From a virus, in the IMG/VR virus record IMGVR_UViG_3300026178_000071: DNA of 58,682 nt; one strand, written 5' to 3'. Made by a program: the position numbers and the translations under genes. Shown here one piece after another: positions 1 through 58,682 of the stretch. Below the pieces are notes generated by a model that was not told where the DNA came from, ran no database searches, and saw only the letters and a list, made by a program, of their open reading frames with translations. Each line of letters starts with the position of its first letter. Positions within the stretch are counted from its first letter, which is position 1.

Positions 1-24
1 ATCAACTGTACTTCTTCAATCACG
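1..24. repeat. Terminal overlap copy A: nt 1-24 identical to nt 58659-58682
   Basis: Both ends read atcaactgtacttcttcaatcacg. This fits a circular or circularly permuted assembly with unique length 58658 nt. Confidence 0.9.
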
Positions 25-536
25 TCTTGGGCGTTCACGATGATCGCGCGCAGCCGTTCATTCTCTTCCTGGAAGTGTTTGGCTGTATTCTCCCATGCTG
101 TACAGTTCTTCTCTGCGGCAGCTTTCGACAGTTCCAACTCGGCGCGCAGTCGCCGGATGCATTGCACGAACGGCTCATGGTGTGTCTGAAACAATGACAG
201 TCGTTCGCCTTCAAGAATTGGCAAGCCGCAACTTTCACAGGTAACTTCCATATTGTCCGTGCGCAACTTGTCGATCTCGTTCCGCAACTCCTCGATCTCG
301 TTCCGCAACTCCTCGACCTCCGCCCCGTGCGCGGCGTCCAGGTCCCCAATGCGCTCGACCAAGGGCTTCGTGCCCGCGTCGCACGCGTCAGGGTCATTGA
401 CAAAGCACTCGTCTAGGTAGACGTGTGCCGCCTCGTTCTCGGCTTTCAGCGCGTCGCACGCCGCAATCAGGTTTCCAAGTGTCTTGGTCTTGATCGACAC
501 TTTCTTCTCGTCCCCCGTGAAAAGTGGATTGCTCAT
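1..536 (-). CDS. Hypothetical coiled-coil protein, N-terminal part; the ORF runs off the left edge and resumes at 58658-58571 when the contig is circularised (207 aa total)
   Basis: Absent from the ORF track because it has no stop in the window. ATG at 536 overlaps the TGA of the upstream gene (ATGA). Translation MSNPLFTGDEKKVSIKTKTLGNLIAACDALKAENEAAH...EELRNEIEELRNEIDKLRTD...CESCG. 536 nt plus 88 nt = 624 nt = 208 codons, in frame across the junction. Confidence 0.6.
   Translation of the reverse strand, partial: MSNPLFTGDEKKVSIKTKTLGNLIAACDALKAENEAAHVYLDECFVNDPDACDAGTKPLVERIGDLDAAHGAEVEELRNEIEELRNEIDKLRTDNMEVTCESCGLPILEGERLSLFQTHHEPFVQCIRRLRAELELSKAAAEKNCTAWENTAKHFQEENERLRAIIVNAQDVIEEVQL
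271..312. repeat. Perfect tandem duplication of a 21-nt unit (tcgatctcgttccgcaactcc x2, with a partial third copy)
   Basis: Read directly. It encodes the duplicated heptad EELRNEI-EELRNEI in the junction-spanning gene. Confidence 0.9.
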
Positions 537-868
537 CGTTCTCCCTCCCCCGTGAGTGCCCGCTCTAACTCGGCGTCCTCGTCGGGATAGGCTCCCGGCG
601 CAGGCTTGATCTCGTAAGTACCGTCGTCGTAGTCGTAGTCGTCCGGCAACTGCTCGATTACGCAATCGCAGGTGGACTCAATCGGCACGCTGGTCATGCC
701 GTAGTCAACCCAATCCGACACGTAGCCCGTGCCGTGGCAGTACTTGCACCCCTCTTTGGGGGTGATGGTCAGTGTCTTTGGTGCTTGCGCTTGATGTGTC
801 ATCGTTGTCCCCCTCCGACTCGGTATGCCCTCGTAGACTCCCGGCATGATCTGCTTCCAGTGTCCCAT
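533..868 (-). CDS. Small DnaJ-type zinc-finger protein (CxxCxGxG) with acidic tail
   Basis: ORF track 533..931. I prefer ATG 868, which has a GAGGGGGG SD just after the stop of the 880.. gene; ATG 802 with GGAGGGGG is an alternative. Motif CKYCHGTG. The tail DDYDYDDGTYEI resembles the tail of the 58393-58584 protein. Confidence 0.5.
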   Translation of the reverse strand: MGHWKQIMPGVYEGIPSRRGTTMTHQAQAPKTLTITPKEGCKYCHGTGYVSDWVDYGMTSVPIESTCDCVIEQLPDDYDYDDGTYEIKPAPGAYPDEDAELERALTGEGER

Positions 869-879
869 GTTGCCCCCCT

Positions 880-1626
880 CTACCTGACCACCCGGCGCAC
901 GTCCTGGCCGGTTAGCTCGAACAGATAGCAAGAGCGGTCCTGCATACGACTTGCGATATAACCGGGCAAGTCCTCAACCTTGGCGTTCGCTGCGAACACC
1001 GTGAGTTGATCGCGCTTGCCTTGGTAGCGTGTATCGATCAACTGCTCGAACTTCTCCCGCGCCCAAGGCGTGGGGTTCCAGCGGTCAAACTCGTCAATAG
1101 CGAGTATCTTGGCGTCGGTAAACAACTCCCACATGGCGTCATATTTGAGCGACGCGCCATTGTCATACGTGCTGCGAAGATGATCGAGCAAGCGTGCAGT
1201 TGTCGTGTACACAGATTTGTACCCCGCCTCCCGCCCCGTGTTGACGATGCAAGACAGGAACCGGGTCTTACCAACTCCGAACCCACCCAGGAGGGTGAGG
1301 AACTGTTGGGGCTGCTGCGCCAGCAATAGGGCCACATCGTAGACCTCTGCGTTTGTGCGGTTGCGTGCCGTGTGCTCGTCAAAGCGCCAGTCCAGGGCTT
1401 CCCCCGTCAACCCGCACAGCTTGCGAAGATACGCTTGCTGCGCACCTTGACCGCAAACATCACACCGCTTGATCTTCCCGAACAATGGGTGTCCAGGGTA
1501 CACGTCATACACCAGCCACTCCTTACCCTTGCACACCGGGCACAGCCTCTCGTCCCCTGGTAAAAGAGGCTCGGTGCGCGGCCATGTCTGCGTCCCATTC
1601 TGCTTGTTGGGCTGCGAGTTCGTCAT
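880..1626 (-). CDS. DnaC/IstB-like AAA+ helicase loader with N-terminal zinc ribbon
   Basis: Walker A LLGGFGVGKT, Walker B ILAIDEFD, CPVC..CDVC ribbon. It lies downstream of the replication organiser. The start is uncertain: ATG 1626 overlaps the upstream ORF by 104 nt. Confidence 0.75.
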   Translation of the reverse strand: MTNSQPNKQNGTQTWPRTEPLLPGDERLCPVCKGKEWLVYDVYPGHPLFGKIKRCDVCGQGAQQAYLRKLCGLTGEALDWRFDEHTARNRTNAEVYDVALLLAQQPQQFLTLLGGFGVGKTRFLSCIVNTGREAGYKSVYTTTARLLDHLRSTYDNGASLKYDAMWELFTDAKILAIDEFDRWNPTPWAREKFEQLIDTRYQGKRDQLTVFAANAKVEDLPGYIASRMQDRSCYLFELTGQDVRRVVR

Positions 1627-2467
1627 CGGTTGGGTTGTGGTAGGGGCGAGACTCTGCGGCCTTAATTGCGGCGAGAGCGTTGACAGGGCCGCGCTGAGCG
1701 TTCTTGGTGCTGCCATTGTTGCCTCCCTTGCGTAGCTTCTGTTGTTCCTCTAGTGCGGCGCTTTCGACACACCGCAGCACGTAATTGACCATGTTGTGCT
1801 TGCCAGCTTCTAACGCCCTGGCGAAGCCGGTTTGCCATGCCGATAGACCCCACTTCTTGATTGACTCCTGATGTTCCCCCAGGTGCGCCGGGGTTAGCAT
1901 GATTCCGCAGGCTTCATAGGCGTTGCGAATTGCCCGAACATCAGGCGGGGCATTGTCCTCGACCCCGGCAGGAACCCCCACCCCGGCCCCTTCTTCCTCA
2001 TCATTAATAAAGGTATTGGTATTGGTGATGGGGTTCGATTTTGCTTGACCAAGTGCTACAGCATTTGCTTCACCATTTGCTACAGCACTTGCTTCACGAG
2101 CGACCCTTGACGCCTTTCCGCCCCGTTTTCCAGCCTCAGACCGGGTTTTACGCAGGGCCAAGACCTCCGCACGGCTCATATTCCAGTCCAAGAAGTCGTG
2201 TACCACGTAGCCGCCGTCAACCAACTCCCAATACTCGTGTTCAACAAGACGTGAAGCAATTGCTTGAGCATTTGCTTCGGCGTTTGCTTCACTTGGAATC
2301 TTGGCCCAGGCGCATAAGAGCGTGAGCTTGGAAGCCGGAATGAAGCCGTCAGTTAGCTGGCCGTTGCAGTACACGATGCCAGCTAGATATAGGTCTTGCT
2401 CGTCGCGGTCCATGCGGGCGTTTTTCAGACTCATATAGAACTGGTCATCAATCTTCGCCCATGCCAT
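1523..2467 (-). CDS. Phage replication initiation / replisome organiser protein with DnaD-like C-terminal domain
   Basis: Start MAWAKIDDQFYMSLKN at 2467. The N-terminal motif DEQDLYLAGIVYCNGQLTDGFIP is typical of phage replisome organisers. The C-terminal region AYEACGIMLTPAHLGEHQESIKKWGL...VNYVLRCVE is DnaD/DnaB_2-like. It sits upstream of the DnaC-like loader. Confidence 0.6.
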   Translation of the reverse strand: MAWAKIDDQFYMSLKNARMDRDEQDLYLAGIVYCNGQLTDGFIPASKLTLLCAWAKIPSEANAEANAQAIASRLVEHEYWELVDGGYVVHDFLDWNMSRAEVLALRKTRSEAGKRGGKASRVAREASAVANGEANAVALGQAKSNPITNTNTFINDEEEGAGVGVPAGVEDNAPPDVRAIRNAYEACGIMLTPAHLGEHQESIKKWGLSAWQTGFARALEAGKHNMVNYVLRCVESAALEEQQKLRKGGNNGSTKNAQRGPVNALAAIKAAESRPYHNPTDDELAAQQAEWDADMAAHRASFTRGREAVPGVQG

Positions 2468-2468
2468 G

Positions 2469-2690
2469 TCACACCCCGCTTTGTGCGCCCTCGTCCTTGG
2501 CGTTCTGTCGGGCATATGCTTGGAGTTCGATGACGGCCTCAAGGAGAGCATCAACCAGCGCGGGCACGTTGCTTTGAGCGACAAGCACGCACGAGTTTTG
2601 CTGAACAATGGCGATGTTGTTCTCGTAGACGCTGCCATACACAACGTCAATCTGCTTCTGCGCGGGAACCGCCGTCTTATTCCTGTCCAT
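2469..2690 (-). CDS. Hypothetical protein (73 aa)
   Basis: ORF track; packed in the operon. Its stop lies 2 nt before the start of the next gene. Confidence 0.45.
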   Translation of the reverse strand: MDRNKTAVPAQKQIDVVYGSVYENNIAIVQQNSCVLVAQSNVPALVDALLEAVIELQAYARQNAKDEGAQSGV

Positions 2691-2895
2691 CTTTCCCTCC
2701 GTTCCTGCCCTCGTCGGGCTTCCCGCCTACCACAATCCCGCGCCGCTCGGCGTGCGCGCGCACGAGTTGGCGCACGGCCAGCGAGCGGTTGTAGTCGAAC
2801 TCTGCCGCAGCGATTGCGTCCAGAGTTGCCAGCGTGGGCGTGTCTATCCTAAAGGCGATGGACACGTCCTTCGGGTTTCGAGTGACCTTCGGCAT
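2677..2895 (-). CDS. Ribbon-helix-helix (CopG/Arc-like) DNA-binding protein
   Basis: MPKVTRNPKDVSIAFRIDTPTLATLDAIAAAEFDYNRSLAVRQLVRAH shows the strand-helix-helix pattern. A GGAGG SD precedes ATG 2895. The two upstream ATGs lie inside the -10 box of the promoter at 2918-2946. Confidence 0.55.
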   Translation of the reverse strand: MPKVTRNPKDVSIAFRIDTPTLATLDAIAAAEFDYNRSLAVRQLVRAHAERRGIVVGGKPDEGRNGGKDGQE

Positions 2896-2917
2896 TTCTC
2901 TTACCTCCGTGGTAATC

Positions 2918-2946
2918 ATCATACACCCATTTCAGAAACTTGTCAA
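2918..2946 (-). promoter_or_regulatory. Sigma70-type promoter: TTGACA - 17 nt - TATGAT
   Basis: Minus strand -35 TTGACA (2946-2941) and -10 TATGAT (2923-2918), directly upstream of the RHH gene. Confidence 0.55.
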
Positions 2947-2963
2947 TACTGATTACGGGCAAA

Positions 2964-3053
2964 TCACCAACGTCTTTCGCTGGTCGCCACTAACAGCAAG
3001 CCGACAAAGGCGAACTCACAGCCAAGCACGATGTAGCCAAGCAATAGCGTCAT
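2964..3053 (-). CDS. Micro-ORF, 29-aa single-pass membrane peptide
   Basis: MTLLLGYIVLGCEFAFVGLLLVATSERRW. Its ATG overlaps the stop of the preceding micro-ORF (ATGA). Confidence 0.3.
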   Translation of the reverse strand: MTLLLGYIVLGCEFAFVGLLLVATSERRW

Positions 3054-3190
3054 AGTTCCGGCTCCGGCTCCTCGTCCGGGTCGGTCAGTGGGGGTATGTC
3101 CTTGTCCCTCCGGCCCCCCAGGATTGCGGCGGACACGGCCACGATGAAGCAGCACAGCGCGAACGTAGCGAAGCAGAGGATACAGGTCAT
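3050..3190 (-). CDS. Micro-ORF, 46-aa single-pass membrane peptide with acidic tail
   Basis: Not in the ORF track (<60 aa). MTCILCFATFALCCFIVAVSAAILGGRRDKDIPPLTDPDEEPEPEL. ATGA overlaps occur at both ends, which indicates translational coupling. Confidence 0.4.
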   Translation of the reverse strand: MTCILCFATFALCCFIVAVSAAILGGRRDKDIPPLTDPDEEPEPEL

Positions 3191-3504
3191 GTCGCACCTT
3201 CCGTTTTGTTGCGCCTTACGTATAGCGCGTACTCGCCGGACTTCTCATCATGCAACGCCCGCGAAGAAAAGCTGCCGTTCGGCAAGCCAAGTTGAACCGT
3301 GATGTCATAGATGTTGTTTTGAAGCGAGCGCATGTCTTTGCGGGTCTCGAAAAGGATAGTGCAGAACTCGCCGGGTTTCAGTTGGCTCATGGTTTCGGCT
3401 AACGCCCCGCGCGGGGTCAGCGCGCGCCTGCGCTCAGGCCATTCAGATTTTGATGCCTTTTCTTGAATGACGACCTTTGTTCCCCTTACCGTCTTGACTT
3501 CCAT
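3187..3504 (-). CDS. Hypothetical protein (105 aa)
   Basis: ORF track 3187..3579. I prefer ATG 3504 (MEVKTVRG) because it is preceded by GAGGAGGGG. Confidence 0.5.
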   Translation of the reverse strand: MEVKTVRGTKVVIQEKASKSEWPERRRALTPRGALAETMSQLKPGEFCTILFETRKDMRSLQNNIYDITVQLGLPNGSFSSRALHDEKSGEYALYVRRNKTEGAT

Positions 3505-3596
3505 AGGTTTCCCCTCCTCTTGTGGTTTGTGAGTGTTCCGCATCAGCGCGTCAAGGGCCAATCGACCCTCGCCGGTCAAGGTAAATGCCTTAGAGA

Positions 3597-3920
3597 TTAT
3601 CTCTCACTCTCCTTTGCGGCCCTGAGTGCCGCCTCCAATGCCTCGCCTCGCAGCATGGCCGGGAACATGCCGTGTTCGGGAGGGGGGGACGGCAGGAACA
3701 CGACGAACGTTTGACCGGCAGGCCCGGTCAGTTGCTTGCGCAGCCGGGAGACCTCATTCGCCAGATCGCTCGCGCGCTCGGTCGCCGTCTGGTAGGCGTC
3801 AGCTATCTCCGCCTCGCTCTGCTCAAGTTTCCTGATGTAGTCCGTAATCTGCTTCTCGTCCAGGTAGGACGCGGTGCCCCGCCCGATGCGGCGAAGTGCG
3901 TGTCTGATCTCGTGGTTCAT
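3597..3920 (-). CDS. Hypothetical coiled-coil protein
   Basis: MNHEIRHALRRIG...; the ATG overlaps the RuvC-like stop (ATGA). Confidence 0.5.
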   Translation of the reverse strand: MNHEIRHALRRIGRGTASYLDEKQITDYIRKLEQSEAEIADAYQTATERASDLANEVSRLRKQLTGPAGQTFVVFLPSPPPEHGMFPAMLRGEALEAALRAAKESER

Positions 3921-4381
3921 TTCTCCCCCCATTCGATTGATGCTAGCGCGACCGCGATGGCGTCCGCTACGTGTGACGGCAGCGCCAAGTCATAGCGCAG
4001 CCGTGCCGCTGATTGCATCTCGCCCTTGCCCGCGTCCCCGCGTCCGGCGAGCGCCGCCTTTGCTTGCGACGGTTGAATCTCCCGGTACGGGATATGCCGC
4101 ACCGCACACAATGCCTCGTACGCGCCCACGTACCGCGCCAGCAGCAGGCCCGTTTGCCGGTTGGGTCCGATGTGCGCGACCTCGATTGCAACGTGGTCGA
4201 GACGATACGCTTCCATGTCATCGAGTAAACAGTTGAACGCGCGGACAAGACAACCAAAGTGGTCCTCACCGCGCGGCTTGATAAGCCCGTAGGTCAGCAC
4301 TACGTCTTGCTCGGTCTCGATAACGGCCCACCCGGTAGGGTTGACCAAGGTGCTCCCAACATCAATTCCCAGGATTCTCAC
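3917..4381 (-). CDS. ruvC: RuvC-like Holliday junction resolvase
   Basis: MRILGIDVGS..GWAVIE, VAIEVAH and HVADAIAVAL match the acidic catalytic motifs of the RuvC family. GTG start with a GTGA overlap to the upstream gene. Confidence 0.8.
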   Translation of the reverse strand: MRILGIDVGSTLVNPTGWAVIETEQDVVLTYGLIKPRGEDHFGCLVRAFNCLLDDMEAYRLDHVAIEVAHIGPNRQTGLLLARYVGAYEALCAVRHIPYREIQPSQAKAALAGRGDAGKGEMQSAARLRYDLALPSHVADAIAVALASIEWGEK

Positions 4382-4872
4382 GATGACGATTCCTTTCGTT
4401 GCGCCCGCAACGCATCACGCGCGGCGTTGTAAAGCGCGAGTTCGGTTTCGTTGTTCGGGTCGAAGCGGAGATGTTTGTAAGCCTTGCGCTTGCGCGGCTT
4501 GGCCGCGCGCTTGACAACCCGCTCGCCCTCGGCCAGTACAACCACGTCAGTTGCTTCCTTGCCGTGACAACGCCCGGTGTGGACTGAACCACAGTCGGGA
4601 CAGGCGGGGACCTCGTACATCTCCCGATAACGCCCGGTGAAGGACAACCATTTGACTGTAGCTGCGGGGGTCAACGACTTCTCTCCGCGCGCTAACTCGC
4701 GTGCATAAGCACCGCTAACGCCTAGCACGGAGCCGACTTTGCGCCAGCCACCCCGAATACCGCTATTGGCGAAATAGGCGTGTAGGGCCGTCATTTCAGA
4801 GGGTATGTCCGCCAAACCGTTGTTCAACTGGCTACAGAAAGCTACACGCCAGAGGGCCGTAGAATCGCACAT
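4378..4872 (-). CDS. Hypothetical protein with HTH-like segment and CPDCG..GRCHG zinc ribbon
   Basis: ORF track; operon packing. GVSGAYARELARGEKSL is an HTH-like segment. Confidence 0.45.
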   Translation of the reverse strand: MCDSTALWRVAFCSQLNNGLADIPSEMTALHAYFANSGIRGGWRKVGSVLGVSGAYARELARGEKSLTPAATVKWLSFTGRYREMYEVPACPDCGSVHTGRCHGKEATDVVVLAEGERVVKRAAKPRKRKAYKHLRFDPNNETELALYNAARDALRAQRKESSS

Positions 4873-5685
4873 TTAGACGCCCCTGAAATCCCACCGCCCC
4901 GTCTGAGGGTCATAGTAGCGACTTAGTTCCAGAACTGGCACGGGTAAGTCTCGGTCCCTGTTCCAGCAAATCACCATGTCGCATAGCGCCGGGTCATGCC
5001 CGTGTTGAATGAAGTTACTCGATGCGTACTCGAACTCGACCTTTAGCACCTTCTGCGACGGAGAAACAAAGATAGCGTCAGGGTATGCGCTTTGAACGTG
5101 GGTCAGGCGATAGCCTATATCCTTGGCGATACTGCCGGTCATGTAGACTACGCCTTGCTCGTTAGTTGGTACGAAGGGTCGGAAGTCATCGGGTGATACG
5201 TCGGGCAACTCCGCAGACTGTTTCACTTGGAGGTCTCGTTCGTCTACGGCTGCTGGTTTGTGCCCATTGCCGTTGCCTTGATGCGGTTCCTGTGTCTTGC
5301 CAGCAAGCTGCGATTGACACAGTTGCGCCAGCCGCTCAATAAACTCCCGTGCTGCCGCGCTGAGTTCTCCGGCAGGGCGCATTTCTCTGCTGACGCGCCT
5401 CTTGCACTCGTCACACTCAAAGTCATCGGAGTTGGTTTCCTCCCCGCAATAGACGCAATGCGCCACGCCAACAAACATCGGGGGGACGTGGGCGCAGGGC
5501 GTATCTTCCGAAGTCATACAGTCCTTGTGGCTATAGAGGGAGTAGGGTATGCCGTTATCCTGCAACTTTAGGCCCGTTGCGCGGTAATCTCCGCCGATGA
5601 TCTTCTCGCCGCAGACCTTGCAGTAGATCGGAAAGCGGTCCCTTAGAGTCCTGGGTAGTGGTTCGGCTACTGGTGTTACGCTCAT
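4873..5685 (-). CDS. Hypothetical protein: N-terminal multi-Cys zinc ribbons and a C-terminal PD-(D/E)xK-like region
   Basis: CKVCGEK, CVYCGEE and CDECK clusters. The C-terminus reads PDAIFVSP..LKVEFEYASSNFIQHGHDPALCDMVICWNRD. I prefer ATG 5685 because the GTG at 5709 abuts the hairpin at 5710-5744. Confidence 0.45.
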   Translation of the reverse strand: MSVTPVAEPLPRTLRDRFPIYCKVCGEKIIGGDYRATGLKLQDNGIPYSLYSHKDCMTSEDTPCAHVPPMFVGVAHCVYCGEETNSDDFECDECKRRVSREMRPAGELSAAAREFIERLAQLCQSQLAGKTQEPHQGNGNGHKPAAVDERDLQVKQSAELPDVSPDDFRPFVPTNEQGVVYMTGSIAKDIGYRLTHVQSAYPDAIFVSPSQKVLKVEFEYASSNFIQHGHDPALCDMVICWNRDRDLPVPVLELSRYYDPQTGRWDFRGV

Positions 5686-5709
5686 TGCTCTTGTCCCTTC
5701 ATAGAGCAC

Positions 5710-5744
5710 CGCCCACGGCGCTTACCCCCTGCGCACCGTGGGCG
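5710..5744 (-). terminator. GC hairpin (9-bp stem cgcccacgg/ccgtgggcg) 12 nt downstream of the secreted-protein gene
   Basis: Read directly. There is no U-tract, so terminator function is uncertain. Confidence 0.3.
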
Positions 5745-5755
5745 ATTAGGTCAGG

Positions 5756-6262
5756 TTATTGTCCGGTGGGCCAGCGGTACAGTTCAAACACCCCGCTTGG
5801 ACAGCCGTTGGGGTCGCTGGCACTCACGTTTGAGAACTTGGCGTAGTAGGTCGAGTTGCGAGTGACGGAGAACTGCACCCCAACCATGTCGCCAGGAGAG
5901 TCGGCGGTCTCGTCCGCGATGGTCAGCCACCCGTAGATGCTTGGGAACACGACAATCCTGATTTGGGCGTATTCCGATGGGTCGGCGGCGAGTTGGTATG
6001 AGTAGCCAGCCTCCACATTGAACACAACAAAGTCGTTGTCATTGTAGATCGTCCCAGGCAGCGATGGGTTGAACGGCCAGTTGTGAGTTTGCCAGCCGCT
6101 TTGACCAAGAGAAATGTAGTTCGCTTGGAGTGGCGTGTCGTCGTCCTCATACGCGTCATCGCCGCACTCAGCGAACGCAGGGACAGCCGGGACGAACGCC
6201 ACGGCGAAGGCCACGAACAGGGCCAGGACGAAGAACGTCAGGTGCTTCACATTCAGTTTCAC
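5756..6262 (-). CDS. Secreted protein with pre-peptidase C-terminal (PPC)-like domain
   Basis: Signal peptide MKLNVKHLTFFVLALFVAFAVAFVPAVPAFA|E. The mature part has DDTPLQANYISLGQ...DNDFVVFNVEAGYSYQL, a PPC-like pattern. GTG start with a GGAGG SD. Confidence 0.55.
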   Translation of the reverse strand: MKLNVKHLTFFVLALFVAFAVAFVPAVPAFAECGDDAYEDDDTPLQANYISLGQSGWQTHNWPFNPSLPGTIYNDNDFVVFNVEAGYSYQLAADPSEYAQIRIVVFPSIYGWLTIADETADSPGDMVGVQFSVTRNSTYYAKFSNVSASDPNGCPSGVFELYRWPTGQ

Positions 6263-6347
6263 GGTTCAACCTCCATAGATGTGAGTGATATTTGCAAACT
6301 ACGGCGTGCCATCAGAGGGTTACGGCAAGCTGTGGAGTCTGCCAAGG

Positions 6348-6830
6348 TCAAGCCCTATCAGGGCGGAACAGGTATTGTTCCAGTTCGGACATGGGCCGCA
6401 GCGCGCTGCGATCAATGGAGTGGTTCAGCACGCCGCGCCCCAGGTCGATGACCGGCGCACGCGCGACGGTCTTGCCCCACTCCCAACCAACCAACCGGGC
6501 CTCGCCGGTCTCGTCGTCGTACTCGGCCAGCACGTAGATGTCTGCGAGCGGTTTCCCTTGCTCATGCAGCAGGCTATACGCGCGGCGTGCCGTCTTGACA
6601 TCGACCGTGTAGCGCAAGAGCACACGGAAGTCGATACCCTTGTCGCCCTTGGTCCGGGCTTCCAGGTCGGGGAACAGTCCGGCCCACTTGCCGAACTCGA
6701 ACTCGCCAGCCAAGCCAACCTCGTCGTAGTTCTTGCCCAAGGGTCGCTGTGATGCGCGCCCCCGGTGCAACGCGGTGCGCTTCTCTGCCTCGCTGCGCAC
6801 CATTCCTATAATGAAGTCGTTCTCAATCAT
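6348..6830 (-). CDS. Hypothetical PD-(D/E)xK-like nuclease
   Basis: GLAGEFEF ... GDKGIDF ... YTVDVKT fits the E...D...(D/E)xK arrangement. Confidence 0.4.
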   Translation of the reverse strand: MIENDFIIGMVRSEAEKRTALHRGRASQRPLGKNYDEVGLAGEFEFGKWAGLFPDLEARTKGDKGIDFRVLLRYTVDVKTARRAYSLLHEQGKPLADIYVLAEYDDETGEARLVGWEWGKTVARAPVIDLGRGVLNHSIDRSALRPMSELEQYLFRPDRA

Positions 6831-6987
6831 TCTCCATGTCTCCGTTGATCTGTGCTTGCACGTCGCGTGCCTCGGTCAGCGCGTCGAGCATTTCCCTGGT
6901 ATCGTTGGTTGATACCAGTTCGATAGTGGCGTGTCCCTTGAAGATTAGGACACGCCCATCAATCGTCACCTGAACGGTGAATTGCAC
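6823..6987 (-). CDS. Possible small ORF (54 aa, GTG start)
   Basis: It fills an otherwise empty 160-nt gap. The GTG lies 2 nt after the upstream stop, and its stop lies just inside the start of the next gene. No motif was found. Confidence 0.25.
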   Translation of the reverse strand: MQFTVQVTIDGRVLIFKGHATIELVSTNDTREMLDALTEARDVQAQINGDMEND

Positions 6988-6989
6988 GG

Positions 6990-7634
6990 TTAGTACCCAC
7001 CCTCGTTGTAGGCTTGGACCTCGGCCCGCACCATGTCACGAATGATCGCCTCCAACTTCTTATCGGCCATCGTCGGCGCGGCCGGGGCGTCCTCGATCTC
7101 GTTGATCGTCGGGGCTTGCGCTACCGGCTTCGCCGCTTGCTTGGCCTCGTACTCGGCCAACAGCAAGCCGTACTCGGATTCGTAGCGGAGCATGGTCTCG
7201 TACTGCTCTGCGGCCAGGGCCAAAGCCTCGCTGATGCTGGCGACCCAGGGGCCGCTCCGCAGGTAGTCGTAGCGCGGGGTATAGAGTTCGTTCCAGTCGT
7301 AGTAGCCGCCTTCACAAGCCGTGCTGACGTGATAGGGCCGGTCGGTGCGGAGCTTCCCGGTCTCAGGCAGGTACTCCGCGGCAATCGGCGCACAGTCCGG
7401 CGCTGCGATGGTGATTTCTACGTCCCACTGGCCGACATGCGTTTCGGGAATCTCGATGTACTCCCATAACGCCTCCGGCAGCAGGGACTTGATACCCTCC
7501 GCTACCTCATAGTCGAACTTGGCTTGCTTGAACGCGCGCTCTGCTTCCGCCGCTTGCTCTGCCGCCTGTTCCTTCGCCCGCTTCTCAGCGAGTGCCGCCT
7601 TGCCCTGGTTCAACAGTTCCTCGAACGTCATCAT
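6990..7634 (-). CDS. Hypothetical protein (214 aa)
   Basis: ORF track 6990..7691. I prefer ATG 7634 (MMTFEELL), which follows GGAGGG. Confidence 0.5.
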   Translation of the reverse strand: MMTFEELLNQGKAALAEKRAKEQAAEQAAEAERAFKQAKFDYEVAEGIKSLLPEALWEYIEIPETHVGQWDVEITIAAPDCAPIAAEYLPETGKLRTDRPYHVSTACEGGYYDWNELYTPRYDYLRSGPWVASISEALALAAEQYETMLRYESEYGLLLAEYEAKQAAKPVAQAPTINEIEDAPAAPTMADKKLEAIIRDMVRAEVQAYNEGGY

Positions 7635-7851
7635 GCCCTCCTGCGTGAGCTTGATTGTTTCCTCCCCTTCGCCGGAGAGTGTGATGAGCACTCTCCGGCT
7701 TTACCAGGGAGGACCAGGACGGTTGCTCATGCCGTCCGAAGGGGGTTACTTACGGTGATGCGATAAGTTTGATCGTGGCCGAACATGATGATTTCCTAAT
7801 TGCGCACACGGACCACCAAAGTAACACCCTTCGCGCGGTAGGAGCGGGGTT

Positions 7852-7885
7852 GCGGGGAGGGTGGCCCGCAATTCCCCCTCCCCGC
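7852..7885 (-). other. Perfect 10-bp GC hairpin (gcggggaggg / ccctccccgc, 14-nt loop) in a 318-nt non-coding gap
   Basis: Read directly; no U-tract. The gap 7692-8009 holds no convincing ORF. Confidence 0.3.
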
Positions 7886-8009
7886 CTTGGCCCTAGATCG
7901 CTGTACTGATACGCAACCTCCGCTTCAACGAGACTGGAACGATTGACAAAGAGCGTTTGTGTGCATTGAGCACTTCAGAAAGACACTGGTACACTTCCCG
8001 ACAGATCGC

Positions 8010-8369
8010 TTATTCCACGGGGTACGCGTCCCCCGTTGCTCCCTTTGCCCGCAACTCCGCGAGTCGCACTTCCAGGCGGAGTTGCTCGACCTCGGTTTCG
8101 GCAAGCCGTAAGGCCAGATAGACCAGCCGTTGCGCGCTCTCGGCTGCGGCCAGGGTCTTGTATTCCTCGGCCAACAGGGTGCGCTTCGATGCTTCGCGCT
8201 CGGCTTCGTTCTTGCCGGTGATCTGTCCGGCCAGCGTAAGGCCCGCCGTCTTGGTGGCAATGTCGTTCTTGGCATCGAGTACCGCTTCGTCGGCTTCCCG
8301 TGCGTCCCGCATGTACATGCGCAGCGCGTTGTAAGCGTTGGAGATGCGTGTCTCACTCAGCATGGTCAT
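8010..8369 (-). CDS. Hypothetical coiled-coil protein (119 aa)
   Basis: [19 protein letters not shown]...; the ATG overlaps the recT stop (ATGA). Confidence 0.5.
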
Positions 8370-9469
8370 GCCTCCTCGAACAGTGGGGCGGTCTCGGCCT
8401 GGGGTTCGGGTGCGTCCTTCACCGCTTCCTTGTCCTCGGCATACTGCCGGAGCGCCGTCCACACGGCGTCAATGTTGTCGTTCGTGACGGTGAAGATGCC
8501 AAGCTTGCGCAGCGTACCCTTGATGTGCCAGCCGTCCACGTTACCTTTGGCGTCCTGGTAGTAGGGGCAGGTATTGACGAACGTGCGAACCTCCGCGCCG
8601 TAGCGGGAGGACTTGAAGATTACGTCCTGCTCCTTCCCGCCCTCGCCTTCCTTCTTGTCGGGCGGGGGTGGGGGAGGGGTCGCGGCCTTGCGCGCCGTGC
8701 CATTGCCGCCATTGGTCGGGGCCGGGGGCGGTGGTACTGAGTTGCCCGCGAGTTCAGCCTCGAACTCGCCCTCGAACTCGCCCTCGATAACGGCGTCAGC
8801 GTGGTCCCATACAACACTTTCTTCATTCGGTGCGACCAACGCGGCGATGGTCTTGCTTGGCGTCTGCGAGACTTGCCGCACTTCAGGGACTTGCGCCTGC
8901 GCCATTTCCTCGGTAGTGTACAATCCGCTCAACTCCTGCGGGAACGCCTTGCGCAGGGCCAGCGACTCGGCACACTTGGCTATCATCAAGTCGGGCATCT
9001 TCTTCCACATGGGCGAAACGTGCCATTGCCCGTCACTGAAGTACTGTTGCACGTAGGTATCGAAGCGTGCAACCGCCCACATCGGTTCTTTGAAGTCCGT
9101 GCGCAACACGCCAACCTTGGCCGCAGCGGGGGGTTCGTCCTCGAACCAGACCTCGCGCCACACACCATCACGGCCACACCACAGCGGGCCAAGCTGACCA
9201 GCATACTTGCCGGTGCGCTCGGCAATCAGGCGAAAGCCGTCGATGCTGACCTGAACAGCCATGACGTACCGCTTCTCTTTGCTGTCGTACCGCTTGATCG
9301 CGTAAATCTGCCGGGAGAACGGGTCGAGTCCGGTGCGGTTGGCTTGCTGTACGAACAACGCCAGTTCGTCGTCGGTCGCGCCCTTGGCAATGGTCCGCTT
9401 GATAAGATCAATCTGCTCACGGTTGATCTGCTGGCGCTGCTGCGTGATGGTCAATGCCGCTTCGTTCAT
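8366..9469 (-). CDS. recT: RecT-family single-strand annealing recombinase with C-terminal extension
   Basis: [28 protein letters not shown]...[18 protein letters not shown]...[28 protein letters not shown] is the RecT signature. AGGAGG SD. Confidence 0.85.
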
Positions 9470-9480
9470 GGTGTGTCCTC

Positions 9481-9624
9481 CTAGTATGGGAGTTCTGATG
9501 CGTCCATGATGAACCGGGGGTCCCCACCCCCGGCAGCAATCAGGGCATCGAGTTCTGCGATGTTCTGCGGAAACAGGTCGGCGGGGTCCGCTTCTGGTGC
9601 GAAGTCGGTCGGGTCAGGAGTCAT
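9481..9624 (-). CDS. Small ORF (47 aa), acidic
   Basis: Not in the ORF track. [51 protein letters not shown] overlap with the upstream gene; GGAGG SD. Confidence 0.35.
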
Positions 9625-9992
9625 TGTCGGACCTCCTGTTCGGGGTAGACGATGAACGTCATGTCCGTGCCGTCGAGCTTGGCCTTGCCCGTGGGTCCGG
9701 CCCAGGTGCCGTCAGGCTGCTCGGTCCAACCCTCGCTCTTGCAGAACTCCGCCAGGGTGCGGCGGTCTTGCTTGGCGACGAAAGAACCCTGGAAAATCTT
9801 TCCGGTGAAGCCCTTGGTTTCACGCAAGTGGGCTTCGTTCAAGTTGTCACGGTAGACGTAGAACGTCTCGAAGATTCTCTCAGAGAGAGTCGTTGTGCGT
9901 GGTTCGAGTGGGAGCGCCTCCGCGCTTTCGAGCAGCGCGTTGTACTCCCTTAGTGTGGCCGGTGAGTACCGCTTACCCTGTGCCTTGTACAT
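9621..9992 (-). CDS. Hypothetical protein (123 aa)
   Basis: ORF track 9621..10040. I prefer ATG 9992 (MYKAQGKRY), which follows AGGAGG. Confidence 0.5.
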   Translation of the reverse strand: MYKAQGKRYSPATLREYNALLESAEALPLEPRTTTLSERIFETFYVYRDNLNEAHLRETKGFTGKIFQGSFVAKQDRRTLAEFCKSEGWTEQPDGTWAGPTGKAKLDGTDMTFIVYPEQEVRQ

Positions 9993-10003
9993 CGTCTGTC
10001 CTC

Positions 10004-10240
10004 CTAGCGTGCGAACTTCGTGAGCTTTGCCAGCAAACACGTTGACCTTTTGAGAGCGGTCATGCTGGCCTCGATTGCCTGAGCGTCGTGCCGTTGACGC
10101 AGCCGCTTCGCCACGGGTTCGAGTTCCTGCGCGGCGTCCAACATGGTCGCTTGCACCTCACCCGTCAGGAACTCGAACCGGCGCATGTCTAGCCCCGGAA
10201 CCTCTACCGTCACTGTCACTTTTACCCTGCGTCTGCCCAT
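10004..10240 (-). CDS. Hypothetical protein, first gene of the leftward early operon
   Basis: ATG 10240 (MGRRRVKVTV...). The GTG at 10258 in the track abuts the -10 box. Confidence 0.45.
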   Translation of the reverse strand: MGRRRVKVTVTVEVPGLDMRRFEFLTGEVQATMLDAAQELEPVAKRLRQRHDAQAIEASMTALKRSTCLLAKLTKFAR

Positions 10241-10258
10241 GTCCGTTACCTCAGTCAC

Positions 10259-10287
10259 ATACTACCACTGTAGGTAAGTACTGTCAA
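10259..10287 (-). promoter_or_regulatory. Sigma70-type early-left promoter: TTGACA - 17 nt - TAGTAT
   Basis: Minus strand -35 at 10287-10282 and -10 at 10264-10259. A second TTGACA at 10321-10316 has a weaker TACTCA -10. Confidence 0.6.
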
Positions 10288-10335
10288 GCCCCCTGAGTAA
10301 CCAATATTGTCATGTTGTCAATCTTTTAAGGTTCA

Positions 10336-10357
10336 GTTGGGATAAAGTTGGGATAAA
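10336..10357. repeat. Tandem 11-nt direct repeat gttgggataaa x2 in the divergent control region
   Basis: Read directly. It is a candidate operator between the leftward and rightward units. Confidence 0.7.
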
Positions 10358-10384
10358 ATAGGGTTACGGGAGGAAGCGAAGATT

Positions 10385-10570
10385 ATGGACAAACAAACCG
10401 GGCAGGAACGGGACATACTCCCGGCGCTCTCAGTGACAGACGTTGCGATGTTACTGACGGCTTGCGGTAGTAGCCGGGACCGGGCTATCATTCTCTGCCT
10501 GCTCGATTCGGGGATGCGCGCGGCGGAGTTCTGCGCGCTCGATGTGGCCGACTACGACTTGATAACTTGA
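10385..10570 (+). pseudogene. Truncated tyrosine recombinase (integrase) fragment, 61 codons
   Basis: LSVTDVAMLLTACGSSRDRAIILCLLDSGMRAAEFCALDVADYD matches the start of the catalytic domain, including the first catalytic Arg box. The Lys, HxxR and Tyr boxes are absent, and a stop follows at 10568-10570. Confidence 0.5.
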
Positions 10571-10596
10571 CAGTGTAAAGAGAAGCGTTGTACACT
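10567..10596 (+). promoter_or_regulatory. Sigma70-type promoter TTGACA - 18 nt - TACACT, with an embedded inverted repeat AGTGTA-N13-TACACT
   Basis: -35 at 10567-10572 overlaps the stop of the integrase fragment. -10 at 10591-10596. AGGAGG lies at 10603-10608 and the ATG at 10613. Confidence 0.6.
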
Positions 10597-10612
10597 CCCA
10601 TCAGGAGGTACG

Positions 10613-11029
10613 ATGCCAGACGAGAGAACGCCATGTCAACGCGCGGCCCTGATCGCCTATTGGTTCGGTCAGGGTGAAGGTCTCACCCGTTCCCAAATCC
10701 GCAAACTAAGCGGAATGTCACGGTTTGGCACGAGTCGCTTGTTGAAAGCCCTGCAAGGTGTCCTAGACATACGCCAGGACGACGAAGGGGTTTGGTCGTC
10801 TCATTACGACAAGCCGTCGCTTCCGCTCACGTCTCGCCAGCGTGCCGCGCTCATCGGATACGAGTTTGCCACAAAGGGCGAAGCCAGAACCAGCGACTTC
10901 GCAAGGCGATGGGGCATGAGTCGCCACACGATCTATCAAATGCTCTCTAGCCTCTCCATCGTCCTGCCGATCTACTACGACGAGCACAGCCGGACTTGGA
11001 AGGTACTCGACCTGCGTGAGTTAGACTAA
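10613..11029 (+). CDS. Tandem winged-HTH regulator (internal duplication); candidate repressor or switch protein
   Basis: There are two repeats: QRAALIAYWFGQGEGLTRSQIRKLSGMSRFGTSRLLKAL and RQRAALIGYEFATKGEARTSDFARRWGMSRHTIYQMLSSL. It is the only intact rightward gene in this region. Confidence 0.55.
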   Translation: MPDERTPCQRAALIAYWFGQGEGLTRSQIRKLSGMSRFGTSRLLKALQGVLDIRQDDEGVWSSHYDKPSLPLTSRQRAALIGYEFATKGEARTSDFARRWGMSRHTIYQMLSSLSIVLPIYYDEHSRTWKVLDLRELD

Positions 11030-11248
11030 CTTGTAAGCCGCGGCTGCGCGCCCGCTGGTTCTGCGCCGCCCGACCTCGATCACCCGGCCCGCAGCAATGG
11101 CCCGCGCAATGGCGGGCTTGGCTTGGTTGTAGCTGATGCCGTGCAGGTCCGCAAACTGCTGGCACGTAAACTCGTCATCGGCCAGCGCCGGGACGATGTA
11201 TTCCCGGCCCACCCGTAACAGCATCTCCCGTGCTTCTGTTTCTGTCAT
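11021..11248 (-). CDS. Small wHTH-like protein, last gene of the accessory operon
   Basis: FTCQQFADLHGISYNQAKPAIARAIAAGRVIEVG. ATGA overlap with the upstream gene. It converges on and overlaps the regulator gene by 9 nt. Confidence 0.45.
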   Translation of the reverse strand: MTETEAREMLLRVGREYIVPALADDEFTCQQFADLHGISYNQAKPAIARAIAAGRVIEVGRRRTSGRAAAAYKLV

Positions 11249-12114
11249 AGTTCCTCAACTTGATCTTGTTCAATGGTGATGCGCCAGTCGTTATGCTCCG
11301 TCACCTTGCCGTCCGCGGCGACCTCAAACACCAGCATACCAACGTTTGAGAGGGCGAACGGGGCAACCATGTGTACAAAGCTGTCCTTGACCTTCCAGGC
11401 TGGTGCGATGTAGCCGGTCACAGCTACGTTGCCGTCCGCCCGGTACGCATCGCGCCGCAGATACTCGTGGTGGTGCGCGGTGATGACGTAGCGCGGCGGT
11501 TGTTTGCCGGACTCCAGGGCGATGTCGTACAGCGATTTGAGCCATGCTGTGAATGAGTTGCCCTTGGTGTGGTTGCGGTTGCCCGGTCCCGAACCGGGCT
11601 TGTGGGTGAAGTCGAACCTCGTGCCGTTGACGGACAACTGCAAGATGTTGCTGGACGCGCGGGTGCTGTCCTGGGGGTCCAGACCCAACACGGCACGGGC
11701 TACCCGCTCCATGCTCTGCCCGTCCTGACCGTCATGGGGGTCGGACCCGCTCACAAACCTGATGCTGTCCCCCTTAGCGGGGTTGAACTTGGCGATCTGT
11801 AGGCCAGACTCAATTACGGCCACGGCCATCGCCTCCTGTGTGTCGATGCGGGAGATTACTGTTTGCGTCGAGCCGTGGTGCTGGCCCTCGACCACATCGC
11901 CATCTACCACGACGATAAGACGCGCACCCCGGCGCATCATGCGGATACGCTGCCAGCAATGGACATAGTGCTCTAGGATTTGGTGTTGCAGTTCGTTGAG
12001 GGGTAGTTCGTTGCCTTCCGGCCTGCGCCAACGGGCGGGCGCGAGCGCGAACGGACTACCTTGATGGAGGTCGTTGACGACCACAATCAGGGCTTTGTCG
12101 GGCGGTTGTGTCAT
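11245..12114 (-). CDS. Calcineurin-like metallophosphoesterase
   Basis: VVVNDLHQGS (DxH), VVVDGDVVEG (GDxx), SGSDPHDG (GNHD-like) and ITAHHHEY (His cluster) appear in canonical order. Confidence 0.55.
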   Translation of the reverse strand: MTQPPDKALIVVVNDLHQGSPFALAPARWRRPEGNELPLNELQHQILEHYVHCWQRIRMMRRGARLIVVVDGDVVEGQHHGSTQTVISRIDTQEAMAVAVIESGLQIAKFNPAKGDSIRFVSGSDPHDGQDGQSMERVARAVLGLDPQDSTRASSNILQLSVNGTRFDFTHKPGSGPGNRNHTKGNSFTAWLKSLYDIALESGKQPPRYVITAHHHEYLRRDAYRADGNVAVTGYIAPAWKVKDSFVHMVAPFALSNVGMLVFEVAADGKVTEHNDWRITIEQDQVEEL

Positions 12115-12117
12115 GGT

Positions 12118-12819
12118 TCAACCCGCAAACAGGTTGTAGAGCCACGGCGCAAGTAGAACCGCCATGATTAGGGCCACCGTCAGGGGTACGTAAAGCCGTT
12201 GCTGCGTGCTTTTCCGCCACTCCTTTACGTCCCGTTCGATGGAGTCTAACTGCGCTTTCATGCTGCCGATCTCCTTTGTAACGTAGGCGAGACAGTCGTC
12301 AATCTCGCCGTGTGTTGCCATGTCGCCGTTGATGAGGACGGGCGTGTTTACTTCGTCGGGGTACAGTCGGCCAAGCGTGACGATTGCCCGGTCATATGAC
12401 TCCCTGACCTTGCTTGTCTGCTGGTAGGCCCGGTAGAACGTCTCGGCAAACCGCTTCGCCGCATCGTCGCCAATCTCGGAATCATGCGCGATGATGGGGA
12501 CGTGTAGTTCGTTGTGGAGCGCCGTGCCGACCCTGAGCGAGTCACAAGCGTTGATGAAGATAAACCGCAGCCGGGTTTGATCTGCGCACATGCTGGTCAA
12601 GTCAGCCTCGTCCAGGGGGCCGTCCGCGAGTTCGAGCACGCCCTTGCCACCATGTCCGGCAAAGTGCATGGCGTCCCATTTCTCGCTCTTGATGACCCGC
12701 GTCAAGCCCGCCCGGTCTATCGAGCCGTTGACCACTTCTGGCCGGGTGCCGCTGACGATACGGGTTAGTTCGGTGTTGGTGTCCAGGTTCGAGCGGGGAG
12801 CGATAAAGAGTGTTCGCAT
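12118..12819 (-). CDS. Caspase-fold (CHAT/C14-like) protease with C-terminal coiled coil and TM anchor
   Basis: His box DAMHFAGHGG and Cys box RFIFINACDSL about 45 aa apart. The C-terminus has KAQLDSIERDVKEWRK followed by LYVPLTVALIMAVLLAPWLYNLF. Confidence 0.55.
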   Translation of the reverse strand: MRTLFIAPRSNLDTNTELTRIVSGTRPEVVNGSIDRAGLTRVIKSEKWDAMHFAGHGGKGVLELADGPLDEADLTSMCADQTRLRFIFINACDSLRVGTALHNELHVPIIAHDSEIGDDAAKRFAETFYRAYQQTSKVRESYDRAIVTLGRLYPDEVNTPVLINGDMATHGEIDDCLAYVTKEIGSMKAQLDSIERDVKEWRKSTQQRLYVPLTVALIMAVLLAPWLYNLFAG

Positions 12820-13199
12820 CAGTCCTCCCCCGTTCCGCTGCCTGCGGGAGATGTAGGCGAACCCTCTACCAGTGGCGTGCGTGTGGCGTCCGGCGTGTTG
12901 TCCGGCAGCGGCGTGCGCGTGCCGTAGACTCCGGTCGCGGTGGGGGTGAAGGTCGGCGGCAGCGTCGGCGTGATCGTGGCTGATGCCGCAATCGTCATGG
13001 TCGGCGTGACGGTCGCCGTGTTGGTGGCCGTCGCGGGTATGGCTGTGTTCGTGGCCGCAGGCGTGATAGTCGCCGTGGCGTCCTCGAACAGCAAGCCGTC
13101 AAAGGTGCGCGCCGGTTCCCGTTCGGTCATTTGACCGATAAGCCAGATGCCTAACAATACCGCACACCCCACAATCAGGAGTGTGACCAGCTTCTTCAT
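12819..13199 (-). CDS. Thr/Pro-rich envelope protein with N-terminal signal-anchor or lipoprotein signal
   Basis: MKKLVTLLIVGCAVLLGIWLIG, then TATITPAATNTAIPATATNTATVTPTMTIAASATITPTLPPTFTPTATG. Its stop overlaps the CHAT-like start by 1 nt. Confidence 0.5.
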   Translation of the reverse strand: MKKLVTLLIVGCAVLLGIWLIGQMTEREPARTFDGLLFEDATATITPAATNTAIPATATNTATVTPTMTIAASATITPTLPPTFTPTATGVYGTRTPLPDNTPDATRTPLVEGSPTSPAGSGTGED

Positions 13200-13219
13200 A
13201 AGTGCCCCTTTCGTTGCAA

Positions 13220-13247
13220 ATTATACCACTCTGCTTACTGGTGTCAA
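13220..13247 (-). promoter_or_regulatory. Sigma70-type promoter TTGACA - 16 nt - TATAAT (TGg extended -10)
   Basis: Minus strand -35 at 13247-13242 and -10 at 13225-13220, 20 nt upstream of ATG 13199. Confidence 0.65.
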
Positions 13248-13257
13248 TTGTGCTTAC

Positions 13258-13782
13258 TCACGCAGCGTTCGCTACCCCGCGCTCCACGAAAACTTTGAGT
13301 CGCCCATCGACCCAGGCTTGATACAGGTCATGTTCCCAGGCGTCCCATAGCCTATAGCCCTTGGACCGTAGCCGCTCCGCTGATACAAGGTCGCTCCGCT
13401 TGCGTTCCGGCAGCGAATGCCAATAATCGCCCTGAACCCTGACCAGTACCCGTTGCCCGCCGAAGTACACCAGGAAGTCCACGATTGCGCCGCCGACTCG
13501 CAGCCGTCCACCGTCCTCGCTGCGCTGCCACTGGAATATATAGCCCAACCAGACCAGCGCCAGGGCGACCATGATCTCCGGCAATGTGCCGGCCAGTGGA
13601 ATGAGGGCCTGCTTGTCGGTGCTCAACTGGCTGATAGCCTGCATGACCTCGGCGTAGATGCGTTCGTAGTTCAGGCTTTTGCTGATCTTGGTCTTGACGC
13701 CCTTGGGCTTACCCCCTGGTAGGGGCAGCTTGCGCGCCTTGCCACCCAACTTCTTGAACGCCTTGCCCAAGGTCACGGTCAT
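13258..13782 (-). CDS. Vsr/DUF559-like endonuclease-fold protein with Lys-rich N-terminus and a hydrophobic segment
   Basis: IVDFLVYFGGQRVLVRVQGDYWHSLPERKRSDLVSAERLRSKGYRLWDAWEHDL matches the Vsr-like pattern. The N-terminus is MTVTLGKAFKKLGGKARKLPLPGGKPKGVKTK. The start is taken at ATG 13782. Confidence 0.55.
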   Translation of the reverse strand: MTVTLGKAFKKLGGKARKLPLPGGKPKGVKTKISKSLNYERIYAEVMQAISQLSTDKQALIPLAGTLPEIMVALALVWLGYIFQWQRSEDGGRLRVGGAIVDFLVYFGGQRVLVRVQGDYWHSLPERKRSDLVSAERLRSKGYRLWDAWEHDLYQAWVDGRLKVFVERGVANAA

Positions 13783-13818
13783 GGTTGTGCCTCTACAGTA
13801 AGATTGCAATTGTCAAAA

Positions 13819-16191
13819 TTAGATTTCCTGCAAGCGGACCACGGCGAGCATGACGCCCTTATCGCCCGCCTCGTTCATCACGTCCGGCATCTCGGAGATG
13901 GAGTAGTCCACGATGTGCACCGTGCGTTCCGTGCCATACCACGCATGATGCGTGATAGGTTCTTTCGCCTCTCGCAGCGTTTGCAGGTCGGCCAACTGTT
14001 GCGCCAGATTGCGGGTGTACAGCACGCCATTACGATTTTCCTGCCAGTCGGCCAGCTTGAACGCGCGGGTGAAGGAGCGCACATCTTCCGGTCGTTCCAT
14101 GTACTTGACAACCAGGGCTTCCACGGTCGGCGTGAACTCGGTCTCCGCGCCGTTGGTCAACACAATCTTCAACTGGCACTTGTGGCTGTGCGAGCCAGCC
14201 GGGAAGGTGAACTCCGCAAGTCCCTCGCCTGCCGCCTGCGTCGTGCCGACCTGTTTCCACGCGGCGTTCTCGTTCTCCCGCCAGTACAGCGTAATCGTGC
14301 CGCTGCCCGTGCTGTTCGAGGTATCCGTCATGGACACGTACGCGGTAATCCAGTCCTTCTCAATCGTGCGGATATTGCCGTCGAACCAGGACGTAAGGAG
14401 ATACCCCTCGTCGGCGTACTCCACGTTCGGGACAAGCCAGCGCCGGGCCGTGTCGGTCGGCAGTTCCAACCACTTGACGAGCATACCGTCGCCAATCCAT
14501 AGCCGGGGTTGCTCGCCGTACCAGCCGGGTTCCAGACACATGCCCCGCATCATGTGCGACTCAACGCCCTCGAACGCCGCGAGCGGATGCCAGTGGCCTT
14601 CAGCGTAGGACAGCAACACGGAAGCGCCGATGTCGCTGATAGTCCACATGTCCGCGCCACTGTTGTAGTAGTCCACCGTGCCAGCTTCGCCCAGGACGTA
14701 GAGCGTGCTGAGCGTTGACACCGCTGCCCGGTAGGTCAGCCGCTTGTTGGCCGTGACGTTTAGGCCCGTGTCAGGACTGATGGATTGCAGGACGTTGCCG
14801 ACCGTGTAGCGCATTATGCCGTTGCCGATGTTGAAGTAGAGATCGCCCAGGTGTACGACCATGAATGAGAAGTTGGCCGCGTCAGCCAGCGAGAGAAAGT
14901 CCACGATCTTCTGGCACGTCAGCGACCCCGTGACCGGGTAGCCTGCCGGGACCGTGATCTTGTACAGACCATCGTCCTTGCCGACCCATACCGACCCGTT
15001 CCACGAGACGATGTTCCGTATCTGGTAAGTCCGGTCGCCCACCTTGGCGGAGGAATTGCCCCAGGTCGCACCGTTGTAGAAGTCAACCTCATGCCTGTTG
15101 TAGCCGTAGGCGAGCAGGCTGTCATGCACGCACAGCGCGGTGGCGTAGTGATTGGCGGGCGATGTGATATTCTCCCAGGTCTCAGTTCCGCCAACGTCGC
15201 CGTCGAAGCGCGCTATTGGCACGTCATCACCCAGGCCCAAATACAAATAGGCGTGTGTGTCGGACGGTCCCCGATACCACGCATGGGCCACAATGTCACC
15301 CGGCAGGAGCGGTTGACTGAGAACCGGCGTTGGCGTCGTGCTGTTGCCGACGTAGTACAGCGTGCGCCCCGACCGCAGCCACACCCGCATGATGCCGTCC
15401 TCGCCCGCCCCGATGAAGGGCACTACCGGCGAGTCGGGCCGGTCAAGGTAGTCATCGGCCCAAAACGTGAAGCGTGCCCCGTCGTGCGCGGTCCAGCCGC
15501 CGACCGACCAGTAAGCCGCCTCCGTCGCACCCGTCACCTCTTCAATCGCCCACCACGCCTTCACCGTGTCCACGCTCTCCACGCTTATCCAGTACGAGAC
15601 ATTCGCCGTCACCGCCAGCACCGCCGTGAGCGCAGCGCAGACCCATTGCCCGTGCGCTTTGAGTGTGCCCGCGGGTATCGTCGCAGTAGCGAGCACCGTC
15701 CCAGGGAGGTTGCCAACGTTGTCGTAAATCTTGACGTTGATTGTGCCTAGCCCCTGGTCGCCACGCATGTACAACCACACGGCCCGCAAGTTGGTCATGC
15801 CGGTCGGGGTGTCAAACTTCTGCGCCACCCCCGGCCTACCCGATGAGATCGACATAAAAGATGACGGGGTGAAGGTATGGGGGAAAAGGGTAGTGGTTGC
15901 GGTGAGGCGCGGACCCAGGACGATACGCCCGCCGCGCGTGTCCACGTTGTAGCTGTTGAGGAACATCGTGGGGTCCGTCAGTCGCTCTTGGCCCATACCG
16001 CCCGTGAAGTCGGACATTGCCAACATCGCAATGGCGTCGTAGTCCGCGTACGAGCGGTCGCCCGTGGTGGACTTGGGAGCAAAGGGCGACGATGACACGT
16101 TACTGAGCGTGCCCGGCTTGGCGAGCATGAAGGGGTAACGCTGGCCCTCATGCACGAACCATTCATCGTGTGTAACGTATTCGCCGCTCAT
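13819..16191 (-). CDS. Large virion tail protein (790 aa), function unassigned
   Basis: ATG 16191 overlaps the stop of the fibre gene (ATGA). The call rests on size and position at the distal end of the late block; no motif was recognised. Confidence 0.45.
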
Positions 16192-19103
16192 ATGAAGTAC
16201 CCCCAAATGCGCAAGTAAATGCTCATGCTATCCGCTGCGCTGCAAACGCGCCGCATGTAGATGTCGCCGTTGGCGTCACACGGTACGAAGCCGTTCGTGT
16301 CCGCGTAGATGGTTGACGATATACACCTGACCGTGAGCGCGTAGTTGTAGGTGGCGCTTGGCCCGATAGCCGCGTAGTAGCTCGGCGTCCCCGCGCTGTC
16401 CTTGACGTGCAGGGAGGCCAAGATTGCCTTGATACCTGCCGGAGCGCCGAACACGGCGGATAGGTCGATCACCTGCGCCGGGTCTTGCGTTGAGAACGCG
16501 TCACCGTCATAGCTCGTGCTCGTCAGCGGGGTGGTCAGCGGCACGAAGATGTAGCCGTTATAGTAGGAGCCGCCTAGATTCTTCTGTAGCGCCCCGGATA
16601 TTTTGGTTTTTGGCGTGTTCAGTTGAATGTAGCCCGAAGCGTCTCCGTTGTTGCTACTTCTGACAGTCAGTTGTGACCAATCGCCTGTGCCAACGTTCTG
16701 GTATCCCTTGCCGGTCAGTACAATCGTTCCATTTTTCGTGCTATTGGTTCCGTACTTGGTCAGGCTAGCAAATAGGCCATCGCCGCCAATCTCGAAGTCA
16801 ACCCCTGACGCGCTTTCCCACTTGATGTAGTTCCATGAGTTTGACCCCGTTTCGATGCTGATGCCGCCAGCGTCCAGCGTGACCGCACCCGCACCCGCAT
16901 ATAGCTTGCCGTCAGTCTGTGCGCGCCACTGGTCTACACCATCGACCTGCCCGACTATCTCCGTGTCGTCAATCTGTATGCCGTCGAGCGTGCTGTCCTT
17001 GGTGCCCGTGCCGATCTTGAAGTAGCCGCCTGAATTGATCGTGACCGCGTGCGCCAGCGCATCACCGAGTAACCCTTGCGCGCCCTGCGGTCCCTGCGCG
17101 CCTTGTGGCCCCGTGGAACCCTGCGCACCTACGGCACCCTGCGCGCCTTGTGGCCCCGTGGAACCCTGCGCACCTACGGCACCCTGCGCACCAACGTTGC
17201 CTTGCGGCCCTTGCGCGCCCTGTAGACCCTGATTACCCTGCGGGCCAGGAGCACCTTGTACGCCCTGTTCGCCGGTCGCGCCCTGGCTTCCTTGTGGTCC
17301 GGTTGCGCCTTGCGCACCTGTTGCGCCTTGATACCCCTGCGGGCCAGTTGGTCCTTGCGCGCCTTGTTCGCCAGTTGCGCCTTGATTACCCTGGTGGCCC
17401 TGGGGACCTTGCGCTCCTGTCGCGCCCTGGTTGCCTTGTGGTCCGGTCGGCCCTTGCGCACCCGTCTCGCCCGTCGCGCCCTGACTACCTTGCGGACCTG
17501 TCGCGCCCTGCGCGCCTGTCGCGCCCTGATACCCTTGTGGCCCGGTCGGACCCTGCGCGCCGGTTGCGCCTGTTGCGCCCTGACTACCTTGCGGACCCGT
17601 CGCGCCCTGCGCACCCGTCTCGCCTTGATCGCCTTGGGGACCGGGAACACCCTGGGGACCGGTTGCGCCCTGGGAACCTTGCGCGCCAGTTGGACCTTGC
17701 GCACCCGTTTCACCTTGCGCACCTACAACACCCTGATTGCCTTGCGCTCCTTGTGGCCCTTGCACACCTTGCGGCCCGGTGTCGCCCTGCGGTCCTGTTG
17801 GCCCGGTGTCACCCTGCACACCTGCCGGACCCTGCACACCTGCCGGACCTTGTGCGCCAGTCGGACCCTGCGCGCCGGTTGCACCTTGACTACCCTGTGC
17901 GCCAGTTGCACCTTGCGCACCTGTTTCGCCTTGCGCTCCTTGTGCACCAGTCGGGCCTTGCGGACCCTGCGCGCCGGGCAAACCCATTTGGGCGAGCAGT
18001 TCCCAATAAATTTCCCAATACGTTCCGCTTCCTGGTTCGCGGTTTGGCGTTGAACTGTGTTCCAGTATGCAGATATAGCTTGACCCGTTATTGATAACGG
18101 CATCATCTACATGGTAAAAGACGCTTTCAACGCTCCACACGCCTTGCCAAGTTATGCCGTCCGGCCCAATCTCCCCGGTTGCGCCCTGGGGACCCTGCGC
18201 CCCTTCCACTCCTTGATTTCCCTGGTAGCCTTGCGCTCCCTCTACGCCCTGTGGCCCTTGTGCTCCGGCCTCACCTGCCGGACCTTGTGCGCCAGTTGCA
18301 CCTTGCGCACCCGTAGCGCCTTGGGAACCGGTTGCACCTTGGGAGCCGGTAGCACCCTGGGAACCTTGTGCGCCTTGTGCTCCGGCGTTTCCTTGTGGTC
18401 CCTGGCTTCCGGTCTCACCCTGCGGTCCGGTTGCGCCCTGTGCACCAGTGACACCCTGCGCGCCTTGTTGCCCCTGCGCGCCGGTCTCTCCCTGGTGGCC
18501 TTGGTGTCCCTGCGCCCCTTGTGGGCCTTGTGGGCCTGCCTCGCCCTGCTGTCCCTGCGGTCCCTGTGCGCCGGTCGCTCCCGTATCGCCCTGGTAGCCT
18601 TGTGCGCCTGCCTCGCCCTGGGGTCCTTGCGCTCCCGCGCTACCCTGTTGACCTTGCGCCCCTTGCGCACCCGTGGAGCCTTGGTAGCCCTGCGCGCCCT
18701 GGTAGCCCGGTTCACCCTGTGGACCCTGCGCACCGTCAATGCCTTGCGCTCCCTGCGCACCCTGCGGCCCCGTCGAACCTTGCGGGCCTTGCGCTCCCTG
18801 GTTGCCCGGTTCACCTTGCGGACCTTGCGCGCCGTCTGCGCCTTGCTGACCTTGATACCCTTGCGGCCCGGTTGAGCCTTGCGCCCCCTGGTAGCCTTGG
18901 TTGCCCTGTACGCCTTGCGGCCCCTGGAAGCCTATCGCTCCCTGGTAGCCTTGCGCGCCGGTGATGCCGGTCGCACCCTGCGCACCTTGCGCGCCGGTAG
19001 CGCCGGTAACGCCCTGCGGCCCCTGGTAGCCTTGCGGTCCCTGGGAGCCGGTTATCTCGTACCAGTCTGTGTCAGTCTCGTTACGTATGCGCAGCACGGG
19101 CAT
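16188..19103 (-). CDS. Collagen-like tail fibre (971 aa)
   Basis: Two uninterrupted G-X-Y tracts (aa 19-316 and 375-680), a 58-aa non-collagen insert, and a 291-aa C-terminal globular domain. Confidence 0.8.
17064..17981 (-). repeat. Collagen tract 2: about 100 G-X-Y triplets, with higher-order duplication
   Basis: Counted from the translation. The segment [27 protein letters not shown] occurs twice. Confidence 0.85.
17982..18155 (-). other. CBM5/12-like carbohydrate-binding insert between the collagen tracts
   Basis: [54 protein letters not shown] fits the W..Y..GD.V.YNG..Y.C...H.S......W pattern. Confidence 0.45.
18156..19049 (-). repeat. Collagen tract 1: about 100 G-X-Y triplets
   Basis: Counted from the translation (aa 19-316). 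Confidence 0.85.
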
Positions 19104-19114
19104 AGGCGGGCCTC

Positions 19115-20386
19115 CTAAATCAAGACCTCGCCCACGGGCCGGTCAGAATAGGGCGGTTTGAGCGCGATCAAATCGGCCTGCACGTAGGGCACGTTACTCT
19201 TGCGGTGTTCCTCGGAGGGGAACCACGTAATCACCCGGCTGTTCTGGAAGCGCCCGGTGTACCACGGCTGAATAAAGCGAGCCATGCGTGCGTCAGTGTA
19301 GTAGGCGAAGCTGTTCTCATTCCAGAACGAGACGTGCGTTGGGTCCTGCCATGCGCCCCGGCCATCGGTGGAAGGCACGTTGATGAAGGCCCAACCCCCA
19401 GGAGCCAGCACCCGATACAGTTCGTTCATGGTGTGAATGGGGTCCGGTAGGTGCTCGATGATGTCCGTAGCGTTGATGACGCCAACCGTGCTATCCTCGA
19501 ACGGCCAGCGTTCGCGTAGGTCGCATTGATGCTTTACGCCCGGTCGCATATCGACCGTCTCGAAGTCCGGCCACGCGTTGTACGCGCCGCCCAGGTCCAG
19601 CTTCAGCAAGCCGTTATCGTTCGCCCACCGTATCGCCAGCGCGCGGGAGTACTTGACGTAGTTGGCTTCGGTCTGCTTCTGTACGGCGTCGTTGTAGACC
19701 CGGCAGGAGTTGTTGTCGTGCACCCGGTAGAGGTACAGACACTCGTCTATGTGCCTGAGTCCCTTGGCCCCGTAGCGGAGGTAGAACCGAATCGCAAGAT
19801 CATGGTCATCGCCCGTTGCCAGCGCCGGGTCATGCCCGCCCACTTCCTTGTACGCGGCGGTGCGCCATGCTCGAACGTGGTCGGGACACCAGAAGATTTG
19901 CCGCATCATGTGCGGGGAGGGTTCCCAGGCGACCATCTCCTTGAGCGCGTGGCCCTGCCAGAAGAAGTCGCGCGACTTCCAACCCCAATACGACGAGTAG
20001 GCCCGCGACTCCCAAGTACCGTCCGTAAACTCGCAATCGTTGGAGTAGACCATTGCGGTCGCCGGGTTCTCGAACGCTTCCGCGATCTTGCGCAGGGACC
20101 ACGGTAACAGCAAGTCGTCAGCGTCAAGCTCGATGAGTACATCTCCGTCTGCCTGCTCGCAAGCAAACCGTTTCAGTCGCCCGATGGAGTTGACCGGCCC
20201 TTCGTCGTCGTGGGTCGGCACGATCTTGACGCGCGGTGCGGCGGCGATCTGCTCAGGTATCTCGCCGCCCCGGTTGGGCACAAGCACCCATTGCCAATCG
20301 GTGTAGTCGTTGGACAGGAGACTCTTGTACGTCTCCAATAGGTACGGTGCTGAGGTCTTGTGAACCGGACTGATGATAGATAGCAA
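19115..20386 (-). CDS. Fusion of a family-2 (GT-A) glycosyltransferase and a class I SAM-methyltransferase-like domain
   Basis: The N-terminal part has LSIISPVH..., DWQWVLVPN and the DxD box ELDADDLL. The C-terminal part has [10 protein letters not shown]...[47 protein letters not shown] start 6 nt after AGGAG. Confidence 0.65.
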
Positions 20387-20387
20387 C

Positions 20388-20612
20388 TTATACTCCTGTG
20401 TCTAGCCAGAACTGACCCGCATAGGTGGGGGTCGGTGCGGTTGCGCCGATGAAGCAGGCAAAGGTATCGAGCACCGCGCCCGCACCCTCGACCACTTCCT
20501 TGACCGTGGCGTACTTGGCCGTTGCGCCCCCCTGGTCGATCACCAACATGTCGGTTGGACTCACGCTGGTAGCATGAGCCAACTCACGGATACGCTTGTC
20601 GTTGCGGCCCAT
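20388..20612 (-). CDS. Small virion-associated protein, fibre N-terminus-like (74 aa)
   Basis: IRELAHATSVSPTDMLVIDQGGATAKYATVKEVVEG resembles conserved N-termini of tail fibre or spike proteins. Confidence 0.35.
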   Translation of the reverse strand: MGRNDKRIRELAHATSVSPTDMLVIDQGGATAKYATVKEVVEGAGAVLDTFACFIGATAPTPTYAGQFWLDTGV

Positions 20613-20621
20613 TGCGCACCC

Positions 20622-21500
20622 CTAGTCGTTCAGCAGGTAGGCGTCTGCGTCAATCGCCAACCGTTTCAGGATTTGATCGAAGCGGCGCTGTCCGCCGTAC
20701 TTGTCCCAATCCAGGGACTTCGCCTTCTTGGAGGTGCGCTGTAGCTTGCGTTCCTCCTGCATCAGCTTCTCCGACCAGTACCGCAACTGCGTGCCGTACC
20801 AGTCCCGGTCAGTCGTGTTGTTGATCTTGTTCTCGATCAGCCACACGATAGCCCTGGCCCGTACCAGCGCCAGCGGCAGCGTCAGCAGGTCGCCGTCCCC
20901 GATGGGGTGTTCGGCAGCGTAGTAAGCCAGCCACAGCGCATCGTCCTCGTTGAGCGTGTAGGGCATACGGAACGTCAACTCGCCCTCGGCGTCCTCGAAC
21001 TGCCAGCCGTGGACCTCCACGGGCAGCGTCTCAACGTCAGAGTGACGGCGCAGCCACACGCCAATGATTTGCGACCGGCGCAGCAACAGCGTGGCGTCAG
21101 AGATGTAGTAGTCCAGGCTGGCCGCTTTGGGTGTCAGACTGGTGATGACCTCGTACCCGGCGCATACACTGTCCAGCGCGGCGTCTATGTCAGCCTTGGA
21201 GACACGGGTAAACAGTTGATAGGTGTCACCCGCACCAACTGCGGCGGTGAGGGCAGGCGACAGGGTAAGCGTCCCGGTGGCGGAGTCGAAGTCTGTTACC
21301 CAGGCGTCCTCACCTTCAGGCACGGCGCTGCCCGCCGACTTGATGTAGGCGTTCATGCCGTTGAAGTGGTCGTCAGGGAAGCGGACTAGCTTCGCGTCAA
21401 CGATGGTCGTCGTTGACCCGCCCGTGGCCGTGCTCGTGTGCAAGCCCAAGGCTGCGGCGATCTGTTCCCGGTAGGCTGCTTTGGTGAACCCTGCCGCCAT
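20622..21500 (-). CDS. Virion structural protein (292 aa), unassigned
   Basis: ATG 21500 (MAAGFTKAAY) follows AGGAGG. The call rests on its position in the late block. Confidence 0.4.
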   Translation of the reverse strand: MAAGFTKAAYREQIAAALGLHTSTATGGSTTTIVDAKLVRFPDDHFNGMNAYIKSAGSAVPEGEDAWVTDFDSATGTLTLSPALTAAVGAGDTYQLFTRVSKADIDAALDSVCAGYEVITSLTPKAASLDYYISDATLLLRRSQIIGVWLRRHSDVETLPVEVHGWQFEDAEGELTFRMPYTLNEDDALWLAYYAAEHPIGDGDLLTLPLALVRARAIVWLIENKINNTTDRDWYGTQLRYWSEKLMQEERKLQRTSKKAKSLDWDKYGGQRRFDQILKRLAIDADAYLLND

Positions 21501-21511
21501 TGTTACGCCTC

Positions 21512-23173
21512 CTAATATCTGAACGCCCGCACGTTGCCCCACTCACCGTCAACGCAGTACAGCACCCATACGTCATCACGGTCGGGGTCACGGAACCGTT
21601 GGGCGATGTACTTCACGCCCTCGACCGTGAGCGGAAACTCGTTGCTCGTCGGCCACAAGCCGCGGGCCTTGCCTGCCTTGCAAAGCGCCGCCTTGGGGTT
21701 GATCTGCAACACGTCCGCCGCTTCCGCTGCGGTGTACAGCGCCCCTTCCAACAGGCCTTTATCGCTGCCGAACAGCACGGCGTAGAGGTTATCGCCGGGG
21801 CAAGCGGTCTCGCTTACGTCCCGGTGGCCCTGCATGTCCAGCGTTCGGCCCAGGTACTTTTCCAGCGTGGACCTCAACAGGGCGAGCGCGTTGAGCGCGG
21901 CGGTTGTCGGCAGGTCGGTCATGTAGTTGCCCATGAAGCTGATGCCGATGGAGTCCGTGTTCGCCGGTCCTGCGTGGTAGCGCCGGGTGTTCACGTCGCC
22001 CAGATAGCGCACGCTGCCGTCCGGCATGATACCGAAGTGGTAGCCCACTCCCGGCCAGCCGTTATGCTCGACGTGGTAACGGGCGACGTTCTCCCAGGTC
22101 GATACCACGGTGGCCGTGTGATGGACGATGATACGCTTGATGACCGACTCTGACCGCACGATGTATTTATCGGTCGGGTGGGTCGGGAGACCGTTGCGGA
22201 AGTCTGCATACTGACCGCCAAACGCAGCTTGTAAGCGCGCGTTGAGGTTGCCGGTCGGCCCGGTCACGGTGAAGGTGCCGGGTTGCGGGAGTCCGTGTGC
22301 GGCGATGCGGTCGAAGAACGGTTGCAGGAAAACTTCCGTCCTGATCTCGAACCGGCCCCAATCGTCCCGGTTGCCGTCATAGGTGTAGGGGAATAACGCC
22401 TTGGTCCGGCCATCTTCCCGCAACAGGTCGGCGTACTGCCACAACTCGTTGAGGTAGCGGTTGGCCTTGTCGTTCATGCTGCCGTCAGGCAGGTCGTACC
22501 AACCCTGCTTGACGTGTCCGGCCCCCAGGACGCCCCCATCAATGCCGCACTCGGTCATCATCATGGGCACGCGGTAAGGGCACTTGAGCGCACGTCCGGC
22601 CCACCAACCCCAATTCTGTAGCGGTCCCTCGAAGCCCCAATACTCATGTAGGCCCAGGTAGTCCCCGTTGCCGAACAGGTTGATAACCGGCTTGAACCAG
22701 TCCCACACGGGCGGGGTGTCCGTGCCGGTGTTTCCCGGCCAGCCTACGCCCAGGTTGCAGACAACACCCCACAGTCCCGCCTTGTGCAAACCGGCGAGCC
22801 GTGCAGCTTCGAGACGGGCGAGACCGTCATAGCCGTGCTGCCATACGGGGAACTCGTTCGGCCCCTCGAACAGCAGCCGGGAGCGGGAGACGCCCTTCGA
22901 CTCGCAGTAAGCCGCCACTTCGACGGCGTTCTGTACGTAGGCTTGCGCAGCCTGTTCCGGCGTGACGGTGCCGAACCCCCCGTGAAACTGCTCGGACAGG
23001 GGGTAGTTGCGCCATACGATCTTGGCATCAGCAGGAATATCTTCCAGGTAGGGCACTTGCGACCCGTCCCATACGATCTTCACGAACGGAGGACGCCAGC
23101 GCGCGAACACGTCCTTGTCGCTCCACGGGCCGATAGTGCCACGATGAATACATATCCAATGCGGACTAATCAT
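21512..23173 (-). CDS. Two-domain lysin: TIM-barrel glycoside-hydrolase-like N-terminus plus N-acetylmuramoyl-L-alanine amidase (amidase_2/PGRP)
   Basis: The GH clan-A-like signature is LFEGPNEFP plus MMTECGIDGG. The amidase signature is IIVHHTA...GWPGVGYHFGI..DG...HAG..N..SIGISF.G...GHRDVSETACPG. Confidence 0.75.
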   Translation of the reverse strand: MISPHWICIHRGTIGPWSDKDVFARWRPPFVKIVWDGSQVPYLEDIPADAKIVWRNYPLSEQFHGGFGTVTPEQAAQAYVQNAVEVAAYCESKGVSRSRLLFEGPNEFPVWQHGYDGLARLEAARLAGLHKAGLWGVVCNLGVGWPGNTGTDTPPVWDWFKPVINLFGNGDYLGLHEYWGFEGPLQNWGWWAGRALKCPYRVPMMMTECGIDGGVLGAGHVKQGWYDLPDGSMNDKANRYLNELWQYADLLREDGRTKALFPYTYDGNRDDWGRFEIRTEVFLQPFFDRIAAHGLPQPGTFTVTGPTGNLNARLQAAFGGQYADFRNGLPTHPTDKYIVRSESVIKRIIVHHTATVVSTWENVARYHVEHNGWPGVGYHFGIMPDGSVRYLGDVNTRRYHAGPANTDSIGISFMGNYMTDLPTTAALNALALLRSTLEKYLGRTLDMQGHRDVSETACPGDNLYAVLFGSDKGLLEGALYTAAEAADVLQINPKAALCKAGKARGLWPTSNEFPLTVEGVKYIAQRFRDPDRDDVWVLYCVDGEWGNVRAFRY

Positions 23174-23658
23174 TACACTCCCCCCTTCATGCGCAGATAC
23201 CTCGCCCGGTCGTATTCTCGCTTCTGTTCGCGGTGAGCGGGTCCGTACTCTGTCACCATGTACCGAAGATTGCGCTCGTTTTTACAAGTCCTGCAATGCC
23301 ATCTACCCCCATAGGTCAGCACGTTGTCAGGTGTCAATGGGTGGCCGCGCTTGCAGACTCCCGTGCGAGCGATGACTACGCTTGGTGAGTTACCCCGGCG
23401 CATGTTGGTTTCCGAATCAACAGCTTCCAGGTGATCTGGCCGAACGCACTTTCGATTACGGCACAAGTGGTCAATCTGTAGGCCAGGAGGAACGGCCCCG
23501 TTGTGATACTCATAGCTCCACCGATGTGCGCCGACATTCCTGCCTTGCCACCAGAAAGAACCATACCCCCAAGAGTCTTTACCGGCTGTCCATTCCCAAC
23601 AGCCGTCCGTCTTGTTCACCTTGGCGAAGAAGCGTTCTACGTCATTGTCAGAGAACAT
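23173..23658 (-). CDS. HNH homing-type endonuclease
   Basis: GCWEWTAGKDSWGYG, AHRWSYEYHNGAVPPGLQIDHLCRNRKCVRPDHLEAV and a CKRGH..CRTC ribbon. I prefer ATG 23658. Confidence 0.8.
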   Translation of the reverse strand: MFSDNDVERFFAKVNKTDGCWEWTAGKDSWGYGSFWWQGRNVGAHRWSYEYHNGAVPPGLQIDHLCRNRKCVRPDHLEAVDSETNMRRGNSPSVVIARTGVCKRGHPLTPDNVLTYGGRWHCRTCKNERNLRYMVTEYGPAHREQKREYDRARYLRMKGGV

Positions 23659-23780
23659 CAGCACTTCCCCTTGCCGGGCTTCTTACCCTTCTTCGCCGGA
23701 CGCTTGGGGGCGGGCTTGTCCTCGTCCATGTCCTTCTTCAACCAGGGAGGCAGGTTCTTCGTCTTGGGCTTGGTTGCCAT
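23658..23780 (-). CDS. Small Lys-rich ORF (40 aa)
   Basis: Not in the ORF track. MATKPKTKNLPPWLKKDMDEDKPAPKRPAKKGKKPGKGKC. An AAGGAG SD lies 9 nt upstream, and its stop overlaps the HNH ATG by 1 nt. Confidence 0.35.
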   Translation of the reverse strand: MATKPKTKNLPPWLKKDMDEDKPAPKRPAKKGKKPGKGKC

Positions 23781-23792
23781 GTGTCATACTCC

Positions 23793-24233
23793 TTATGAGT
23801 TGGTCGATTTGAACAGGTGATACCACTTGTTGCCGAAGCATTGCCACCCGATCATGTCGTACTGTCCGATGGTCGCGGCGTTGCCGTCCGTGGTGTAGAT
23901 GTTGGTGTCTGAGATGGTGATGGTCTGGTTATCGTCGCCGCGCAAGTACAGCAGTTGCCCATCGGCACAGTCTCCGCCAAGCGTCAGCGCGACCGCCCCG
24001 GCAGCACTCAGGTTATAGAAGCTGTGCGTTGGCGTGATAATCATGTTGTTCGTGACCGTCACAGCGGTCGATGACAGCACCAGCTTTTCAGCCGTAACGG
24101 TGTCGCCGGTCAGGGCTACACCCGTGATGCCGCCCGATGCGCGGGATGGCATGTCCACGTTCGGAGTGATGCACGCAGCCAGCAGCACGACGAGCAGCAG
24201 GGCCACGGCTGCGAAGATTGCGATACGTTTCAT
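23793..24233 (-). CDS. Lipoprotein (146 aa) inside the structural block
   Basis: MKRIAIFAAVALLLVVLLAAC|ITPNV has a classical lipobox LAAC followed by hydrophilic sequence. Confidence 0.6.
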   Translation of the reverse strand: MKRIAIFAAVALLLVVLLAACITPNVDMPSRASGGITGVALTGDTVTAEKLVLSSTAVTVTNNMIITPTHSFYNLSAAGAVALTLGGDCADGQLLYLRGDDNQTITISDTNIYTTDGNAATIGQYDMIGWQCFGNKWYHLFKSTNS

Positions 24234-24242
24234 GGTTCCTCC

Positions 24243-24527
24243 TTACTCTGCCGTGGCAACAACGTCGCCAGCGGTCAGCGTGCCGGTGATGGTGAGGTTG
24301 CCCGTGACGGTCGAACCCGCTGCGGCCAACTGCGCCCAATCCGCTGCGGCCCGGTTGTTGGCCGTCTTGACGTAGAGCACACTGTTATGCACGTCCCAAT
24401 ACAGGGACATGAGCGGCGCTTCAAGGAACCGCTCGCCCGTGTCCGGTGCGGCATCGCCATAGAACATGACCGGCGCAAGGTTGCCGCCAGGGTCGAAGTT
24501 GCTCTCAGAACCGTTAGTGACTCGCAT
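24243..24527 (-). CDS. Hypothetical virion protein (94 aa)
   Basis: ATG 24527 (MRVTNGSESNF) follows AAGGAG. Confidence 0.4.
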   Translation of the reverse strand: MRVTNGSESNFDPGGNLAPVMFYGDAAPDTGERFLEAPLMSLYWDVHNSVLYVKTANNRAAADWAQLAAAGSTVTGNLTITGTLTAGDVVATAE

Positions 24528-24532
24528 GTGCG

Positions 24533-25309
24533 TTACTCCTTGAAATGCCCGTGCCGCGGGGCCACGGTGAGAATGTTGGCCGTGTACGGCTTGCCAACGA
24601 ACTCGGTCTTGACGTGAGTTGCCCAGGCGTCCCAATCGACATAACCGATAGTGAGACCGTGCTTGGCAAAGAGCAGGGCAACGTTACGGGTGAATACCAT
24701 GTCCTCGGTGCTGGCCTTCGCCGTGTTGTACTCGTCGGTGTACTCGTAGTAGAACCAGGGGGGCGGCAGCTTGACGACTTCGCCACCGACTTCAAAGCCG
24801 GTGAACACCCGCATGTCAATCGCCATGAGGCCCGTACCCTGCAACGAACACTCCTGAATCCCGCTCATTGCTACAGCTTCCTCACGGGTGTAAAGGTCGG
24901 TCGAAATCTCAAACCCGTCTTTGTTCGTGCGCCAGCGTCCCATAATGGGCAGGTGATCGGGGCCAGCGGTGCAGTAGGGTGCGCTGATGATGGTCGGGGA
25001 CTCATGCCAGCGCGACTTGATGAACTCGAAAGCGTGCGGTAGGAACGGGTGAGACCTGTCTATGTCGGGGGCCATGTCGGAATCGACCATGATGAGAATG
25101 TCGGCCCCGGTGTTAATCGCTACCTTGACGGCCAGATTGCGGCCCATCGTGATCGGCGTGTCGTTGACGTGCCACATCTTCAAACCCCCGTCTATGTCGG
25201 GGTTCTTGTCGGCCCACAATGCGGCGGAAGCGCACCAGTCAACCAACTCCGTGCGTTCCGTGCCTCCATACGGGAAGCGGGCCAGCATGACCTTGTACTT
25301 CTGAATCAA
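24533..25309 (-). CDS. GT-A-fold glycosyltransferase-like protein
   Basis: TGADILIMVDSDMAPD (DxD box) and LQGTGLMAIDMRVF. TTG start at 25309, or ATG at 25288. Confidence 0.5.
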   Translation of the reverse strand: MIQKYKVMLARFPYGGTERTELVDWCASAALWADKNPDIDGGLKMWHVNDTPITMGRNLAVKVAINTGADILIMVDSDMAPDIDRSHPFLPHAFEFIKSRWHESPTIISAPYCTAGPDHLPIMGRWRTNKDGFEISTDLYTREEAVAMSGIQECSLQGTGLMAIDMRVFTGFEVGGEVVKLPPPWFYYEYTDEYNTAKASTEDMVFTRNVALLFAKHGLTIGYVDWDAWATHVKTEFVGKPYTANILTVAPRHGHFKE

Positions 25310-25396
25310 GACTCCCTCCCCTTGAACTAGGGGCGGACGCGCGGCCCGCCCCTGATTGTTGTCACCAGCCGCAGTAGTTCATGCTCGAAGCCGGAA

Positions 25397-25777
25397 CTAC
25401 CAAGTCGAAGGTTCGATCGCGATTTCGCACAGCGCGGCGTTTGTGACCGCGTTTGTGGTGAGGGTCCAGGTAGCTTTGAGCAGGTCGCCCGCAGTAACCT
25501 TCAAGTCCTGCTCGTTTGCTGACAGGTCCACCAGTTCGGACGTGGCGTTTGCAAGGTCGGCCTGCAAGTCCACGTTGGTTGCCGACAAGATGTTCACCGA
25601 GCCTTTGGCGAGCGCCAGGGTCCCACCGCCGGTCGTCAGCTTGGTGTTGATAGCAACGCGTGCCTGCTTGATGACGCCATTGCACGGCGCGGCCTTGATA
25701 ACGATCTCGCTCTGATTGGCGACCGCCATATCAGGACTGAGGTCAACGTACTTCCATGAGCCTTTCGGAGTAGGCAT
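25397..25777 (-). CDS. Head decoration-like protein (126 aa)
   Basis: The call rests on its position immediately after the major capsid gene and on its small, beta-rich sequence; no motif was recognised. Confidence 0.35.
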   Translation of the reverse strand: MPTPKGSWKYVDLSPDMAVANQSEIVIKAAPCNGVIKQARVAINTKLTTGGGTLALAKGSVNILSATNVDLQADLANATSELVDLSANEQDLKVTAGDLLKATWTLTTNAVTNAALCEIAIEPSTW

Positions 25778-25796
25778 GATCTTGTTCCTTTCATAG

Positions 25797-25821
25797 CGGG
25801 GCGAGCACTAGGCCCGCCCCG
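25797..25821 (-). terminator. GC hairpin 6 nt after the major capsid stop (cggggcg/cgccccg)
   Basis: Read directly. It is a possible attenuator setting the capsid:downstream expression ratio; no U-tract. Confidence 0.3.
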
Positions 25822-25827
25822 TCAAGC

Positions 25828-27060
25828 CTAGTTGAAACCTAGGGTGTGCTTGGACACAGCGACCTTGCCAAGCATAAGCCGCTTCTGGATTGCGCCCACG
25901 CCTCCGTACCACCACCAGCCGTAGTACTTCATGCGTTTGAGCGTGTCGAGCGTGCCATCGGTGACGATGGGGACGCCATACTGACCGGCATCGGACGAGT
26001 ACACCCCGATGAGGGAGTTCTTGCCGATGAGCGGGATTGCGCCCACGTTGTAGGCTTCCACCACGCTCTCGCCAGCGGAGTGACCGAACCGCAGGCCGAA
26101 GGAGTCGTTGGACCCGTTGGCCCGAATGGTCAGGGTCGTGGAGTCCACGCCCGTGATGAGCACCTGTTCCAGATTCGCGCCGGGGTTGACGCTCTCAGTT
26201 TCCAGCGTGCCGATGGTGAGGTAATCACCCACGGAGAAGCCGGTCGCGGAGGTTACGACGATGCTCGTCGCGCCCTTGGCCGCGCTCGCGGCCAGGGTTG
26301 TAGCGGCCTGCACAGCCGCGCCGGAACCCAGGTACAGACGGCCCATGTTGGTCGGCACGAAGGTGATGCCCGCCAGCGTGAACGGCTTTTCCAGCGCGCC
26401 GTAGATGTTCATCTTGTCCTGGTAGTAGCCGATGTTCTTCCACTCGGTCAACTGCTTCAGGTCGTAGGCGAGCAGCGGGTGAATGAGGGCCAGGAAACCG
26501 GCGTCCTCGAACGGCTCGATGTCCATGCTGTACGCCTGGGCCGCAAGCTCCATCAGGAACGCATAGGTCACGGTGTCCGTGCCCGAAGCCGCGGTCAGGT
26601 CCGACATGGCGGTAGAACCGTCGATGTGGAGGGTCTGCGTCGGGTAGGACGCCCCCCGGCCACACGCTGACCGGCGCAAGATGCGGTCGATAGACTTGAC
26701 GCGGTTCATGGCGACCAGCTTGCCCATGAGTTCGTCAAGGTTGGTCCGGCTCTGCAACCGGCTCTTCTTGGAAATGGCGAACGTCTTGCCGTACTCATCC
26801 GGCGAGACAGTCACGTTACCGTCCGAAATGGTATCGGGAGTAACGTCCGCGTCCTCAGTCAGTGTATCTTCCACCAAATCCTGTTCGCTATAAACAGGGA
26901 AGTCGATGGTCGAACCGTTGCCGCCATTGGGGGAGATGGGCGGTTCCCAGTTAACGAACTGCGCCCACACGCCCGGATTGTCGGCAGACGTGAGGTAGTA
27001 CTTCTTCTCGTATTTGGTGCCAACGCTGTTAGTCAGGTCGGCGGCCTTCGTGATACCCAT
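25828..27060 (-). CDS. Major capsid protein (410 aa)
   Basis: The call rests on position after the scaffold, size, AGGAG SD and a hairpin after the stop. The sequence is consistent with an HK97-fold capsid carrying an inserted domain (ATSIVVTSATGFSVGDYLTIGTLE...). Confidence 0.7.
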   Translation of the reverse strand: MGITKAADLTNSVGTKYEKKYYLTSADNPGVWAQFVNWEPPISPNGGNGSTIDFPVYSEQDLVEDTLTEDADVTPDTISDGNVTVSPDEYGKTFAISKKSRLQSRTNLDELMGKLVAMNRVKSIDRILRRSACGRGASYPTQTLHIDGSTAMSDLTAASGTDTVTYAFLMELAAQAYSMDIEPFEDAGFLALIHPLLAYDLKQLTEWKNIGYYQDKMNIYGALEKPFTLAGITFVPTNMGRLYLGSGAAVQAATTLAASAAKGATSIVVTSATGFSVGDYLTIGTLETESVNPGANLEQVLITGVDSTTLTIRANGSNDSFGLRFGHSAGESVVEAYNVGAIPLIGKNSLIGVYSSDAGQYGVPIVTDGTLDTLKRMKYYGWWWYGGVGAIQKRLMLGKVAVSKHTLGFN

Positions 27061-27097
27061 AGTAATTACTCCTGCCTCATGCGGCAGGGTCGCTTAC

Positions 27098-27880
27098 CTA
27101 GCGATTACCCCACCGCTTGCTGAACTCCTTGGCAGGCATCTTCCCCGATTGAAGCAGGGCAAGATCACGCTGCCACGATGCGCCAGCGTTGACAGGGGTA
27201 GCGGGCGATGCTGTATCGACCGTGTTCATACCAGCGCCCTGTAGGGCCTTGGCAACCTTCTCCGCTACCATCTTCTCGATGGAGGCAGGGTCGGCGGCGC
27301 GCTTGTATGTTTCGAGTTCGCCTTGCAGCTTCGCGGCCTTCTTCGTAGCCAGATCACGTTCAAATTGCGCTGCGCCGGTCGCTCCGCTGTAGGAGCGGGG
27401 GTCGAAGTCTGCAATGCTCAACCCCTCCTCAGTGACACGTTGACGCACATGGGCGTCCCACTTCTGCCACGCGGAGAATGACTCGGCTGCTTGCAAGTCG
27501 GCAAGCTGACGCACGTAACGGCGCTGTTCGTCGGGGTCGGAGGAATCTTCAATCGCTTGCTCTAGGGCTTTGCGTTGGGCTTCCTGTGCCTCACGCTCGC
27601 GCTGTTCCATCTGCGCCTGCAATCGCTCGCGCTCCTTGCGCTCTGCGGCGAGTTGCGTGTCCATCTTCGATTTCCAAGCCTGGAAGTCCGGCAACTCGTC
27701 CAGGTTGACGCGCTTAGGCGGCGCGCTCTGGCTTCGTTCGACGGGTTCCTTCCTGCTTGTCGCTGCTTCTGACTCCTCGGTTGCCAGATCATCAGGGGCC
27801 TCGATCTCGGTCGTAGTCCCATCCGGTTCTAGCTCCTCGGCGTCAGAACCATCAACTGCCCGGTACAGTTCGTCTACCAT
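27098..27880 (-). CDS. Scaffolding protein
   Basis: Acidic, coiled-coil-rich (ERKERERLQAQMEQREREAQEAQRKALEQ) and immediately upstream of the capsid gene. ATG 27880 follows TAGGAG. Confidence 0.55.
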   Translation of the reverse strand: MVDELYRAVDGSDAEELEPDGTTTEIEAPDDLATEESEAATSRKEPVERSQSAPPKRVNLDELPDFQAWKSKMDTQLAAERKERERLQAQMEQREREAQEAQRKALEQAIEDSSDPDEQRRYVRQLADLQAAESFSAWQKWDAHVRQRVTEEGLSIADFDPRSYSGATGAAQFERDLATKKAAKLQGELETYKRAADPASIEKMVAEKVAKALQGAGMNTVDTASPATPVNAGASWQRDLALLQSGKMPAKEFSKRWGNR

Positions 27881-27952
27881 TCGTGCTACTCCTATCCGTT
27901 CTGGTAATGTGCGGCCCTTATGCGGGCTTACATGCACACTCTACAGGGGGGG

Positions 27953-27974
27953 TGTTGCAGCAATTACACCCAAA
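27953..27974 (-). promoter_or_regulatory. 22-nt motif tgttgcagcaattacacccaaa, copy 1 of 2 (exact copy at 49252-49273)
   Basis: It lies between the terminator of the giant gene and the scaffold gene. The minus-strand reading is TTTGGGTGTAATTGCTGCAACA, followed 14 nt after TTGCTG by TAGAGT. Confidence 0.4.
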
Positions 27975-27983
27975 ATGATTTTG

Positions 27984-28020
27984 CTAAAAACAGAAACCCC
28001 AGGCTATGACACCTGGGGTT
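27984..28020 (-). terminator. Intrinsic terminator after the giant gene
   Basis: 9-bp stem aaccccagg/cctggggtt (27995-28003 / 28012-28020) followed on the minus strand by TTTCTGTTTTT. Confidence 0.6.
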
Positions 28021-28046
28021 CCTGCGGAGGGGAGGGAATGAAGCTA

Positions 28047-31000
28047 TCAGCGCGGCGGCACGGGCGGCGGAGTTGGTATCGCCCCGTAGTCCGTTGGCGG
28101 CGCGGCGCTCGGCGGCACGGGTGGCACGTTCGGCGCGTTGCCGGGTATGCTCGCCAGCAGCGCCGTGTAGTCGGTCTTGACGCCTGTCTGCTTCATCAGC
28201 CACAACAGGTACTTCAACAGGCGCGCCCAAGCCTGCGGGTTCTTGGCAATCCAGGCCGCGCGTTCCTCTGCCGACATGCCGTAGTACTGGTCAGCCAGCG
28301 CCATTGTGTCGGTCCCGAACAGCAAGCCCACGAACGTATCAAAGGCCGGGTCGTCGGTGCGTTCTTCCTGCACCATCCGGCTCAGGTCGGCGGCGGTCCA
28401 CGTCTCGTAGGCGGGCGGTTCGGTCGGCGTGCTCGGTGCGTCCGGCGTAGGTGTGCTTGGCGTACCGTAAGAGCGCCCACCACCGCCATAGCTGCGCCCA
28501 CCGTAGCTTGACTTGCGCGGCGGGTAGAGGGGCACGTAGCGCCCGGTGCTCCCGGTCCTGGTGTCGCCGTAGATGAAGTCATAGTATGCGGACACCTGCG
28601 CCCACTTCTCAGGGTTGGCTTCCCGCCACTTCTTACGGGCGTCCCCCTCCTTGGGGATGCTGCTGTACTCGTCGGCCCACCCTGCGACCTGCGTCCCGAA
28701 CTGCTTCTCGGCAGCGTCATACTTGGCGGAGAGTTCGGATTGTGTGGCCGTGGTCTCCTTGCCCGTCGCCGGGGAGTACTTCTGGTAGGTTGCGCTTGTG
28801 GCCTTGGTGTTGCGGCTGGCCTCCCACCCCGCCTTTAGCCACGGGTATTTGGCAAGCACAGCCTTCTTGTCTGCGCCCTCGGCGTAGTACGCGGCGTTGG
28901 CCTCCCAATATTCCTCGATGGTGTGCCCCGTGGCCTTCTCGATTGCGCTGTATATGGCCTGCTGCTCGACCTTGTACTGCTCGTACTCGGCCTTCTGCGT
29001 CGGTGACGGCACGCCAACCGTTGCGGCCAGCTTCTCTATCGCGGCCTGGAACGCCTTGACCTCGTATGACTTCCACTTGGACAGGTCGCCCTTGTCAGCG
29101 TAGAACCGGCTCATCATTTCCTCGGTCAACCCGGCCTCGGCAAGCGCGGTCTTGCGCTGCGCGCCAGGTGGTAGCCGGTCCAGCACGGAGTAGCCGTAGT
29201 CCTTCAACCGCTCAGCCGGGTCGGTCTCCCGCGCCATACTCACAGCCTTCTTGAATGGGTACTTTTTCTCGAACTCATCGAGCATCTTGCGCCAAGCGGC
29301 TTCGCTCGCGCCCTTGTCACGGGCGTCCCATATCTCGCCCCATTCCTTGTTCATGCGGTCGATCTCGATGTCGCTCATATCGCGGGCCTTGAAGCCAGCA
29401 CCTAACAGGTAGGAACCCAGGTTCCCAGGTGCCCGCTTGACGGCCTCCGCTTGCCGTGCCATGTCCCAGGCTTCCCCGCTCTGCTTGTAAGCGGCGTCCT
29501 GGAACTGTTCCTCAGTGATCTCGCCCGACTTCCACAGCGTGTACAGCGCATACCCGATACGGCGGCGCTCCCAGGTGTCCCCACCCTTGACGTTCTGGAG
29601 GAACAACTGCTCCGGCGTGAAGCCACCCGCGGGAATGACACCCTGCAAGCCGGGGACCGCTTCCCGTGCCAGCGCGGTCGCACCCTTCAGTGCGCGCGAC
29701 CACGGGAACAGGTAGCCCACCCACTCGTCAGAGGCTTCCCGGTAGCCCTGGCTCGACAGCCACGCAGCGTAGGCCCAGGTGATGAGCGGGTGGAGGCTCG
29801 GTCCCCAATTGCCAATCTCCGTCATGGCCTTGCCGCCCGGTGCTTCATTTCTGGTACGGGTCTCGAAGTCGTTGAGCAAGGCTTGCAACGGCATGAGCGT
29901 GCGTTCCAGGTCGAAGTACAGTTGCGTATCGGCAAACGGGACTCTGATCTGATCTTCCCAATACTCCGGCATCTCGGCGTCCTGGTCGTCCATGACGGCT
30001 TTGTAGTACTCCCGGTTGGTCTTGGCAAGCGCCGTCTTGTACCGGGCGTAGTTGCTCACCCAGGACGGATTAGTAGCCAACCGCTGCGCCCAATTCGGGT
30101 AGGTGAACGTGTACCAGTAGGACCACGGCATGATGTAGGCCAGCCACTCGTTTATCATGCGCTTGTCGGCGTAGTCGCCCAGGGCAAAGTTACGCATTTG
30201 CGTAGCAAGGTTGGCGACGGTGGCCTTGTCCCGCACCATGTTCGGAATGATCTTCTTGTTCGCAAGCTCGCGCAGTATGCGGGCTTGGTCGGGTGTGATG
30301 GGTGGCAGCGGGTCAGGCGCGCCGGTCAGTTGGCTCCGCATCTTGGCCCATACGGGTTGCATGGCTCCCGCCGATGCGATGCGTGCGCCGTTCGTGCTCA
30401 TGGCGCTGCGCCCAAAGATGCGGTTGAGTAGCTCTTGCGCCTCCGGCGTGCCGGGTGCGGTAATACCTACGCCCGCGCCTCCGCCCGTGAAGTCAAGCAC
30501 GTCGCCGCCTTTGGTCTCATACGTGCTGATCGGGAACCGCTCAACGAACGCATTGACCTTTTCTTCCGGCACGAACCAGAACGAACCGCGCGGGCTGAAC
30601 TCGGCCCCGGCCTCCATGAGCGGAACCTTGTGGGACATCTTTGCCCCGTCTACCGCGATCATGCCGTCCTGCCGCATACGAAGCATATACTCTGCTCCGC
30701 CACTACCTGATAGCATGACACGATCTCCGGCCCGCAAGTCCTCCATCAGCGTTGCTAGAGAGTGTTGCCGTTGGGCGTTCTTGCCGAACGCCCTGGCTAC
30801 CTCTTGGATATTACCGGGTCTAATTACCAACCCTGAGACATAGCGACCGCTCGCAACGTCGCGCATGTTCATGTATCGTAGGCGCAATGTCTCAAGCGCG
30901 TCGCCGGTCATGCTTTGCACAACCCGCTTGATGCGTGATGCCTCGCCGGTCGGTGTCAGCTTGATAACACCTTCAAGAATACCCATCTTCTCGTTGGCTT

Positions 31001-34000
31001 GATTGCGGACCTCGTGCAACGTCAGGTCCGGCAGTAGTTCCGTAGAGCGGAGTACCTCGCCGCGCAGCCGGGCAGTTCGGGCGGCACGCGCTTCGGCGGC
31101 TCCCGCTGCGATTTCGTCATACGCTTCTACGAAAATATCCTCGACCCGCTTGGCCTGTGCAAGCGGCATGAGTTGCAACTCCATCAGCAAGTTGTTGACT
31201 ACCGCACCTTCGAGCGGCTGCTGGCGGGGCACCCGGCCCCCACCGTGCGGTAACTGTTCCATGAAGGCCGAACCCAGGAACTCTGACTTAAGATCGTCCG
31301 GCAGGTTGAACCATGTTTGTTCCATTGCGGCCCGACCGATGCCGCCGAATATCTCGAACACGTCCAGTTCAGAGGCTCCGGCAGAACCGGCTTGCCCCTT
31401 CGCCAGCGCGCCAAGGGCTTGCATACGGTTGGCAATGGCCGCAATGAACTTGCGCTCTCCGGCGCTGCCTGTATGCAGCATGTCAACCACGGGCGACGAG
31501 CGTTGCCCTGAGCGGTCCACCCGGCCAAGCGTCTGCTTGAACATATCGGCTCGCCACTGGTAGTCTGCCATGATGAGCCTGCGACGGCCCGAACCAATGT
31601 CGTGCAAGTTGATACCCGTGGTCCCGGCCTGCGAGATAACCATGACATTGCGGCGTCCCTGCTGGAAGTCGTTCATCATCAGCTCGCGCTTCGATGCGCT
31701 GACCTTGCCGATGACAAAGCCTACGTTCTGCTTGCCGAACCGTTCTTCTATCGTGGCGATAGGGTCGCGCAATTCCGGCAGTTCCTCGATTCTTTCCCGC
31801 AAGATCGTGATTTCTTCCAGGGCTTCAGGAATCGCCTGCGGCTGTGAGAATGTGCCGTTGGGTAGTTCGTCAATGGCCCAGGTGTTGACGGTGTTCAGCG
31901 CGGACGCCAAACCGCCCCGCCCAACCTCCTGCGGATTGACGGACTCGGTGTAGATGACAACCTGCTCGCCCCGTTCGAGTGCTTGTTCTGCCTCATCGAG
32001 AACTGTATCAAGACGGAAGTCGAACATGCGGCGCTTGTACTCAGCTTGCAGGCGTGCCCGCGGCCCGAACGTGTTGCCACTCTGCTTGTTGGCTCCCTTG
32101 TACTTGCGCCATGCTAATTCAACGTCGCGCATCAGGCCGATAACCTTGTCCATCTCATCGGCCTGCGCCTGAGTGAGTGGGTTCTCCTTGATGTTGAACT
32201 CCACGCCACCGCGCCACAAGTCCCGGCTGATGTACTTGCCCTTGCGCTTTAGCTCACGCATGAGTTGTTCCATCTCCGCCATTGTCATTGACGTGCGGAA
32301 GATATCCTTGTTGCCGCGGCGCTGCCTGCGGTTGGCGTTGAGGCGGGCAATCTCGGTCGAGTCGCTGGAAGCGTAAGCGGCGGCTGCGGCGTCAATGTCC
32401 GTGGCCGCGTGCTTTGCATCGTCGGCGTCCCGGCCCTGGATACGGTTGATGAAGTCGTCCCACCCGGCATCGTCCATCGCCCATTCACGGAGACCGTACA
32501 GGTATTTGAGGTCGTCGGGGTCGGTCGCGGGCGTAGCGGTGAAGTAGCCCAAGCGTGCGCCCTTACTCATCATGTGGGCGTGCATATCACGCCATGCCTT
32601 GCCCACGTTCGCGCCGTCCACGTTCTTGTACTCGTGGGCCTCGTCAGCGAACCACGTATCAAAGCCGACCTGCTTCATCGAGTCAAGGTAACTGTTGAAG
32701 TTGTACTTGTCGATGATGTAAATGCCCTTGTCGAACAACGGCAGGGGTTCTCCGGCCTTGGCCCCCTTGAAGTCGGTGATGCGAACGAAGTTGTATTCGC
32801 CCGCCAGATCACCAGCAACAAGCCTGATCTCGTTCATCAGGCCCGTCACGTTGTTGTCGTTCATCGTGGAGAGCAGGATACGGTTGGCCTTGCCCTTGGC
32901 AAACAGGTCCACCACCGCGCCCGCAATCTCCCGGCTCTTACCTACGCCAACATCGTCAGCGACCAGGATTGCATGACCGGCTTCGTTCGCCTGTCCGATA
33001 GCGCGGACCACATCGTATTGCTCGTCAGAGATGTCGCCGCGCCGTAGAATGTCATCTATGGCCGGGTGTGGCTGATAGGTGAGTTCGGGGTATGGCGCGC
33101 CCGCAAGCGTCTGCGTTTCTACAACGAGTCGGGGGTGGGGAGAAACCCTTTGTCCGCTGCGGCTTTGATAAATAGTAAAGTGTTCACTATGGCTTGCTGC
33201 CTCGGTCTGTTCGGCAAGCTCGCGCTGGATGCGGGCGGTAAGCTCGGCGTCTGACTCGGCGGCAATGGCGCGCTTGGCTGCGGCAGGGACGGACCCTCCG
33301 CCTGAAGCGGGCTTGGGCTGCTTGGCAGGTATCGCCCCTGGCGCTCCTGCACTTCCAGCTTTTCCGTCACCAGCTTTTCCAGCCACTCCCGGCGTTGGGT
33401 TAGGGTCAGCGTCTCGCCCGTCAACGGGTGTTCGAGCGGGAACCACTCCGGTAGCAGCGTCACCGGGTCGATCTCCCCGATCTCCCACGGCTCCTGTTGT
33501 TCCGCCCACCCCCCCTCTGGTGGAGGTAGGTCGTCCAGGTCGAGACCCCTGAGCATTTCCAGTAGGTTGAACATTCTTGACCTCACTTATAGGTTGTACG
33601 GCTTGCGGTCGCGGTTCGATGCGCTCGATCAGCGTAGCAAGCTCGTCCCAATTTTTCGGTTGCTCCCCTCCAATGGCAGAGATGAACTTACCACCCGGCC
33701 ACTTGCCACGATCTACCACCAGTATCACGCTCTCAACGTTCGTGCCACGTTGCAAGTATGCTTTCGGTGGTGATTGAATTATAGCACGAACGGTGTGCTT
33801 TTGGTTCAACCAATCTAAAAAGCCGGTCGATTCAAGCATGGTCGTTGGCATCAGCGCAACCATGCGCCCGCCGTCCGGCAGCGTCTTGATGACCTGGGCG
33901 AAGTGGCGTTCTGCCACGTCAACCGGAATGAACTCGCCCGCAATCGCCGTGCCGTATTTCCCCGTGGAATACTTGCCCCACGGGGGATTGAGGATTGCTA

Positions 34001-37000
34001 CGTCTGCCCTGACACCGTTGACGGCCAGCATCAGCGAGTCGCCTTCGAGCACTTCATCAAAGCCCATCTTGCGCAGCACCGCCGCGCGGCGCTTGGATAG
34101 CTCGTTGACAACGACTTTCTTGACCCTGCCGCGCAGTTCTGCCACCAGTCCGCCCGTGCCCCCGTTGGGTTCGAGCGCAATGTCAGTCTTGCGCAGGTTG
34201 GCCGCGTAGTCCATCGCCACGCCCAAGGGGTAGGGCGTGGAGAACTGCTGTAGCTCGGTGATTGCCACACCGCGCGACCGGCGAATAAGGTTGTTCTCCC
34301 AATCTGCGGACAGGGCGATATGCTTGCGCACGTTCCCGCGCACGTCCCGCGCAGCCTTGGTAAGTCGATCAACCGTGACCGCTTCGAGCACATCGTATAG
34401 CTCGTCAATGTCGGCTTCGTTGTAGGCCGACCAACCGGGGACGAGTTGCGCCGCCTGCTTGTACAGTTCCTCCCGGTCCTTCGGGAACGTGCCTTCGATG
34501 TGTAGCTTGTTGAGACCGCTGTATAGCAAGTCAACGCGCTCGTCCATGTCCTCGACGCGCGGCAGGTCTGATGCAATCCGCTCCGGCTTGTGCGGCTTGA
34601 TCTCGGCGTCCCACCACTCTTGCAGGTTGGCATAGCCCTTCTTTTGCAAGTCACGCTTGATGCGGTCGTAGTCGAACGGTTGCCCCAACGTCTTGCCATC
34701 GACATAGTAGGGGTTGTCTTTGTACAGTAGCTCGGACTCCCACCAGCCGCGGAACGTGGGTTGTTCGCCCTGTAGCGCCAGCTTGCGGAGCGCGTCCAGT
34801 CTGTCCGGCTCGGTCTCGGAAATCAGTGTCAGGTTAGAAGCGTGAACCTTCATGCGGTTGCCGCTTCGTAGTTCAATCACGGCATAGCCGGTTGCCGTGT
34901 CGTGGTTGATGACGGTTACTTCGGTCCCTTGGAACATCGCCACGTTGCCCCGCTCGAACTTCGGTTGGGCAGCGCGCGGTGGCGGTGCGGCTTGGCTCAG
35001 GTCCGGCTTGGGTGCGGCCTGATACTCGCCGTGGTACAGGATAACCGGGGTGTCCCGGTCGGGGAAACGAACGGTGATAATGTCGTCGTTGACGGTGAGA
35101 ACTTCACCGATCTGTGGCGGCTTGCCGTACGCGGTGTACACGATCTGTTCGCCAGCCGTAGCCCGGTAGGTTTGCGGCGCTACTGGTTCGGGACCGGCAG
35201 CGGGTTCCGGCTCCGGCATACGCTGCGGCTCTGGCCTGGGCGGAGTCTGCAACGTGGTAGCCGGAGGCGTCGTTACAACCTCGTCTACTTCGCCCGCCAA
35301 CTCACGGGCCAGCTTCAACGTCCTGCTGTTCTCCGTGGCATACCACATCTTTTGGAACTTGCTCCACCGGAACCCCGCGCCCTTCACCCGGCTAAGCGTG
35401 GCATCGTCGGGCTTACCCTTGAAGTGGAGTTCGATACCATCACCGCGCGGGCCGGTCCCGGTCTTGTAGGTCGTTCCGGTCACTGACGTAGCGGCGGGTG
35501 CGGTTGGGCCTGCGGCTTGCGGTTCGACCTTGGGCGCGGCGGGGCGTTTGGTCTTGGCGTAGCCCTCGACTTTCATCGCTTCGTCAGGGTATTCCTTGGC
35601 CCACTCATCGAATACCTTGCGCTTCTCAGCAGCCTTTTGCCTGTTGTAAACCGCGCTGCGCTTGTGCTCCCTGATCTTCTCCGGCTTCTTCGCACGGCTT
35701 GCCATCAGGTCGGAGTTCCTGCCGCTTTGTAGACTAATCTCGTAACTTCGCCAAAGGTCATCGGGTCTCATTGGCAGGTTCATGTATACCGGGTCGGGTA
35801 TGAAGTCCGGCGCTTCGCCAACTTCGCGGGTGATTTCTTCTCCACCCTGGTAAACAAGGTGCCCCTGGTCAGTCTTGACGGTGTAGGAGTAATGAACTTC
35901 CTTGCCACCAAACCCGCCCCAACCTTGCATTGTGACCGAACTAACATGGTCAATAGTGCCGTGCTCGCCGTCACGGGTGATAACCCGCTCGCCCTCCTTG
36001 AATATCTCCGGCTCCTTTGCTGCCTCCGGCGCAACTTGCTGCGCTGCCTCCGGCGCAGCCTTGGGTGCTGGCTCAACCCAACCCTTCGGCACGTCATGCA
36101 TGTCGGCCAGTTCGTCGGGCAGCAACCAATCCCGGTTCATCCATGAGTGATGATTTACTTCAAGCTCGATGCCTGAGCGGGTCGGAACCATACGCACGGG
36201 TTCAGACAGGCGCATACCGTTGCGCACGATGGACCTGACGCCCCGTTCGTCCTCGTAGATATTCAACCCGTCCTTGTTCGTGCCAATCACACTGTAGGTC
36301 TGTTCCTTCTCGGCCTTGGGCTTCGGCTTGGGTTCGGCCTTGGGTGTAGGGGCGGCGGGAGGTTCCGGCGCGGCGGTCGGTGCGGTGCGGGATAGCCCAT
36401 TCTCCTTGTACTTGGCGTCAAGGAACGTTTCCCAAGTCCTGTCATCGACTTCGCCTTGGTCGCGCAACCGGGCCAGCTTGCCAATGTCCTCCAAGTCACC
36501 GCGCCGGGTGATCTCAGGGGCAATCTGCTGCCCGCGCTCTATGTCGGTCCTGATCTGCTCGGCTTCGGCGTTCCACTCGGCGCGCTCTCGCTCGTACTGC
36601 TCGGCCTTGCGCCGGTACTCGGCGTCCTCCGGCGTCTCAACGCGCGGCGCTTCCGGTTCAACGCGCGGGGCTTCTGGCGCTGCGGGTGCCTTCGGCGTAG
36701 GTGCGTAGCTCGGCGGCATACGACCCGGCTCGTTCTCCCACGTCACGGCGGGAGACTCATACGGGCGGCGCGGGGTTGGCGCTGCTGGCGCAGGGGCGGC
36801 GGTCGGCGGCAAGACCTCTACGGGTGCCCATTCCGCAAGCGGTAGAACTCGACCATCATCAAGCTCGTAACGCATTGCACCGGGAGCGTAGCCCTCGCCT
36901 GCCGGACCATTGACAACACCCTCCTGGGCGGCATAACGAATCCGCGTACCCTGGGGCACGTCCTTGGCCCATGTCTTTCCTGGCGGTGCTACGCGCTGCG

Positions 37001-40000
37001 GTGCGGTCGGGGCTTCTGGTTCAACGCGCGGCGGCTCCGGCGCTGCGGTCATGGTGGGCAACTCAACGCGCGGCGCTTCCGGCGCGGGCTTCGTCAACCA
37101 ATCCGGCGCGGGTCGGGTTACTTCTGCTTCGGGTTCGGCTCGGACGGTTGGCGGAACTGCTTCCGCCATGTCGGGCTTCCCGAATCCGGCCTCCACGGGG
37201 CGATCACGGGGCGTAACCGGGACTTCTGCGGTTGCTCCGCGCTTGGCGGCTTCGTCGGCAATTTGCTGCTGCTGTTTGAGGATGATGCCATTGACTATAC
37301 CCTCTCTGTCTGTTGGTAGTTCAATGTCCCCGAACATGCTCGTCTGCTGCATGTTCGGCGTGTCACCCATGACCGTATCAGCGTACTCTTGCAGGAACTC
37401 ACGCACCATCTTCTGACGGCGGCTGATTAGGTCCAGGTGTTCGAGTAGCTGTTCCTGCAACTCGGTCAGTTCGCTCTCGTGCATGGTGACGAGCGTCCCG
37501 ATCTGGTCGGGGTGCAAGTACTCCCGCACGGTGAAACCCTGCTGCCGTAAGCGGGCCAGCATCTCAACGGCTGCGGCTATATCGGCCTCAATGGAGTATT
37601 CGCTCGCCTTGGCCCCGCTCCTGATTGCGGACTCAACCTTTGATAGCTTGCCAAGCGCACCGTATACCCCGGCCTCGATGGTCTTGATACCTGGGTCGGC
37701 GGAGTCGATGAAGATCGCGGCCAGCCGTTTACCAATGTCGCTCTGGAAGGTCTTGGCAAGCAGGGCATTCTTCAAGCGTTCCCGTCCGGCTGCGCTTAGG
37801 TTGCCTTCCTTGTCGATGAGGCTTCCGCGCTGTGCGACTGAGAAAGACTCAATGAACTCGTTGACCACTCCCTTGTTGGACGGCGATAACAGCGCGCCGT
37901 CTACGCTCTGATTGTCGCCAATCGCAAGGTAGGCTATCCGTGTATCGCTGATGCGCTCCACATCGTTGATTGCGTCCTCAGCGGCAGAGGCGGCAAGCTG
38001 GCGCTTCTCGTTGCTCTCCCGTGCGAACTGTACCAAATCTATGCCCTCGTCGTCCAGTTCTCGGACGAGTACGGGGTTCTTCATGGTCACGAACGATGCC
38101 GGGTCGATGCCAAACTGTGCGGCCCGGTCCTGTAGCATGTTCCGGTAAGCGGCAAGTTTCTGCGGCTCCCGGTCCCTGATGTAGCGCAAGGCCAGCGACC
38201 GACCGTTACCGGCCAGCACAACGTTTTCCTTCGTGACCACCATCGGCCCATCTTCCACGAACCGATGATCTACCAGTAGCCAGTCAGGATTGAACGTTGC
38301 AACGATCTCATCGACCTGAGACTTGCTCGCTTGCGCGGTGCGGTCCCGTGGCTGAAGCTCCTTCGGGAATTGTTCGTTGACACGGAACGCATCATCATGC
38401 GATACGTTCAGGTCGTCAAGGTCCACCACCTTGAACCGCAAGCTGTAAGGCTTGTCAGCCTTGATGCCGTAGGCTTGCGTATCCCGGCCCATGATACCTG
38501 GCGCTCTGATGCGGAAGTCCCAATAGTCACCGGGCGTTGCCGGTCGGAAGTCCACAACGGTAGGAGGCTCATACGGTTTGCCCTTGGGCTTCTCTAGCTT
38601 CGGCTTGGCTACTGCGTTACCTTGCGTTACAGCGCGTTTCTTGCCGCGCAACTCAGCGAGCGAACCATCATTGTACTTCTTCGCCCGCCCAAGATACTCC
38701 CACACCTTATTGTACTGCTCGCGTGATAGGTTGCGCAGATCGGGCGTGTCGAACTGTCCGGCTTCCTCGCCTGCCAGTTCCAGCGCGGCGTTGATGGTGG
38801 CCGTCTTTTCCTTGGGCGTCAGGCTCTCGACCGGGCGGGGGCGTCCGGCTCCCGCAGTCTTGTAATCGCTCATGCGCTTCCAAAGGGCGTCCATTTCCTT
38901 CCCGGTCAGGGACCGCAACTGCGGCAATAGGTCAGCGTCATCGGGTGGCGCGGCAGTTGGCGGCGGCTCCAATTCGGCCATACGCTGCTGCACGTTGGCG
39001 CGCATCGCTGGCCCCTGGCCCTGCAATACTTCTTCCTCTGGCTCACCGTCAAGAATACGGCGGGCGTACTCGTCTGCCTTGTTCCGCGCTCCCTGTGCGA
39101 TACCCTCGCCCACACCCTTGAGCGCGCTTGTTTCGTCGGCGGGCGCTGGTGCGCTTTCACCGAACGGTGAAACGGTTGGCGCTGGTGAAGTCGGTCCTGC
39201 GGGCGGCGACGGCGGACCCTTCGGCGGAACCTGTCCCGATGCTATCCGGCCCGTTGCGCGCTTTACATCCTCGTTGAACTCCAAGACGCGATTCTTCTGT
39301 CGCTCGTGCATGGCGTTCCACAGCACGCGGCGCTGCTTATTTACGTCCGCCCAAATGTCGCTGGTCGATGCGCCTGCCGCAAAGAAGGCGTCCTGCTTGG
39401 CTCGCCAGTAGTCGTTCACTAACTTGTCAGACTTGTCCCAGGTCTCTGAGACGTACTCCCGATACTTGCTCTGATTGACAATCGCAGCATCATCGAAGCC
39501 AAGCTCCGGCATCAGTTGCACGTCAAGTTCGTCCAACTCCCGCATGATCGCAAGCCGATTGCGACGACGCGCGGCCCTGGTCTCCCGCCACAATTCATTG
39601 CGGGCGAACTCGTCTAGCCCGCGCTGTACCTCGAACGTGGTCGCCATCAGCGCATCGTCAACCTCTTGCGCCTTACGCACTATCGCCACGCTCTTGTCAA
39701 GATAGGCGTTCAGGTCGTCAGCCGTGACGGTTTCAGACTCCATGATGTCGAGCGTGTCCGCTCGCAGTTCCTCAACTGCGGCGGATAGCTCGGCGTTACC
39801 GTTCATCTCCGCTTCTCTGACGGTGAGGCGGGCTACCGCTTCCTCCGGCGTGCGGGCTGCGCTTACCACTTCGTCAACGGCTTCCACAGCTTCCGGTCCC
39901 CCGGCCTTCATTGCCTCCTCGCGCACGTCCTCCGGCACGGTCAGCCGTGAGTCGGGCGGAGTCACCGCAGCGGGGGAGGGGGCAACAGTGCCTTCGGCGG

Positions 40001-42698
40001 CCTTCGGCTGCGGCTTCGTCGGTGCGGGGATAGGCTCGGCGGGCGGAGTAGTTGCCTGCGGCGTGGGGGCAGACGGGGCAACAACTGGCGCGGGAGAGGG
40101 CGCGGGCGGTCGGGCGGCTGGAGGAGCACCGCCACCCGGCCCGCCAATCATCTTCTCGATCTCGTCGCGCACTTCCTGCGGGTTCATGCACGGGTCAAGT
40201 TTGCGCTGTAGGTACTGCACTTGCGCCTTGCTGAAACCTTGCGCTTCCAACTCCTTCGTGATGCGGCGCACGGTCTTGGGCCATACCTGCTGCCAGTAGT
40301 TGCGGACGTGGTGCGCCATGATGCGCTCGGACGCATACCGCTCGAAGTTCTGCCCCAACTGTAGCGTATAGCTCAGCTTGTCTTTCAGGGTGCTGGTCTC
40401 AATGGCCTTGAACACATCGCGCAACCGCATCGGCTCGCTGATCGACTTGATGTATTCCTGCGCCTTCTGCCGGGACTTCCACATATCGCCCGCGGTCCCA
40501 AGCCCTTGCTTGGTCTGCCAGGGGGCCGGTCCCCACCGGGTCCACAGTTCCCTAAGTGAGTCGGCACGCTGGATAGGCGAGACGCCATCGACCACAGCCG
40601 TAAAGAGGTTGTTGGCTGCGTTGCGGAAAGCGTAGCCGGGGTTGGTCCCCAGGAACATGATTGACACGGCGTTCGAGACGTTGCCGCGCCACTTGCGGAG
40701 GGCCGACCGCTGCGATGGGTACTTGTACTCCGTGACCTTCATGCCGTCCACTTCTTTCGTGATCGGCGTGGCGTAGATGCGTTTGGCGGCTGACTCGTAC
40801 TCCTGTGCCAAGGCAGACACCGCGGCGAGGTCGTCACCCTTCGCCTCGTCCATGATCTTCTGCAACTTGGAGAAGTCCACGTCACCCGACCGGGCGGCAG
40901 CGGGCAGCTTGTCAACCATCTCCTTCGCTTCGATTAGGGCCTGCTGCGCCTTGTTCGCGGCGGTCTGTGCCTTGGCGATCTTGCTGGCTACTGCACCCTT
41001 GGCCCGCAAATCTTCCAAGTCCTTCACCCTGGCCTTTACGATGTTGTCCAGGTCGTTGACCTTGCTCAGCGCCTTGGCCCTGGCTGCGGTGGCCTTGGCT
41101 ACGGTGCCCTCGTCTACGGTCCCGAACATCTCCCGCATCAAGATCACGGTGCGCTTGGCCTGTCTCGATTGCGAGAAACCCCCGGTCAGTTGCACAATGT
41201 CAGGGTTGTCGGGGTCCGCCAAGAACGCCCGCAAGATCGCGGTCATCGGGTTCTCGTCAGGGTCTACAGCAAGCCGTGCGATTAGGTCGGGGTTGTTCGT
41301 CGCAGCATCGCGGGCGGCTTCGGAGATGCGTGTCACCGTGTCGGCGGACTGAATGACGTGGGCGTGCGCCAGCGATTCAGGCGTGGGTTGCCACGGCGTG
41401 ATGCGCCCCAACAGGGACAAGGCCCGCTTCTGCGCCTTGCTCGTCTCATCACCGATCTCCGCGAGCGTCAACACCCGCTGCGTGCCCTTGCGTGTCAGCG
41501 GAGTCATGGCTGGCCCGGTCAGGTCCATTGCCTTGTTGATCTTGCGGATTGTGTTGGCTTCATCGAGCACATCGAGCGCCATGAGCGGGTCACTCACCCA
41601 ATCGACAAGGAACTGATACGCCATCGGGGATTGCTCGCGGTAGGCTTCACGGGCGGCGACCTTGCCCTCGTGCGTCAGGTTCTTGAACCCTTCCCACATG
41701 CGCGCCGCGCGCTCCCGGTTCCACGCATCGTAAGCGGCTTTCCCCTGGCCTAGCGGTGCGCCCTGCTGTTGGATAGCCTCCATGCCGCGATTGAGAAAGC
41801 CTGTCCGCATCTCCCGTTCCAGGTTGGCAAGCTCTTGCCGCATGGCGTTGATTTCGGGAACGCCCATACTGGCCCGTCCGCCCCCGATTTGCGATGTGGC
41901 TTCCATGATGCTGCGCTGTAGGTCGGCCTTCTTCTCCCGGTAGGCTGACACCTTCTCGCCGTAGTCCTTCGGGCTGGTGCTCTGCCAAATGTGACCCAGG
42001 AGGGGAGCGGTTGTCACGTCCTGCACCCTGGCCGCACCGTACAGCAAGCCACCACCCAGGCCCATCGACTTAGCTACCTGCCACTCCTCGCCAAACGTGC
42101 GGGGGTCAGTCGGGACCTTGGCTTGCGCTTCCTTGCTCCCCGTGAACAGCCGGTCAATCAGGTCATACGTTGCGGGCTTCTCATACGCTTGGTTCAGAGA
42201 CGTATCTATCCGGCGCAAGGCAGGAGCAATAGCTTTACCCACGGCCTCGCCCAACTCCGGCAACTCACCCCATACACCCCGTGCCACGTCCAACCACGGT
42301 GCAACGAGCGGCGCAATCGCGGCGGCATTGCGCACACCCGGCACGGGCGGCGCTTCCCGCGTTGTCTCGATGCTCGGCGCGCCCATCTCGTTGACTTGCC
42401 GCATGGCCGACATGGTAGCGGGATTGAAGCCGGGCAACTCAGGCGGCAGTACAGGTGCGTTTACCTGCCGCATCGGGGAGAGACCGGGGTCTACGTCATG
42501 TTCCTCTGCGGGCGGAGTCCAGCGCGGAGCACCCCCGCCACCTGTCCAGCGCGTGAAGTCCGGCCCGAACGATGGACGCTCCACGCCCACGGTCGGCGGA
42601 GTCGGTGCGCTTTGCGGCTCGGTCGGTTGCTGCGGCTTGGCCTTGCTCTTTGGCAAGGTCGGGAACCATTGCCCGTAGAAGTTGATGTACTCTGCCAA
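28047..42698 (-). CDS. Giant polyvalent protein (4,883 aa): ParB-like + small KxW domain + N6-adenine-type MTase + SNF2/Strawberry-notch-type helicase, with long unassigned N- and C-terminal regions
   Basis: A single uninterrupted ORF in the track. The TTG start lies 7 nt after GGGGAG and 1 nt after the upstream stop. Motifs are listed in the sub-features. A terminator follows the stop. Confidence 0.85.
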   Translation of the reverse strand: MAEYINFYGQWFPTLPKSKAKPQQPTEPQSAPTPPTVGVERPSFGPDFTRWTGGGGAPRWTPPAEEHDVDPGLSPMRQVNAPVLPPELPGFNPATMSAMRQVNEMGAPSIETTREAPPVPGVRNAAAIAPLVAPWLDVARGVWGELPELGEAVGKAIAPALRRIDTSLNQAYEKPATYDLIDRLFTGSKEAQAKVPTDPRTFGEEWQVAKSMGLGGGLLYGAARVQDVTTAPLLGHIWQSTSPKDYGEKVSAYREKKADLQRSIMEATSQIGGGRASMGVPEINAMRQELANLEREMRTGFLNRGMEAIQQQGAPLGQGKAAYDAWNRERAARMWEGFKNLTHEGKVAAREAYREQSPMAYQFLVDWVSDPLMALDVLDEANTIRKINKAMDLTGPAMTPLTRKGTQRVLTLAEIGDETSKAQKRALSLLGRITPWQPTPESLAHAHVIQSADTVTRISEAARDAATNNPDLIARLAVDPDENPMTAILRAFLADPDNPDIVQLTGGFSQSRQAKRTVILMREMFGTVDEGTVAKATAARAKALSKVNDLDNIVKARVKDLEDLRAKGAVASKIAKAQTAANKAQQALIEAKEMVDKLPAAARSGDVDFSKLQKIMDEAKGDDLAAVSALAQEYESAAKRIYATPITKEVDGMKVTEYKYPSQRSALRKWRGNVSNAVSIMFLGTNPGYAFRNAANNLFTAVVDGVSPIQRADSLRELWTRWGPAPWQTKQGLGTAGDMWKSRQKAQEYIKSISEPMRLRDVFKAIETSTLKDKLSYTLQLGQNFERYASERIMAHHVRNYWQQVWPKTVRRITKELEAQGFSKAQVQYLQRKLDPCMNPQEVRDEIEKMIGGPGGGAPPAARPPAPSPAPVVAPSAPTPQATTPPAEPIPAPTKPQPKAAEGTVAPSPAAVTPPDSRLTVPEDVREEAMKAGGPEAVEAVDEVVSAARTPEEAVARLTVREAEMNGNAELSAAVEELRADTLDIMESETVTADDLNAYLDKSVAIVRKAQEVDDALMATTFEVQRGLDEFARNELWRETRAARRRNRLAIMRELDELDVQLMPELGFDDAAIVNQSKYREYVSETWDKSDKLVNDYWRAKQDAFFAAGASTSDIWADVNKQRRVLWNAMHERQKNRVLEFNEDVKRATGRIASGQVPPKGPPSPPAGPTSPAPTVSPFGESAPAPADETSALKGVGEGIAQGARNKADEYARRILDGEPEEEVLQGQGPAMRANVQQRMAELEPPPTAAPPDDADLLPQLRSLTGKEMDALWKRMSDYKTAGAGRPRPVESLTPKEKTATINAALELAGEEAGQFDTPDLRNLSREQYNKVWEYLGRAKKYNDGSLAELRGKKRAVTQGNAVAKPKLEKPKGKPYEPPTVVDFRPATPGDYWDFRIRAPGIMGRDTQAYGIKADKPYSLRFKVVDLDDLNVSHDDAFRVNEQFPKELQPRDRTAQASKSQVDEIVATFNPDWLLVDHRFVEDGPMVVTKENVVLAGNGRSLALRYIRDREPQKLAAYRNMLQDRAAQFGIDPASFVTMKNPVLVRELDDEGIDLVQFARESNEKRQLAASAAEDAINDVERISDTRIAYLAIGDNQSVDGALLSPSNKGVVNEFIESFSVAQRGSLIDKEGNLSAAGRERLKNALLAKTFQSDIGKRLAAIFIDSADPGIKTIEAGVYGALGKLSKVESAIRSGAKASEYSIEADIAAAVEMLARLRQQGFTVREYLHPDQIGTLVTMHESELTELQEQLLEHLDLISRRQKMVREFLQEYADTVMGDTPNMQQTSMFGDIELPTDREGIVNGIILKQQQQIADEAAKRGATAEVPVTPRDRPVEAGFGKPDMAEAVPPTVRAEPEAEVTRPAPDWLTKPAPEAPRVELPTMTAAPEPPRVEPEAPTAPQRVAPPGKTWAKDVPQGTRIRYAAQEGVVNGPAGEGYAPGAMRYELDDGRVLPLAEWAPVEVLPPTAAPAPAAPTPRRPYESPAVTWENEPGRMPPSYAPTPKAPAAPEAPRVEPEAPRVETPEDAEYRRKAEQYERERAEWNAEAEQIRTDIERGQQIAPEITRRGDLEDIGKLARLRDQGEVDDRTWETFLDAKYKENGLSRTAPTAAPEPPAAPTPKAEPKPKPKAEKEQTYSVIGTNKDGLNIYEDERGVRSIVRNGMRLSEPVRMVPTRSGIELEVNHHSWMNRDWLLPDELADMHDVPKGWVEPAPKAAPEAAQQVAPEAAKEPEIFKEGERVITRDGEHGTIDHVSSVTMQGWGGFGGKEVHYSYTVKTDQGHLVYQGGEEITREVGEAPDFIPDPVYMNLPMRPDDLWRSYEISLQSGRNSDLMASRAKKPEKIREHKRSAVYNRQKAAEKRKVFDEWAKEYPDEAMKVEGYAKTKRPAAPKVEPQAAGPTAPAATSVTGTTYKTGTGPRGDGIELHFKGKPDDATLSRVKGAGFRWSKFQKMWYATENSRTLKLARELAGEVDEVVTTPPATTLQTPPRPEPQRMPEPEPAAGPEPVAPQTYRATAGEQIVYTAYGKPPQIGEVLTVNDDIITVRFPDRDTPVILYHGEYQAAPKPDLSQAAPPPRAAQPKFERGNVAMFQGTEVTVINHDTATGYAVIELRSGNRMKVHASNLTLISETEPDRLDALRKLALQGEQPTFRGWWESELLYKDNPYYVDGKTLGQPFDYDRIKRDLQKKGYANLQEWWDAEIKPHKPERIASDLPRVEDMDERVDLLYSGLNKLHIEGTFPKDREELYKQAAQLVPGWSAYNEADIDELYDVLEAVTVDRLTKAARDVRGNVRKHIALSADWENNLIRRSRGVAITELQQFSTPYPLGVAMDYAANLRKTDIALEPNGGTGGLVAELRGRVKKVVVNELSKRRAAVLRKMGFDEVLEGDSLMLAVNGVRADVAILNPPWGKYSTGKYGTAIAGEFIPVDVAERHFAQVIKTLPDGGRMVALMPTTMLESTGFLDWLNQKHTVRAIIQSPPKAYLQRGTNVESVILVVDRGKWPGGKFISAIGGEQPKNWDELATLIERIEPRPQAVQPISEVKNVQPTGNAQGSRPGRPTSTRGGVGGTTGAVGDRGDRPGDAATGVVPARTPVDGRDADPNPTPGVAGKAGDGKAGSAGAPGAIPAKQPKPASGGGSVPAAAKRAIAAESDAELTARIQRELAEQTEAASHSEHFTIYQSRSGQRVSPHPRLVVETQTLAGAPYPELTYQPHPAIDDILRRGDISDEQYDVVRAIGQANEAGHAILVADDVGVGKSREIAGAVVDLFAKGKANRILLSTMNDNNVTGLMNEIRLVAGDLAGEYNFVRITDFKGAKAGEPLPLFDKGIYIIDKYNFNSYLDSMKQVGFDTWFADEAHEYKNVDGANVGKAWRDMHAHMMSKGARLGYFTATPATDPDDLKYLYGLREWAMDDAGWDDFINRIQGRDADDAKHAATDIDAAAAAYASSDSTEIARLNANRRQRRGNKDIFRTSMTMAEMEQLMRELKRKGKYISRDLWRGGVEFNIKENPLTQAQADEMDKVIGLMRDVELAWRKYKGANKQSGNTFGPRARLQAEYKRRMFDFRLDTVLDEAEQALERGEQVVIYTESVNPQEVGRGGLASALNTVNTWAIDELPNGTFSQPQAIPEALEEITILRERIEELPELRDPIATIEERFGKQNVGFVIGKVSASKRELMMNDFQQGRRNVMVISQAGTTGINLHDIGSGRRRLIMADYQWRADMFKQTLGRVDRSGQRSSPVVDMLHTGSAGERKFIAAIANRMQALGALAKGQAGSAGASELDVFEIFGGIGRAAMEQTWFNLPDDLKSEFLGSAFMEQLPHGGGRVPRQQPLEGAVVNNLLMELQLMPLAQAKRVEDIFVEAYDEIAAGAAEARAARTARLRGEVLRSTELLPDLTLHEVRNQANEKMGILEGVIKLTPTGEASRIKRVVQSMTGDALETLRLRYMNMRDVASGRYVSGLVIRPGNIQEVARAFGKNAQRQHSLATLMEDLRAGDRVMLSGSGGAEYMLRMRQDGMIAVDGAKMSHKVPLMEAGAEFSPRGSFWFVPEEKVNAFVERFPISTYETKGGDVLDFTGGGAGVGITAPGTPEAQELLNRIFGRSAMSTNGARIASAGAMQPVWAKMRSQLTGAPDPLPPITPDQARILRELANKKIIPNMVRDKATVANLATQMRNFALGDYADKRMINEWLAYIMPWSYWYTFTYPNWAQRLATNPSWVSNYARYKTALAKTNREYYKAVMDDQDAEMPEYWEDQIRVPFADTQLYFDLERTLMPLQALLNDFETRTRNEAPGGKAMTEIGNWGPSLHPLITWAYAAWLSSQGYREASDEWVGYLFPWSRALKGATALAREAVPGLQGVIPAGGFTPEQLFLQNVKGGDTWERRRIGYALYTLWKSGEITEEQFQDAAYKQSGEAWDMARQAEAVKRAPGNLGSYLLGAGFKARDMSDIEIDRMNKEWGEIWDARDKGASEAAWRKMLDEFEKKYPFKKAVSMARETDPAERLKDYGYSVLDRLPPGAQRKTALAEAGLTEEMMSRFYADKGDLSKWKSYEVKAFQAAIEKLAATVGVPSPTQKAEYEQYKVEQQAIYSAIEKATGHTIEEYWEANAAYYAEGADKKAVLAKYPWLKAGWEASRNTKATSATYQKYSPATGKETTATQSELSAKYDAAEKQFGTQVAGWADEYSSIPKEGDARKKWREANPEKWAQVSAYYDFIYGDTRTGSTGRYVPLYPPRKSSYGGRSYGGGGRSYGTPSTPTPDAPSTPTEPPAYETWTAADLSRMVQEERTDDPAFDTFVGLLFGTDTMALADQYYGMSAEERAAWIAKNPQAWARLLKYLLWLMKQTGVKTDYTALLASIPGNAPNVPPVPPSAAPPTDYGAIPTPPPVPPR
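31329..33101 (-). other. Domain of the giant ORF: superfamily-2 helicase, SNF2/Strawberry-notch-like (aa ~3200-3790)
   Basis: DDVGVGKS (aa 3248-3255), FADEAHEYKN (DEAH 3352-3355), YFTATPATD, ISQAGTTGINLH, QTLGRVDRSGQ (from aa 3722), GERKFIAAIANRMQALGALAKGQ. Confidence 0.75.
33729..34271 (-). other. Domain of the giant ORF: amino-methyltransferase (N6-adenine type), aa ~2810-2990
   Basis: Motif I is ALEPNGGTGGL (about aa 2842). Motif IV is ILNPPWGK (NPPW, aa 2904-2907). Confidence 0.75.
35304..35486 (-). other. Domain of the giant ORF: small DUF3560/DUF5710-like KxW module (aa ~2405-2465)
   Basis: GIELHFKGKPDDATLSRVKGAGFRWSKFQKMWYATE. A similar pattern occurs in the free-standing gene at 51483-51767. 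Confidence 0.4.
38004..38447 (-). other. Domain of the giant ORF: ParB/Srx-fold nuclease-like domain of the DdrB-ParB type (aa ~1418-1565)
   Basis: NVSHDD...FPKELQPRDR (QPRDR, aa 1449-1453) ... VVLAGNGRSLAL (GNGR, aa 1497-1500). Confidence 0.55.
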
Positions 42699-42699
42699 G

Positions 42700-43188
42700 T
42701 TATATCTCCCCGGTTTTCAGGTAGGCGACACCCGTCTGCTGCGGTGCGGCGGTCAGCATACGGCCCAGGTAGTTGAACGCATCGCTTACGGTCCACGCCC
42801 GTTGTTCGTTCGGTGCGGCAAAGCCCGTCTTGTACGAAGTCAGGCCACCCCATACCTTGCCCCAATCGTCGGCGGTCAGCGGCATACCCGTCTTGTTCTG
42901 CCATGCGTTGAGCATGTTGTAGTAGTCGTTCTGTGCGGCCTTCTCCTCGCCGCGCGTGGCGTAGTACTCGGTCGGGTCTGCGCCCAGGAAGTCCTTGAGT
43001 CCGGTCAGGTATTGCGCGGGTAGCCCGCCATAGCTCGGCACTTCTGGCGCACTCGGCGCACCACCCCCACCATAACTCGGACGGGCGACGTTGCCGAGGG
43101 AGTCCAGCCGCCTGCCGTACTGGTCGTAGCTCACGAGACCGTCATCGCTGTAGTACTTGGCGTTCGGTGGGTGATAGGTTGTTGCCAT
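42700..43188 (-). CDS. Hypothetical head-module protein with SYGG repeats
   Basis: PSYGGGGAPSAPEVPSYGG. Its stop lies 1 nt before the giant ORF start. Confidence 0.5.
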   Translation of the reverse strand: MATTYHPPNAKYYSDDGLVSYDQYGRRLDSLGNVARPSYGGGGAPSAPEVPSYGGLPAQYLTGLKDFLGADPTEYYATRGEEKAAQNDYYNMLNAWQNKTGMPLTADDWGKVWGGLTSYKTGFAAPNEQRAWTVSDAFNYLGRMLTAAPQQTGVAYLKTGEI

Positions 43189-43191
43189 GCG

Positions 43192-43398
43192 TTATACTCC
43201 GGTTCGTTGCGCTTGATGTAGGGCGCGGGCCAGTTGCCGCGCGAACTTTTCGTCTGTCCGTGCGTACTCCATTGCTTGCGGAAGGTATTCCTCGAACGTC
43301 ATCTTGGGTTGCTTCACCTGCGGAAGCCGGTCGGAGAGGCTGTCAAGCTCTCGCTCGGCACGCTGTCCGATATGATTCAACACGTCAGACACGATCAT
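43192..43398 (-). CDS. Hypothetical protein (68 aa)
   Basis: ORF track; tight packing. Confidence 0.45.
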   Translation of the reverse strand: MIVSDVLNHIGQRAERELDSLSDRLPQVKQPKMTFEEYLPQAMEYARTDEKFARQLARALHQAQRTGV

Positions 43399-43401
43399 CT
43401 A

Positions 43402-44049
43402 TCACCCCCCGTAGAAACTGCGCTGCCGGTCGTAGTAGCTGGCCTTCCAGTCGTCCTCGGTTGGCGGTCGGCCATACGTCCGGTAGAACTGATCGCCCCA
43501 CGCCTTGTCGTGCAGGGCATGGGCTACAGCGTACTCGCCGTCCCGTTCGTATACCTGATCGGGCGTCAGGTACACGGTGCGTCCATCCTTGGTCCGGTAC
43601 GGGTGCTCCTGGGCGAACTGCTGCCACCATCGGGCATCTACCCCGCGCGGCACGCCATAGACTTCGCTTCCGGCCCCCTGTGCCTGCTGTTGTGCGGCGT
43701 TCGGGGGCACGTTGCCAAGCAGCCGTTGCCGCATGATGAGCGGCGTATTCATGGCGTAGTTCAGGTCGGGCGGCATGTTGATACCGGCAGCGCCCAAACC
43801 ATATGCGTCAGCGGTCGGCATGTTGCTCCCCACCTGCGGCCCATTGGCGTAAACCATCGGCAGATACGGACGTGTTGCTGTCGGCGCGCCGTATTGTGGG
43901 CGGGTCGGCCCCATAACCGGCGCTCCTGGCTGTGCGACTGTCTGTGTCCTCGGCATGGTAGGTACGGGCGGCGGCGCAATAACCTGCTGCTGCGTTGTCC
44001 CGATCTGTGCGAAGGGGGACCGGCTTGGTCCCTGTCCTGTGTACGGCAT
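43402..44049 (-). CDS. Hypothetical Pro/Gln-rich protein (215 aa), C-terminus SFYGG
   Basis: ORF track; low-complexity N-terminal half. Confidence 0.5.
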   Translation of the reverse strand: MPYTGQGPSRSPFAQIGTTQQQVIAPPPVPTMPRTQTVAQPGAPVMGPTRPQYGAPTATRPYLPMVYANGPQVGSNMPTADAYGLGAAGINMPPDLNYAMNTPLIMRQRLLGNVPPNAAQQQAQGAGSEVYGVPRGVDARWWQQFAQEHPYRTKDGRTVYLTPDQVYERDGEYAVAHALHDKAWGDQFYRTYGRPPTEDDWKASYYDRQRSFYGG

Positions 44050-44052
44050 GTG

Positions 44053-44403
44053 TTACCTCACTCTCTCAATCAACCGGACCAACCCGGTCACGCACCAGAC
44101 AAGCACACGGGCGACGAGACTGTACTCTGACACGGGCTTTTCCTCACCCTGCATCTCGACCGGCACGAACTCCCCGGTAAGCCAGCACCCGTCATGGGGC
44201 ATCGTCGCGCGCTGTGGGTCATCGTCGTCGGGCAACCACACGAATGATTCGTCATGCGCCCCGCACTTGGGACACTGAACACCCTCGACACCGATTGCCG
44301 CGATGCCTTCCCACTTCGCACCACATGCCGGACAAACGAACGAAACATGGAGGAACCCAGGGAACACCGTGACCGTGCTTGCCTGTGCCTCGCGCCACGC
44401 CAT
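44053..44403 (-). CDS. Zinc-ribbon protein with C-terminal hydrophobic helix
   Basis: CPACG...CPKCG, then YSLVARVLVWCVTGLVRLI. Confidence 0.45.
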   Translation of the reverse strand: MAWREAQASTVTVFPGFLHVSFVCPACGAKWEGIAAIGVEGVQCPKCGAHDESFVWLPDDDDPQRATMPHDGCWLTGEFVPVEMQGEEKPVSEYSLVARVLVWCVTGLVRLIERVR

Positions 44404-44404
44404 G

Positions 44405-44662
44405 TCAGACCACCTTGCTCTTGGGCTTGACCGGCTTGGGTGCTGGCTTCTCGCTGAACCCCACGTCCTCCGGCTCCTCGTCGTATTCGTACCGGCTCAA
44501 TTCCTTGAAGGCTACCGCGCCCCCGTTGGCAGCACCCACTTGCACCCGGCCCAACGAGTCAAACCCCTCGGCCATGCGTGCATTGACCTGTACTTCGAGT
44601 GCGGCCAGCGCGTGCGTGACGGTCGGCCCGGTTGCTATCTCAATCTTGTACGTTATCTTCAT
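44405..44662 (-). CDS. Small alpha/beta protein, DUF1737-like (85 aa)
   Basis: ATG 44662 (MKITYKIEIATGPTVTHALAALEVQVNARMAEGFDSLG). The upstream part of the track ORF is Arg/Ser-rich and unlikely to be coding. Confidence 0.4.
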   Translation of the reverse strand: MKITYKIEIATGPTVTHALAALEVQVNARMAEGFDSLGRVQVGAANGGAVAFKELSRYEYDEEPEDVGFSEKPAPKPVKPKSKVV

Positions 44663-44771
44663 CGCTTCCCCTGTCTCACTTTGCGCTTGATGCTCCGGCG
44701 CTTGGTTGTCTTGCAGTTGTCCTTGCTCGGCTTGGCCGTAGTCCCGCTCACCCAACCAACCTCCCGAATTG

Positions 44772-44795
44772 CGGGGGGAGGACACGCTCCCCCCG
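44772..44795 (-). other. 9-bp GC hairpin 7 nt after the stop of the 44802-45065 gene
   Basis: cggggggag gacacg ctccccccg, read directly; no U-tract. Confidence 0.3.
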
Positions 44796-44801
44796 GTCCT
44801 G

Positions 44802-45065
44802 CTACGCTGCGTCCGGCTGTCCGCCGAACTCTGCGAAGTGCCCGCCCATCGTGCCGTCACTGTCCACGTTCGCCATGCTCACCGCATGGAACGTCACCCT
44901 GAGAACGCCACGCCTGCGGCCACCTTCGAGCACGCCCGCCTGCGCAGCGACCCGCTCGGCCACGTTGACATTGGCGATTACCAACTGACCATTCACGAAA
45001 CGAAGGCTCCCGATCTCGGAGAACTCTACGTCTGCCTTGTCATGTACCTCGATTGCAGTTGCCAT
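44802..45065 (-). CDS. Hypothetical protein (87 aa)
   Basis: ORF track; first gene after the portal. Confidence 0.45.
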   Translation of the reverse strand: MATAIEVHDKADVEFSEIGSLRFVNGQLVIANVNVAERVAAQAGVLEGGRRRGVLRVTFHAVSMANVDSDGTMGGHFAEFGGQPDAA

Positions 45066-45123
45066 ATACCTGACTCCTTTCGATTGTTCGTATCACCATG
45101 CGCCGCGTGTCTCAGCGCGTCGG

Positions 45124-47172
45124 CTACATCATTCCCGGCATCATCTGCTCAGGCTCCCCCGCGAGTTCGTCAAGCTCAGGGATTACCGGCCCCTGTCCTG
45201 ATAACGCCTGCATATCGGCGGGATTCACCCCATCAGGCGGCATCGTTTCGGGTGCAGGAACTTGCCCGCCTTGTCCACCTGCTGCGCCCGCTTGCAACAT
45301 CGCCAGTAGTTGCGCGATTAGCTCAGGAGGCAAACCCTCTGCACCTGTCGGCATCTGTTGAGGATTTGTAGCCCCTTGCGAAGCAGGCATCGGCCCCCCT
45401 TGCGGAGCACCTTGCGGCATACCACCCGCTCCGCCCATCATCGCTTGCATCATTGCCGGGTCGGGTTGTCCTGGTTGTCCTGGCATCGGTTGTCCTGGCT
45501 GTCCCGGCTGTTGCTCCGGCTCATTTCCCAAATCGGGAACAATCGGACCTTCGGGAGTCTGCTTCCAACCCTCGGGTAGCTTCAACTTGCGCGGCACATA
45601 CCCTCGTGCAACGGCCAGCTTCGCGGCTTCCAAGGGTGCGAGTTGTTCTACGATCTGTTCGATGTGAATCCGCTCTTGCTCGCTCGTGTCGTCCTCGACC
45701 AGCTTGTACCGGCTGCGTGCTGTCCGCTTGGAGAGTAGGCCCGCCTGCGTTGACTCGATTGCCATGCGGAGGTTGCTGGCTTCGTCGGCTGGCATCGGGT
45801 CGCCAAGCTCTACCTTGCATTGCCAGTCATCCCCGACATTCGCCAGTTTGAACGCCACCTGTCGCTTGGCCCGGCGCTTGCGCTTGCCCGCGTTGTCATC
45901 CTCGGCGGTTTCACCCTGTGCCACAACCAGGGGGATAGCGTCACCGATGAGGGGTTCCAGCTTGCGCTTGCCGATGATCGCAACCAACCGGAAGATGGAC
46001 TCGAAGCAGGACTCAATGGCGTGCCAGATAGGTTTGAGTGCGCGCCGTCCGGCCTGCGTTTGCAAGTTGATCGCATACCCGGCCATGTTCTCCGCACCCT
46101 GTCCGTACAGCGCAAAGGGGAAGGTGGCTTGCTGTAGCTGCTGCTGCATACGGTCGCCCGCCTGGAAGAAGTCAGCGGGGAGGGGTGCCCGTTGGAGAGG
46201 CTGCACGGCGTCACCCTTGGCGAGAAAGTTCACGGCTCCGGGCGTAGTGTCAAGTTCCTTGCTGCCATCGAGAGGGAAGGAATCACTGAACACATTCCAA
46301 GCCGATGTGACCGCGGCCCAACCACCCGTGAGAAGAATCGAATACCATGTGTCAAGGTTCCGGCAGGTCGGCGCAATCGAACGCATGAGGGGTTGATACC
46401 TGGCCTTCTTGCGCGGGATAACCCGGCCCACGCCCACGGCGTAGGGAATGACGCCATACCCATGAGCGCGCACGAGTTGCCCGGCTACGGGGACCGGCTC
46501 GGCGGCTGCGTAGTAGGCAACGTGCGTCCGCGTCCAAACCTCGGTCCAGTCCACGTCAAGATCATCGGGCCACTTGTCCACGTCAGACAGCGCACCGGGG
46601 TAGAGGCTGCGAATCTCGCTTGCCGGTCTCTCGAACCGCTCCGCCATGAACGACAACCCACCCGCGTCGATCTCCCACACGCAGAACCGGGGGTCACGCA
46701 CGAGAATCACAATCGGCAGGCCCGACACGGCGAAGGTGTCACTGTTGTCCTGCTTCGTCAGCGACTTGTCGTAGAACAGCACCTTGGCGATTGCCACCGC
46801 GCGTTGGGTCGCAAGGTACGCCAGTTCACCGATGGTATTCTGCTTCAGGGTCTCATCGTTGGCACGGAGGAGGGCTTGCAAGTACTCCTCTTGCTCGTCG
46901 GCTTCCCGTTCGGCGGCTTCGTTCTCTGCGCGCAAGGGTACTTCGATGGTAAGTTCCTGCTGGCTGGCAAGGTCCACGACCAGATCGACCGTGTTGGTAA
47001 AGTGGGAGGCGCGCACAAGCTTGACACCGGGCGGGGGGTCTATCGGTTCGTCGGCGTCGTACATCTCGTCAAGCTCGTCGTACATGCCGTTGCGTGCGGA
47101 GGCTGCGTCGAACAGCACCTCAGCCTTCTCCCAAAGTTCTTCAATGTCCGGTTTGGCTATCTTCTTGCTCAT
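45124..47172 (-). CDS. Portal protein with Gly/Pro/Gln/Met-rich C-terminal tail
   Basis: 682 aa. Its ATG overlaps the terL stop (ATGA). The call rests on canonical position and size. The tail reads QPGQPGQPMPGQPGQPDPAMMQAMMGGAGGMPQG... Confidence 0.65.
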   Translation of the reverse strand: MSKKIAKPDIEELWEKAEVLFDAASARNGMYDELDEMYDADEPIDPPPGVKLVRASHFTNTVDLVVDLASQQELTIEVPLRAENEAAEREADEQEEYLQALLRANDETLKQNTIGELAYLATQRAVAIAKVLFYDKSLTKQDNSDTFAVSGLPIVILVRDPRFCVWEIDAGGLSFMAERFERPASEIRSLYPGALSDVDKWPDDLDVDWTEVWTRTHVAYYAAAEPVPVAGQLVRAHGYGVIPYAVGVGRVIPRKKARYQPLMRSIAPTCRNLDTWYSILLTGGWAAVTSAWNVFSDSFPLDGSKELDTTPGAVNFLAKGDAVQPLQRAPLPADFFQAGDRMQQQLQQATFPFALYGQGAENMAGYAINLQTQAGRRALKPIWHAIESCFESIFRLVAIIGKRKLEPLIGDAIPLVVAQGETAEDDNAGKRKRRAKRQVAFKLANVGDDWQCKVELGDPMPADEASNLRMAIESTQAGLLSKRTARSRYKLVEDDTSEQERIHIEQIVEQLAPLEAAKLAVARGYVPRKLKLPEGWKQTPEGPIVPDLGNEPEQQPGQPGQPMPGQPGQPDPAMMQAMMGGAGGMPQGAPQGGPMPASQGATNPQQMPTGAEGLPPELIAQLLAMLQAGAAGGQGGQVPAPETMPPDGVNPADMQALSGQGPVIPELDELAGEPEQMMPGMM

Positions 47173-48506
47173 CGGCTCACCTTTGCGAACGGGTCAACCC
47201 CGTGGCTGCGTTTGCGTTCGGGTCGGAGAAACTTGACGCCCGTCTCTGTCCGTACCATCTTCACCCCCTCGGCTGGCTTCTGCTTGTCGAACGGGTCGCC
47301 TGGGGAGGGTATCGGCGCGGGTAGTGCGCTGCTGGCTCCGCTCCACGCCATAGCAAGCGCCATCACCGTGTCGTCGTGTCCACCCGGGGGAGCGGCATAG
47401 CGAAACGCACCGGACGGCAGACGGGTAGAGGTAAAGGCTAGAAGCTCGTCGGTCTGCACCGGGTCCGGCAGCACGGTGATGCTCTCCGTCTCGAACGCAA
47501 GCGCCAGGTCCTCGATTGCGCGGGTCTTGCTCGCAGGCGTGGTAAGAAACGGCTGCACCCTGATTCCGTCATCGCGCAATTGCTCGATGAGCGGGTCGCC
47601 TATCGAGTTGGCTTCCGCGATCACCCAGGCACCGGGGAACCGGGAGAGGAGGGCTTTGAGTCTGCCCAATTGAAAGCGATAGTCGATCTGGTTAAAGCGG
47701 TCCATGTACACCTGCGAGCGGGTCCCCATATCGAGCACAGACAATACGGTGAAGTCCTCTGCCTTGGCCCAATCCACGCCCACGATGCAGCGTTTGCCGT
47801 CCTCCATGCGCTCTACTGGCGTGCCAATAGCGCACCGATACACGTTACGAAACACCGCGCCCGCGTCGTCAATGAACTCGGCCAGGAACTCTTGTGCAAA
47901 GACCCGCTCCGGCAGGCTCTTACGAGCGGCTTCGATCTCGTCGGGGGGAATGTAGGGATTGGCTACGGTCGGCATTTTCCAGGCTCGCCACCCGTCTACT
48001 TGGTCCCGCCCCTGCGTGAACAACGACCAGAAGAAGTTATGACCGCGCGGCGTAGACATGAACCACGCCCCGCCCCGCAGGTCGGCAAGCGTAGGACGAA
48101 TCACGTTCAACCATGCGGCTTCCAGGTTGGGCGACATCGCCGCCTCGTCAACGATCACCGTCTTGAACTTGCGACCGCGCGCCGTGTCAGGATTATCCAG
48201 GCTGAACATATCGACCGTGCCCCCGCCAAGCAACTCGATGCGATGTTCGTCTGCCCGCGCGGCCCGTATGACCGGCTGCACGACCTCGCGCACCATGCGC
48301 CAAGCGTCGGACAACATGCGATAGGTCGGGCTGAACCATGCGACCGGCTGACCATGTAAGGCGTCCTCTATCAGCAGGTCTACGCCAAGCCAGGACTTGC
48401 CCCACCTACGACCGCACGCCAACACGTTGAACCGTCCTGCCTCATCAACTACCTGACGCTGCGCCGGGTGTCTCGCCGGTATGGTCAGGGTAAGGGACTT
48501 CGACAT
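47169..48506 (-). CDS. terL: Terminase large subunit
   Basis: Walker A VLACGRRWGKS, Walker B KTVIVDEAA, C-terminal nuclease-like half. It lies upstream of the portal. Confidence 0.85.
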   Translation of the reverse strand: MSKSLTLTIPARHPAQRQVVDEAGRFNVLACGRRWGKSWLGVDLLIEDALHGQPVAWFSPTYRMLSDAWRMVREVVQPVIRAARADEHRIELLGGGTVDMFSLDNPDTARGRKFKTVIVDEAAMSPNLEAAWLNVIRPTLADLRGGAWFMSTPRGHNFFWSLFTQGRDQVDGWRAWKMPTVANPYIPPDEIEAARKSLPERVFAQEFLAEFIDDAGAVFRNVYRCAIGTPVERMEDGKRCIVGVDWAKAEDFTVLSVLDMGTRSQVYMDRFNQIDYRFQLGRLKALLSRFPGAWVIAEANSIGDPLIEQLRDDGIRVQPFLTTPASKTRAIEDLALAFETESITVLPDPVQTDELLAFTSTRLPSGAFRYAAPPGGHDDTVMALAMAWSGASSALPAPIPSPGDPFDKQKPAEGVKMVRTETGVKFLRPERKRSHGVDPFAKVSR

Positions 48507-48792
48507 GCCGTATCACGATCTCCAATGCGCCACCGTCAACCCCGCCAAGCTCCTGCTTGTCTGGCACCTTGCCCAAGAGTCGGTTGAACGTGAAGTCAGT
48601 CGCCCACGGGTCGGCGCGCTCTAGCTTGCGCTTCATGGCCGCGGCCCACCTGTCGAGCGTGCCATTCGAGATGACCTTGCTAAGCGAACTGGTCAGCTTC
48701 TCGATGTCGTCCTGCGATGGACGACCGCCACCGTTGCCTACTGCGACCTTATTACCAGGGAGAAAGCGCCCCCTCTCATCACGTTCTGCCAT
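48445..48792 (-). CDS. Terminase small subunit (putative)
   Basis: The N-terminus ERGRFLPGNKVAVGNGGGRP is typical of small terminase-like proteins. It sits directly upstream of terL and overlaps it by 62 nt. Confidence 0.5.
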   Translation of the reverse strand: MAERDERGRFLPGNKVAVGNGGGRPSQDDIEKLTSSLSKVISNGTLDRWAAAMKRKLERADPWATDFTFNRLLGKVPDKQELGGVDGGALEIVIRHVEVPYPDHTGETPGAASGS

Positions 48793-48808
48793 CGTGTTTC
48801 CTCGGAGA

Positions 48809-48979
48809 TTACCGTTTGATCTCGACTTTGATTACCCCCTCGTCCTGCTTGACCTGCATCAGCCACGCAGCTTCAGCCACGCAGCCTTCAGGCAGGTCGA
48901 GCACGACTCGGAGACCTCCATCAGCCAGCGTTCGCACTTGCGACACGATGGCATCGAAGGTGATCGACTTATCAGCCAT
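48809..48979 (-). CDS. Small ORF (56 aa)
   Basis: Not in the ORF track. MADKSITFDAIVSQVRTLADGGLRVVLDLPEGCVAEAAWLMQVKQDEGVIKVEIKR. Its ATG overlaps the upstream stop by 1 nt. Confidence 0.4.
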   Translation of the reverse strand: MADKSITFDAIVSQVRTLADGGLRVVLDLPEGCVAEAAWLMQVKQDEGVIKVEIKR

Positions 48980-49218
48980 CAGCCGCCCAGGAGGAACCGG
49001 CGCACCTTGCCCGGTTTGGGCTGCGCATACGCTGACTCGAAGCCAGCGCGCACGTCCTCGCGCGGTGCGTACAGTTCGACCAGCTTAGCCACAAAGCCAA
49101 GCACGATCACGACGAGCGACACCCACGGTTGACCAGCGAAGTAATCACCACTCAACCACTGAATCAACAGCGGAATGAGAGCGAGAACCGCGGTCCAAAC
49201 GAAACCAGGAATCTGCAT
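48979..49218 (-). CDS. Small two-TM membrane protein (holin-like topology), first gene of the late block
   Basis: ATG 49218 follows AGGAGG. MQIPGFVWTAVLALIPLLIQWL...PWVSLVVIVLGFVAKLV. The rest of track ORF 48979..49569 lies upstream of the regulatory motifs and is not coding. Confidence 0.45.
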   Translation of the reverse strand: MQIPGFVWTAVLALIPLLIQWLSGDYFAGQPWVSLVVIVLGFVAKLVELYAPREDVRAGFESAYAQPKPGKVRRFLLGG

Positions 49219-49251
49219 AGCTACCTCCTGAGCATGAGTGTACGCGTCCCA

Positions 49252-49273
49252 TGTTGCAGCAATTACACCCAAA
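49252..49273 (-). promoter_or_regulatory. 22-nt motif tgttgcagcaattacacccaaa, copy 2 of 2
   Basis: Exact copy of 27953-27974, 34 nt upstream of ATG 49218. On the minus strand, TACACT follows 14 nt after TTGCTG. Confidence 0.4.
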
Positions 49274-49277
49274 CCAA

Positions 49278-49365
49278 CCTCACCGAAATACCTCACCGAA
49301 ACGCGCACACCCTCCACGTGCCCCACGTGAGACCCCGCGCATTTTGGTGAGGCATTTTGGTGAGG
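49278..49365. promoter_or_regulatory. Operator-like array: 2+2 inverted copies of an 11-12-nt motif with 13-nt spacing
   Basis: cctcaccgaaa at 49278-49288 and 49291-49301. attttggtgagg at 49341-49352 and 49354-49365. ccacgtg x2 lies near the centre (49314-49329). Confidence 0.5.
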
Positions 49366-49416
49366 CAAGGAGTAACGAGTATTGGCAATTGGAACGAGTT
49401 GTGTAAGATTGCTTAC

Positions 49417-49445
49417 TTGACAGATGATACCAACGGGCGTACAAT
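49417..49445 (+). promoter_or_regulatory. Sigma70-type promoter TTGACA - 17 nt - TACAAT for the rightward module
   Basis: -35 at 49417-49422 and -10 at 49440-49445. Confidence 0.65.
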
Positions 49446-49684
49446 GGCTCTGCCATTGGCGAACGGCCAAGGGCAAGGCCAACAAACACGGAGGGAGAAC
49501 ATCAAGGGACAGCACACACGGCAACCGAATATCAGGACGAAAGGGCCACCACAGTGGCGACACTCTCACTCCCTAGAACTGAGAGCACACGGGAAAGATG
49601 AACCCGCCAAGCGTAACGGTAGTCTGCTGGTGATGCGCCAGTACCGACGATGCCCCATCGCAGGGGCGAAACTACCGGGAGGAC

Positions 49685-49894
49685 ATGATGCTACTTGTAA
49701 TGCTTCACGATCTGGCCGACATTGACCACCCATTCGGGCGAACGATACGCTTCGAGAGCGACGACATCAGCATCGCAGCGCAAGCAATTTCTGACGCATA
49801 CGGAGAGCCTGTCGAGGAAATCGAAGCGCAACTCAGGGGCAATCTGCACAACAACGGCGATCTCGTCCCACTGACTACCGCCGTCGAGGTATAG
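49685..49894 (+). CDS. Hypothetical protein (69 aa)
   Basis: GGGAGG SD; followed by a hairpin. Confidence 0.45.
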   Translation: MMLLVMLHDLADIDHPFGRTIRFESDDISIAAQAISDAYGEPVEEIEAQLRGNLHNNGDLVPLTTAVEV

Positions 49895-49899
49895 CCGAA

Positions 49900-49919
49900 A
49901 CTCCCCCGCTTGGGGGAGT
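49900..49919 (+). terminator. Perfect 8-bp hairpin actccccc-gctt-gggggagt
   Basis: Read directly, 6 nt after the stop. The loop is a tetraloop and there is no U-tract. Confidence 0.35.
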
Positions 49920-49982
49920 CTGACCGGGGTTGACGACCCGGCACCGAATGAGGCACGTCACATACCACAAGGGAGGAACACC

Positions 49983-51371
49983 GTGAGAGAATCATACGAG
50001 TCCATCAAGGAAATGGCGAAGTCGAAGGGCGTCAAGGCCACCGATCTACTGGCGCTGGCCCCCAAGAATGACCCCTTCTACGTAGGGGCGCCTGCGTCAG
50101 TCCAACAGGCGCAATGGTTCGCTGAGTTGTGGCAGCGGTTCAACTTCTCGAACGGCGTGCACTTGCGCCGTGTCCACTACCAGTTGGTGAGCCAGCCCGA
50201 CCCACGCATGGCGGACGGTCGGCCCTACGAGAACACTGAGGGTTGTTGGGACTACATCTGTAGCGCGGGCAAGTACGCCCGCATCTTGGGACTGGTCCCT
50301 GCTGATGCGTTCGTGGACCGGCGCAACCCCGACCCGCACTTGTTCGTGAACGACAACGACGACGAGCAGGAACCGCAAGCTTCAGTGTACGAGCCTTGGT
50401 TCTCTGTCCCACAGATCAACACGGACCTTGGCGAGTGGTTGAGTTGGGAGATCGGTTCCCCCAACATCAGCGGCTACGAGTACAGACCCTCAGACCAGCC
50501 CTACCACGTTGAGTTGTGGATTGAGAAGTCCACGATGGACGATGTGCTCTTGCCCCTGGGTGAAGAACTTGGGGTGAACGTGTGCACCAGCCTGGGATTC
50601 CAGAGCATCACGTCTGTGATTGACATGCTCAAGCGCATCGCCAACCGGGGCAAGCCCGCTCGCATCTTGTACATCTCAGATTTTGACCCGGCAGGCGATG
50701 GTATGCCGGTCGGCGTGGCACGCCAGATTGAGTTCTGGTTGGAGGAGTTCGCCTGGAGCGCAGACATTGCGCTCGAACCCATCGCCTTGACGGGTGAGCA
50801 GGTCCGGCGCTGGCGCTTGCCCCGTATCCCCATCAAGGAGAGTGACAAGCGAGCCGGTAGGTTTGAGGCGCTGTATGGTGAGGGTGCGGTTGAGTTGGAC
50901 GCCCTCGAAGCCTTGCACCCCGGCGTGCTGGCCGACATTGTACGGCAAGCGGTTGAACCCTTGCGGGATGAGCGGCTAGAGCGGAAGCTCAGCGATGCGT
51001 ACTACAAAGCGCGGGACATGGCGCGCAATCAATGGCGCATGTACGCAAACGAGGAAGCGAAAGCCTTGGCCGAACTCAGCCAGGAAGCACGGAACATTCT
51101 CGACACGTACAAGGAACGGCTGCAAGCCTTGGCCGACGAACTCAACAAGGAAATGGCCCCGATTGTCGAGCGGTTGGAGGAACAGAAAGTAGCCTTGTCC
51201 GAGAAGATTCGGACGTTCGACCCCGAACTTCCTGACCGACCGGAGGGTGAGGCGGAGGGCGTGGAGACCTGGGACTGGCTGTTTGATTCGTGCCGGTCAT
51301 ACGAGGAACAGATCAACCACTACCGGGCGAGGAAAGGCAAGGTGAGTATCGAGGAACTGGTAGAGGCATAG
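49983..51371 (+). CDS. Topo VI-A/Spo11-like protein (winged-helix Tyr region plus Toprim) with C-terminal coiled coil
   Basis: HLRRVHYQLVS is a candidate 5Y-CAP Tyr region. The Toprim Glu is in VELWIEKST, and the Toprim acidic box is in LGFQSITSV...ARILYISDFDPAGDGMP. GTG start after AAGGGAGGA. Confidence 0.5.
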   Translation: MRESYESIKEMAKSKGVKATDLLALAPKNDPFYVGAPASVQQAQWFAELWQRFNFSNGVHLRRVHYQLVSQPDPRMADGRPYENTEGCWDYICSAGKYARILGLVPADAFVDRRNPDPHLFVNDNDDEQEPQASVYEPWFSVPQINTDLGEWLSWEIGSPNISGYEYRPSDQPYHVELWIEKSTMDDVLLPLGEELGVNVCTSLGFQSITSVIDMLKRIANRGKPARILYISDFDPAGDGMPVGVARQIEFWLEEFAWSADIALEPIALTGEQVRRWRLPRIPIKESDKRAGRFEALYGEGAVELDALEALHPGVLADIVRQAVEPLRDERLERKLSDAYYKARDMARNQWRMYANEEAKALAELSQEARNILDTYKERLQALADELNKEMAPIVERLEEQKVALSEKIRTFDPELPDRPEGEAEGVETWDWLFDSCRSYEEQINHYRARKGKVSIEELVEA

Positions 51372-51378
51372 GCCCAAA

Positions 51379-51398
51379 GGGAGGGAGCAATCCCTCCC
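51379..51398 (+). other. Perfect 8-bp hairpin gggaggga-gcaa-tccctccc
   Basis: Read directly, 8 nt after the stop of the Toprim gene. Confidence 0.35.
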
Positions 51399-51482
51399 GC
51401 TGTAATGCGGGAAGTCCGGCAGCGCAACCCCGGCGGCAGACGCAGAGCGCAGCACATACCACACACAAGGGAGGATTACACC

Positions 51483-51767
51483 ATGTACGTAGTGATAAAT
51501 AAAGTTCAGGGAATCGAACTCAACGGCAACACCCTCAGCGGAAACACCTTCCCGGCCAAGGACTACATCAAGGCTTACCTGGGGGGCAAGTGGAACGCCA
51601 GCAGCAAAACTTGGACCGTTGACGCCGACAAGGTTGCCCGCTGGCTGAACAACACATCCAATTTCTCGGCCGATAATAACCCGCCTACTCCGAAGTCGGC
51701 AGTAGCAGGCATCGGCGGTTGGTGCTCCAAGTGCCACGACTGGACTTACGGCGATTGCGGTCACTAA
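51483..51767 (+). CDS. Small protein with KxW (DUF5710/DUF3560-like) module and C-terminal Cys/His cluster
   Basis: MYVVINKVQGIELNGNTLSGNTFPAKDYIKAYLGGKWNASSKTWTV ... CSKCHDWTYGDCGH. AAGGGAGGA SD. Confidence 0.45.
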   Translation: MYVVINKVQGIELNGNTLSGNTFPAKDYIKAYLGGKWNASSKTWTVDADKVARWLNNTSNFSADNNPPTPKSAVAGIGGWCSKCHDWTYGDCGH

Positions 51768-51779
51768 GCGACACGCCCC

Positions 51780-51804
51780 GCCGGGTGGGGGGTGAAACCC
51801 GGCA
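51780..51804 (+). repeat. Repeated stem-loop element, copy 1: gccgggt-G6-tgaa-acccggc
   Basis: The same element with a G8 run lies at 54129-54155. Both are followed by ..gacagcATGaa. Confidence 0.7.
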
Positions 51805-51817
51805 GGAGAGAGACAGC

Positions 51818-51994
51818 ATGAAACCGAACGAGCAGACCAAGGTCAAACGCCCGTGCGCCGTATGTGGGGAGTCCCAACACCGTAAAAGGGTGTGGGAGAA
51901 GTGGCATAGCAAGGTGCTCTGCTACGCTTGCGCGAGCAAGGGCTGGACATTCGATGCGGACGGCAACACCAAACAAAGGGAAAGGAGAGTGTAA
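51818..51994 (+). CDS. Small zinc-ribbon protein (58 aa)
   Basis: MKPNEQTKVKRPCAVCGES...CYACASKG. Confidence 0.4.
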   Translation: MKPNEQTKVKRPCAVCGESQHRKRVWEKWHSKVLCYACASKGWTFDADGNTKQRERRV

Positions 51995-51996
51995 CT

Positions 51997-52285
51997 ATGG
52001 CGATGACGATACGTTGCCGTAAACGAGACCAAAGCTCTGCGAGAACTCGCCGCCCGCCTGGGGTACATCGCCAGGGACGGGCGCTTTGCTGGCGAGGGCA
52101 GCATCAACAAGATGATGCAGGCGATTGCGCGGGGGGAGTTGCACGTAACGCAGAATGACGGCGAGCCGACCGTCTACAGCTACGCCCCGCATGGTGCGGT
52201 GGCCTACGATGTTGACACGCCCGAAGGCGCAGCCGCGGCGCACCGGGCGGATATGATGCGGGTCGCAGACCCGAACGAGTACTAG
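51997..52285 (+). pseudogene. Frameshifted paralogue of the RHH-like gene at 54334-54651
   Basis: The first 17 nt (ATGGCGATGACGATACG) match the paralogue. After codon 5 the homologous frame (VAVNETKALRELAARLGYIARDGRFAGEGSINKMMQAIARGEL...) is +1 relative to the ATG. The ATG frame gives Arg-rich nonsense. Confidence 0.5.
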
Positions 52286-52294
52286 GAGGATACC

Positions 52295-52852
52295 ATGAAG
52301 AACTGCACGGACGATAGGACTTGTCTCAACGAAAGCCTGATCGAAGAACTCACTCAGGCATTGGCGGCGCTGCTTTGGCAGCACGACAACAATGACGGCA
52401 CGCTGTGCGGCATGGCCCTACAGGACGCACGGGCCGCACTTGCCAAGGCGCAGGCGCAGCCCGAACCACTTGGCAGCACGGTAAACCCGCAAGACCGCAC
52501 CTTCAAGTGCATGTACTGCGGTGGGGTCATGTCCTGGGAGGACATGGAGAACGGTTGGGACTTGTATTACTGCCAGGGCGAGACGTGCCGCCATCAGCAC
52601 ACCGTGGCGCGGGAATACTGGACATGGTACGTCAACGTGTACAGCATCAGCCAAGGCTACGGGGGACCGGAGGAAGGCGGCTGGTGGTACAACGTGGGCG
52701 AGCCGGTAACTTCCGTGCGCTGTGACACGCACACCGAAGCGGAGACAATGGCCGACATTCTCCGCAAGAAGTACCTCAACACGGGCAAGAGCCGCAGCAC
52801 ATTGGGCGGCGACGACACGCCATACCCGACCGAGCGACCGCACTACGAATAG
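52295..52852 (+). CDS. Hypothetical protein with CMYCGG...CQGETC zinc ribbon (185 aa)
   Basis: ORF track; AGGAGG SD. Confidence 0.5.
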   Translation: MKNCTDDRTCLNESLIEELTQALAALLWQHDNNDGTLCGMALQDARAALAKAQAQPEPLGSTVNPQDRTFKCMYCGGVMSWEDMENGWDLYYCQGETCRHQHTVAREYWTWYVNVYSISQGYGGPEEGGWWYNVGEPVTSVRCDTHTEAETMADILRKKYLNTGKSRSTLGGDDTPYPTERPHYE

Positions 52853-52859
52853 CTAACCA

Positions 52860-52893
52860 GGGGTGGGAGAATCCCGCGGGACTTTCCCACCCC
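52860..52893 (+). other. Long GC hairpin (ggggtggga ... tcccacccc with inner tcccgcggga palindrome)
   Basis: Read directly, 8 nt after the stop. It is followed by a CA-rich leader. Confidence 0.35.
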
Positions 52894-52920
52894 CCACTAC
52901 ATACCAGGAGAGGACACACC

Positions 52921-53427
52921 ATGAAACCCCCGAAGATCACGCCAGAACTACGGCAAGCCGTTGATACCTTTATCATGGCGCAAGCCTACGCCAAGGCTGT
53001 CAAACCCATCGTGCGCAAGTATCAGCAGGACGTGCTTGACGCCAACGACTTCCACTACAGCGCGGAATGGTCCAAGGAGTACACGCGCAACGGCGAGCCG
53101 CTCGCAGCCGGACGCTGCACCGACATTGACAGCACCTACCTGATGGACGACGAGGACGCAGCCAAGTACTTCGCGCTGCTCGACATTGCCAAGGAACAGG
53201 CGGGCTTCGTCGGGTTGCCCGCGGGCAACTGCCCGCTGCTCATGGCCGAGTACGATGTTATCAAAGCACGGTGGGCCATCGCTCACGCAGCCGAGTACAT
53301 CACGACCGAGACCGGCCACACCGCAACGTGTGACGCGATCTGCGCAGCCAACAAGCTCACCGAGTACACCGATTTGATTGTCGGGTTGGTCCTGTCACTG
53401 GACGGGAGAAAGAGAGGGCGCAAGTGA
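52921..53427 (+). CDS. Hypothetical protein (168 aa)
   Basis: ORF track; AGGAGAGG SD. Confidence 0.5.
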   Translation: MKPPKITPELRQAVDTFIMAQAYAKAVKPIVRKYQQDVLDANDFHYSAEWSKEYTRNGEPLAAGRCTDIDSTYLMDDEDAAKYFALLDIAKEQAGFVGLPAGNCPLLMAEYDVIKARWAIAHAAEYITTETGHTATCDAICAANKLTEYTDLIVGLVLSLDGRKRGRK

Positions 53428-53666
53428 TACTCGCACGGGTTGAAACCAAGCGCGGCACGGCCATACTGCATGACATTGACGGCGAGAAGTTCGCCACGTT
53501 CCGCGACCCTGACGGAGAGTTCGTGCATCACTCCACTTGGAGCGATGCGATTATCAAGACGGTCGAGCGGGCATGGGCCACCTACCACGCCATGAGCCGC
53601 AACTACACGGACAATGGGAGGGTGCTACCTATCACCCTCCCGCCACACTTGGAGGTAACACCATGA
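53424..53666 (+). CDS. Hypothetical protein (80 aa)
   Basis: GTG start overlapping the upstream stop (GTGA). Confidence 0.4.
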   Translation: MILARVETKRGTAILHDIDGEKFATFRDPDGEFVHHSTWSDAIIKTVERAWATYHAMSRNYTDNGRVLPITLPPHLEVTP

Positions 53667-53851
53667 CCCGCAAGCGCCGAGCACCGCAGTTGATCTGCGA
53701 CGATCTCCCTATTTTCACCGGCACGCCTATCATGGTGCCCGACCCGACCAAGCCCAAGGCAGAGGAACCCAAGCCGCCGACCCCGCCCGTTGACGAGTGG
53801 GGTTGGTGCGGAAATCTGCTCGATGCGAGTTTTGATTTTGTTGCGGAATGA
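53663..53851 (+). CDS. Hypothetical Pro/Lys-rich protein (62 aa)
   Basis: ATGA overlap with the upstream gene; GGAGG SD. Confidence 0.4.
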   Translation: MTRKRRAPQLICDDLPIFTGTPIMVPDPTKPKAEEPKPPTPPVDEWGWCGNLLDASFDFVAE

Positions 53852-53903
53852 GCCGCACCCATATGGTATGATGGTACCAACACACACAAGGGAGGATTAC
53901 ACC

Positions 53904-54116
53904 ATGAGAACCAAGGCAACGATCTTCAAGGCAAGCGAGTTCAAGGCCCTGGCAATGAATGACCAGGGGGCCAGCTATGTTGTAGGCAACGACATGCAGT
54001 ACCCATCTGTTCGTGCGGCCAAGCGAGCCGCTCGCGCTGAGATGGGCAGCGGGTGGCGCATCAAGATCATCGACGTGTACACCGGCGCGATTATCGAGAC
54101 GTTCCGTATCCGATGA
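53904..54116 (+). CDS. Hypothetical protein (70 aa)
   Basis: Preceded by TGGTATGAT (extended -10-like) and the conserved leader ACACACAAGGGAGGATTACACC. Confidence 0.45.
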   Translation: MRTKATIFKASEFKALAMNDQGASYVVGNDMQYPSVRAAKRAARAEMGSGWRIKIIDVYTGAIIETFRIR

Positions 54117-54128
54117 CTCGCAGCCTTC

Positions 54129-54155
54129 GCCGGGTGGGGGGGGTGAAACCCGGCA
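54129..54155 (+). repeat. Repeated stem-loop element, copy 2: gccgggt-G8-tgaa-acccggc
   Basis: See 51780-51804. Confidence 0.7.
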
Positions 54156-54167
54156 ACAGGGGACAGC

Positions 54168-54356
54168 ATGAACGTGAACAAGGACGCGACCTACCTGGGG
54201 GACGGCGTATACGTGCGAAACGATGGTTATCACATCATACTGATAACGGACGGTAACACCATCTACCTTGACTCTGGTGTACTCACCGGCCTGTTGGCCT
54301 ACGTGGAGAAGCTGAACAAAGAGGGGGCCGAACATGGCAATGACGATACGACTTGA
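54168..54356 (+). CDS. Hypothetical protein (62 aa)
   Basis: ORF track; follows stem-loop copy 2. Confidence 0.45.
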   Translation: MNVNKDATYLGDGVYVRNDGYHIILITDGNTIYLDSGVLTGLLAYVEKLNKEGAEHGNDDTT

Positions 54357-54651
54357 CGCTGAGGAAACCGCCAAGCTACGGGAGAAGGCCGCGCGGTTGG
54401 GCTACATGGCGAATGACGGGCGCTTCGTGGGCGAGGGCAGCATCAATAAGCTTGTGTGTGCCATCGCAGCGGGCGAGGTCGTGATGATGGAACCGGAAAC
54501 CTGGGACAGCCTCCGCACCGCAGCCCGTGCGCTGTGTGACAGCCTCCGCATATGGCATGACAACGGGGGCTACGAGTGCCACTGTCAGGAACACAAGGAT
54601 TTGGAGATTGCCCTTGGCGAGACAGGGAGAATGATAGGGTACAAACCATGA
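54334..54651 (+). CDS. RHH-like protein (105 aa), intact paralogue
   Basis: MAMTIRLDAEETAKLREKAARLGYMANDGRFVGEGSINKLVCAIAAGE shows a strand-helix-helix pattern. Confidence 0.5.
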   Translation: MAMTIRLDAEETAKLREKAARLGYMANDGRFVGEGSINKLVCAIAAGEVVMMEPETWDSLRTAARALCDSLRIWHDNGGYECHCQEHKDLEIALGETGRMIGYKP

Positions 54652-54654
54652 CAC

Positions 54655-54690
54655 AAACCGCCGCGCGATGAGGGTCGCGCGGCGGTTTTT
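54655..54690 (+). terminator. Strong intrinsic terminator, probably bidirectional, at the convergence of the rightward module and the leftward early operon
   Basis: 11-bp stem ccgccgcgcga/tcgcgcggcgg, loop tgaggg, flanked by aaa on the 5' side and ttttt on the 3' side. Confidence 0.8.
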
Positions 54691-54749
54691 GCGCGTCTGG
54701 AACCCGTGGAAGTGTGCATTATCTTTACACATAACCAACAGGTAGACTC

Positions 54750-55238
54750 TTACAGCAAGCCGTCAAGCCAACCCCGCTTGACCTTGACGGGTTGCCCCGC
54801 AGGTTTGGGAACCTCTCCCGCATGATGACCGGCTACCTGGGGGCGCTCGATACCCGTATGATCTCCCCCCGACCAGGGGACCGGCATACCTACGGCACGC
54901 TGTGCGGCCTTGTCAATCATGCGATAGGACACATGACACCCGTAACGCTGTAGCAAGTAGTTGGCCCACCGCGCTTGATGCGCGGGAATGTCGAACGCAA
55001 TCCACCACGGAGCCATAGGTTCTTCGTTGGAACAGCGCGTCACCCGCCGCCCCCACATCGGGCGGACCCCGTAGCGCGCAAGCATACGCTCCACATCACC
55101 CCCGCAGGAACCCCCAGGCGGCAGCACTTCAAAGTGCGCGCCACCGCCCCGCCCCGCGACCAGCATCACCCCACTACCCAAAACAGAACTTACCTTCGCT
55201 ATCAAGTTGAAACTGTCCAGTAATGCGGTCAGGTCCAT
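54750..55238 (-). CDS. Hypothetical protein (162 aa), last gene of the early operon
   Basis: ATG 55238 (MDLTALLDSF) lies after the stop of the upstream gene. Confidence 0.45.
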   Translation of the reverse strand: MDLTALLDSFNLIAKVSSVLGSGVMLVAGRGGGAHFEVLPPGGSCGGDVERMLARYGVRPMWGRRVTRCSNEEPMAPWWIAFDIPAHQARWANYLLQRYGCHVSYRMIDKAAQRAVGMPVPWSGGDHTGIERPQVAGHHAGEVPKPAGQPVKVKRGWLDGLL

Positions 55239-55246
55239 GCTTCCCC

Positions 55247-55738
55247 CTACTGCGTGAACTCCCCAATCCACTCAGGTTGCTCTACAACAATGTCATCGCC
55301 ACCCTCAAACGCTTCGGGCGGGAGATCATCACCGCGCGACCGGCGTGCGTACATGCGTTGCTCGTCGCGCGGTGCGGCCCCGGCCATGTACGCCGCGCGG
55401 AAGTACTCAGGGAAAGAGGACGGGTCATACGTCTTGCCGTCACTGAGTTGCAGGGTGCTGCGCATTGGGGGCAAGCCGTGATGAATCTCCCGCACGGTCG
55501 TCGTGCCATTCGTGATCGTGTGCTCGCGCTCGCCGGTTATGTCCTGCTTGCGGTACATGCGGACCACGAAGCCGATGGACACGACCACGATAGCGATTGA
55601 TATGCTGGTGATGAGCGTGCGTGCCAAGGCAAACACGCTCTCCCACCCCATCATAGCCATAGCGACAATGGCCGGAATAGCCATTCCCAGGACGATGACG
55701 AACGGCCATGCCATGCTGCCCGACTTGGTTTCCTGCAT
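55247..55738 (-). CDS. Membrane protein with two TM helices (163 aa)
   Basis: AWPFVIVLGMAIPAIVAMAMMGW and LITSISIAIVVVSIGFVV. Confidence 0.5.
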   Translation of the reverse strand: MQETKSGSMAWPFVIVLGMAIPAIVAMAMMGWESVFALARTLITSISIAIVVVSIGFVVRMYRKQDITGEREHTITNGTTTVREIHHGLPPMRSTLQLSDGKTYDPSSFPEYFRAAYMAGAAPRDEQRMYARRSRGDDLPPEAFEGGDDIVVEQPEWIGEFTQ

Positions 55739-55741
55739 CGG

Positions 55742-57004
55742 CTACCCCTCCCGAACGTACTCGCACAGCCGCTTGGCGCGCGTCGTACCCATGCCAAGCG
55801 CGCGGCGTACTGCGTCCACGCCCCCACCCGTGGCGAGTATCTGACCCGCCGCGGCCATCTCCCCCTCTGAGAAGTCGACTTGCTTGCGCCCCCGGCTTTC
55901 CCCTTTCAGGCCGACGGCGATACGGTCAGCGCGCGGCAGCAGCGCATCGAGACTACCCGGCCCACCCTTAGGTATACGCGACCAGATATGTTTGTTCTCG
56001 ATGTACGGTGCCTGGAAGTGGACGGTCTCGCCCGCGGCCAGATACACCATGTCCCCCCGTTGCAAGAGCGAAGCCACCCCCGTTTTCGCCCGCCCTGTCG
56101 CGCCCCAGGCTTCTGTTTCACGCGCCACCCGCCCGAAGATCGACACGGGGAAATTAGACAAGGCCTCACCCACCGTCTTTTGCTTGGGTGCCTGCGTCGT
56201 GGCGATAACGTGTATACCCCAGGCCGCAGCCACCTGAATGATGCGCGCCAGCAAGGGCGCAACGTCGCTACTCTCGTCCGTGTAGTGCTTGACTTCCTCC
56301 ACCACCACGAGCAGGCGCGGCGTAGTCTCGCCCGTGATCTCCCGCCGACTGATCTCGACCATCACCCACGTCAACAGCCGCACAACCTCAAATACGTCAC
56401 GCTGTATGGGGTGCAACAAGTGCCCGCTGTGCGTGAACGGCAGCAACCCGCCCCGGTTGCCTACCTTGGGGTCGGCGGCGATGAAACCCAGGGCGTCAGG
56501 CTTGTTCTGCATGAACAGCCGGTACAGCAGCCACTTCAACAGCATTGACTTGCCGCCTTGCGTGATGCCGCCAATCAGGATATGCGCCTGCGTCTCGTCG
56601 CGCAGGTCCAACCACAACGGCGCGGCCCCGATCTCGTTGACCCGAATCCCCAGGGGCACGGCGAGCGAGTGCGGGGGCTTTAGCTTATCTTCCAACCGGC
56701 GACCCATTAGCACCCGGCGCATAGGTTCGGGCTTGGGTATCTCGATCAGCAGCGCGCCGTTGAGTGGCGTCACTATGCTGGTCTTGGCCCCGGCCACCAT
56801 GCCCAACGCGCGGGCCATGTTCTCCACGTCCTCCGGTCGGACCCCCTCCGCTGGCATACACCTGTAGGCGTGGTATTGCGGAGTGTCCGCGAGCGGAGTG
56901 ACGATACACCCGGCGTTCTTGCCCCGACTTAGGCGCGTGTTTAGCGCACGCTGTAGCTGCACAGCAATGATGTGCGGGTCATACGTTGGCAGCGTTCCGT
57001 TCAT
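55742..57004 (-). CDS. FtsK/SpoIIIE-family DNA translocase-like ATPase
   Basis: Walker A ILIGGITQGGKS and Walker B RLLVVVEEV, plus IHVIATTQAP. I prefer ATG 57004 because codons upstream form a terminator-like hairpin. Confidence 0.7.
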   Translation of the reverse strand: MNGTLPTYDPHIIAVQLQRALNTRLSRGKNAGCIVTPLADTPQYHAYRCMPAEGVRPEDVENMARALGMVAGAKTSIVTPLNGALLIEIPKPEPMRRVLMGRRLEDKLKPPHSLAVPLGIRVNEIGAAPLWLDLRDETQAHILIGGITQGGKSMLLKWLLYRLFMQNKPDALGFIAADPKVGNRGGLLPFTHSGHLLHPIQRDVFEVVRLLTWVMVEISRREITGETTPRLLVVVEEVKHYTDESSDVAPLLARIIQVAAAWGIHVIATTQAPKQKTVGEALSNFPVSIFGRVARETEAWGATGRAKTGVASLLQRGDMVYLAAGETVHFQAPYIENKHIWSRIPKGGPGSLDALLPRADRIAVGLKGESRGRKQVDFSEGEMAAAGQILATGGGVDAVRRALGMGTTRAKRLCEYVREG

Positions 57005-57011
57005 TCCCACC

Positions 57012-57055
57012 CCCAAACAAAGAGCGCCCGTGCTTTTTGTGGTAAGCACGAGCGC
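57012..57055 (-). terminator. Hairpin plus T-tract on the minus strand just upstream of the FtsK-like gene (attenuator or terminator)
   Basis: 12-bp stem with one mismatch (57024-57035 / 57044-57055), followed on the minus strand by TCTTTGTTTG. Confidence 0.4.
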
Positions 57056-57065
57056 CCTGTATAAT
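57037..57065 (+). promoter_or_regulatory. Plus-strand promoter TTGTGG - 17 nt - TATAAT
   Basis: -35 at 57037-57042 and -10 at 57060-57065. It is embedded in the minus-strand hairpin. Confidence 0.4.
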
Positions 57066-57071
57066 CGCTCT

Positions 57072-57142
57072 CGGTGCCGCGTGCTTGACCACGTTGCGCC
57101 AGCCGGGTAGGTGCCTTCAACACCTACCCGGTTTGTCTGTTT
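57072..57142 (+). ncRNA. Candidate ~70-nt small RNA (promoter plus intrinsic terminator, no ORF)
   Basis: The predicted start lies ~7 nt after the -10 box. The terminator has an 11-bp stem ccgggtaggtg/cacctacccgg (57103-57113 / 57121-57131) followed by tttgtctgttt. Confidence 0.35.
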
Positions 57143-57145
57143 GAC

Positions 57146-57466
57146 TTAGTATACCACACCATCGCCTGCGTGTGTCAATTCTTCTTCCTGACGTAGCATC
57201 CTCCACATGCTCACCCCCAACCGCCATATGAACCGGACCACCCAGGCCGACCCGTAGTAGAGTGCAAAGCACAGCAGGGTATTGACGATCAGCCGCAGCG
57301 GGAACACAGGGTACGCATTGCGCACCACGGCCAGCCCCGTCATGGTCATGGCGAACGCCAACGGCATGTCGAACGGGCGGGAAAACGCTCTGCCGACATG
57401 CCATACGAGCAGGGACACAGCGCAGAACAGGAACCACACGGCCAGCAGGAACGTTGCGTCACTCAC
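57146..57466 (-). CDS. Polytopic membrane protein (106 aa)
   Basis: Three hydrophobic segments: FLLAVWFLFCAVSLLVW, LAFAMTMTGLAVV, LLCFALYYGSAWVV. Confidence 0.5.
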   Translation of the reverse strand: MSDATFLLAVWFLFCAVSLLVWHVGRAFSRPFDMPLAFAMTMTGLAVVRNAYPVFPLRLIVNTLLCFALYYGSAWVVRFIWRLGVSMWRMLRQEEELTHAGDGVVY

Positions 57467-57914
57467 CCTCCATACCTCCTATCCCCGGCAAGAAGCCGGG
57501 GTCAAACCGCCATGTGCCGTTACACACGGAGCACCAATACTCGTTCTCCCGCAGAGTATACGTCATGGGTTCATCGCAGATCGGACACATGGATTTCAAC
57601 TCGTCCGCGTCCGGCTCGCCGTCCACGATGTTCAGCGCGGCTTGTGCCAATTCCGTCATGTACTCGATGCGCCGACCAACCGGCGCTTTGTCCGCGTCCA
57701 CGATCTCCCGTAATGCCTGCCGAAGTACCTCGTTATCCTCGCGTAGAGCGGTGATTGTATCGTTGAGCTTGCCGTTGAGTAGTACAATACGGTCGAGTAG
57801 CTTTTCCTCCCCCGTGCCGCCGATCTTGCACGCGTCAAGGTAACGGTGCGCGGCTTGAATCACCTTGCTGCTCTTGCGTGCCAAGTCGTAGATGTCGTCG
57901 TTATGCTTGCTCAT
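57459..57914 (-). CDS. Coiled-coil protein with C-terminal zinc ribbon (151 aa)
   Basis: CPICDEP...CSVCNG. Confidence 0.5.
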   Translation of the reverse strand: MSKHNDDIYDLARKSSKVIQAAHRYLDACKIGGTGEEKLLDRIVLLNGKLNDTITALREDNEVLRQALREIVDADKAPVGRRIEYMTELAQAALNIVDGEPDADELKSMCPICDEPMTYTLRENEYWCSVCNGTWRFDPGFLPGIGGMEGE

Positions 57915-58132
57915 GGTGTCACCCCTCCCGCCGCAAGCGCGGCTACATAGCGATCAGCCTGCTCGCGTGTCTCGAACACACCGCGCAATTTTCGATACGG
58001 GTGCTGCTCGGCGCGCTTGATCGGATTACCTTTGTGACTGCGGGCATACGTCAACTGATAGACGCGCCATCCCTGATCTTTCACAGGCAGGCCATCGCTC
58101 GACGGACCTGCATACTCGATGACGTAGGCCAC
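57911..58132 (-). CDS. Hypothetical protein (73 aa)
   Basis: ORF track; 4-nt overlap with the downstream gene. Confidence 0.45.
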   Translation of the reverse strand: MAYVIEYAGPSSDGLPVKDQGWRVYQLTYARSHKGNPIKRAEQHPYRKLRGVFETREQADRYVAALAAGGVTP

Positions 58133-58133
58133 G

Positions 58134-58400
58134 TTACTCTCCCGCCGCGGACCGCGCGGCTTGCTGATACGGTCTTTCTGGCAAATCGGCCCAATAGTCG
58201 CAATCTGCCAAACGTACAGGCGAAAAATCTTCCGGATACAAAATCACCATCGCGTCTCGATGCGGGGGTCGCGGCAATGAGAACACACCGGGCCACACGA
58301 CGCCGTTGTATACAACCAATATGGTTTTCGAGTGCTGTGGAGCCGCAACCGTCAGCTTCCACTCAACACACACAATATTCCCTGAGTAATGTTCAGCCAT
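58134..58400 (-). CDS. Hypothetical protein (88 aa)
   Basis: ORF track; operon packing. Confidence 0.45.
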   Translation of the reverse strand: MAEHYSGNIVCVEWKLTVAAPQHSKTILVVYNGVVWPGVFSLPRPPHRDAMVILYPEDFSPVRLADCDYWADLPERPYQQAARSAAGE

Positions 58401-58584
58401 GTATCACTCTCCCGTAGTCAAACGTCCCATCATCGCGATCATCTTCATCAATCGTGCCTTCGCCGTAGCAGTCCGGGCAAACTTCCTCGCCGTCGCCGTG
58501 GATGCAATGACCAATGCCGTTGCACATGTCGTCACAACAGGTGATGATGATGCCTTCACCGCCGCATCGTTCACAGGTTGCCAT
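58393..58584 (-). CDS. Small DnaJ-type zinc-finger protein (two CxxCxGxG motifs) with acidic tail
   Basis: MATCERCGGEG...CPDCYGEGTIDEDDRDDGTFDYG. ATG 58584 lies in ATGGCAACCTGTGA, overlapping the stop of the junction-spanning gene. Confidence 0.5.
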   Translation of the reverse strand: MATCERCGGEGIIITCCDDMCNGIGHCIHGDGEEVCPDCYGEGTIDEDDRDDGTFDYGRVIHG

Positions 58585-58658
58585 GCGTCCCTCCCGCCGC
58601 GTCCAACGCGGCTCGCATTTCTCGGCGCACCCTGCGCGCCTCATCAGGAGTGTTGTCA
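58571..58658 (-). CDS. C-terminal 28 codons plus stop of the junction-spanning gene (continuation of 1-536)
   Basis: ...DNTPDEARRVRREMRAALDAAGGTHGNL-stop. It is in frame with 1-536 once the 24-nt overlap is removed. Confidence 0.55.
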
Positions 58659-58682
58659 ATCAACTGTACTTCTTCAATCACG
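58659..58682. repeat. Terminal overlap copy B (identical to nt 1-24)
   Basis: Read directly. Confidence 0.9.

Follow-up and report, generated by a model that had tools for sequence, protein, structure and literature searches.

What would a phage gain from encoding a CHAT/caspase-like protein next to a metallophosphoesterase (MPE), and do the genes concerned form a single operon? The question is raised by four genes, here called g1 to g4, in a 58,682-nt stretch of viral DNA (hereafter the window, 58.7 kb; IMG/VR record IMGVR_UViG_3300026178_000071), which an earlier note on the sequence had described as a self-contained operon with four tightly coupled genes.

ORF analysis of the window places g1-g4 on the minus strand, spanning positions 11021-13199 (Table 1). 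The tight coupling is evident at every junction, with one shared base between g1 and g2 (TGATG), a spacer of 3 nt between g2 and g3 and an ATGA overlap between g3 and g4. Likewise, the proposed placement between late structural genes and an immunity-like region agrees with the surroundings, as tail genes lie on one side of the cassette and the lysogeny module on the other; in the L025 relative the position adjoining the cassette holds a complete integrase along with a CI-like repressor. The phage is ex-temperate and siphovirus-like, with the cassette at the end of its late operon, and its host is uncultured and perhaps Chloroflexota-like, an assignment made from binned MAG contigs. The gene at 10613-11029 on the plus strand does converge with g4, with an overlap of 9 nt, but what had been taken for a regulator is a tandem double-wHTH protein that is part of the phage backbone. 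Homology of the cassette genes to tail or assembly proteins, an outcome said to speak against the original interpretation, was not found, as none of g1-g4 matched structural families (tail, head, assembly) in PHROGs or Pfam.

Table 1. Features of the four-gene cassette and their positions in the window
Feature	Position	Strand	Description
Promoter, sigma-70-type consensus	13220..13247	-	TTGACA-16-TATAAT, TG at -15/-14
g1	12819-13199	-	126 aa; N-terminal TM anchor and Thr/Pro-rich region ending in ..DATRTPL.. motif
g2	12118-12819	-	233 aa; CHAT/caspase-fold, predicted cysteine protease; coiled coil and C-terminal TM helix
g2 His56 codon (AGHGG), predicted catalytic His	12652..12654	-	Invariant in 12/12 homologues; aligns with the SAVED-CHAT dyad His
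g2 Cys92 codon (INACDS), predicted catalytic Cys	12544..12546	-	Invariant in 12/12 homologues; aligns with the SAVED-CHAT catalytic Cys
g2 C-terminal TM helix, predicted tail anchor	12121..12198	-	Residues 208-233; hydropathy 2.16; four K/R on N-terminal side
g3	11245-12114	-	289 aa; stand-alone metallophosphoesterase fold, predicted enzyme
g4	11021-11248	-	75 aa; basic, provisionally winged-helix

The promoter in front of g1 had been singled out as the best in the genome, and it is indeed the sole perfect match to TTGACA-N16-TATAAT within the window, where 100 shuffles gave an expectation of 0. The upstream gene ends at 13258 and neither a terminator nor a gap separates its end from the promoter, so that late read-through into the cassette is not blocked. 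Promoter and RBS are identical in lineage L001, while the promoter is absent from L025 and missing in most lineages. A hydropathy scan of g1 placed a TM segment at residues 1-26, ahead of a Thr/Pro-rich region, in accordance with the exported or anchored Thr/Pro-rich protein first envisaged, and the product is predicted to be a small membrane-anchored ectoprotein. Homologues of g1 are limited to L001 and L025; in L003, L007, L008 and L014 the g1 slot is occupied by N-terminally anchored proteins of 670-1114 aa with the same T/P-rich ATRTPLP tail. The promoter and g1 are nearly identical in L001, whereas the CHAT protein of that lineage is only 63% identical, and the two together were found in three lineages only. 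Judged from these comparisons, promoter and g1 behave as a separate, recently exchanged, moron-like unit, and the cluster is thus a composite of two units and not one self-contained operon. This unit resembles phage morons and superinfection-exclusion membrane proteins in that g1 is small, membrane-anchored and served by its own consensus promoter, in that late genes flank it on one side and the lysogeny module on the other, and in that it has been exchanged among phages; it differs in that the homology of g1 to such proteins amounts to one weak match, to the PHROG 'superinfection exclusion' (E = 0.012).

The second gene had been assigned to the caspase fold from a His box (MHFAGHGG, with H56) and a Cys box (FINACDS, with C92), and both boxes map onto that fold. 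In a Foldseek search the g2 model, which is of moderate confidence (pLDDT 77.5), matched SAVED-CHAT (8tl0; 3e-9), procaspase-3 (2.7e-4), separase (3.4e-4) and TPR-CHAT (8.9e-4), as well as DdvA. The alignment with 8tl0 extends over about 190 columns at an rmsd of 3.1-3.5 Å and 20-23% identity, and the g2 family profile (A1) matched the same protein at E = 2.4e-6 with the dyad aligned. H56 and C92, which come after strands E50-54 and E86-90 in the g2 model, align to a His and a Cys of 8tl0 that are 47 residues apart, the spacing of the published dyad H375/C422. Against the Pfam CHAT family PF12770, g2 itself scores 21.7 bits (E = 1.6e-4; cutoff 24), a precomputed match to this family is present in 10 of the 12 g2 homologues, and the distant CHAT protein of L022 lies above the cutoff with 27.1 bits. 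The model and alignments indicate that g2 is a CHAT/caspase-fold protein whose catalytic dyad appears to be intact.

Further along the g2 model there is a long helix (residues 170-203), and the C-terminal segment is hydrophobic and conserved in all close homologues. Since four K/R residues are located N-terminal of the TM helix, the protease domain should, by the positive-inside rule, face the cytoplasm, and g2 is probably oligomerised via its coiled coil and tail-anchored with this orientation. The membrane tether proposed in the earlier note is accordingly retained for g2, with its coiled coil and TM helix, but it is not a universal feature, as the hydropathy scan showed no TM helix in the distant CHAT protein of the L022 trio.

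By structure as well as by sequence g2 is matched best, with the His-Cys dyad aligned, by the cA3-activated SAVED-CHAT protease 8tl0 from the type III-B CRISPR system of Haliangium ochraceum (bioRxiv 10.1101/2023.06.23.546230), a protease type of type III-B CRISPR and CBASS-like systems. In contrast to that protein, g2 consists of the CHAT domain, coiled coil and C-terminal TM anchor only, is about half the size, lacks a SAVED or CARF sensor and is encoded in a phage late operon, where it is surrounded by genes for phage tails and lysogeny, with no Cas or CD-NTase genes among them. DdvA (8rw5) and TPR-CHAT/Csx29 (7zoq) are likewise CHAT folds, membrane-linked in the former case and defence-linked in the latter, but g2 has neither the TPR region nor the Cas7-11 partner of Csx29. 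The dyad of the DdvA CHAT domain is reportedly incomplete, whereas that of g2 has been kept. Moreover, DdvA is described as a transmembrane anti-sigma factor with a periplasmic CHAT domain (PMC11506125), whereas g2 is predicted to face the cytoplasm and has no anti-sigma domain.

The third gene encodes the MPE motifs in the expected order (D15-x-H17, G72-D73, G123-S-x-x-H127-D128, H171 and H214-x-H216), each at the C-terminal end of a predicted beta-strand, and the predicted metal ligands D15, H17, D73, H127, H171, H214 and H216 are conserved across 48 family members at 25-35% identity. The calcineurin-like assignment made earlier holds for the fold and for motifs I, II, IV and V, but not for the supposed GNHD-like box, because motif III reads G-[ST]-x-x-H family-wide and is devoid of the canonical Asn ligand. 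The AF2 model is a single domain (pLDDT 86.3, pTM 0.88) with 74 PDB matches at E < 1e-3 in Foldseek, and among the best 50 of these 74 all are of MPE fold. The top match is PolD DP1 (9f29_A; 3e-8), which also has the highest TMq (0.56); GpdQ, SMPDL3, LpxH and class III cyclic-nucleotide phosphodiesterases are found among the matches as well. No Pfam family matched g3 itself. Among 48 diverse relatives, Metallophos PF00149 matched four (best E = 4.4e-5), the NCBIfam PolD small-subunit models seven (best E = 2.2e-4) and the PHROG 'exonuclease' two. When the family profile was compared with PDB sequences the best five matches were all DP1 (E = 0.03-0.4). DP1 is thereby the best match by three independent routes, and the alignment shows three colinear motifs, I (sDxHvGS), II (GDxveG) and V (H-x-H), the last of them followed by a matching WQxxTE.

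These weak affinities suggest that the nearest relatives of g3 may be the PolD DP1 proteins, archaeal 3'-5' exonucleases of MPE type, and g3 looks like an active binuclear metallophosphoesterase that belongs to the nuclease-type branch (DP1/Mre11-like). It shares the MPE fold with DP1 and Mre11/SbcD but differs from them in being a single 289-aa domain without an OB fold, in lacking the Asn of motif III and in having, instead of a DP2, Rad50 or SbcC partner, a wHTH-type protein of approximately 80 aa. No polymerase gene is adjacent to g3 in the ORF list of the window. The substrate cannot be read from the MPE fold, and the link to DP1 lies at E = 0.03 to 2e-4. Among the roles described for phage MPEs the nearest, compared with g3 by description only, is that of Gp48 of mycobacteriophage A10ZJ24, which according to the abstract of PMC12287305 is expressed early, damages host DNA and thereby subverts host defence; it differs in this early expression, and the abstract mentions no CHAT or wHTH partner.

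The small fourth gene is translationally coupled to g3 through the ATGA overlap and encodes a protein with a pI of 9.0. Members of its family are conserved behind g3 homologues, among them those of the distant L030 (2e-5) and L038 (7e-9). This protein could be an inhibitor (antitoxin-like) instead of a targeting subunit. The original description as a small wHTH protein is correct as to size, but the matches to a wHTH are weak and sub-threshold: AbiEi_4 at E = 0.015 (15.9 bits, cutoff 25) and a Ren-like PHROG at E = 0.019. As such matches are its sole basis, wHTH is used here as a working label and g4 is provisionally classified as winged-helix. The pair does not fit the AbiE or type II-IV toxin-antitoxin pattern, given that AbiEi_4 falls well below its cutoff, that the partner MPE is not a nucleotidyltransferase and that the family is nearly absent from bacterial genomes.

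Co-inheritance of the CHAT, MPE and wHTH genes extends over nine phage lineages, among which identity goes down to about 30%. In all nine lineages with CHAT the MPE gene follows it, the spacing of the trio is tight or overlapping in eight (the CHAT-MPE gap in L004 is 109 nt), and the identity of the three proteins falls in parallel, from 73/87/73% in L025 to 26/32/21% in L022. A lack of co-occurrence elsewhere, which the earlier note had named as evidence against its proposal, is therefore not what was observed for g2-g3-g4, but g1, with homologues in two lineages, does not take part in this co-inheritance. The MPE-wHTH pair often occurs without CHAT; many other phages carry it in a head module or at the end of a late operon, and its position differs among them. 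The MPE start codon overlaps the portal or MuF stop codon in L013, L019 and L021, and a DNA methyltransferase is located in the same hot spot in L019. A backbone relative, L046 (39% identity), has no cassette.

In total the g3 family comprises 1958 clusters at 50% identity. Close relatives of g3 are absent from 185,579 species-representative genomes; a distant clade gave six genome matches, and those with readable neighbours carry phage-type genes. From 50,697 deposited phage genomes the family is essentially absent, with a single match at 24% identity. The MPE-wHTH pair is the evolutionary core of the cassette, with CHAT as an addition within one part of the family, which is seen only in phage contexts and there as an accessory.

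The earlier note did not recognise the arrangement as a described system, and our searches of PADLOC, PHROGs, NCBIfam and the literature are in agreement, as no described system matching the cassette was found. In PADLOC-DB v2 there was no match for g1, g2 or g3 and one at E = 0.02 for g4, and the 48 diverse g3 relatives gave one stray match (E = 0.0028). Only two domain families of Pfam give weak matches for the cassette, and neither PHROGs nor PADLOC has an annotation for the MPE-wHTH pair, of which only distant members match Pfam Metallophos, and then weakly.

The explanation that we tentatively prefer, and which may well be correct although we would not call it probable, is that the cassette is a late-expressed accessory conflict module composed of a nucleic-acid phosphodiesterase, a DNA-binding partner and a membrane-proximal protease. 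Caspase-like and MPE domains are also recognised conflict-system effector domains (PMC8195603), which would suit a prophage defence, superinfection-exclusion or abortive (toxin-antitoxin-like) module whose expression in the lysogen would be driven by the consensus promoter. In such a module g1 would block entry at the envelope and the MPE would be a toxic nuclease, checked by the wHTH protein and released or complemented by CHAT upon infection. The window's only perfect sigma-70 promoter, the adjoining int/cI module in L025 and the position of the L038 pair at a prophage edge are in line with this, as are the toxin-then-small-HTH order with its ATGA overlap, resembling reversed type II TA pairs, and the weak matches of g4 to AbiEi_4 and of g1 to 'superinfection exclusion'. 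Nevertheless, we consider lysogen-expressed defence rather unlikely: the promoter is tied to g1 and most lineages lack it, the translational coupling of the MPE to portal, MuF or tail genes in many phages implies that it is expressed late in lytic growth, PADLOC gave no match for g1-g3, and the family, unlike TA and defence genes, hardly occurs in bacterial genomes except in phage contexts. In addition, most of the integrase and the cI have been lost from the window phage, yet its cassette is intact. The strong promoter, together with the int/repressor neighbourhood in relatives, would equally fit a lysogen-expressed defence moron and to that extent speaks against the conflict module. Counter-defence by signal degradation, in which the MPE would hydrolyse cyclic oligonucleotides or other nucleotide signals of CBASS, type III CRISPR, Pycsar or Thoeris immunity and CHAT would cleave an immune effector, is consistent with the class III cyclic-nucleotide phosphodiesterases and GpdQ/SMPDL3-type enzymes among the g3 fold matches, with the cA3-activated type III-B CRISPR protease as the closest solved CHAT and with the location of the pair in accessory hot spots, adjoining a methyltransferase in L019. 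However, neither the sequence nor the fold matches of g3 favoured cyclic-nucleotide phosphodiesterases above MPEs of the nuclease type, to which PolD DP1 belongs, which leaves the degradation of a nucleotide signal suggested in the earlier note without specific support. Late expression would moreover come late for the quenching of immune signals, a SAVED or CARF sensor is missing from g2 and the conserved, apparently DNA-binding-type partner is not accounted for, making signal degradation quite improbable.

A role in the phage life cycle itself would make MPE-wHTH a late nuclease that trims or debranches replicated DNA for packaging, or a protein that is packaged with the DNA and ejected along with it, with CHAT as a lineage-specific accessory. 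The overlapping stop and start codons directly after portal or MuF in several phages, the DP1/Mre11/SbcD-type affinities of g3 and the very large size of a family confined to phage contexts all point in this direction. We still hold DNA processing to be a doubtful explanation with a small chance of being right, as the position of the pair varies, with the window phage and many relatives carrying it after tail genes and beside the lysogeny module, as the backbone relative L046 manages without it and as the family is essentially absent from deposited phage genomes. Lysis, with g1 and g2 as holin-, spanin- or timer-like membrane proteins and an MPE attacking envelope phosphodiesters (lipids, teichoic-acid-like polymers), appears very unlikely. 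The cassette does sit at the late-operon end, holin-like or single-TM coiled-coil proteins are encoded directly upstream of the MPE in L028, L032, L037 and L039, an Amidase_2+SH3 lysin lies two genes upstream in L022, and LpxH, SMPDL3 and GpdQ are among the fold matches of g3. On the other hand, g3 has neither a signal peptide nor a TM segment and is always paired with a small basic g4-type protein, which lysis does not explain; no muralytic domain was found in g1-g4 with Pfam and PHROG, g1 and g2 have one TM segment each, and the predicted orientation of the CHAT domain is cytoplasmic. The window phage also encodes an Amidase_2 protein (21512-23173), this amidase and a separate N-terminally anchored protein lying 8-10 kb upstream of the cassette, and in L038 and L010 no membrane proteins are found upstream of the pair. 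The frequent presence of membrane or coiled-coil proteins just upstream of distant MPEs could instead link the pair to lysis, which speaks against the conflict module.

If the cassette is the late-expressed accessory conflict module that we favour, it would be transcribed with the late genes and, in the window phage, also from its own strong promoter. The g3 enzyme would hydrolyse nucleic-acid phosphodiester bonds, most likely at DNA ends, with g4 as its DNA-targeting or regulatory subunit, and g2 would cleave a protein at the inner membrane face, which may be a factor of the host or belong to the module itself. Such a module would neither build the virion nor lyse the cell, but would serve the phage in conflict, by taking over the host, by counter-defence or by excluding DNA that competes with its own.

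The cassette at the end of the late operon is a new variant assembled from known enzyme kinds. Its four minus-strand ORFs (g1 to g4) were recovered at exactly the positions given in the earlier note, together with the promoter and the close junctions reported there: g1 and g2 overlap by 1 nt (TGATG), g2 and g3 are separated by 3 nt, g3 and g4 overlap in an ATGA, and g4 runs 9 nt into a convergent plus-strand gene. The window (58.7 kb) holds one promoter of perfect consensus vs 0 in 100 shuffles. The end of the upstream gene (13258) lies 11 nt from the -35 hexamer, and no terminator is present between that gene and the promoter, so that late transcription can read into the cassette. Coordinates of the features discussed, including those in other phage loci compared with the window (L001, L003 and so on), are collected in the table.

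Coordinates of cassette, backbone and lysogeny features in the window and in compared phage loci
Feature	Locus	Coordinates	Strand	Remarks
g1, in the slot upstream of CHAT	window	12819-13199	-	126 aa
g2	window	12118-12819	-	233 aa
g3	window	11245-12114	-	289 aa
g4	window	11021-11248	-	75 aa
Promoter TTGACA-16-TATAAT with TG extension	window	13247-13220	-	sole perfect consensus in window
CHAT-upstream slot	L003	1584-4208
CHAT-upstream slot	L007	4000-6282
CHAT-upstream slot	L008	2938-6282
CHAT-upstream slot	L014	5253-7265
Vsr/DUF559-like endonuclease-domain protein	window	13258-13809	-	183 aa; MTES_1575 E = 3.8e-5
Tandem double-wHTH gene	window	10613-11029	+
Tandem double-wHTH gene	L013	2615-2827
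Tandem double-wHTH gene	L019	4559-4909
Tandem double-wHTH gene	L020	4330-4686
Tyrosine integrase remnant	window	10385-10675	+	residues 119-207 of 304-aa L025 integrase, 57% identity
Promoter-like TTGACA-17-TAGTAT with TG	window	10259-10287	-	flanks integrase remnant
Promoter-like TTGACA-18-TACACT	window	10567-10596	+	flanks integrase remnant
Collagen-repeat protein	window	16188-19103	-	971 aa; 12 triple-helix repeat stretches; Pfam Collagen E = 3e-96
Family-2 glycosyltransferase-SAM methyltransferase fusion	window	19115-20386	-	tail block, directly upstream of collagen-repeat gene
Protein with C-terminal Amidase_2, plus upstream genes	window	21512-24233	-	553 aa
HNH_3 endonuclease gene	window	23173-23664		precedes Amidase_2 gene
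Protein with very hydrophobic N-terminal TM segment	window	23793-24233		146 aa; precedes Amidase_2 gene
ORF that looks like a giant tape-measure protein	window	28047-42698	-	4883 aa; between head and tail genes
FtsK/SpoIIIE-family ATPase	window	55742-57049 (set 55247-57466)	-	flanked by two small two-TM ORFs

The product of g2 scores just under the Pfam cutoff for CHAT, a caspase-fold cysteine protease domain (21.7 bits, cutoff 24), and PF12770 is present in 10 of 12 homologues. The family profile picks up the SAVED-CHAT protease 8tl0 (E = 2.4e-6), and SAVED-CHAT is also the best Foldseek match of the AF2 model (pLDDT 77.5; E = 3e-9, rmsd 3.1-3.5 A over about 190 columns), followed by procaspase-3, separase, TPR-CHAT and the DdvA CHAT domain. 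H56 (AGHGG) and C92 (NACDS) are invariant in the homologues and align with the His and Cys of 8tl0, which stand 47 residues apart, as do H375 and C422 of the published catalytic dyad. The protein looks catalytically competent. Although SAVED-CHAT is the nearest known protease, g2 has neither a SAVED sensor nor a CRISPR or CBASS context, both features of SAVED-CHAT, and it is therefore a CHAT-fold protease outside that system. In the model a long helix spans residues 170-203, and a hydrophobic helix with four K/R just before it spans 208-233; by the positive-inside rule, the latter would be a tail anchor leaving the protease domain in the cytoplasm. The CHAT protein of L022 is above the Pfam threshold yet has no TM helix, so that the tether does not define these proteins. 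A tblastn search with g2 against 50,697 phage records gave no match and just two viral proteins in BFVD match its fold at E < 1e-3; by that count, CHAT proteases carried by phages are rare.

As a single protein g3 has no match in Pfam, PHROG, NCBIfam or PADLOC, and it is assigned as a predicted metallophosphoesterase (MPE) by its fold and four of five motifs although it fails the Pfam model. The structural model (pLDDT 86, pTM 0.88) has an MPE fold with 74 PDB matches at E < 1e-3, of which the best 50 are all MPE-fold, those listed including PolD DP1, SMPDL3, LpxH, GpdQ, Vps29, Mre11, SbcD and related proteins. D15-x-H17, G72-D73, H127, H171 and H214-x-H216 each end a predicted strand, and the metal-ligand motifs are kept across 48 relatives at 25-35% identity, motif III being atypical (G-[ST]-x-x-H, without Asn). 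The protein looks catalytically competent as an MPE enzyme. Three weak but concordant lines suggest that the PolD DP1 exonuclease is the nearest relative of the family: DP1 is the top Foldseek match of g3, with the highest TM score; NCBIfam DP1 models match 7 of the 48 diverse family members; and the top five PDB sequences matched, weakly, by the profile of the broad family alignment are all DP1, with three colinear motifs. Searches of PDB sequences with g3 alone and with the narrower family profile (A2) found nothing. In contrast to DP1, g3 has no OB domain and no DP2 partner.

The fourth protein, g4, is small and basic (75 aa, pI 9.0), and its winged-helix label is provisional, since it comes from sub-threshold sequence matches to wHTH-type families; a profile of the g4 family gave no significant match in the PDB. 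A g4-like small protein follows the MPE gene even in distant loci (L030, 2e-5; L038, 7e-9).

The first protein, g1, begins with a TM anchor, after which comes a Thr/Pro-rich stretch, and is found in three lineages only. A lipoprotein reading (IVGC, residues 9-12) was rejected, as L025 does not conserve the Cys and the hydrophobic run extends into a TM helix; the idea that its xTRTP repeats are CHAT cleavage sites was set aside because g1 and CHAT are predicted on opposite sides of the membrane. In L003, L007, L008 and L014 the same slot holds N-terminally anchored proteins of 670-1114 aa, so that slot proteins range from 126 to 1114 aa, all with a Thr/Pro-rich tail, repeated xTRTP and a terminal ATRTPL(P) (..ATRTPLP in these four loci). 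Pfam finds no domain in the large ones. This arrangement suggests a variable ectodomain upon a conserved anchor and tail, with a surface or exclusion function. In L001 the promoter, RBS and 5' end of g1 are nearly identical to those of the window and CHAT is only 63% identical, and in L025 the promoter is absent and g1 overlaps the upstream gene; the promoter with g1 is a unit separate from the g2-g3-g4 trio (CHAT-MPE-wHTH). Two insertions were seen in L001: an HNH_3 homing-endonuclease gene (4936-5510) placed precisely between promoter/RBS and g1, with the RBS duplicated, and an IS605-type element (Y1 transposase and OrfB/TnpB-like; 8408-9961) between the double-wHTH gene and an integrase remnant.

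The trio itself occurs in nine phage lineages (window/L026, L025, L001, L003, L004, L007-9, L010-12, L014/15 and L022/24), with tight or overlapping junctions in eight of them and a CHAT-MPE gap of 109 nt in L004. Its three proteins diverge in parallel, from 73/87/73% identity for CHAT/MPE/wHTH in L025 to 26/32/21% in L022, and have been inherited together long-term, over deep divergence. The MPE-wHTH pair is a deeper unit than the trio. An exhaustive profile search for g3 returned 1958 clusters (50% identity) with a cutoff of E <= 1e-3, of which 1146 reach E <= 1e-10, and nearly all of the best-scoring 150 proteins listed stand alone, at about 250-320 aa. Every MPE-wHTH context examined is phage. 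In L013, L019-21 and L028 the pair lies between portal and MuF/protease/capsid genes, and stop and start codons often overlap there, and in L030, L032, L038 and L039 it closes the tail or lysis genes; L038 is a prophage on an Anaerolinea MAG contig, where the pair forms the last phage genes before host genes. L046, a backbone relative, carries a homologue of the 795-aa tail protein (39% identity, 805 aa) and the Vsr-like gene and has no cassette in the 6 kb downstream, and the cassette is therefore accessory; the 795-aa protein as a single query against viral contigs found nothing. The MPE-wHTH core is phage-only, accessory and positionally mobile, and is embedded transcriptionally in late operons.

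In L019 a DPPY-motif DNA methyltransferase gene (8825-9583) lies between the MPE gene and MuF, and the portal-MuF junction is marked as an accessory-gene hot spot in this phage group. HExxH proteins adjoin the pair in L030 (7076-7435) and L032 (4673-5764), where there is no CHAT; with their HEIVH and HELVH motifs they may be alternative protease partners, and Pfam gives no support for a protease identity.

Cultured phages all but lack the MPE-wHTH family. Against 50,697 phage records, tblastn with g3 gave a single metagenomic match at 24% identity in an uninformative context and blastn with the cassette region just an irrelevant 58-nt match, and a scan of 185,579 species-representative genomes for the A2 pattern found no close relatives of g3. 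Chloroflexota MAGs account for three of the six genome matches of a distant g3 clade. PHROGs and PADLOC do not cover the pair, and Pfam Metallophos and NCBIfam PolD catch a few distant members weakly.

The genome in the window is that of a tailed phage and encodes TerL, portal, a tape-measure-like ORF, a collagen-repeat fibre, Amidase_2, RecT and an FtsK-like protein. The nearest matches of its TerL come from Thermus, Meiothermus and Halorubrum phages (roughly 29-34% identity), and it has no tRNA genes that could hint at the host. Extremely long tails are a feature of the Thermus phages P23-45 and P74-26. The collagen-repeat protein is probably a tail fibre, which the glycosyltransferase-methyltransferase fusion may glycosylate or modify. 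The Amidase_2 protein and the 146-aa TM protein may be the real lysin/membrane-protein pair; the amidase of L022 has the same long N-terminus with an SH3 domain added. The FtsK-like ATPase and its two-TM neighbours form a membrane-associated DNA-translocase-like set unusual in a tailed phage.

Both genes bordering the cassette, the Vsr-like gene and the double-wHTH gene, were considered as cassette parts and rejected as phage backbone, since they occur in the cassette-less L046 and L048 or ahead of terS in other phages. The Vsr-like gene always follows a tail-region protein of about 800 aa in relatives, including L046 and L048, which have no cassette. Its product is 89% identical in L025, and the supposed TM segment was judged to be a hydrophobic helix of the Vsr/DUF559-type endonuclease fold. 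In other phages, members of the double-wHTH family immediately precede the small terminase gene, and the protein may regulate late genes or packaging instead of acting as an immunity repressor. In L025, whose g3 is 87% identical, a full tyrosine integrase and a CI-like repressor lie just past this gene, vs an integrase remnant and no homologue of the repressor in the window. The phage therefore looks like an ex-temperate derivative that has lost its lysogeny functions, and the cassette stands at the junction of late operon and lysogeny region. The divergent promoter-like sites beside the integrase remnant, one facing a Cro-like 84-aa gene and the other the double-wHTH gene, look like a leftover genetic switch.

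The earlier note had read the cassette as a self-contained operon with a possible role in superinfection exclusion, abortive infection or counter-defence, the last for example by degrading a nucleotide signal. Its domain calls hold, as does the lack of a described match, whereas the limits of the unit and the chemistry suggested for it are revised. A lysogen-expressed defence or TA-like module would agree with the promoter, position and gene order, and a link to lysis with the membrane or coiled-coil proteins that often precede the MPE. We lean, at somewhat less than even confidence, towards a phage-side conflict role in host takeover, counter-defence or exclusion of competing DNA, because the pair is coupled to late genes and seen only in phage contexts, is accessory and shares a hot spot with a DNA methyltransferase (L019), and is unrelated to any family of structural, lysis or known defence proteins. 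In such a role the module would act in the cytoplasm late in infection, here additionally from its own promoter, with the MPE acting on nucleic acid, g4 serving as a targeting or regulatory subunit and CHAT cleaving a protein target at the inner membrane face. Rival activities for the MPE are that of a phosphodiesterase degrading cyclic-nucleotide signals and that of a packaging or DNA-maturation nuclease. Mycobacteriophage Gp48 has been described as a phage MPE with an anti-defence role (PMC12287305); it differs in being expressed early, and the abstract of that paper names neither a CHAT nor a wHTH partner.

A bolder version of the conflict role, which we think improbable, would make the trio a phage "caspase-activated nuclease" pathway, in which the tail-anchored CHAT cleaves the wHTH protein or another inhibitor and so frees a DP1-like MPE nuclease at a defined late time, with the result that the DNA of the host or of competitors is destroyed or immune effectors at the membrane are taken apart; MPE-wHTH, with roughly 2000 clusters, would then be a major class of conflict enzymes that has gone unrecognised so far in phages of uncultured lineages.

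In the literature searched, no account of a phage module of CHAT, MPE and wHTH was found. Bacterial immune systems are known to use CHAT proteases and metallophosphoesterases as effector domains, and here both effector-type domains are encoded by a phage and the sensor domain is absent. If the pair serves in counter-defence or host takeover, it would represent a new enzymatic strategy on the phage side of the arms race, and thousands of late genes now called "hypothetical", in phages whose hosts are Chloroflexota-like or otherwise uncultured, would gain a function; in the case of prophage defence, it would be a new minimal protease-nuclease system.

Follow-up and report, generated by a model that had tools for sequence, protein, structure and literature searches.

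Polyvalent proteins, which join many effector domains in one chain encoded among virion genes, are predicted to be delivered together with the phage DNA, and the logic of these proteins and of their methylase-helicase dyad was laid out in the same study (Iyer et al. 2017, PMC5512222). Giant virion-borne members are already known, Bcep22 gp75 and phi24B gp47 among them. Mass spectrometry has detected the DarB-like protein of JC1 and Bcep22 (4,515-4,602 aa, 22% of the genome) in purified virions (PMC9144972), and phi24B gp47 is abundant in virions and a proposed ejection protein (bioRxiv 10.64898/2026.04.10.717836). Burro gp27, which is virion-associated, probably processed and has few recognisable domains, is a further precedent for a packaged giant protein in a short-tailed phage (PMC7302621).

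The window analysed here, a stretch of DNA of 58,682 nucleotides from an uncultured phage, contains a single open reading frame for a protein of comparable size. This giant protein is a conserved protein of ~1,900 aa, hereafter the chassis, with cargo set into its middle. What is new, as read from the sequence, is this architecture of two chassis halves (N-module and C-module) split by inserted cargo. With a probability of roughly 55%, we propose that it is a modular chassis-based polyvalent protein that is packaged, is ejected with the DNA and protects that DNA in the cell.

Like the class described by Iyer et al. (PMC5512222), the giant combines many effector domains, is encoded among virion genes and holds the hub domains of the class, a DdrB-like ParB and an adenine methylase-SNF2 dyad, a dyad that in the class includes the rarer Strawberry-notch-like version. 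The initial annotation had called it polyvalent, and this classification is upheld by the presence of a ddrB-ParB, a predicted methyltransferase and a Sno-type SNF2 helicase in one phage ORF. Unlike in that class, the effector block is inserted between the halves of a large family that is absent from Pfam and PHROGs. With the P1 Dar system the giant shares the order of methyltransferase and then SF2 helicase, as in DarB, and a head-related gene context. The Dar functions are, however, carried by separate proteins that need DarA/Hdf to be packaged, the giant being a single polypeptide; the helicase of the giant differs from that of DarB in being Sno-type, and P1 is a myovirus. The nearest annotated relative of the present phage carries a podovirus label.

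Bcep22 gp75 (4,602 aa) and JC1 gp69 (4,515 aa) likewise occupy ~22-25% of a ~60 kb genome and have methyltransferase and helicase content. Bcep22-like phages are short-tailed and their giants are proven virion components by mass spectrometry. In their genomes the gene closes the morphogenesis module, beside lysis genes, rather than standing between portal and capsid, and Bcep22 gp75 lacks the C-module and has one short motif in common with the N-module, with no other sequence similarity. The gene of the Microbacterium cluster EK podovirus Burro is also of similar size (> 4,400 aa, ~25% of the genome; PMC7302621), but it lies upstream of the portal gene, and tblastn of the phage collection gave no match to cluster EK / Burro phages. 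In phi24B gp47 and 933W-type proteins encapsidation and later ejection have been proposed for a large polyvalent protein that is abundant in virions of a short-tailed phage; gp47 has 2,811 aa with LPD1, LPD5, LPD38 and a MuF-C metallopeptidase, none of which was found in the giant. LPD and MPTase domains are frequent in the polyvalent class and not obligatory, and Pfam searches of the whole protein and its tiles (E <= 0.1-1) detected neither LPD domains nor a zincin MPTase. As with SPP1 gp7 and Mu F, the gene comes right after the portal and a putative head-incorporation module carries effector cargo; compared with MuF proteins the chassis is ~6 times larger, its cargo is internal and not terminal, and the MuF domain was not detected.

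The reading frame and its neighbours

The ends of the window are identical over 24 bp and the genome is therefore circular, with a length of 58,658 bp. The giant ORF (28047..42698, minus strand; 14,652 nt, 4,883 aa, TTG start, TGA stop) makes up 25.0% of it, in agreement with the quarter given by the initial annotation. That annotation had also described an uninterrupted frame opening with TTG 7 nt after GGGGAG and 1 nt after the preceding stop, and an intrinsic terminator behind it; all of this was recovered, as were its ten quoted motifs (10/10), each within a few residues of the position quoted. By direct reading, the Shine-Dalgarno-like GGGGAG lies at 42706..42711 on the minus strand (CTCCCC on the plus strand), and the last base of the preceding gene's TAA stop is 1 nt 5′ of the TTG. 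The start is supported by the conservation of aa 1-118, which align from the first residue with the relatives P0008, P0009 and the ORF of contig L018; the database gene call P0007, which starts only at codon 119, is probably too short. A terminator-like hairpin of 15 bp (27985..28025, minus) lies 22 nt past the stop; it has a free energy of -28.1 kcal/mol (z = -5.3, with 0 of 200 shuffles equally stable), is followed by UUUUU and was absent from the list of a simple terminator scan.

The head-module location claimed for the ORF is confirmed by its neighbours, portal and small genes on one side and scaffold-like and capsid genes on the other. The order, all on the minus strand, is TerL (47169-48506), a putative portal gene (45124..47172), five or six small ORFs, the giant ORF, a 279-aa ORF and the capsid gene. 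The portal assignment draws on weak matches (phrog_64, E 1.4e-4; Pfam SPP1_portal, E 1.6e-4, under cut-off) and on synteny with relatives in which the gene is 79-80% identical. Five small ORFs (162, 68, 215, 116 and 151 aa; 42700..44860, minus) and a possible sixth (44802-45065, minus) separate portal and giant ORF; they are kept in relatives and matched no family in profile searches. The same searches gave no family for the 279-aa ORF (27098..27937, minus), an acidic coiled-coil, scaffold-like protein always encoded between the chassis and capsid genes. The major capsid protein (25828..27060, minus; phrog_1357, E 4.5e-17) is 88% identical to that of contigs L010 and L020.

That so long a frame is an assembly or sequencing artefact, a chimera or falsely joined genes, is extremely improbable. 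Related ENA contigs do have the homologous region broken into many genes, but in these contigs the capsid gene, too, is distributed over three frames, which identifies them as error-prone long-read assemblies. The same protein was recorded twice from the 58,682-bp contig, with 100% identity over aa 119-4883 on an independent 37,265-bp contig, and also on a 5.9-kb fragment, and this recurrence on independent contigs argues against an artefact. At this base composition 4,883 codons without a stop would arise by chance with a probability of ~1e-63. Codon-position GC is largely uniform (position 3 > 1 > 2), except in aa 3001-3300, a low-complexity Gly/Pro linker, and relatives assembled from short reads have intact ORFs of 2,221-3,755 aa.

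A conserved chassis with a slot at its hinge

The N-module (aa ~301-1185; 39144..41798, minus) and the C-module (aa 4078-4852; 28143..30467, minus) are two halves of one widespread, all-helical family with a median length of ~1,870 aa and at least 1,254 clusters at 50% identity (C-module profile search, E <= 1e-3; 465 clusters at E <= 1e-30). The N-module, built of long hairpins, was found by jackhmmer in 120 of 152 family representatives and carries the most conserved chassis motif, N..F...YMG.SPGYAFRN (giant aa ~665-700); its AF2 model has a pLDDT of 81.8 and gave no match in a PDB fold search. The C-module is rich in Trp and Tyr, starts with a conserved GITAPGT and ends with two copies of FG..ADxY...W..NP..WA; its model (pLDDT 67.5) was without match in fold searches of PDB and BFVD. 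In front of both lies a Pro-rich N-terminal region (aa 1-300; 41799..42698, minus) with a duplicated PMRQVN/MSAMRQVN motif, the conservation of which is restricted to the closest relatives. Tiles of the giant and 24 family members gave no Pfam or PHROG family for the chassis, and profile searches of the giant, its tiles and these members found no Phage_Mu_F domain. Bar the short motif in Bcep22 gp75, the chassis has no detectable resemblance to proteins known as packaged or ejected. The initial annotation had counted ~2,500 residues without motif that might hold new activities; most of them are chassis and not an enzyme reservoir. Outside the chassis, aa 1-300, 1186-1400 and 3800-4077 are without assignment.

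In every relative examined the chassis gene is directly 5′ of the scaffold-like and capsid genes, and wherever the contig reaches that far it is 3′ of the portal and small genes. The whole order from portal over small genes, chassis and scaffold-like gene to capsid is seen in L010, L011, L020-L023 and L004; the contigs of L002 and L003 reach only the downstream capsid side.

The cargo cassette (aa 1186-4077; 30468..39143, minus) has no counterpart in P0008. In this relative of 2,221 aa the counterpart of giant aa 1-1185 (49% identity) is followed immediately by that of aa 4078-4852 (69%), and its phage has an unchanged gene order, with identities of 75% for TerL, 79% for the portal and 88% for the capsid protein. 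The median length of the hinge slot between the chassis halves is 236 aa among 113 family representatives, and the 2,936 aa of the present phage are the largest load seen. At the hinge of close relatives (capsid 88% identical) there are ~200 aa or a ParB-only cassette. Four IMG/VR contigs (L018-L021) combine the chassis with a ddrB-ParB-only slot of ~660 aa, the slot of P0015 holds ART-PolyVal and ddrB-ParB, and those of L025 and L001 hold a Sno helicase and ParB. The slot is bordered by short conserved motifs, with PYESP..EPGRM..Y on its upstream side and GI[TV]APGT at the opening of the C-module. The hinge may accept interchangeable anti-defence enzymes amounting to between ~20 and 2,936 aa, including ParB, ADP-ribosyltransferase, methyltransferase-SNF2 and unknown domains. 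A single fusion of Dar-like functions, as first suggested, is correct in that the modules lie in one ORF; the protein is nevertheless not a simple Dar fusion but a conserved chassis with inserted cargo.

Since the chassis is conserved mostly without large cargo, it must have a function of its own. One alternative, in our opinion rather unlikely, is that this function is essential ejection or conduit formation, analogous to T7 gp15/gp16 or a tape measure. In a short-tailed phage the chassis would build the trans-envelope channel, with the cargo as a secondary passenger, maybe cleaved off; this overlaps with the explanation that we prefer, the core function being DNA delivery and not anti-defence. 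Besides the many clusters without large cargo, the long helical hairpins predicted by the model are consistent with such a role, no tape-measure gene candidate was found in the genome, and phi24B gp47 has been read likewise. Tape-measure-type families also match, phrog_167 to giant aa 372-1152 (E 2.8e-5) and PF10145 to the family member P0003 (E 7e-4, under cut-off; 1 of 24 members), but these matches are weak, concern one member each of 24 and may reflect helical composition. Moreover, no transmembrane-like or strongly hydrophobic segment was found in the giant, the chassis contains no peptidoglycan hydrolase domain, and the PDB fold search did not return the solved T7 core proteins.

The cargo of the slot

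The first recognisable cargo is a DdrB-like ParB module (aa 1401-1830; 37209..38498, minus), composed of a Pfam domain (aa 1415-1548) and a conserved C-terminal extension. The ddrB-type assignment made at the outset is well founded: PF18763 matches with E 2.4e-26 (92.7 bits, cut-off 27.6; profile positions 3-120 of 121), phrog_5143 with E 5.6e-56, and the module is homologous to P1 DdrB, aa 44-301 of which align with giant aa 1422-1690 (30% identity over ~260 aa, E 2e-27). The module has the conserved active-site Arg motif, with ELQPRDR at aa 1447 and GNGR at aa 1497-1500. A string of small domains with Pro-rich linkers follows (aa 1831-2691; 34626..37208, minus), for which a PDB sequence search was without match; 12 Pro-rich linkers occur in the whole protein. 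Within the string are a PYESP..W.NEPGRM motif (aa 1977-1999), a helical domain common to the giant, P0009 and L005 (aa 2012-2100), a small domain common to the giant and L006 (aa 2134-2188) and a weak DUF5710-like GFRWSKFQKMWYA element (aa 2420-2466).

The remaining cargo is a methyltransferase-Sno helicase unit with its own C-terminal region (aa 2692-4058; 30525..34625, minus). P0155, a chassis-free protein of 1,637 aa, is collinear with it at 34% identity over aa 2692-3845 and 3951-4058, and P0156-P0160 are further collinear homologues; the chassis HMMs match none of P0155-P0160. This collinearity suggests that the methyltransferase-helicase pair was acquired as one unit. Precomputed domains of P0155 are PF02384 (N6_Mtase), PF07669 (Eco57I), PF13872 and PF13871.

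The amino-methyltransferase predicted initially (aa 2787-3040; 33579..34340, minus) is supported by PHROG families, by the domains of P0155 and by its motifs, the TP motif FSTPYP, motif I LEPNGGTGG and motif IV NPPW; a direct Pfam match was not obtained, scans of the whole protein and tiles being without N6_Mtase. The region matches phrog_6263 'DNA methyltransferase' (E 1.3e-8) and phrog_9133 (E 6e-14), tblastn matches with E 3e-7 to 3e-5 are to DarB-like proteins and to N6-adenine methylases of phages, and in PDB it weakly matches KsgA at motif I (E 1e-3) as well as EcoKI M (E 0.3). The domain is probably of the N6-adenine type, on weaker and more indirect evidence than for ParB and helicase.

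For the Strawberry-notch-type SNF2 ATPase (aa 3187-3800; 31299..33140, minus) the proposed identity could be verified, both AAA_34 (PF13872; E 4e-20, 72.3 bits, cut-off 27) and Helicase_C_4 (PF13871; E 2.5e-21, 77.1 bits, cut-off 30.5) being above their cut-offs. Its motifs, Walker A and B among them, are GVGKS (aa 3252), DEAH (aa 3352), TATP and QTLGRVDRSGQ; DISARM DrmD SNF2 profiles match weakly, far under their cut-offs. Behind the helicase, where a C-terminal SnoC winged-helix domain would be expected, aa 3951-4058 have conserved counterparts at the C-termini of P0155 and P0006, and a weak RAMA match (E 0.055) is their sole profile match.

The methyltransferase lies N-terminal to the SF2/SNF2 helicase, as in DarB-type dyads. 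The best BLAST matches of the pair to P1 DarB were at E 0.005 (helicase C motif) and E 0.23 (NPPW region), and a local jackhmmer search did not recruit DarB. Since homology to DarB is undetectable and the helicase belongs to the Sno-type branch, 'Dar-like' is to be understood as DdrB by homology and DarB by analogy.

Proposed packaging, delivery and action

We infer packaging and injection from the gene position and by analogy with precedents in unrelated phages. The chassis would steer the protein into the procapsid during assembly, like minor head or ejection proteins encoded at the same position, and at infection the protein would leave via portal and tail, before or along with the DNA, its flexible linkers letting the domains thread through and then refold. 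In the cell the SNF2 motor would track the incoming DNA while the linked methyltransferase modifies adenines, and the DNA would be shielded in cis against restriction, much as has been suggested for P1 DarB. The ParB module would contribute a DdrB-like activity, be it nuclease, NTPase or DNA binding. In favour of this reading, the protein has 12 Pro-rich linkers and no transmembrane-like segment, and no tape-measure candidate was found in a phage with a podovirus label on its nearest annotated relative. Against it, a chain of 530 kDa must pass a narrow channel, the chassis shares no more than the one short motif with proteins known as packaged or ejected, the methyltransferase has no direct Pfam match, and homology to DarB was not detected.

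Alternatively, the product would be a polyprotein, cut at its linkers after synthesis or assembly into ParB, methyltransferase-helicase and chassis pieces, with no 530-kDa species in the virion. P1 DdrB and DarA are proteolytically processed (PMC5512222; P1 annotation), Burro virions show a ~250 kDa species for a predicted protein of > 4,400 aa (PMC7302621), and conserved short motifs border the slot. Processing of this kind is still highly unlikely here, as searches of the giant and its neighbours gave neither a protease gene nor an MPTase domain, no capsid protease or cleavage site was recognised, and large virion proteins have been reported in N4 (vRNAP) and JC1 (gp69).

Late expression would fit a cytoplasmic enzyme modifying progeny DNA before packaging as well. 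The protein would then be an unpackaged late complex that methylates and perhaps remodels replicated phage DNA; the head-operon location would give late timing only, and protection would be inherited via the modified DNA. Many phages encode stand-alone Dam-like methyltransferases with this mode of action. A chassis-free form of the methyltransferase-Sno unit exists as well, and Pfam searches of the whole protein and tiles detected no packaging signal or MuF domain. We nevertheless hold this to be unlikely, because it leaves unexplained why cargo is constantly inserted, in many lineages, at one hinge of a protein from the structural block, because DdrB-ParB and ART-PolyVal domains typify entry-delivered proteins (PMC5512222), and because comparable giant proteins occur in virions.

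On the preferred reading of a packaged and ejected chassis, the family as a whole may tentatively be seen as a widespread class, previously unrecognised, of proteins that lie inside the head or are ejected and that have a cargo slot, an injection platform distinct from MuF fusions, although we are rather doubtful of so broad a claim. Its phages may form an uncultured lineage of short-tailed phages. If the chassis is packaged and ejected, it reveals a way in which phages fill the capsid with enzyme payloads that are very large and can be exchanged rapidly, the payload entering at one hinge of a structural protein and not as separate genes or terminal fusions. It then has to be asked how much protein cargo a T=7-sized head can spare, how a 530-kDa chain traverses the portal and which defences each cassette defeats. 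Such questions become testable through natural variants with the slot as their sole difference (200 aa, ParB only, ParB with methyltransferase-helicase), and the chassis could serve as a natural scaffold for the delivery of engineered proteins into bacteria. For annotation databases, it is flagged as a large uncharacterised family, and ~2,000 dark-matter-like residues gain a family context.

The motif common to the chassis and Bcep22 gp75 could mark a capsid-targeting or ejection element shared across otherwise unrelated giant proteins. In gp75 this N-module motif is found near the C-terminus with 18.4 bits, compared to at most 6.9 bits in ~2,000 block-shuffled copies.

Continuity of the giant reading frame

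The first 24 bases of the window are identical to bases 58659-58682, and the sequence therefore represents a circularly closed, complete genome of 58,658 bp, 25.0% of which is occupied by one open reading frame (28047..42698, minus strand). In the six-frame ORF list this frame has 4,883 codons from a TTG start, and its translation contains zero internal stops, in agreement with the uninterrupted ORF of the initial annotation, whose ten quoted motifs were all recovered at essentially the residues assigned to them. The proposed start context was confirmed as well, GGGGAG being followed by 7 nt and the TTG, with the TAA of the preceding gene ending one base ahead of it. For the same protein, the database gene call P0007 begins at an internal GTG, codon 119, but the long TTG start is preferred since residues 1-118 align with three relatives that begin at their own residue 1. 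This conserved segment (42345-42698, minus strand) carries a duplicated PMRQVN / MSAMRQVN motif. The terminator predicted after the stop combines a 15-bp hairpin (-28.1 kcal/mol, z = -5.3) with a U5 tract behind it; a consensus terminator scan 3' of the giant stop missed it.

At the composition of the window the chance of 4,883 codons without a stop is about 1e-63, and codon-position GC displays a coding pattern along the ORF with the exception of a Gly/Pro low-complexity linker. The identical protein has been recorded from a 58,682-bp contig (two times) and from a 5.9-kb fragment, and an independent 37,265-bp contig is 100% identical across aa 119-4883. Since these records stem from separate contigs, the continuity of the frame is independent of any single assembly, and an assembly artefact is excluded for practical purposes. 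In several relatives in ENA the homologous region is broken into many genes, as if the giant were really several genes. This reading was rejected because the same long-read contigs (ENA ERZ250395xx; L001, L005, L006 and L007) contain many frameshifts and the capsid gene itself is there split over three frames, so that the split region is ascribed to long-read assembly errors, as are the fragmented gene calls and protein clusters deriving from these four contigs.

A helical chassis with an exchangeable slot

The ends of the giant protein, previously left without any assignable motif, proved to belong to a very large protein family. An exhaustive HMMER profile search with the C-terminal region retrieved 1,254 clusters, defined at 50% identity, with E <= 1e-3, of which 465 reached E <= 1e-30. 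The family was revealed by this search; pieces of the giant run against an index of 5.8 billion proteins had yielded 3-6 matches per piece. The top full-length members have a median length of 1,871 aa and carry the C-module (aa 4078-4852 of the giant) near their C-terminus. When the search was iterated with giant aa 1-1190 as query, the region from about residue 300 to 1100 was shared by 120 of the 152 proteins obtained, and as the N-terminal part thus accompanies the C-module, both seemingly empty ends are halves of one conserved family. We refer to these halves, the N-module (aa about 300-1185) and the C-module, as the chassis, and to the hinge between them as the slot. AlphaFold models of both modules are all-helical (pLDDT 81.8 for the N-module, 67.5 for the C-module), Foldseek returned only generic helical bundles with E > 0.2 for the N-module against PDB and for the C-module against PDB and BFVD, and 24 family members yielded no match to Pfam or PHROG that was consistent among them. 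A motif of the form FG..(x)..ADxY..(x)..W..NP..WA occurs twice at the C-terminus of the giant (28190-28325 and 28565-28700, minus strand; approximately aa 4665-4710 and 4793-4835) and in two to four copies in relatives, a copy number that suggests a repeated small helical unit.

Natural variants delimit the slot. The 2,221-aa relative P0008 matches giant aa 1-1185 at 49% identity and then continues directly into aa 4078-4852 at 69%, and its phage has the same gene order as the window, to which it is 75% identical in TerL, 79% in the portal, 66% in the scaffold-like protein and 88% in the capsid. A 2,706-aa version in which the slot contains the ddrB-ParB module only is encoded on four IMG/VR contigs of differing sample origin; two of the four span neighbouring genes, and there the capsid is 88% identical. 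More distantly related family members hold ParB only (P0010, P0017), ART-PolyVal plus ddrB-ParB (P0015) or a Strawberry-notch (Sno) helicase followed by ParB (loci L001 and L025), and in further distant members the slot consists of long stretches without known domain. Among 113 representatives the gap between the modules has a median of 236 aa; that of the giant is the largest at 2,936 aa, the second reaching 1,213 aa. In all loci long enough to be inspected, the family gene lies between the portal with its small genes and the scaffold-like and capsid genes. The architecture described here is regarded as near certain.

In the cargo-free P0008, the motif PYESP..W.GEPGRM.P.Y directly adjoins GIVAPGT, the start of the C-module. 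In the giant the PYESP motif region (36702-36770, minus strand; aa 1977-1999) and the start of the C-module (30444-30467, minus strand; aa 4078-4085) are ~2,080 aa apart. Candidate explanations for these motifs are an ancestral junction, a site of cleavage or a hotspot of recombination. The presence of short conserved motifs on both sides of the slot would fit a polyprotein that is cleaved after synthesis, which is possible, but no protease was found.

Cargo of the giant protein

In a whole-protein Pfam scan three families exceeded curated cut-offs, namely ddrB-ParB (aa 1415-1548, E 2.4e-26), AAA_34 (from aa 3187, E 4e-20) and Helicase_C_4 (aa 3676-3799, E 2.5e-21). The ParB and helicase modules first recognised by eye are thereby substantiated, the former also by homology to P1 DdrB (30% identity over about 260 aa, E 2e-27) and the latter as a helicase of the Sno type; the ParB module reaches to about aa 1790-1830. 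The proposed amino-methyltransferase (aa 2787-3040) is supported indirectly, whereas a direct Pfam match was absent from both the whole-protein and the tiled scans. The region matches PHROG methyltransferase families (E 1.3e-8 and 6e-14) and, by tblastn, phage N6-adenine methylases and 'DarB-like' proteins (E 3e-7 to 3e-5), and it carries a TP-capped helix, a GxG motif and an NPPW motif, features described for this methyltransferase clade by Iyer et al. Moreover, aa 2692-3845 and aa 3951-4058 are collinear with P0155, a 1,637-aa protein with precomputed N6_Mtase, Eco57I, AAA_34 and Helicase_C_4 Pfam domains. This collinearity indicates that the methyltransferase and the Sno-type helicase form one unit that is also free-standing elsewhere. 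Among the relatives in the ENA ERZ250395xx samples, L006 has this unit, and L005 and L007 lack it.

The kinship of this unit with DarB was not borne out at the level of family, since homology to P1 DarB was undetectable; the likeness is one of domain logic. The stretch from the ParB module to the methyltransferase is occupied by small domains strung together by Pro-rich linkers, and a few of these domains recur in relatives; one element, GFRWSKFQKMWYA, gave only weak DUF5710-type and 'primase'-PHROG matches. In sequence searches of PDB no match was obtained for the whole protein, for the ParB module or for the small-domain region, and the helicase matched generic DEAD-box proteins only; an NCBIfam scan produced SNF2 and KsgA/Erm matches that were all sub-threshold.

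Podovirus genomes of which a fifth to a quarter is taken up by a giant polyvalent virion protein are already on record, and all three cargo enzyme types have been described as hub domains, so that the headline is not new in kind. New are the lineage and the joining, within a single chain, of DdrB-ParB and a Sno-type methylase-helicase unit. Above all, the novelty lies in recognising a chassis family that is very large and uncharacterised and has an internal slot for exchangeable cargo, the giant being its extreme member.

Genomic position and proposed role

The giant ORF is preceded on the minus strand by TerL (47169-48506, strong PHROG match), a portal candidate with weak matches only (45124-47172) and five or six small ORFs, and is followed by an acidic coiled-coil ORF of 279 aa (27098-27937) and the major capsid protein (25828-27060). 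Minor head and ejection proteins are usually encoded at this genome position. No tape-measure candidate was found in the window, and a large conserved helical protein at such a position in a genome without a tape measure is most economically read as a head-internal protein that would leave the capsid together with the DNA. On that reading, the slot would be the route by which this lineage loads effectors of the entry phase. The cargo types of the giant coincide exactly with the hub domains of those polyvalent proteins for which Iyer et al. argued a role at invasion, and once inside the cell the SNF2 motor and the methyltransferase may modify the entering DNA in cis, the role proposed for DarB. 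Packaging and injection are plausible by analogy, and we place our confidence in the full model at 0.55. Action of the giant in the cytoplasm before packaging would leave the fixed insertion site unexplained. Alternatively, the giant could primarily be a conduit or ejection protein with the cargo as passenger, which is compatible with head-internal carriage and ejection and partly overlaps with it.

Virions of short-tailed phages are known to contain proteins of similar size (the DarB-like protein of JC1/Bcep22, Burro gp27 and phi24B gp47). The most conserved chassis motif, N..F...YMG.SPGYAFRN, recurs in Bcep22 (NC_005262) gp75 at aa 4041-4134, scoring 18.4 bits, whereas some 2,000 block-shuffled copies reached at most 6.9 bits. 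Its occurrence in a virion-proven DarB-like giant protein may link the chassis to packaged proteins, and is to be taken as a lead, not as proof. The motif was absent from the 'PLxRFG' giant protein of Klebsiella phage ZX1, which has a methyltransferase and helicase related to the cargo but in reversed order. The cultured podovirus Streptomyces phage Immanuel3, with a distantly related capsid, displays TerL, lysin, portal, five small genes and then gp09 (1,648 aa; 6506-11452). As a chassis homologue gp09 was rejected since neither HMM matched, leaving common synteny only.

No near relative was found by megablast of the giant ORF among 50,697 GenBank phage records, and with the portal or the N-terminal 1,420 aa as query tblastn gave no matches in the same collection; IMG/VR scans with single-sequence queries returned no relatives. 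A scan of GTDB genomes yielded two tiny MAG contigs only, and identified neither host nor prophage. The capsid protein has distant kin in 'Podoviridae sp.' genomes (Manatee Spring) and in Streptomyces Beephvirinae phages, and on this relationship the phage is treated as probably short-tailed. A 41-kb relative with a chassis protein of 2,146 aa (L011; GCA_041643135.1, contig JBGGHD010000201.1) encodes a tyrosine integrase at 3602-4519, for which reason some members of the lineage may be temperate.

Downstream of the capsid gene, a 553-aa protein with a C-terminal Amidase_2 domain and an N-terminal 340 aa without match (21512-23173, minus strand) may, given its place among structural genes, be a virion-associated lysin rather than an endolysin, or both. 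The same region encodes a 795-aa protein without assigned family and a 971-aa collagen-like tail-fibre protein with Gly-X-Y repeats (16188-19103, minus strand), which matched many PHROG fibre families with very high scores. No tRNA genes were found in the window. The non-structural genes at 55742-57049, 8366-9469 and 1523-2650 (minus strand) and 49983-51371 (plus strand) include an FtsK/SpoIIIE-like ATPase, a RecT-type annealing protein, a replication initiator and a 'DNA topoisomerase' PHROG match. Within the tail/structural block sits a 423-aa fusion of a family-2 glycosyltransferase (aa 3-138) and a class I methyltransferase (aa 274-391) at 19115-20386 (minus strand), which might modify a virion or host surface glycan.

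What the first reader, a model, noticed from the sequence alone, without database searches (positions are those of the whole stretch)
49983..51371. Stand-alone Topo VI-A/Spo11-like (Toprim plus putative catalytic-Tyr wHTH) protein as the lead gene of the rightward module
The 462-aa product has a Toprim core with the Glu in VELWIEKST and the acidic box in ILYISDFDPAGDGMP. The spacing and the GFQS element between them recall the A subunit of type IIB topoisomerases. Upstream, HLRRVHYQLVS could supply the catalytic Tyr of a 5Y-CAP-like domain. A ~110-aa coiled coil follows. No B-subunit (GHKL ATPase) gene is present in the genome. Orphan A-subunit-like proteins (called Mini-A) have been reported on mobile elements with no known activity, and Toprim modules of this type also occur in the Wadjet JetD nuclease. 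The function of such a protein in a phage is open: DNA cleavage, genome-end processing or anti-defence.
Basis: partly seen in the sequence, partly recalled or inferred. Interest (0 to 1): 0.65.

Follow-up and report, generated by a model that had tools for sequence, protein, structure and literature searches.

The report
Long-form phage Mini-A topoisomerase-like protein
This phage gene encodes a stand-alone relative of the DNA-cutting subunit of type IIB topoisomerases (the 'Mini-A' family, function still unknown), and belongs to a large, undescribed longer subfamily that keeps every catalytic residue and sits mostly beside replication genes of mobile elements.

Summary
ORF 49983-51371 (+) encodes 462 aa, with a GTG start and a GGGAGG ribosome-binding site.
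- The AlphaFold2 model (pLDDT 86) finds only Topo VI A subunits as significant PDB matches.
- The core is homologous to canonical phage Mini-A (BLASTP 3e-24; PHROG 6247, 9e-31).
- Arg62/Tyr66, Glu181, Asp233/Asp235/Gly238 and the C-terminal ELDAL box are invariant in 327-330 of 330 relatives.
- No GHKL ATPase is detectable in this complete circular 58.66-kb genome.

New here: the protein is not a typical ~300-aa Mini-A. It belongs to a discrete long-form clade of about 460 aa (more than 1,400 50%-identity clusters at E ≤ 1e-30). This clade adds an N-terminal NDPF segment, a helical hairpin of about 80 aa and a fixed WLFDSxRxYxxQ tail.

The gene moves as a single-gene module among phages and integrative elements of many phyla, often beside primases, Rep or ParB-like genes. 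One relative is fused to a Topo VIII-type ATPase.

Most likely it is a self-dimerising, Mg2+-dependent DNA cleavage-religation enzyme acting on the element's own DNA early in replication. That activity is inferred, not shown.

Two corrections: a 69-aa ORF precedes the gene, and the 'coiled coil' is an amphipathic helical hairpin.

The parts
49277..49364 (.). Two tandem pairs of a 12-13-nt motif in opposite orientation: ACCTCACCGAAA x2 at 49277-49301 and GCATTTTGGTGAG x2 at 49339-49364. Candidate operator or iteron sites in the divergent control region.
   Evidence: the repeat finder families D5 and D6, both 100% identical. The two motifs are partial reverse complements by direct reading. Their function was not tested.
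49417..49445 (+). Sigma-70-type promoter-like site, TTGACA-17 nt-TACAAT, that would drive the rightward operon
   Evidence: 11 of 12 consensus matches and the best site in 48700-55000. This is a consensus match only.
49685..49894 (+). 69-aa ORF with its own GGGAGG ribosome-binding site. It is the actual first gene of the operon, and its function is unknown.
   Evidence: A 68-aa gene sits at the same position in the 97%-identical relative L097.
49970..49975 (+). Shine-Dalgarno GGGAGG, 7 nt upstream of the GTG start
   Evidence: Direct reading of the sequence.
49983..51371 (+). Long-form Mini-A gene (462 aa plus stop codon)
49983..50147 (+). N-terminal helical segment (aa 1-55), specific to the long form. 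It carries the N29-D-P-F32, W45-F46 and W50 motifs.
   Evidence: The long-form-specific part is aa ~14-35, which has no counterpart in the short Mini-As. D30, P31 and W45 are kept in 327-328 of 330 sequences. pLDDT is 81-97. The segment is retained in the GHKL fusion P0266.
50148..50327 (+). Winged-helix / 5Y-CAP-like region (aa 56-115). R62 is at 50166-50168 and the putative catalytic Y66 at 50178-50180.
   Evidence: R62 is kept in 327 of 330 and Y66 in 328 of 330, the other two being gaps. These residues align with the Arg/Tyr of Mini-A and of Topo VIII.
50496..50882 (+). Toprim domain (aa 172-300). E181 is at 50523-50525, K182 at 50526-50528, D233 at 50679-50681, D235 at 50685-50687 and G238 at 50694-50696.
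   Evidence: E181 is kept in 329 of 330; D233, D235 and G238 in 330 of 330. The E-to-D spacing is 52 residues, as in M. mazei Top6A E202/D254 (PMC13040014). Weak Pfam DUF2399 hit at aa 200-251. Coordinates.
50886..50906 (+). T2BI-type box A-V-E304-L-D-A-L308, the counterpart of the Mini-A 'xWELDAL' signature
   Evidence: E304 is kept in 330 of 330, L305 in 328, D306 in 329 and A307 in 329. Short Mini-As have SWELDAL at the aligned position. The box is defined in PMC7671362.
50976..51215 (+). Amphipathic helical hairpin (aa 332-411), specific to the long form
   Evidence: Helices 332-375, 380-390 and 392-411. Periodicity is 3.6 residues. Segment length is conserved (median 105 aa between D329 and L433) although the sequence is poorly conserved.
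51276..51323 (+). Conserved C-terminal tail W432-L-F-D-S-x-R438-x-Y440-x-x-Q443-x-x-x-Y447
   Evidence: L433 is kept in 305, R438 in 318 and Q443 in 320 of 330 sequences. The segment is exactly 15 aa across the family. pLDDT is about 88-89 over aa 431-450.

Best explanation
The gene encodes a member of a discrete long-form clade of the Mini-A subfamily of type IIB topoisomerase A-subunit homologues.

**Shown**
- It has the Topo VI-A fold (winged-helix/5Y-CAP plus Toprim).
- It keeps an invariant Arg62/Tyr66, an invariant Mg2+-binding set Glu181/Asp233/Asp235, and the invariant Glu304 box.
- No GHKL ATPase is encoded in the genome.
- The gene travels as a self-contained single-gene module in phages and in integrative or conjugative elements, usually inside or next to their replication and partition genes.
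- It lies downstream of a strong sigma-70-like promoter-like site.

**Inferred**
- The protein works as a homodimer with hybrid active sites. Tyr66 of one protomer attacks the DNA backbone next to the Mg2+ held by the Toprim triad of the other. This gives a covalent 5'-phosphotyrosyl intermediate, either a nick or a staggered double-strand break, that can be resealed without ATP.
- The Arg62-Glu304 pair acts as the 'electrostatic clasp' that holds the tyrosine back in Topo VI, so cleavage is probably gated, for example by DNA bending or supercoiling.
- The long-form helical hairpin and tail probably provide the stable dimerisation, or the gating, that Top6B or the Spo11 partners supply elsewhere.

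**Most speculative step**
Its biological job is to cut and reseal the element's own DNA early after entry or induction, in support of replication. That could be relief of topological stress, unlinking of daughter circles, or creation of a nick or break that starts sigma-mode or recombination-dependent replication (the phage also encodes RecT).
For: **Fold.** The model has pLDDT 86 and pTM 0.79. The eight best PDB matches are all Top6A, from E 2.9e-6 (1d3y) to 1.7e-2 (2zbk), with probability 0.96-1.0.

**Family.** PHROG 6247 'DNA topoisomerase' matches at 8.8e-31 over aa 61-352. BLASTP to the Listeria phage LWP01 Mini-A gives 3e-24. The shared invariant motifs are shown. hhalign puts the motifs in register with Topo VIII.

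**Selection.** The catalytic and clasp residues are invariant in 327-330 of 330 sequences that go down to 36% identity.

**Clasp.** In M. mazei Top6A, E342-R102 restrains Y106, and the E342Q mutant is hyper-cleaving (PMC13040014). R102 is at Tyr-4, as R62 is here.

**Stand-alone activity is plausible.** SPO11 alone makes covalent double-strand breaks in vitro, with dimerisation limiting the reaction (PMC11922746 and the abstracts).

**No ATPase.**

**Autonomy.** No gene is conserved next to it across 8 loci or 88 loci, while the protein itself stays about 50% identical.

**Replication context.** Adjacent genes include D5_N/P4-type primase-helicase (7 loci), Prim-Pol (5 loci, plus one Prim-Pol+VapE), AEP primase (8), ORF2/G2P-type Rep (9) and ParB-N-like directly upstream (10). 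An integrase lies within the fetched flank (up to 10 kb) in 36 loci. DnaG/AAA_25 and DnaB genes are nearby in L002 and L007. The short Mini-A of PaMx25 lies between a ligase and a Sak4 annealase.

**Interchangeable with a topoisomerase A-moiety.** P0266 fuses a Topo VIII-type GHKL-transducer module to a long-form Mini-A.

**Promoter.**
Against: - No biochemical activity has ever been reported for any Mini-A (PMC7671362; Asgard virus preprint).
- Top6A alone is not known to cleave DNA without Top6B (my own knowledge).
- The link to Top6A rests on the fold and on short motifs. Pfam TP6A_N and the Top6A/Spo11 Toprim family give no hit at E <= 10, a core profile finds no PDB sequence, and hhalign to a two-sequence Topo VIII profile gives only 39% probability.
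- Dimerisation and active-site geometry could not be examined, because only a monomer could be modelled and no coordinates were available.
- In the window the replication genes (initiator, DnaC-like loader, RecT) are not adjacent to the gene; they lie about 8-17 kb further round the circle. Its immediate operon partners are small proteins of unknown function, which would fit a host-takeover or anti-defence operon equally well.
- Many of the replication-gene associations come from a few related element lineages (Ktedonobacteria, Alphaproteobacteria), so they are not 26 independent observations.
Confidence: 0.55

Rival explanations
1. It is the DNA-gate subunit of a true ATP-dependent type IIB topoisomerase whose ATPase partner (a 'Mini-B') is unrecognised, encoded elsewhere, or borrowed from the host. 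The conserved N-terminal NDPF segment would be the docking site.
For: P0266 is a natural fusion of a Topo VIII-type GHKL-transducer module to a long-form Mini-A. A stand-alone paralogue of that B module is encoded next to it. The N-terminal segment is almost invariant, is specific to the long form, and lies exactly at the fusion junction. [quoted passage not shown]
Against: No GHKL domain or B-module homologue is found in the complete phage genome or in about 100 other loci, except L102. No neighbour of any kind is conserved across loci. The B module itself is very rare, with 3 homologues among 5.8 billion proteins by the word-indexed search.
Confidence: 0.15
2. It is a site-specific nickase that initiates rolling-circle or sigma-mode replication, functionally analogous to HUH Rep proteins, as proposed for the Mini-A of Asgard skuldviruses.
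For: The proposal is in the Asgard virus preprint. A 5'-phosphotyrosyl nick leaves a 3'-OH primer. The gene lies next to primases and helicases in many elements. Fusions to XRE-type HTH domains (P0002, P0125) suggest sequence-specific targeting in some members.
Against: The gene coexists with dedicated initiators. An ORF2/G2P-type HUH Rep is present in 9 loci, and the window has a replication initiator plus a DnaC-like loader. WyrdV4 likewise has both a Rep and a Mini-A. The Top6A/Spo11 architecture is a symmetric dimer built for double-strand cleavage.
Confidence: 0.12
3. It is a hydrolytic Toprim nuclease of the JetD/MksG type. The element would use it against host DNA, competing elements or a defence system (an anti-defence or host-takeover role).
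For: Weak Pfam DUF2399 (JetD C-terminal Toprim) hits: E 0.0046 for the window protein, and 24.9 bits against a gathering score of 23.4 for P0168. Short Mini-As are auto-named 'DUF2399' or 'JetD C-terminal domain' in UniRef. In the window the gene shares an operon with small unknown proteins behind a strong early-type promoter. Relatives sit near Acb2/Tad1-like, ArdC-N, RadC and BrnT/A genes.
Against: [quoted passage not shown] No PADLOC JetD model matches at E <= 10. No JetD or MksG structure appears among the top 50 Foldseek matches, while Top6A fills the top eight. There are no jetABC genes.
Confidence: 0.08
4. It is a catalytically dead DNA-binding or scaffold protein derived from a topoisomerase.
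For: No activity is known for any Mini-A (PMC7671362).
Against: The tyrosine, the arginine, the whole metal-binding triad and the clasp glutamate are essentially invariant over 330 sequences down to 36% identity. That pattern is not expected for an inactive fold.
Confidence: 0.03

Closest known systems
Mini-A (stand-alone type IIB topoisomerase A-subunit homologues of viruses and proviruses; Takahashi et al. 2019/2020, PMC7671362). Examples: the Listeria phage LWP01 301-aa protein, Pseudomonas phage PaMx25 gp51, PHROG 6247.
   Same: It has a homologous core of about 275 aa (29% identity, BLASTP 3e-24). It shares R-x-x-aromatic/His-Y, EK, DxDPxG and the ELDAL box. It has no B subunit. It is encoded by phages and integrated elements. 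Function is unknown in both.
   Different: It is about 460 aa rather than about 300 aa. It adds an N-terminal NDPF segment, insertions in and after the CAP domain, a helical hairpin of about 80 aa and a fixed WLFDSxRxYxxQ tail. The box reads [A]-V/T-ELDAL instead of xWELDAL. It forms a separate clade: core identity is 26% to short forms against 52% within the long form. It is absent at more than 60% identity from the 50,697 deposited phage genomes searched.
Topo VIII (plasmid-borne fused B-A type IIB topoisomerases; Gadelle et al. 2014 as cited in PMC7671362). Examples here: P0271 and P0272.
   Same: It is borne by mobile elements. The catalytic Tyr, Glu and DxD align. The T2BI box has Val before ELxA (RVELNAM in Topo VIII, AVELDAL here). 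One long-form member (P0266) carries a Topo VIII-type B moiety.
   Different: The window protein has no GHKL or transducer moiety. It lacks the Topo VIII-specific Y-x-x-R-P. Core identity is only about 16%.
Top6A / Spo11 (A subunit of Topo VI and the meiotic double-strand-break protein)
   Same: Top6A is the best structural match, with CAP and Toprim aligned together. The protein has the same catalytic residue set, the same 52-residue Glu-to-Asp spacing, and an Arg(Tyr-4)/Glu pair matching the R102-E342 clasp (PMC13040014).
   Different: There is no HMM-detectable sequence similarity. It has no Top6B/TOPOVIBL-type partner. It has different N- and C-terminal appendages. It is bacterial or phage-borne.
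JetD / MksG (nuclease subunit of Wadjet/MksBEFG)
   Same: It has a Toprim domain of the same superfamily (weak DUF2399 hits) and a distant Topo VI-A-like architecture.
   Different: [quoted passage not shown] No PADLOC JetD match is found. There is no SMC operon.

Membership tests
Mini-A | 5Y-CAP motif with a conserved Arg four residues before the catalytic Tyr (RxxY/F-Y) | tested here: met
   R62-R-V-H-Y66. R62 is kept in 327 of 330 and Y66 in 328 of 330 sequences. His65 replaces the usual Tyr/Phe. The motif aligns with LRQVYY of LWP01 and LRQLYY of PaMx25.
Mini-A | Toprim Glu followed by DxDxxG | tested here: met
   E181 (329 of 330) and D233-F-D235-P-A-G238 (330 of 330 each).
Mini-A | C-terminal T2BI box with the xWELDAL signature | tested here: inconclusive
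   ELDAL is invariant, but the Trp is replaced by Val (252 of 330) or Thr (68 of 330), giving AVELDAL. The short forms in hand have SWELDAL. The variant is intermediate between Mini-A (WELDAL) and Topo VIII (RVELNAM).
Mini-A | Length of about 300 residues, with no N-terminal extension before the CAP | tested here: not met
   The protein is 462 aa. It has an N-terminal insertion at about aa 14-35 and about 130 extra C-terminal residues relative to the 296-301-aa phage Mini-As. The 120 short forms retrieved are 295-314 aa.
Mini-A | No B (GHKL) subunit encoded alongside | tested here: met
   None is found in the complete genome, and none in about 100 related loci except L102.
Mini-A | Encoded by viruses or integrated elements | tested here: met
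   The window is a tailed-phage genome with capsid, portal, TerL and tail fibre genes. Relatives sit in phage contigs and in elements that carry an integrase.
Mini-A | Groups with Mini-A, apart from Topo VI and Topo VIII, in a phylogeny | tested here: inconclusive
   In a crude identity-based NJ tree rooted on two Topo VIII sequences, the long and short forms are each monophyletic, and the long form is closer to the short form (26%) than to Topo VIII (16%). No Top6A sequences were available and no likelihood method was used.
Topo VIII | N-terminal GHKL ATPase plus transducer fused or adjacent | tested here: not met
   Absent from the window protein and from the genome. Present only in the relative P0266.
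Topo VIII | Arg (often Arg-Pro) three residues after the catalytic Tyr, and an RVELNAM box | tested here: not met
   The window protein has Y66-Q-L-V-S and AVELDAL. P0271 and P0272 have Y-A-I-R-P and RIELNAM/RVELNAM.
Top6A / Spo11 | Winged-helix/5Y-CAP plus Toprim fold | tested here: met
   In the Foldseek PDB search the top eight matches are all Top6A, with probability 0.96-1.0.
Top6A / Spo11 | Matches the curated sequence families (Pfam TP6A_N, and PF21180 Top6A/Spo11 Toprim) | tested here: not met
   No hit at E <= 10. No PDB sequence hit with the full or the core profile.
Top6A / Spo11 | Tyr of one protomer and Toprim of the other form a hybrid active site in a dimer | not testable with these tools
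   Only a monomer could be predicted, and no coordinates were accessible.
JetD / MksG | Toprim nuclease within a jetABCD/mksBEFG operon, without the Topo VI-type 5Y-CAP tyrosine | tested here: not met
   There is no SMC operon and no PADLOC JetD hit. The CAP tyrosine is invariant. Only weak DUF2399 similarity is seen.

The most novel reading that the evidence does not exclude
The long-form Mini-A is a self-sufficient, ATPase-free type IIB DNA gate, in effect a prokaryotic or viral counterpart of Spo11. Its own helical hairpin and tail supply the dimerisation and gating that Top6B or the Spo11 accessory proteins supply elsewhere. It makes programmed, covalently capped breaks or nicks in the element's DNA to launch sigma-mode or recombination-dependent replication. 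The P0266 chimera (a Topo VIII B moiety joined to a long Mini-A) would then show that A and B modules of type IIB enzymes are exchanged between mobile elements. That bears directly on whether the ancestor of Topo VI and Spo11 was a stand-alone viral A protein.
Probability: 0.18. Interest if true: 0.8.

Novelty: new variant of a known kind. Interest (0 to 1): 0.5.

Why it matters
Mini-A proteins are the only branch of the type IIB topoisomerase/Spo11 family with no known activity or role. They bear on two open questions:
- whether an A subunit can cut DNA on its own;
- whether the ancestor of Topo VI and Spo11 was a viral stand-alone protein.

This work defines a very large, strongly conserved long-form clade that:
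- keeps the catalytic residues and the recently described cleavage-control clasp;
- carries its own candidate dimerisation module;
- occurs in cultivable bacteria (Dictyobacter, Ktedonobacter, Bradyrhizobium, Mesorhizobium, Phyllobacterium, Roseiarcus);
- has one natural fusion to a Topo VIII-type ATPase.

That makes the question experimentally approachable, with specific mutants to test (Y66F, E181A, E304Q, and deletion of the hairpin). If the protein only turns out to be an accessory relaxing enzyme of mobile elements, the result is useful annotation for thousands of 'hypothetical proteins' but not a conceptual change.

Tried and rejected
- **NCBIfam and PADLOC** gave only coiled-coil noise.
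- **phmmer and two profile searches against PDB sequences** gave only apolipoprotein-type helical matches, or nothing. The Top6A relationship therefore cannot be claimed from HMM-level sequence similarity.
- **Foldseek against the viral BFVD library** gave nothing significant.
- **Megablast of 18.7 kb of the window against deposited phages** gave no match.
- **A conserved partner gene was looked for and not found.** All-against-all BLAST of neighbours in 8 loci found only shadow ORFs inside the gene itself. Clustering of 1,800 neighbour proteins from 97 sequences found no universal neighbour.
- **The first neighbour script assigned window coordinates to the wrong locus.** It was discarded and redone.
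- **FtsK/TraG-like association was tested and rejected.** It occurs only in the window and in L020/L023.
- **Homologues of the P0266 B module in the window or other loci:** none.
- **The hammerhead-like element upstream of the gene** is below the Rfam threshold, has a non-canonical core, is absent from the 97% relative and has no Rfam hit in relatives. It is not treated as part of the system.
- **An Rfam scan of six sources failed** on the size limit.
- **tRNA scan:** none found.
- **A homodimer or P0266 structure prediction was considered** but could not be run under the tool's input rules.
Full report

The ORF at 49983-51371 (+) is present and encodes 462 aa. It starts with a GTG that lies 7 nt downstream of a GGGAGG Shine-Dalgarno. 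Residues before the first internal Met (Y5, K9) are conserved in homologues, so the GTG start is right.

They are far from chance. In an alignment of 330 distinct full-length relatives that are 36-97% identical to the query, the key residues are kept as follows:

| Residue | Conserved in (of 330) |
|---|---|
| R62 | 327 |
| Y66 | 328 (the other two are gaps) |
| E181 | 329 |
| K182 | 329 |
| D233, D235, G238 | 330 each |
| E304 | 330 |
| L305 | 328 |
| D306, A307 | 329 each |

The window ends overlap by 24 nt, so it is a circular assembly of a complete genome of about 58.66 kb. It is a tailed phage. It encodes a major head protein, an endolysin, a collagen-like tail fibre, RecT, a replication initiator and a DnaC-like loader. 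By position and length it also has a portal and a large terminase. A 4,883-aa polyvalent-type protein carries a ddrB-ParB domain and a Strawberry-notch-like helicase.

**2. What is the protein?**

Curated family libraries are nearly silent:
- Pfam gives only a sub-threshold DUF2399 hit on the DxD region.
- NCBIfam and PADLOC give noise.
- PHROGs, however, gives phrog_6247 'DNA topoisomerase' at 8.8e-31 over aa 61-352.
- tblastn finds about 26-29% identical proteins of about 300 aa in 64 deposited phages, many annotated 'putative DNA topoisomerase'.

These are the Mini-A proteins of Takahashi et al. (PMC7671362). That paper defines Mini-A by RxxY/F-Y in a 5Y-CAP, a Toprim Glu plus DxDxxG, a C-terminal 'xWELDAL' box, a length of about 300 aa, the absence of a B subunit, and a viral or proviral location.

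A direct alignment with the Listeria phage LWP01 protein (301 aa) and PaMx25 gp51 (296 aa) shows R62, Y66, E181-K182, D233, D235, P236, G238 and E304-L308 invariant across both forms (BLASTP 3e-24).

An AlphaFold2 model built on 30 homologues is confident (pLDDT 86, pTM 0.79). Its eight best PDB matches are all Topo VI A subunits: 1d3y at E 2.9e-6, the 2026 M. mazei cryo-EM structures 9o0g, 9o8p and 9o7o, then 2q2e and 2zbk. Probabilities are 0.96-1.0 over 306-345 aligned columns. Primases, type IIA topoisomerases and RNase M5 appear only at E > 0.1, and no JetD or Spo11 entry is in the top 50.

Sequence profiles do not reach Top6A. The pairwise E-value is 3e-4, but the probability is only 39% because the template profile has two sequences.

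**3. What is new: a long-form clade.**

The protein is not a typical Mini-A. Compared with the short forms it has:
- an extra N-terminal stretch (aa ~14-35), within a conserved helical segment of aa 1-55 that carries N29-D-P-F32, W45-F46 and W50;
- insertions at aa 73-80 and at about aa 116-165;
- three amphipathic helices (aa 332-375, 380-390, 392-411);
- a tail, W432-L-F-D-S-x-R-x-Y-x-x-Q-x-x-x-Y447.

The N-terminal motifs and the tail are almost as conserved as the active site. The tail is exactly 15 aa in the whole family, and the helical segment keeps its length (median 105 aa) although its sequence is free to vary. The T2BI box reads A-V/T-ELDAL rather than xWELDAL.

The word-indexed search found more than 2,688 relatives, and the best 120 are all about 450-520 aa and mostly unnamed. 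The exhaustive profile search over 1.84 billion cluster representatives found 8,624 at E <= 1e-3 and 1,463 at E <= 1e-30. Most of the best 150 are full-length long forms.

The short family is equally large and is tightly 295-314 aa. Core identity averages 52% within the long form, 26% between long and short forms, and 16% to Topo VIII. In a crude NJ tree the long and short forms are each monophyletic.

The long form occurs in species-representative genomes and metagenome-assembled genomes of Chloroflexota (especially Ktedonobacteria), Bacillota, Alpha- and Gammaproteobacteria, Acidobacteriota, Actinomycetota, Planctomycetota, Verrucomicrobiota, Armatimonadota and Bacteroidota. It also occurs in one methanogen metagenome-assembled genome. 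Cultured strains include Dictyobacter alpinus (two copies), Ktedonobacter robiniae, Bradyrhizobium erythrophlei, Mesorhizobium sangaii, Phyllobacterium trifolii and Roseiarcus fermentans.

**4. B subunit.**

No GHKL/Bergerat ATPase is detectable in this genome.

One long-form relative, P0266 (893 aa), sits on a plasmid-like contig with a ParM-like gene. It carries an N-terminal module with clear N (EVVDNSLD), G1 (DLGEGI) and G2 (GALGIGL) boxes. That module is 27% identical over 435 aa (E 1e-41) to the B moiety of P0271 and P0272.

P0271 and P0272 are textbook Topo VIII by the paper's criteria: Y-A-I-R-P, HDADGPG, RIELNAM/RVELNAM, and a GxxGxG G2 box.

The A half of P0266 has every long-form hallmark, including the NDPF segment at the junction, and it falls inside the long clade. 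A stand-alone paralogue of the B module lies next to it.

This chimera shows that the long-form module can serve as the DNA-gate half of a type IIB enzyme. But the B module is extremely rare (3 homologues in the 5.8-billion-protein collection) and is absent from the other ~100 loci. The usual state is therefore truly stand-alone.

**5. Context.**

In the window, a promoter-like site with 11 of 12 consensus matches (TTGACA-17-TACAAT, 49417-49445) precedes:
- a conserved 69-aa ORF (49685-49894);
- the Mini-A gene;
- a run of small genes with no family assignment, up to about 54.65 kb.

This operon diverges from the packaging and structural operon. The same synteny (giant protein, structural genes, terminase, then the divergent Mini-A) recurs in the related phage contigs L001, L002, L004/L005, L011 and L019.

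Beyond that lineage the neighbourhood is unrelated, while the protein itself stays about 50% identical. The gene therefore behaves as a mobile single-gene module.

Clustering 1,800 neighbour proteins from 88 loci gave no universal partner. The recurrent neighbours, annotated, are:

| Neighbour | Loci | Position |
|---|---|---|
| Tyrosine integrase | 36 | within the fetched flank (up to 10 kb) |
| ParB-N-like protein | 10 | directly upstream |
| ORF2/G2P-type HUH Rep | 9 | nearby |
| AEP primase | 8 | nearby |
| D5_N/P4-type primase-helicase | 7 | nearby |
| Prim-Pol | 5, plus one Prim-Pol+VapE | adjacent |
| TraG/FtsK-like coupling protein | 2 related loci | directly upstream in L020 |

At least 26 of the 88 loci carry a primase or Rep-type gene close by. 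These come from perhaps five or six independent element lineages. The short Mini-A of PaMx25 lies between an ATP-dependent ligase and a Sak4 annealase, and that of LWP01 lies just after an excisionase and upstream of a DNA polymerase.

The weight of the context evidence is therefore on the early, replication and recombination module of mobile elements. In the window itself an anti-defence or host-takeover role cannot be excluded. Relatives sit near Acb2/Tad1-like, ArdC-N, RadC and BrnT/A genes.

**6. Mechanism.**

Shown: the fold, the invariant catalytic set, the lack of an ATPase, and the autonomy of the gene.

Inferred from Topo VI and Spo11: a homodimer with hybrid active sites that makes 5'-phosphotyrosyl intermediates.

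Two recent results make this more than an analogy:
- Mouse SPO11 alone makes covalent double-strand breaks in vitro, and dimerisation is the limiting step (PMC11922746, PMC11922745). A stand-alone A-type protein that carries its own helical hairpin and a fixed tail is a natural candidate for a constitutive dimer.
- In M. mazei Topo VI, the E342-R102 salt bridge holds Y106 away from the Toprim triad E202/D254/D256, and the E342Q mutant is hyper-cleaving (PMC13040014). R102 is at Tyr-4 and the Glu-to-Asp spacing is 52 residues. Here R62 is at Tyr-4, the E181-to-D233 spacing is 52, and E304 lies in the corresponding C-terminal box. All of these are invariant.

By this mapping, which rests on motif position rather than on a structural superposition, the family appears to have kept the safety catch as well as the catalytic residues. 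This argues for a gated, reversible cleavage reaction rather than a simple nuclease.

What opens the clasp in the absence of a transducer is unknown. DNA bending or supercoiling, or the long-form appendages, are the candidates.

**7. Rivals.**

- **JetD/MksG-like hydrolytic nuclease.** This is disfavoured. [quoted passage not shown]
- **Rolling-circle initiator** (the idea in the Asgard virus preprint). This is weakened because the gene coexists with dedicated Rep or initiator proteins.
- **Hidden-partner topoisomerase.** This is kept alive by P0266 and by the conserved N-terminal segment, but it lacks any conserved neighbour.
- **Inactive scaffold.** This is contradicted by the conservation pattern.

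**8. Verdict.**

The kind of protein (Mini-A) was published in 2019, so it is not categorically new.

It is a new variant: a large long-form clade that, as far as the papers consulted and the curated family libraries show, has not been described. The clade has added conserved modules, a replication-module association and a natural Topo VIII-type fusion.

Function remains inferred. Interest is moderate, at 0.5.

Noticed in passing
window 28047-42698 (-): A giant 4,883-aa ORF carries a ddrB-like ParB domain (aa 1414-1547) and a Strawberry-notch-like helicase (AAA_34/Helicase_C_4, aa 3186-3798), with most of its length unassigned. This is the polyvalent-protein type. Giants of 3,243-3,925 aa sit in the same position in related phage contigs (L001, L002, L004), some with N6_Mtase/SNF2/ResIII hits.
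   Followed up: partly
window 49893-49962 (+): A Hammerhead type II ribozyme-like element lies exactly between the 69-aa ORF and the Mini-A start (26.5 bits against a gathering score of 37). GAAAC, stem III, the GUC triplet and stem I are present, but the core reads CCGAAUGA instead of CUGAUGA. It is a discrete 78-nt insertion that is absent from the 97%-identical relative L097. There is no Rfam hit in relatives.
   Followed up: partly
window 49277-49301 and 49339-49364: Two exact tandem duplications, ACCTCACCGAAA x2 and GCATTTTGGTGAG x2, are partial reverse complements of each other (core TTTYGGTGAGG). They lie in the divergent control region just upstream of the strong promoter-like site, and look like operators or iterons.
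   Followed up: no
window 1-24 and 58659-58682: The last 24 nt repeat the first 24 nt, so the window is a circular assembly and hence a complete genome of about 58.66 kb. No tRNA genes were found.
   Followed up: yes
L102 1433-4114 (+) and 4270-5457 (-): P0266 is a chimeric type IIB enzyme: a Topo VIII-type GHKL plus transducer moiety fused to a long-form Mini-A. It sits on a plasmid-like contig with a ParM-like gene and an integrase-like gene. A stand-alone 395-aa paralogue of the B moiety is encoded convergently next to it.
   Followed up: partly
P0002 (L098-L101) and P0125: Some long-form Mini-As are fused to XRE-type HTH domains. P0002, the 77%-identical relative, has one at the C-terminus, and P0125 has two at the N-terminus. 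This suggests sequence-specific DNA targeting in some members.
   Followed up: no
window 55742-57049 (-): An FtsK/SpoIIIE-like ATPase (Pfam E 1.8e-13; PHROG 'FtsK/SpoIIIE-like') is encoded in a tailed-phage genome, on the strand opposite to the Mini-A operon. It is not associated with Mini-A in other loci.
   Followed up: partly
window 19115-20386 (-), 23173-23664 (-), 13258-13809 (-), 12118-12819 (-): Several genes are embedded in the structural and late region: a family-2 glycosyltransferase fused to a methyltransferase, an HNH endonuclease, a weak REase_MTES_1575-like ORF and a weak CHAT-like ORF.
   Followed up: no
window 50097-50948 (-) and the equivalent positions in L001-L008: Antisense 'shadow' ORFs inside the Mini-A gene are conserved between loci, simply because the sense strand is conserved in high-GC DNA. 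They are not evidence of antisense genes.
   Followed up: yes
L038, L044, L045, L047, L049, L051, L053, L059-L061, L063, L064, L073 (Ktedonobacteria and relatives): A recurrent integrative element has the order: 128-aa protein, 236-aa membrane protein with a Pro/Gln-rich tail, long Mini-A, AEP primase-like protein, ORF2/G2P-type (RepSA-like) Rep, then integrase. It is present twice in Dictyobacter alpinus. It resembles actinomycete integrative elements.
   Followed up: partly
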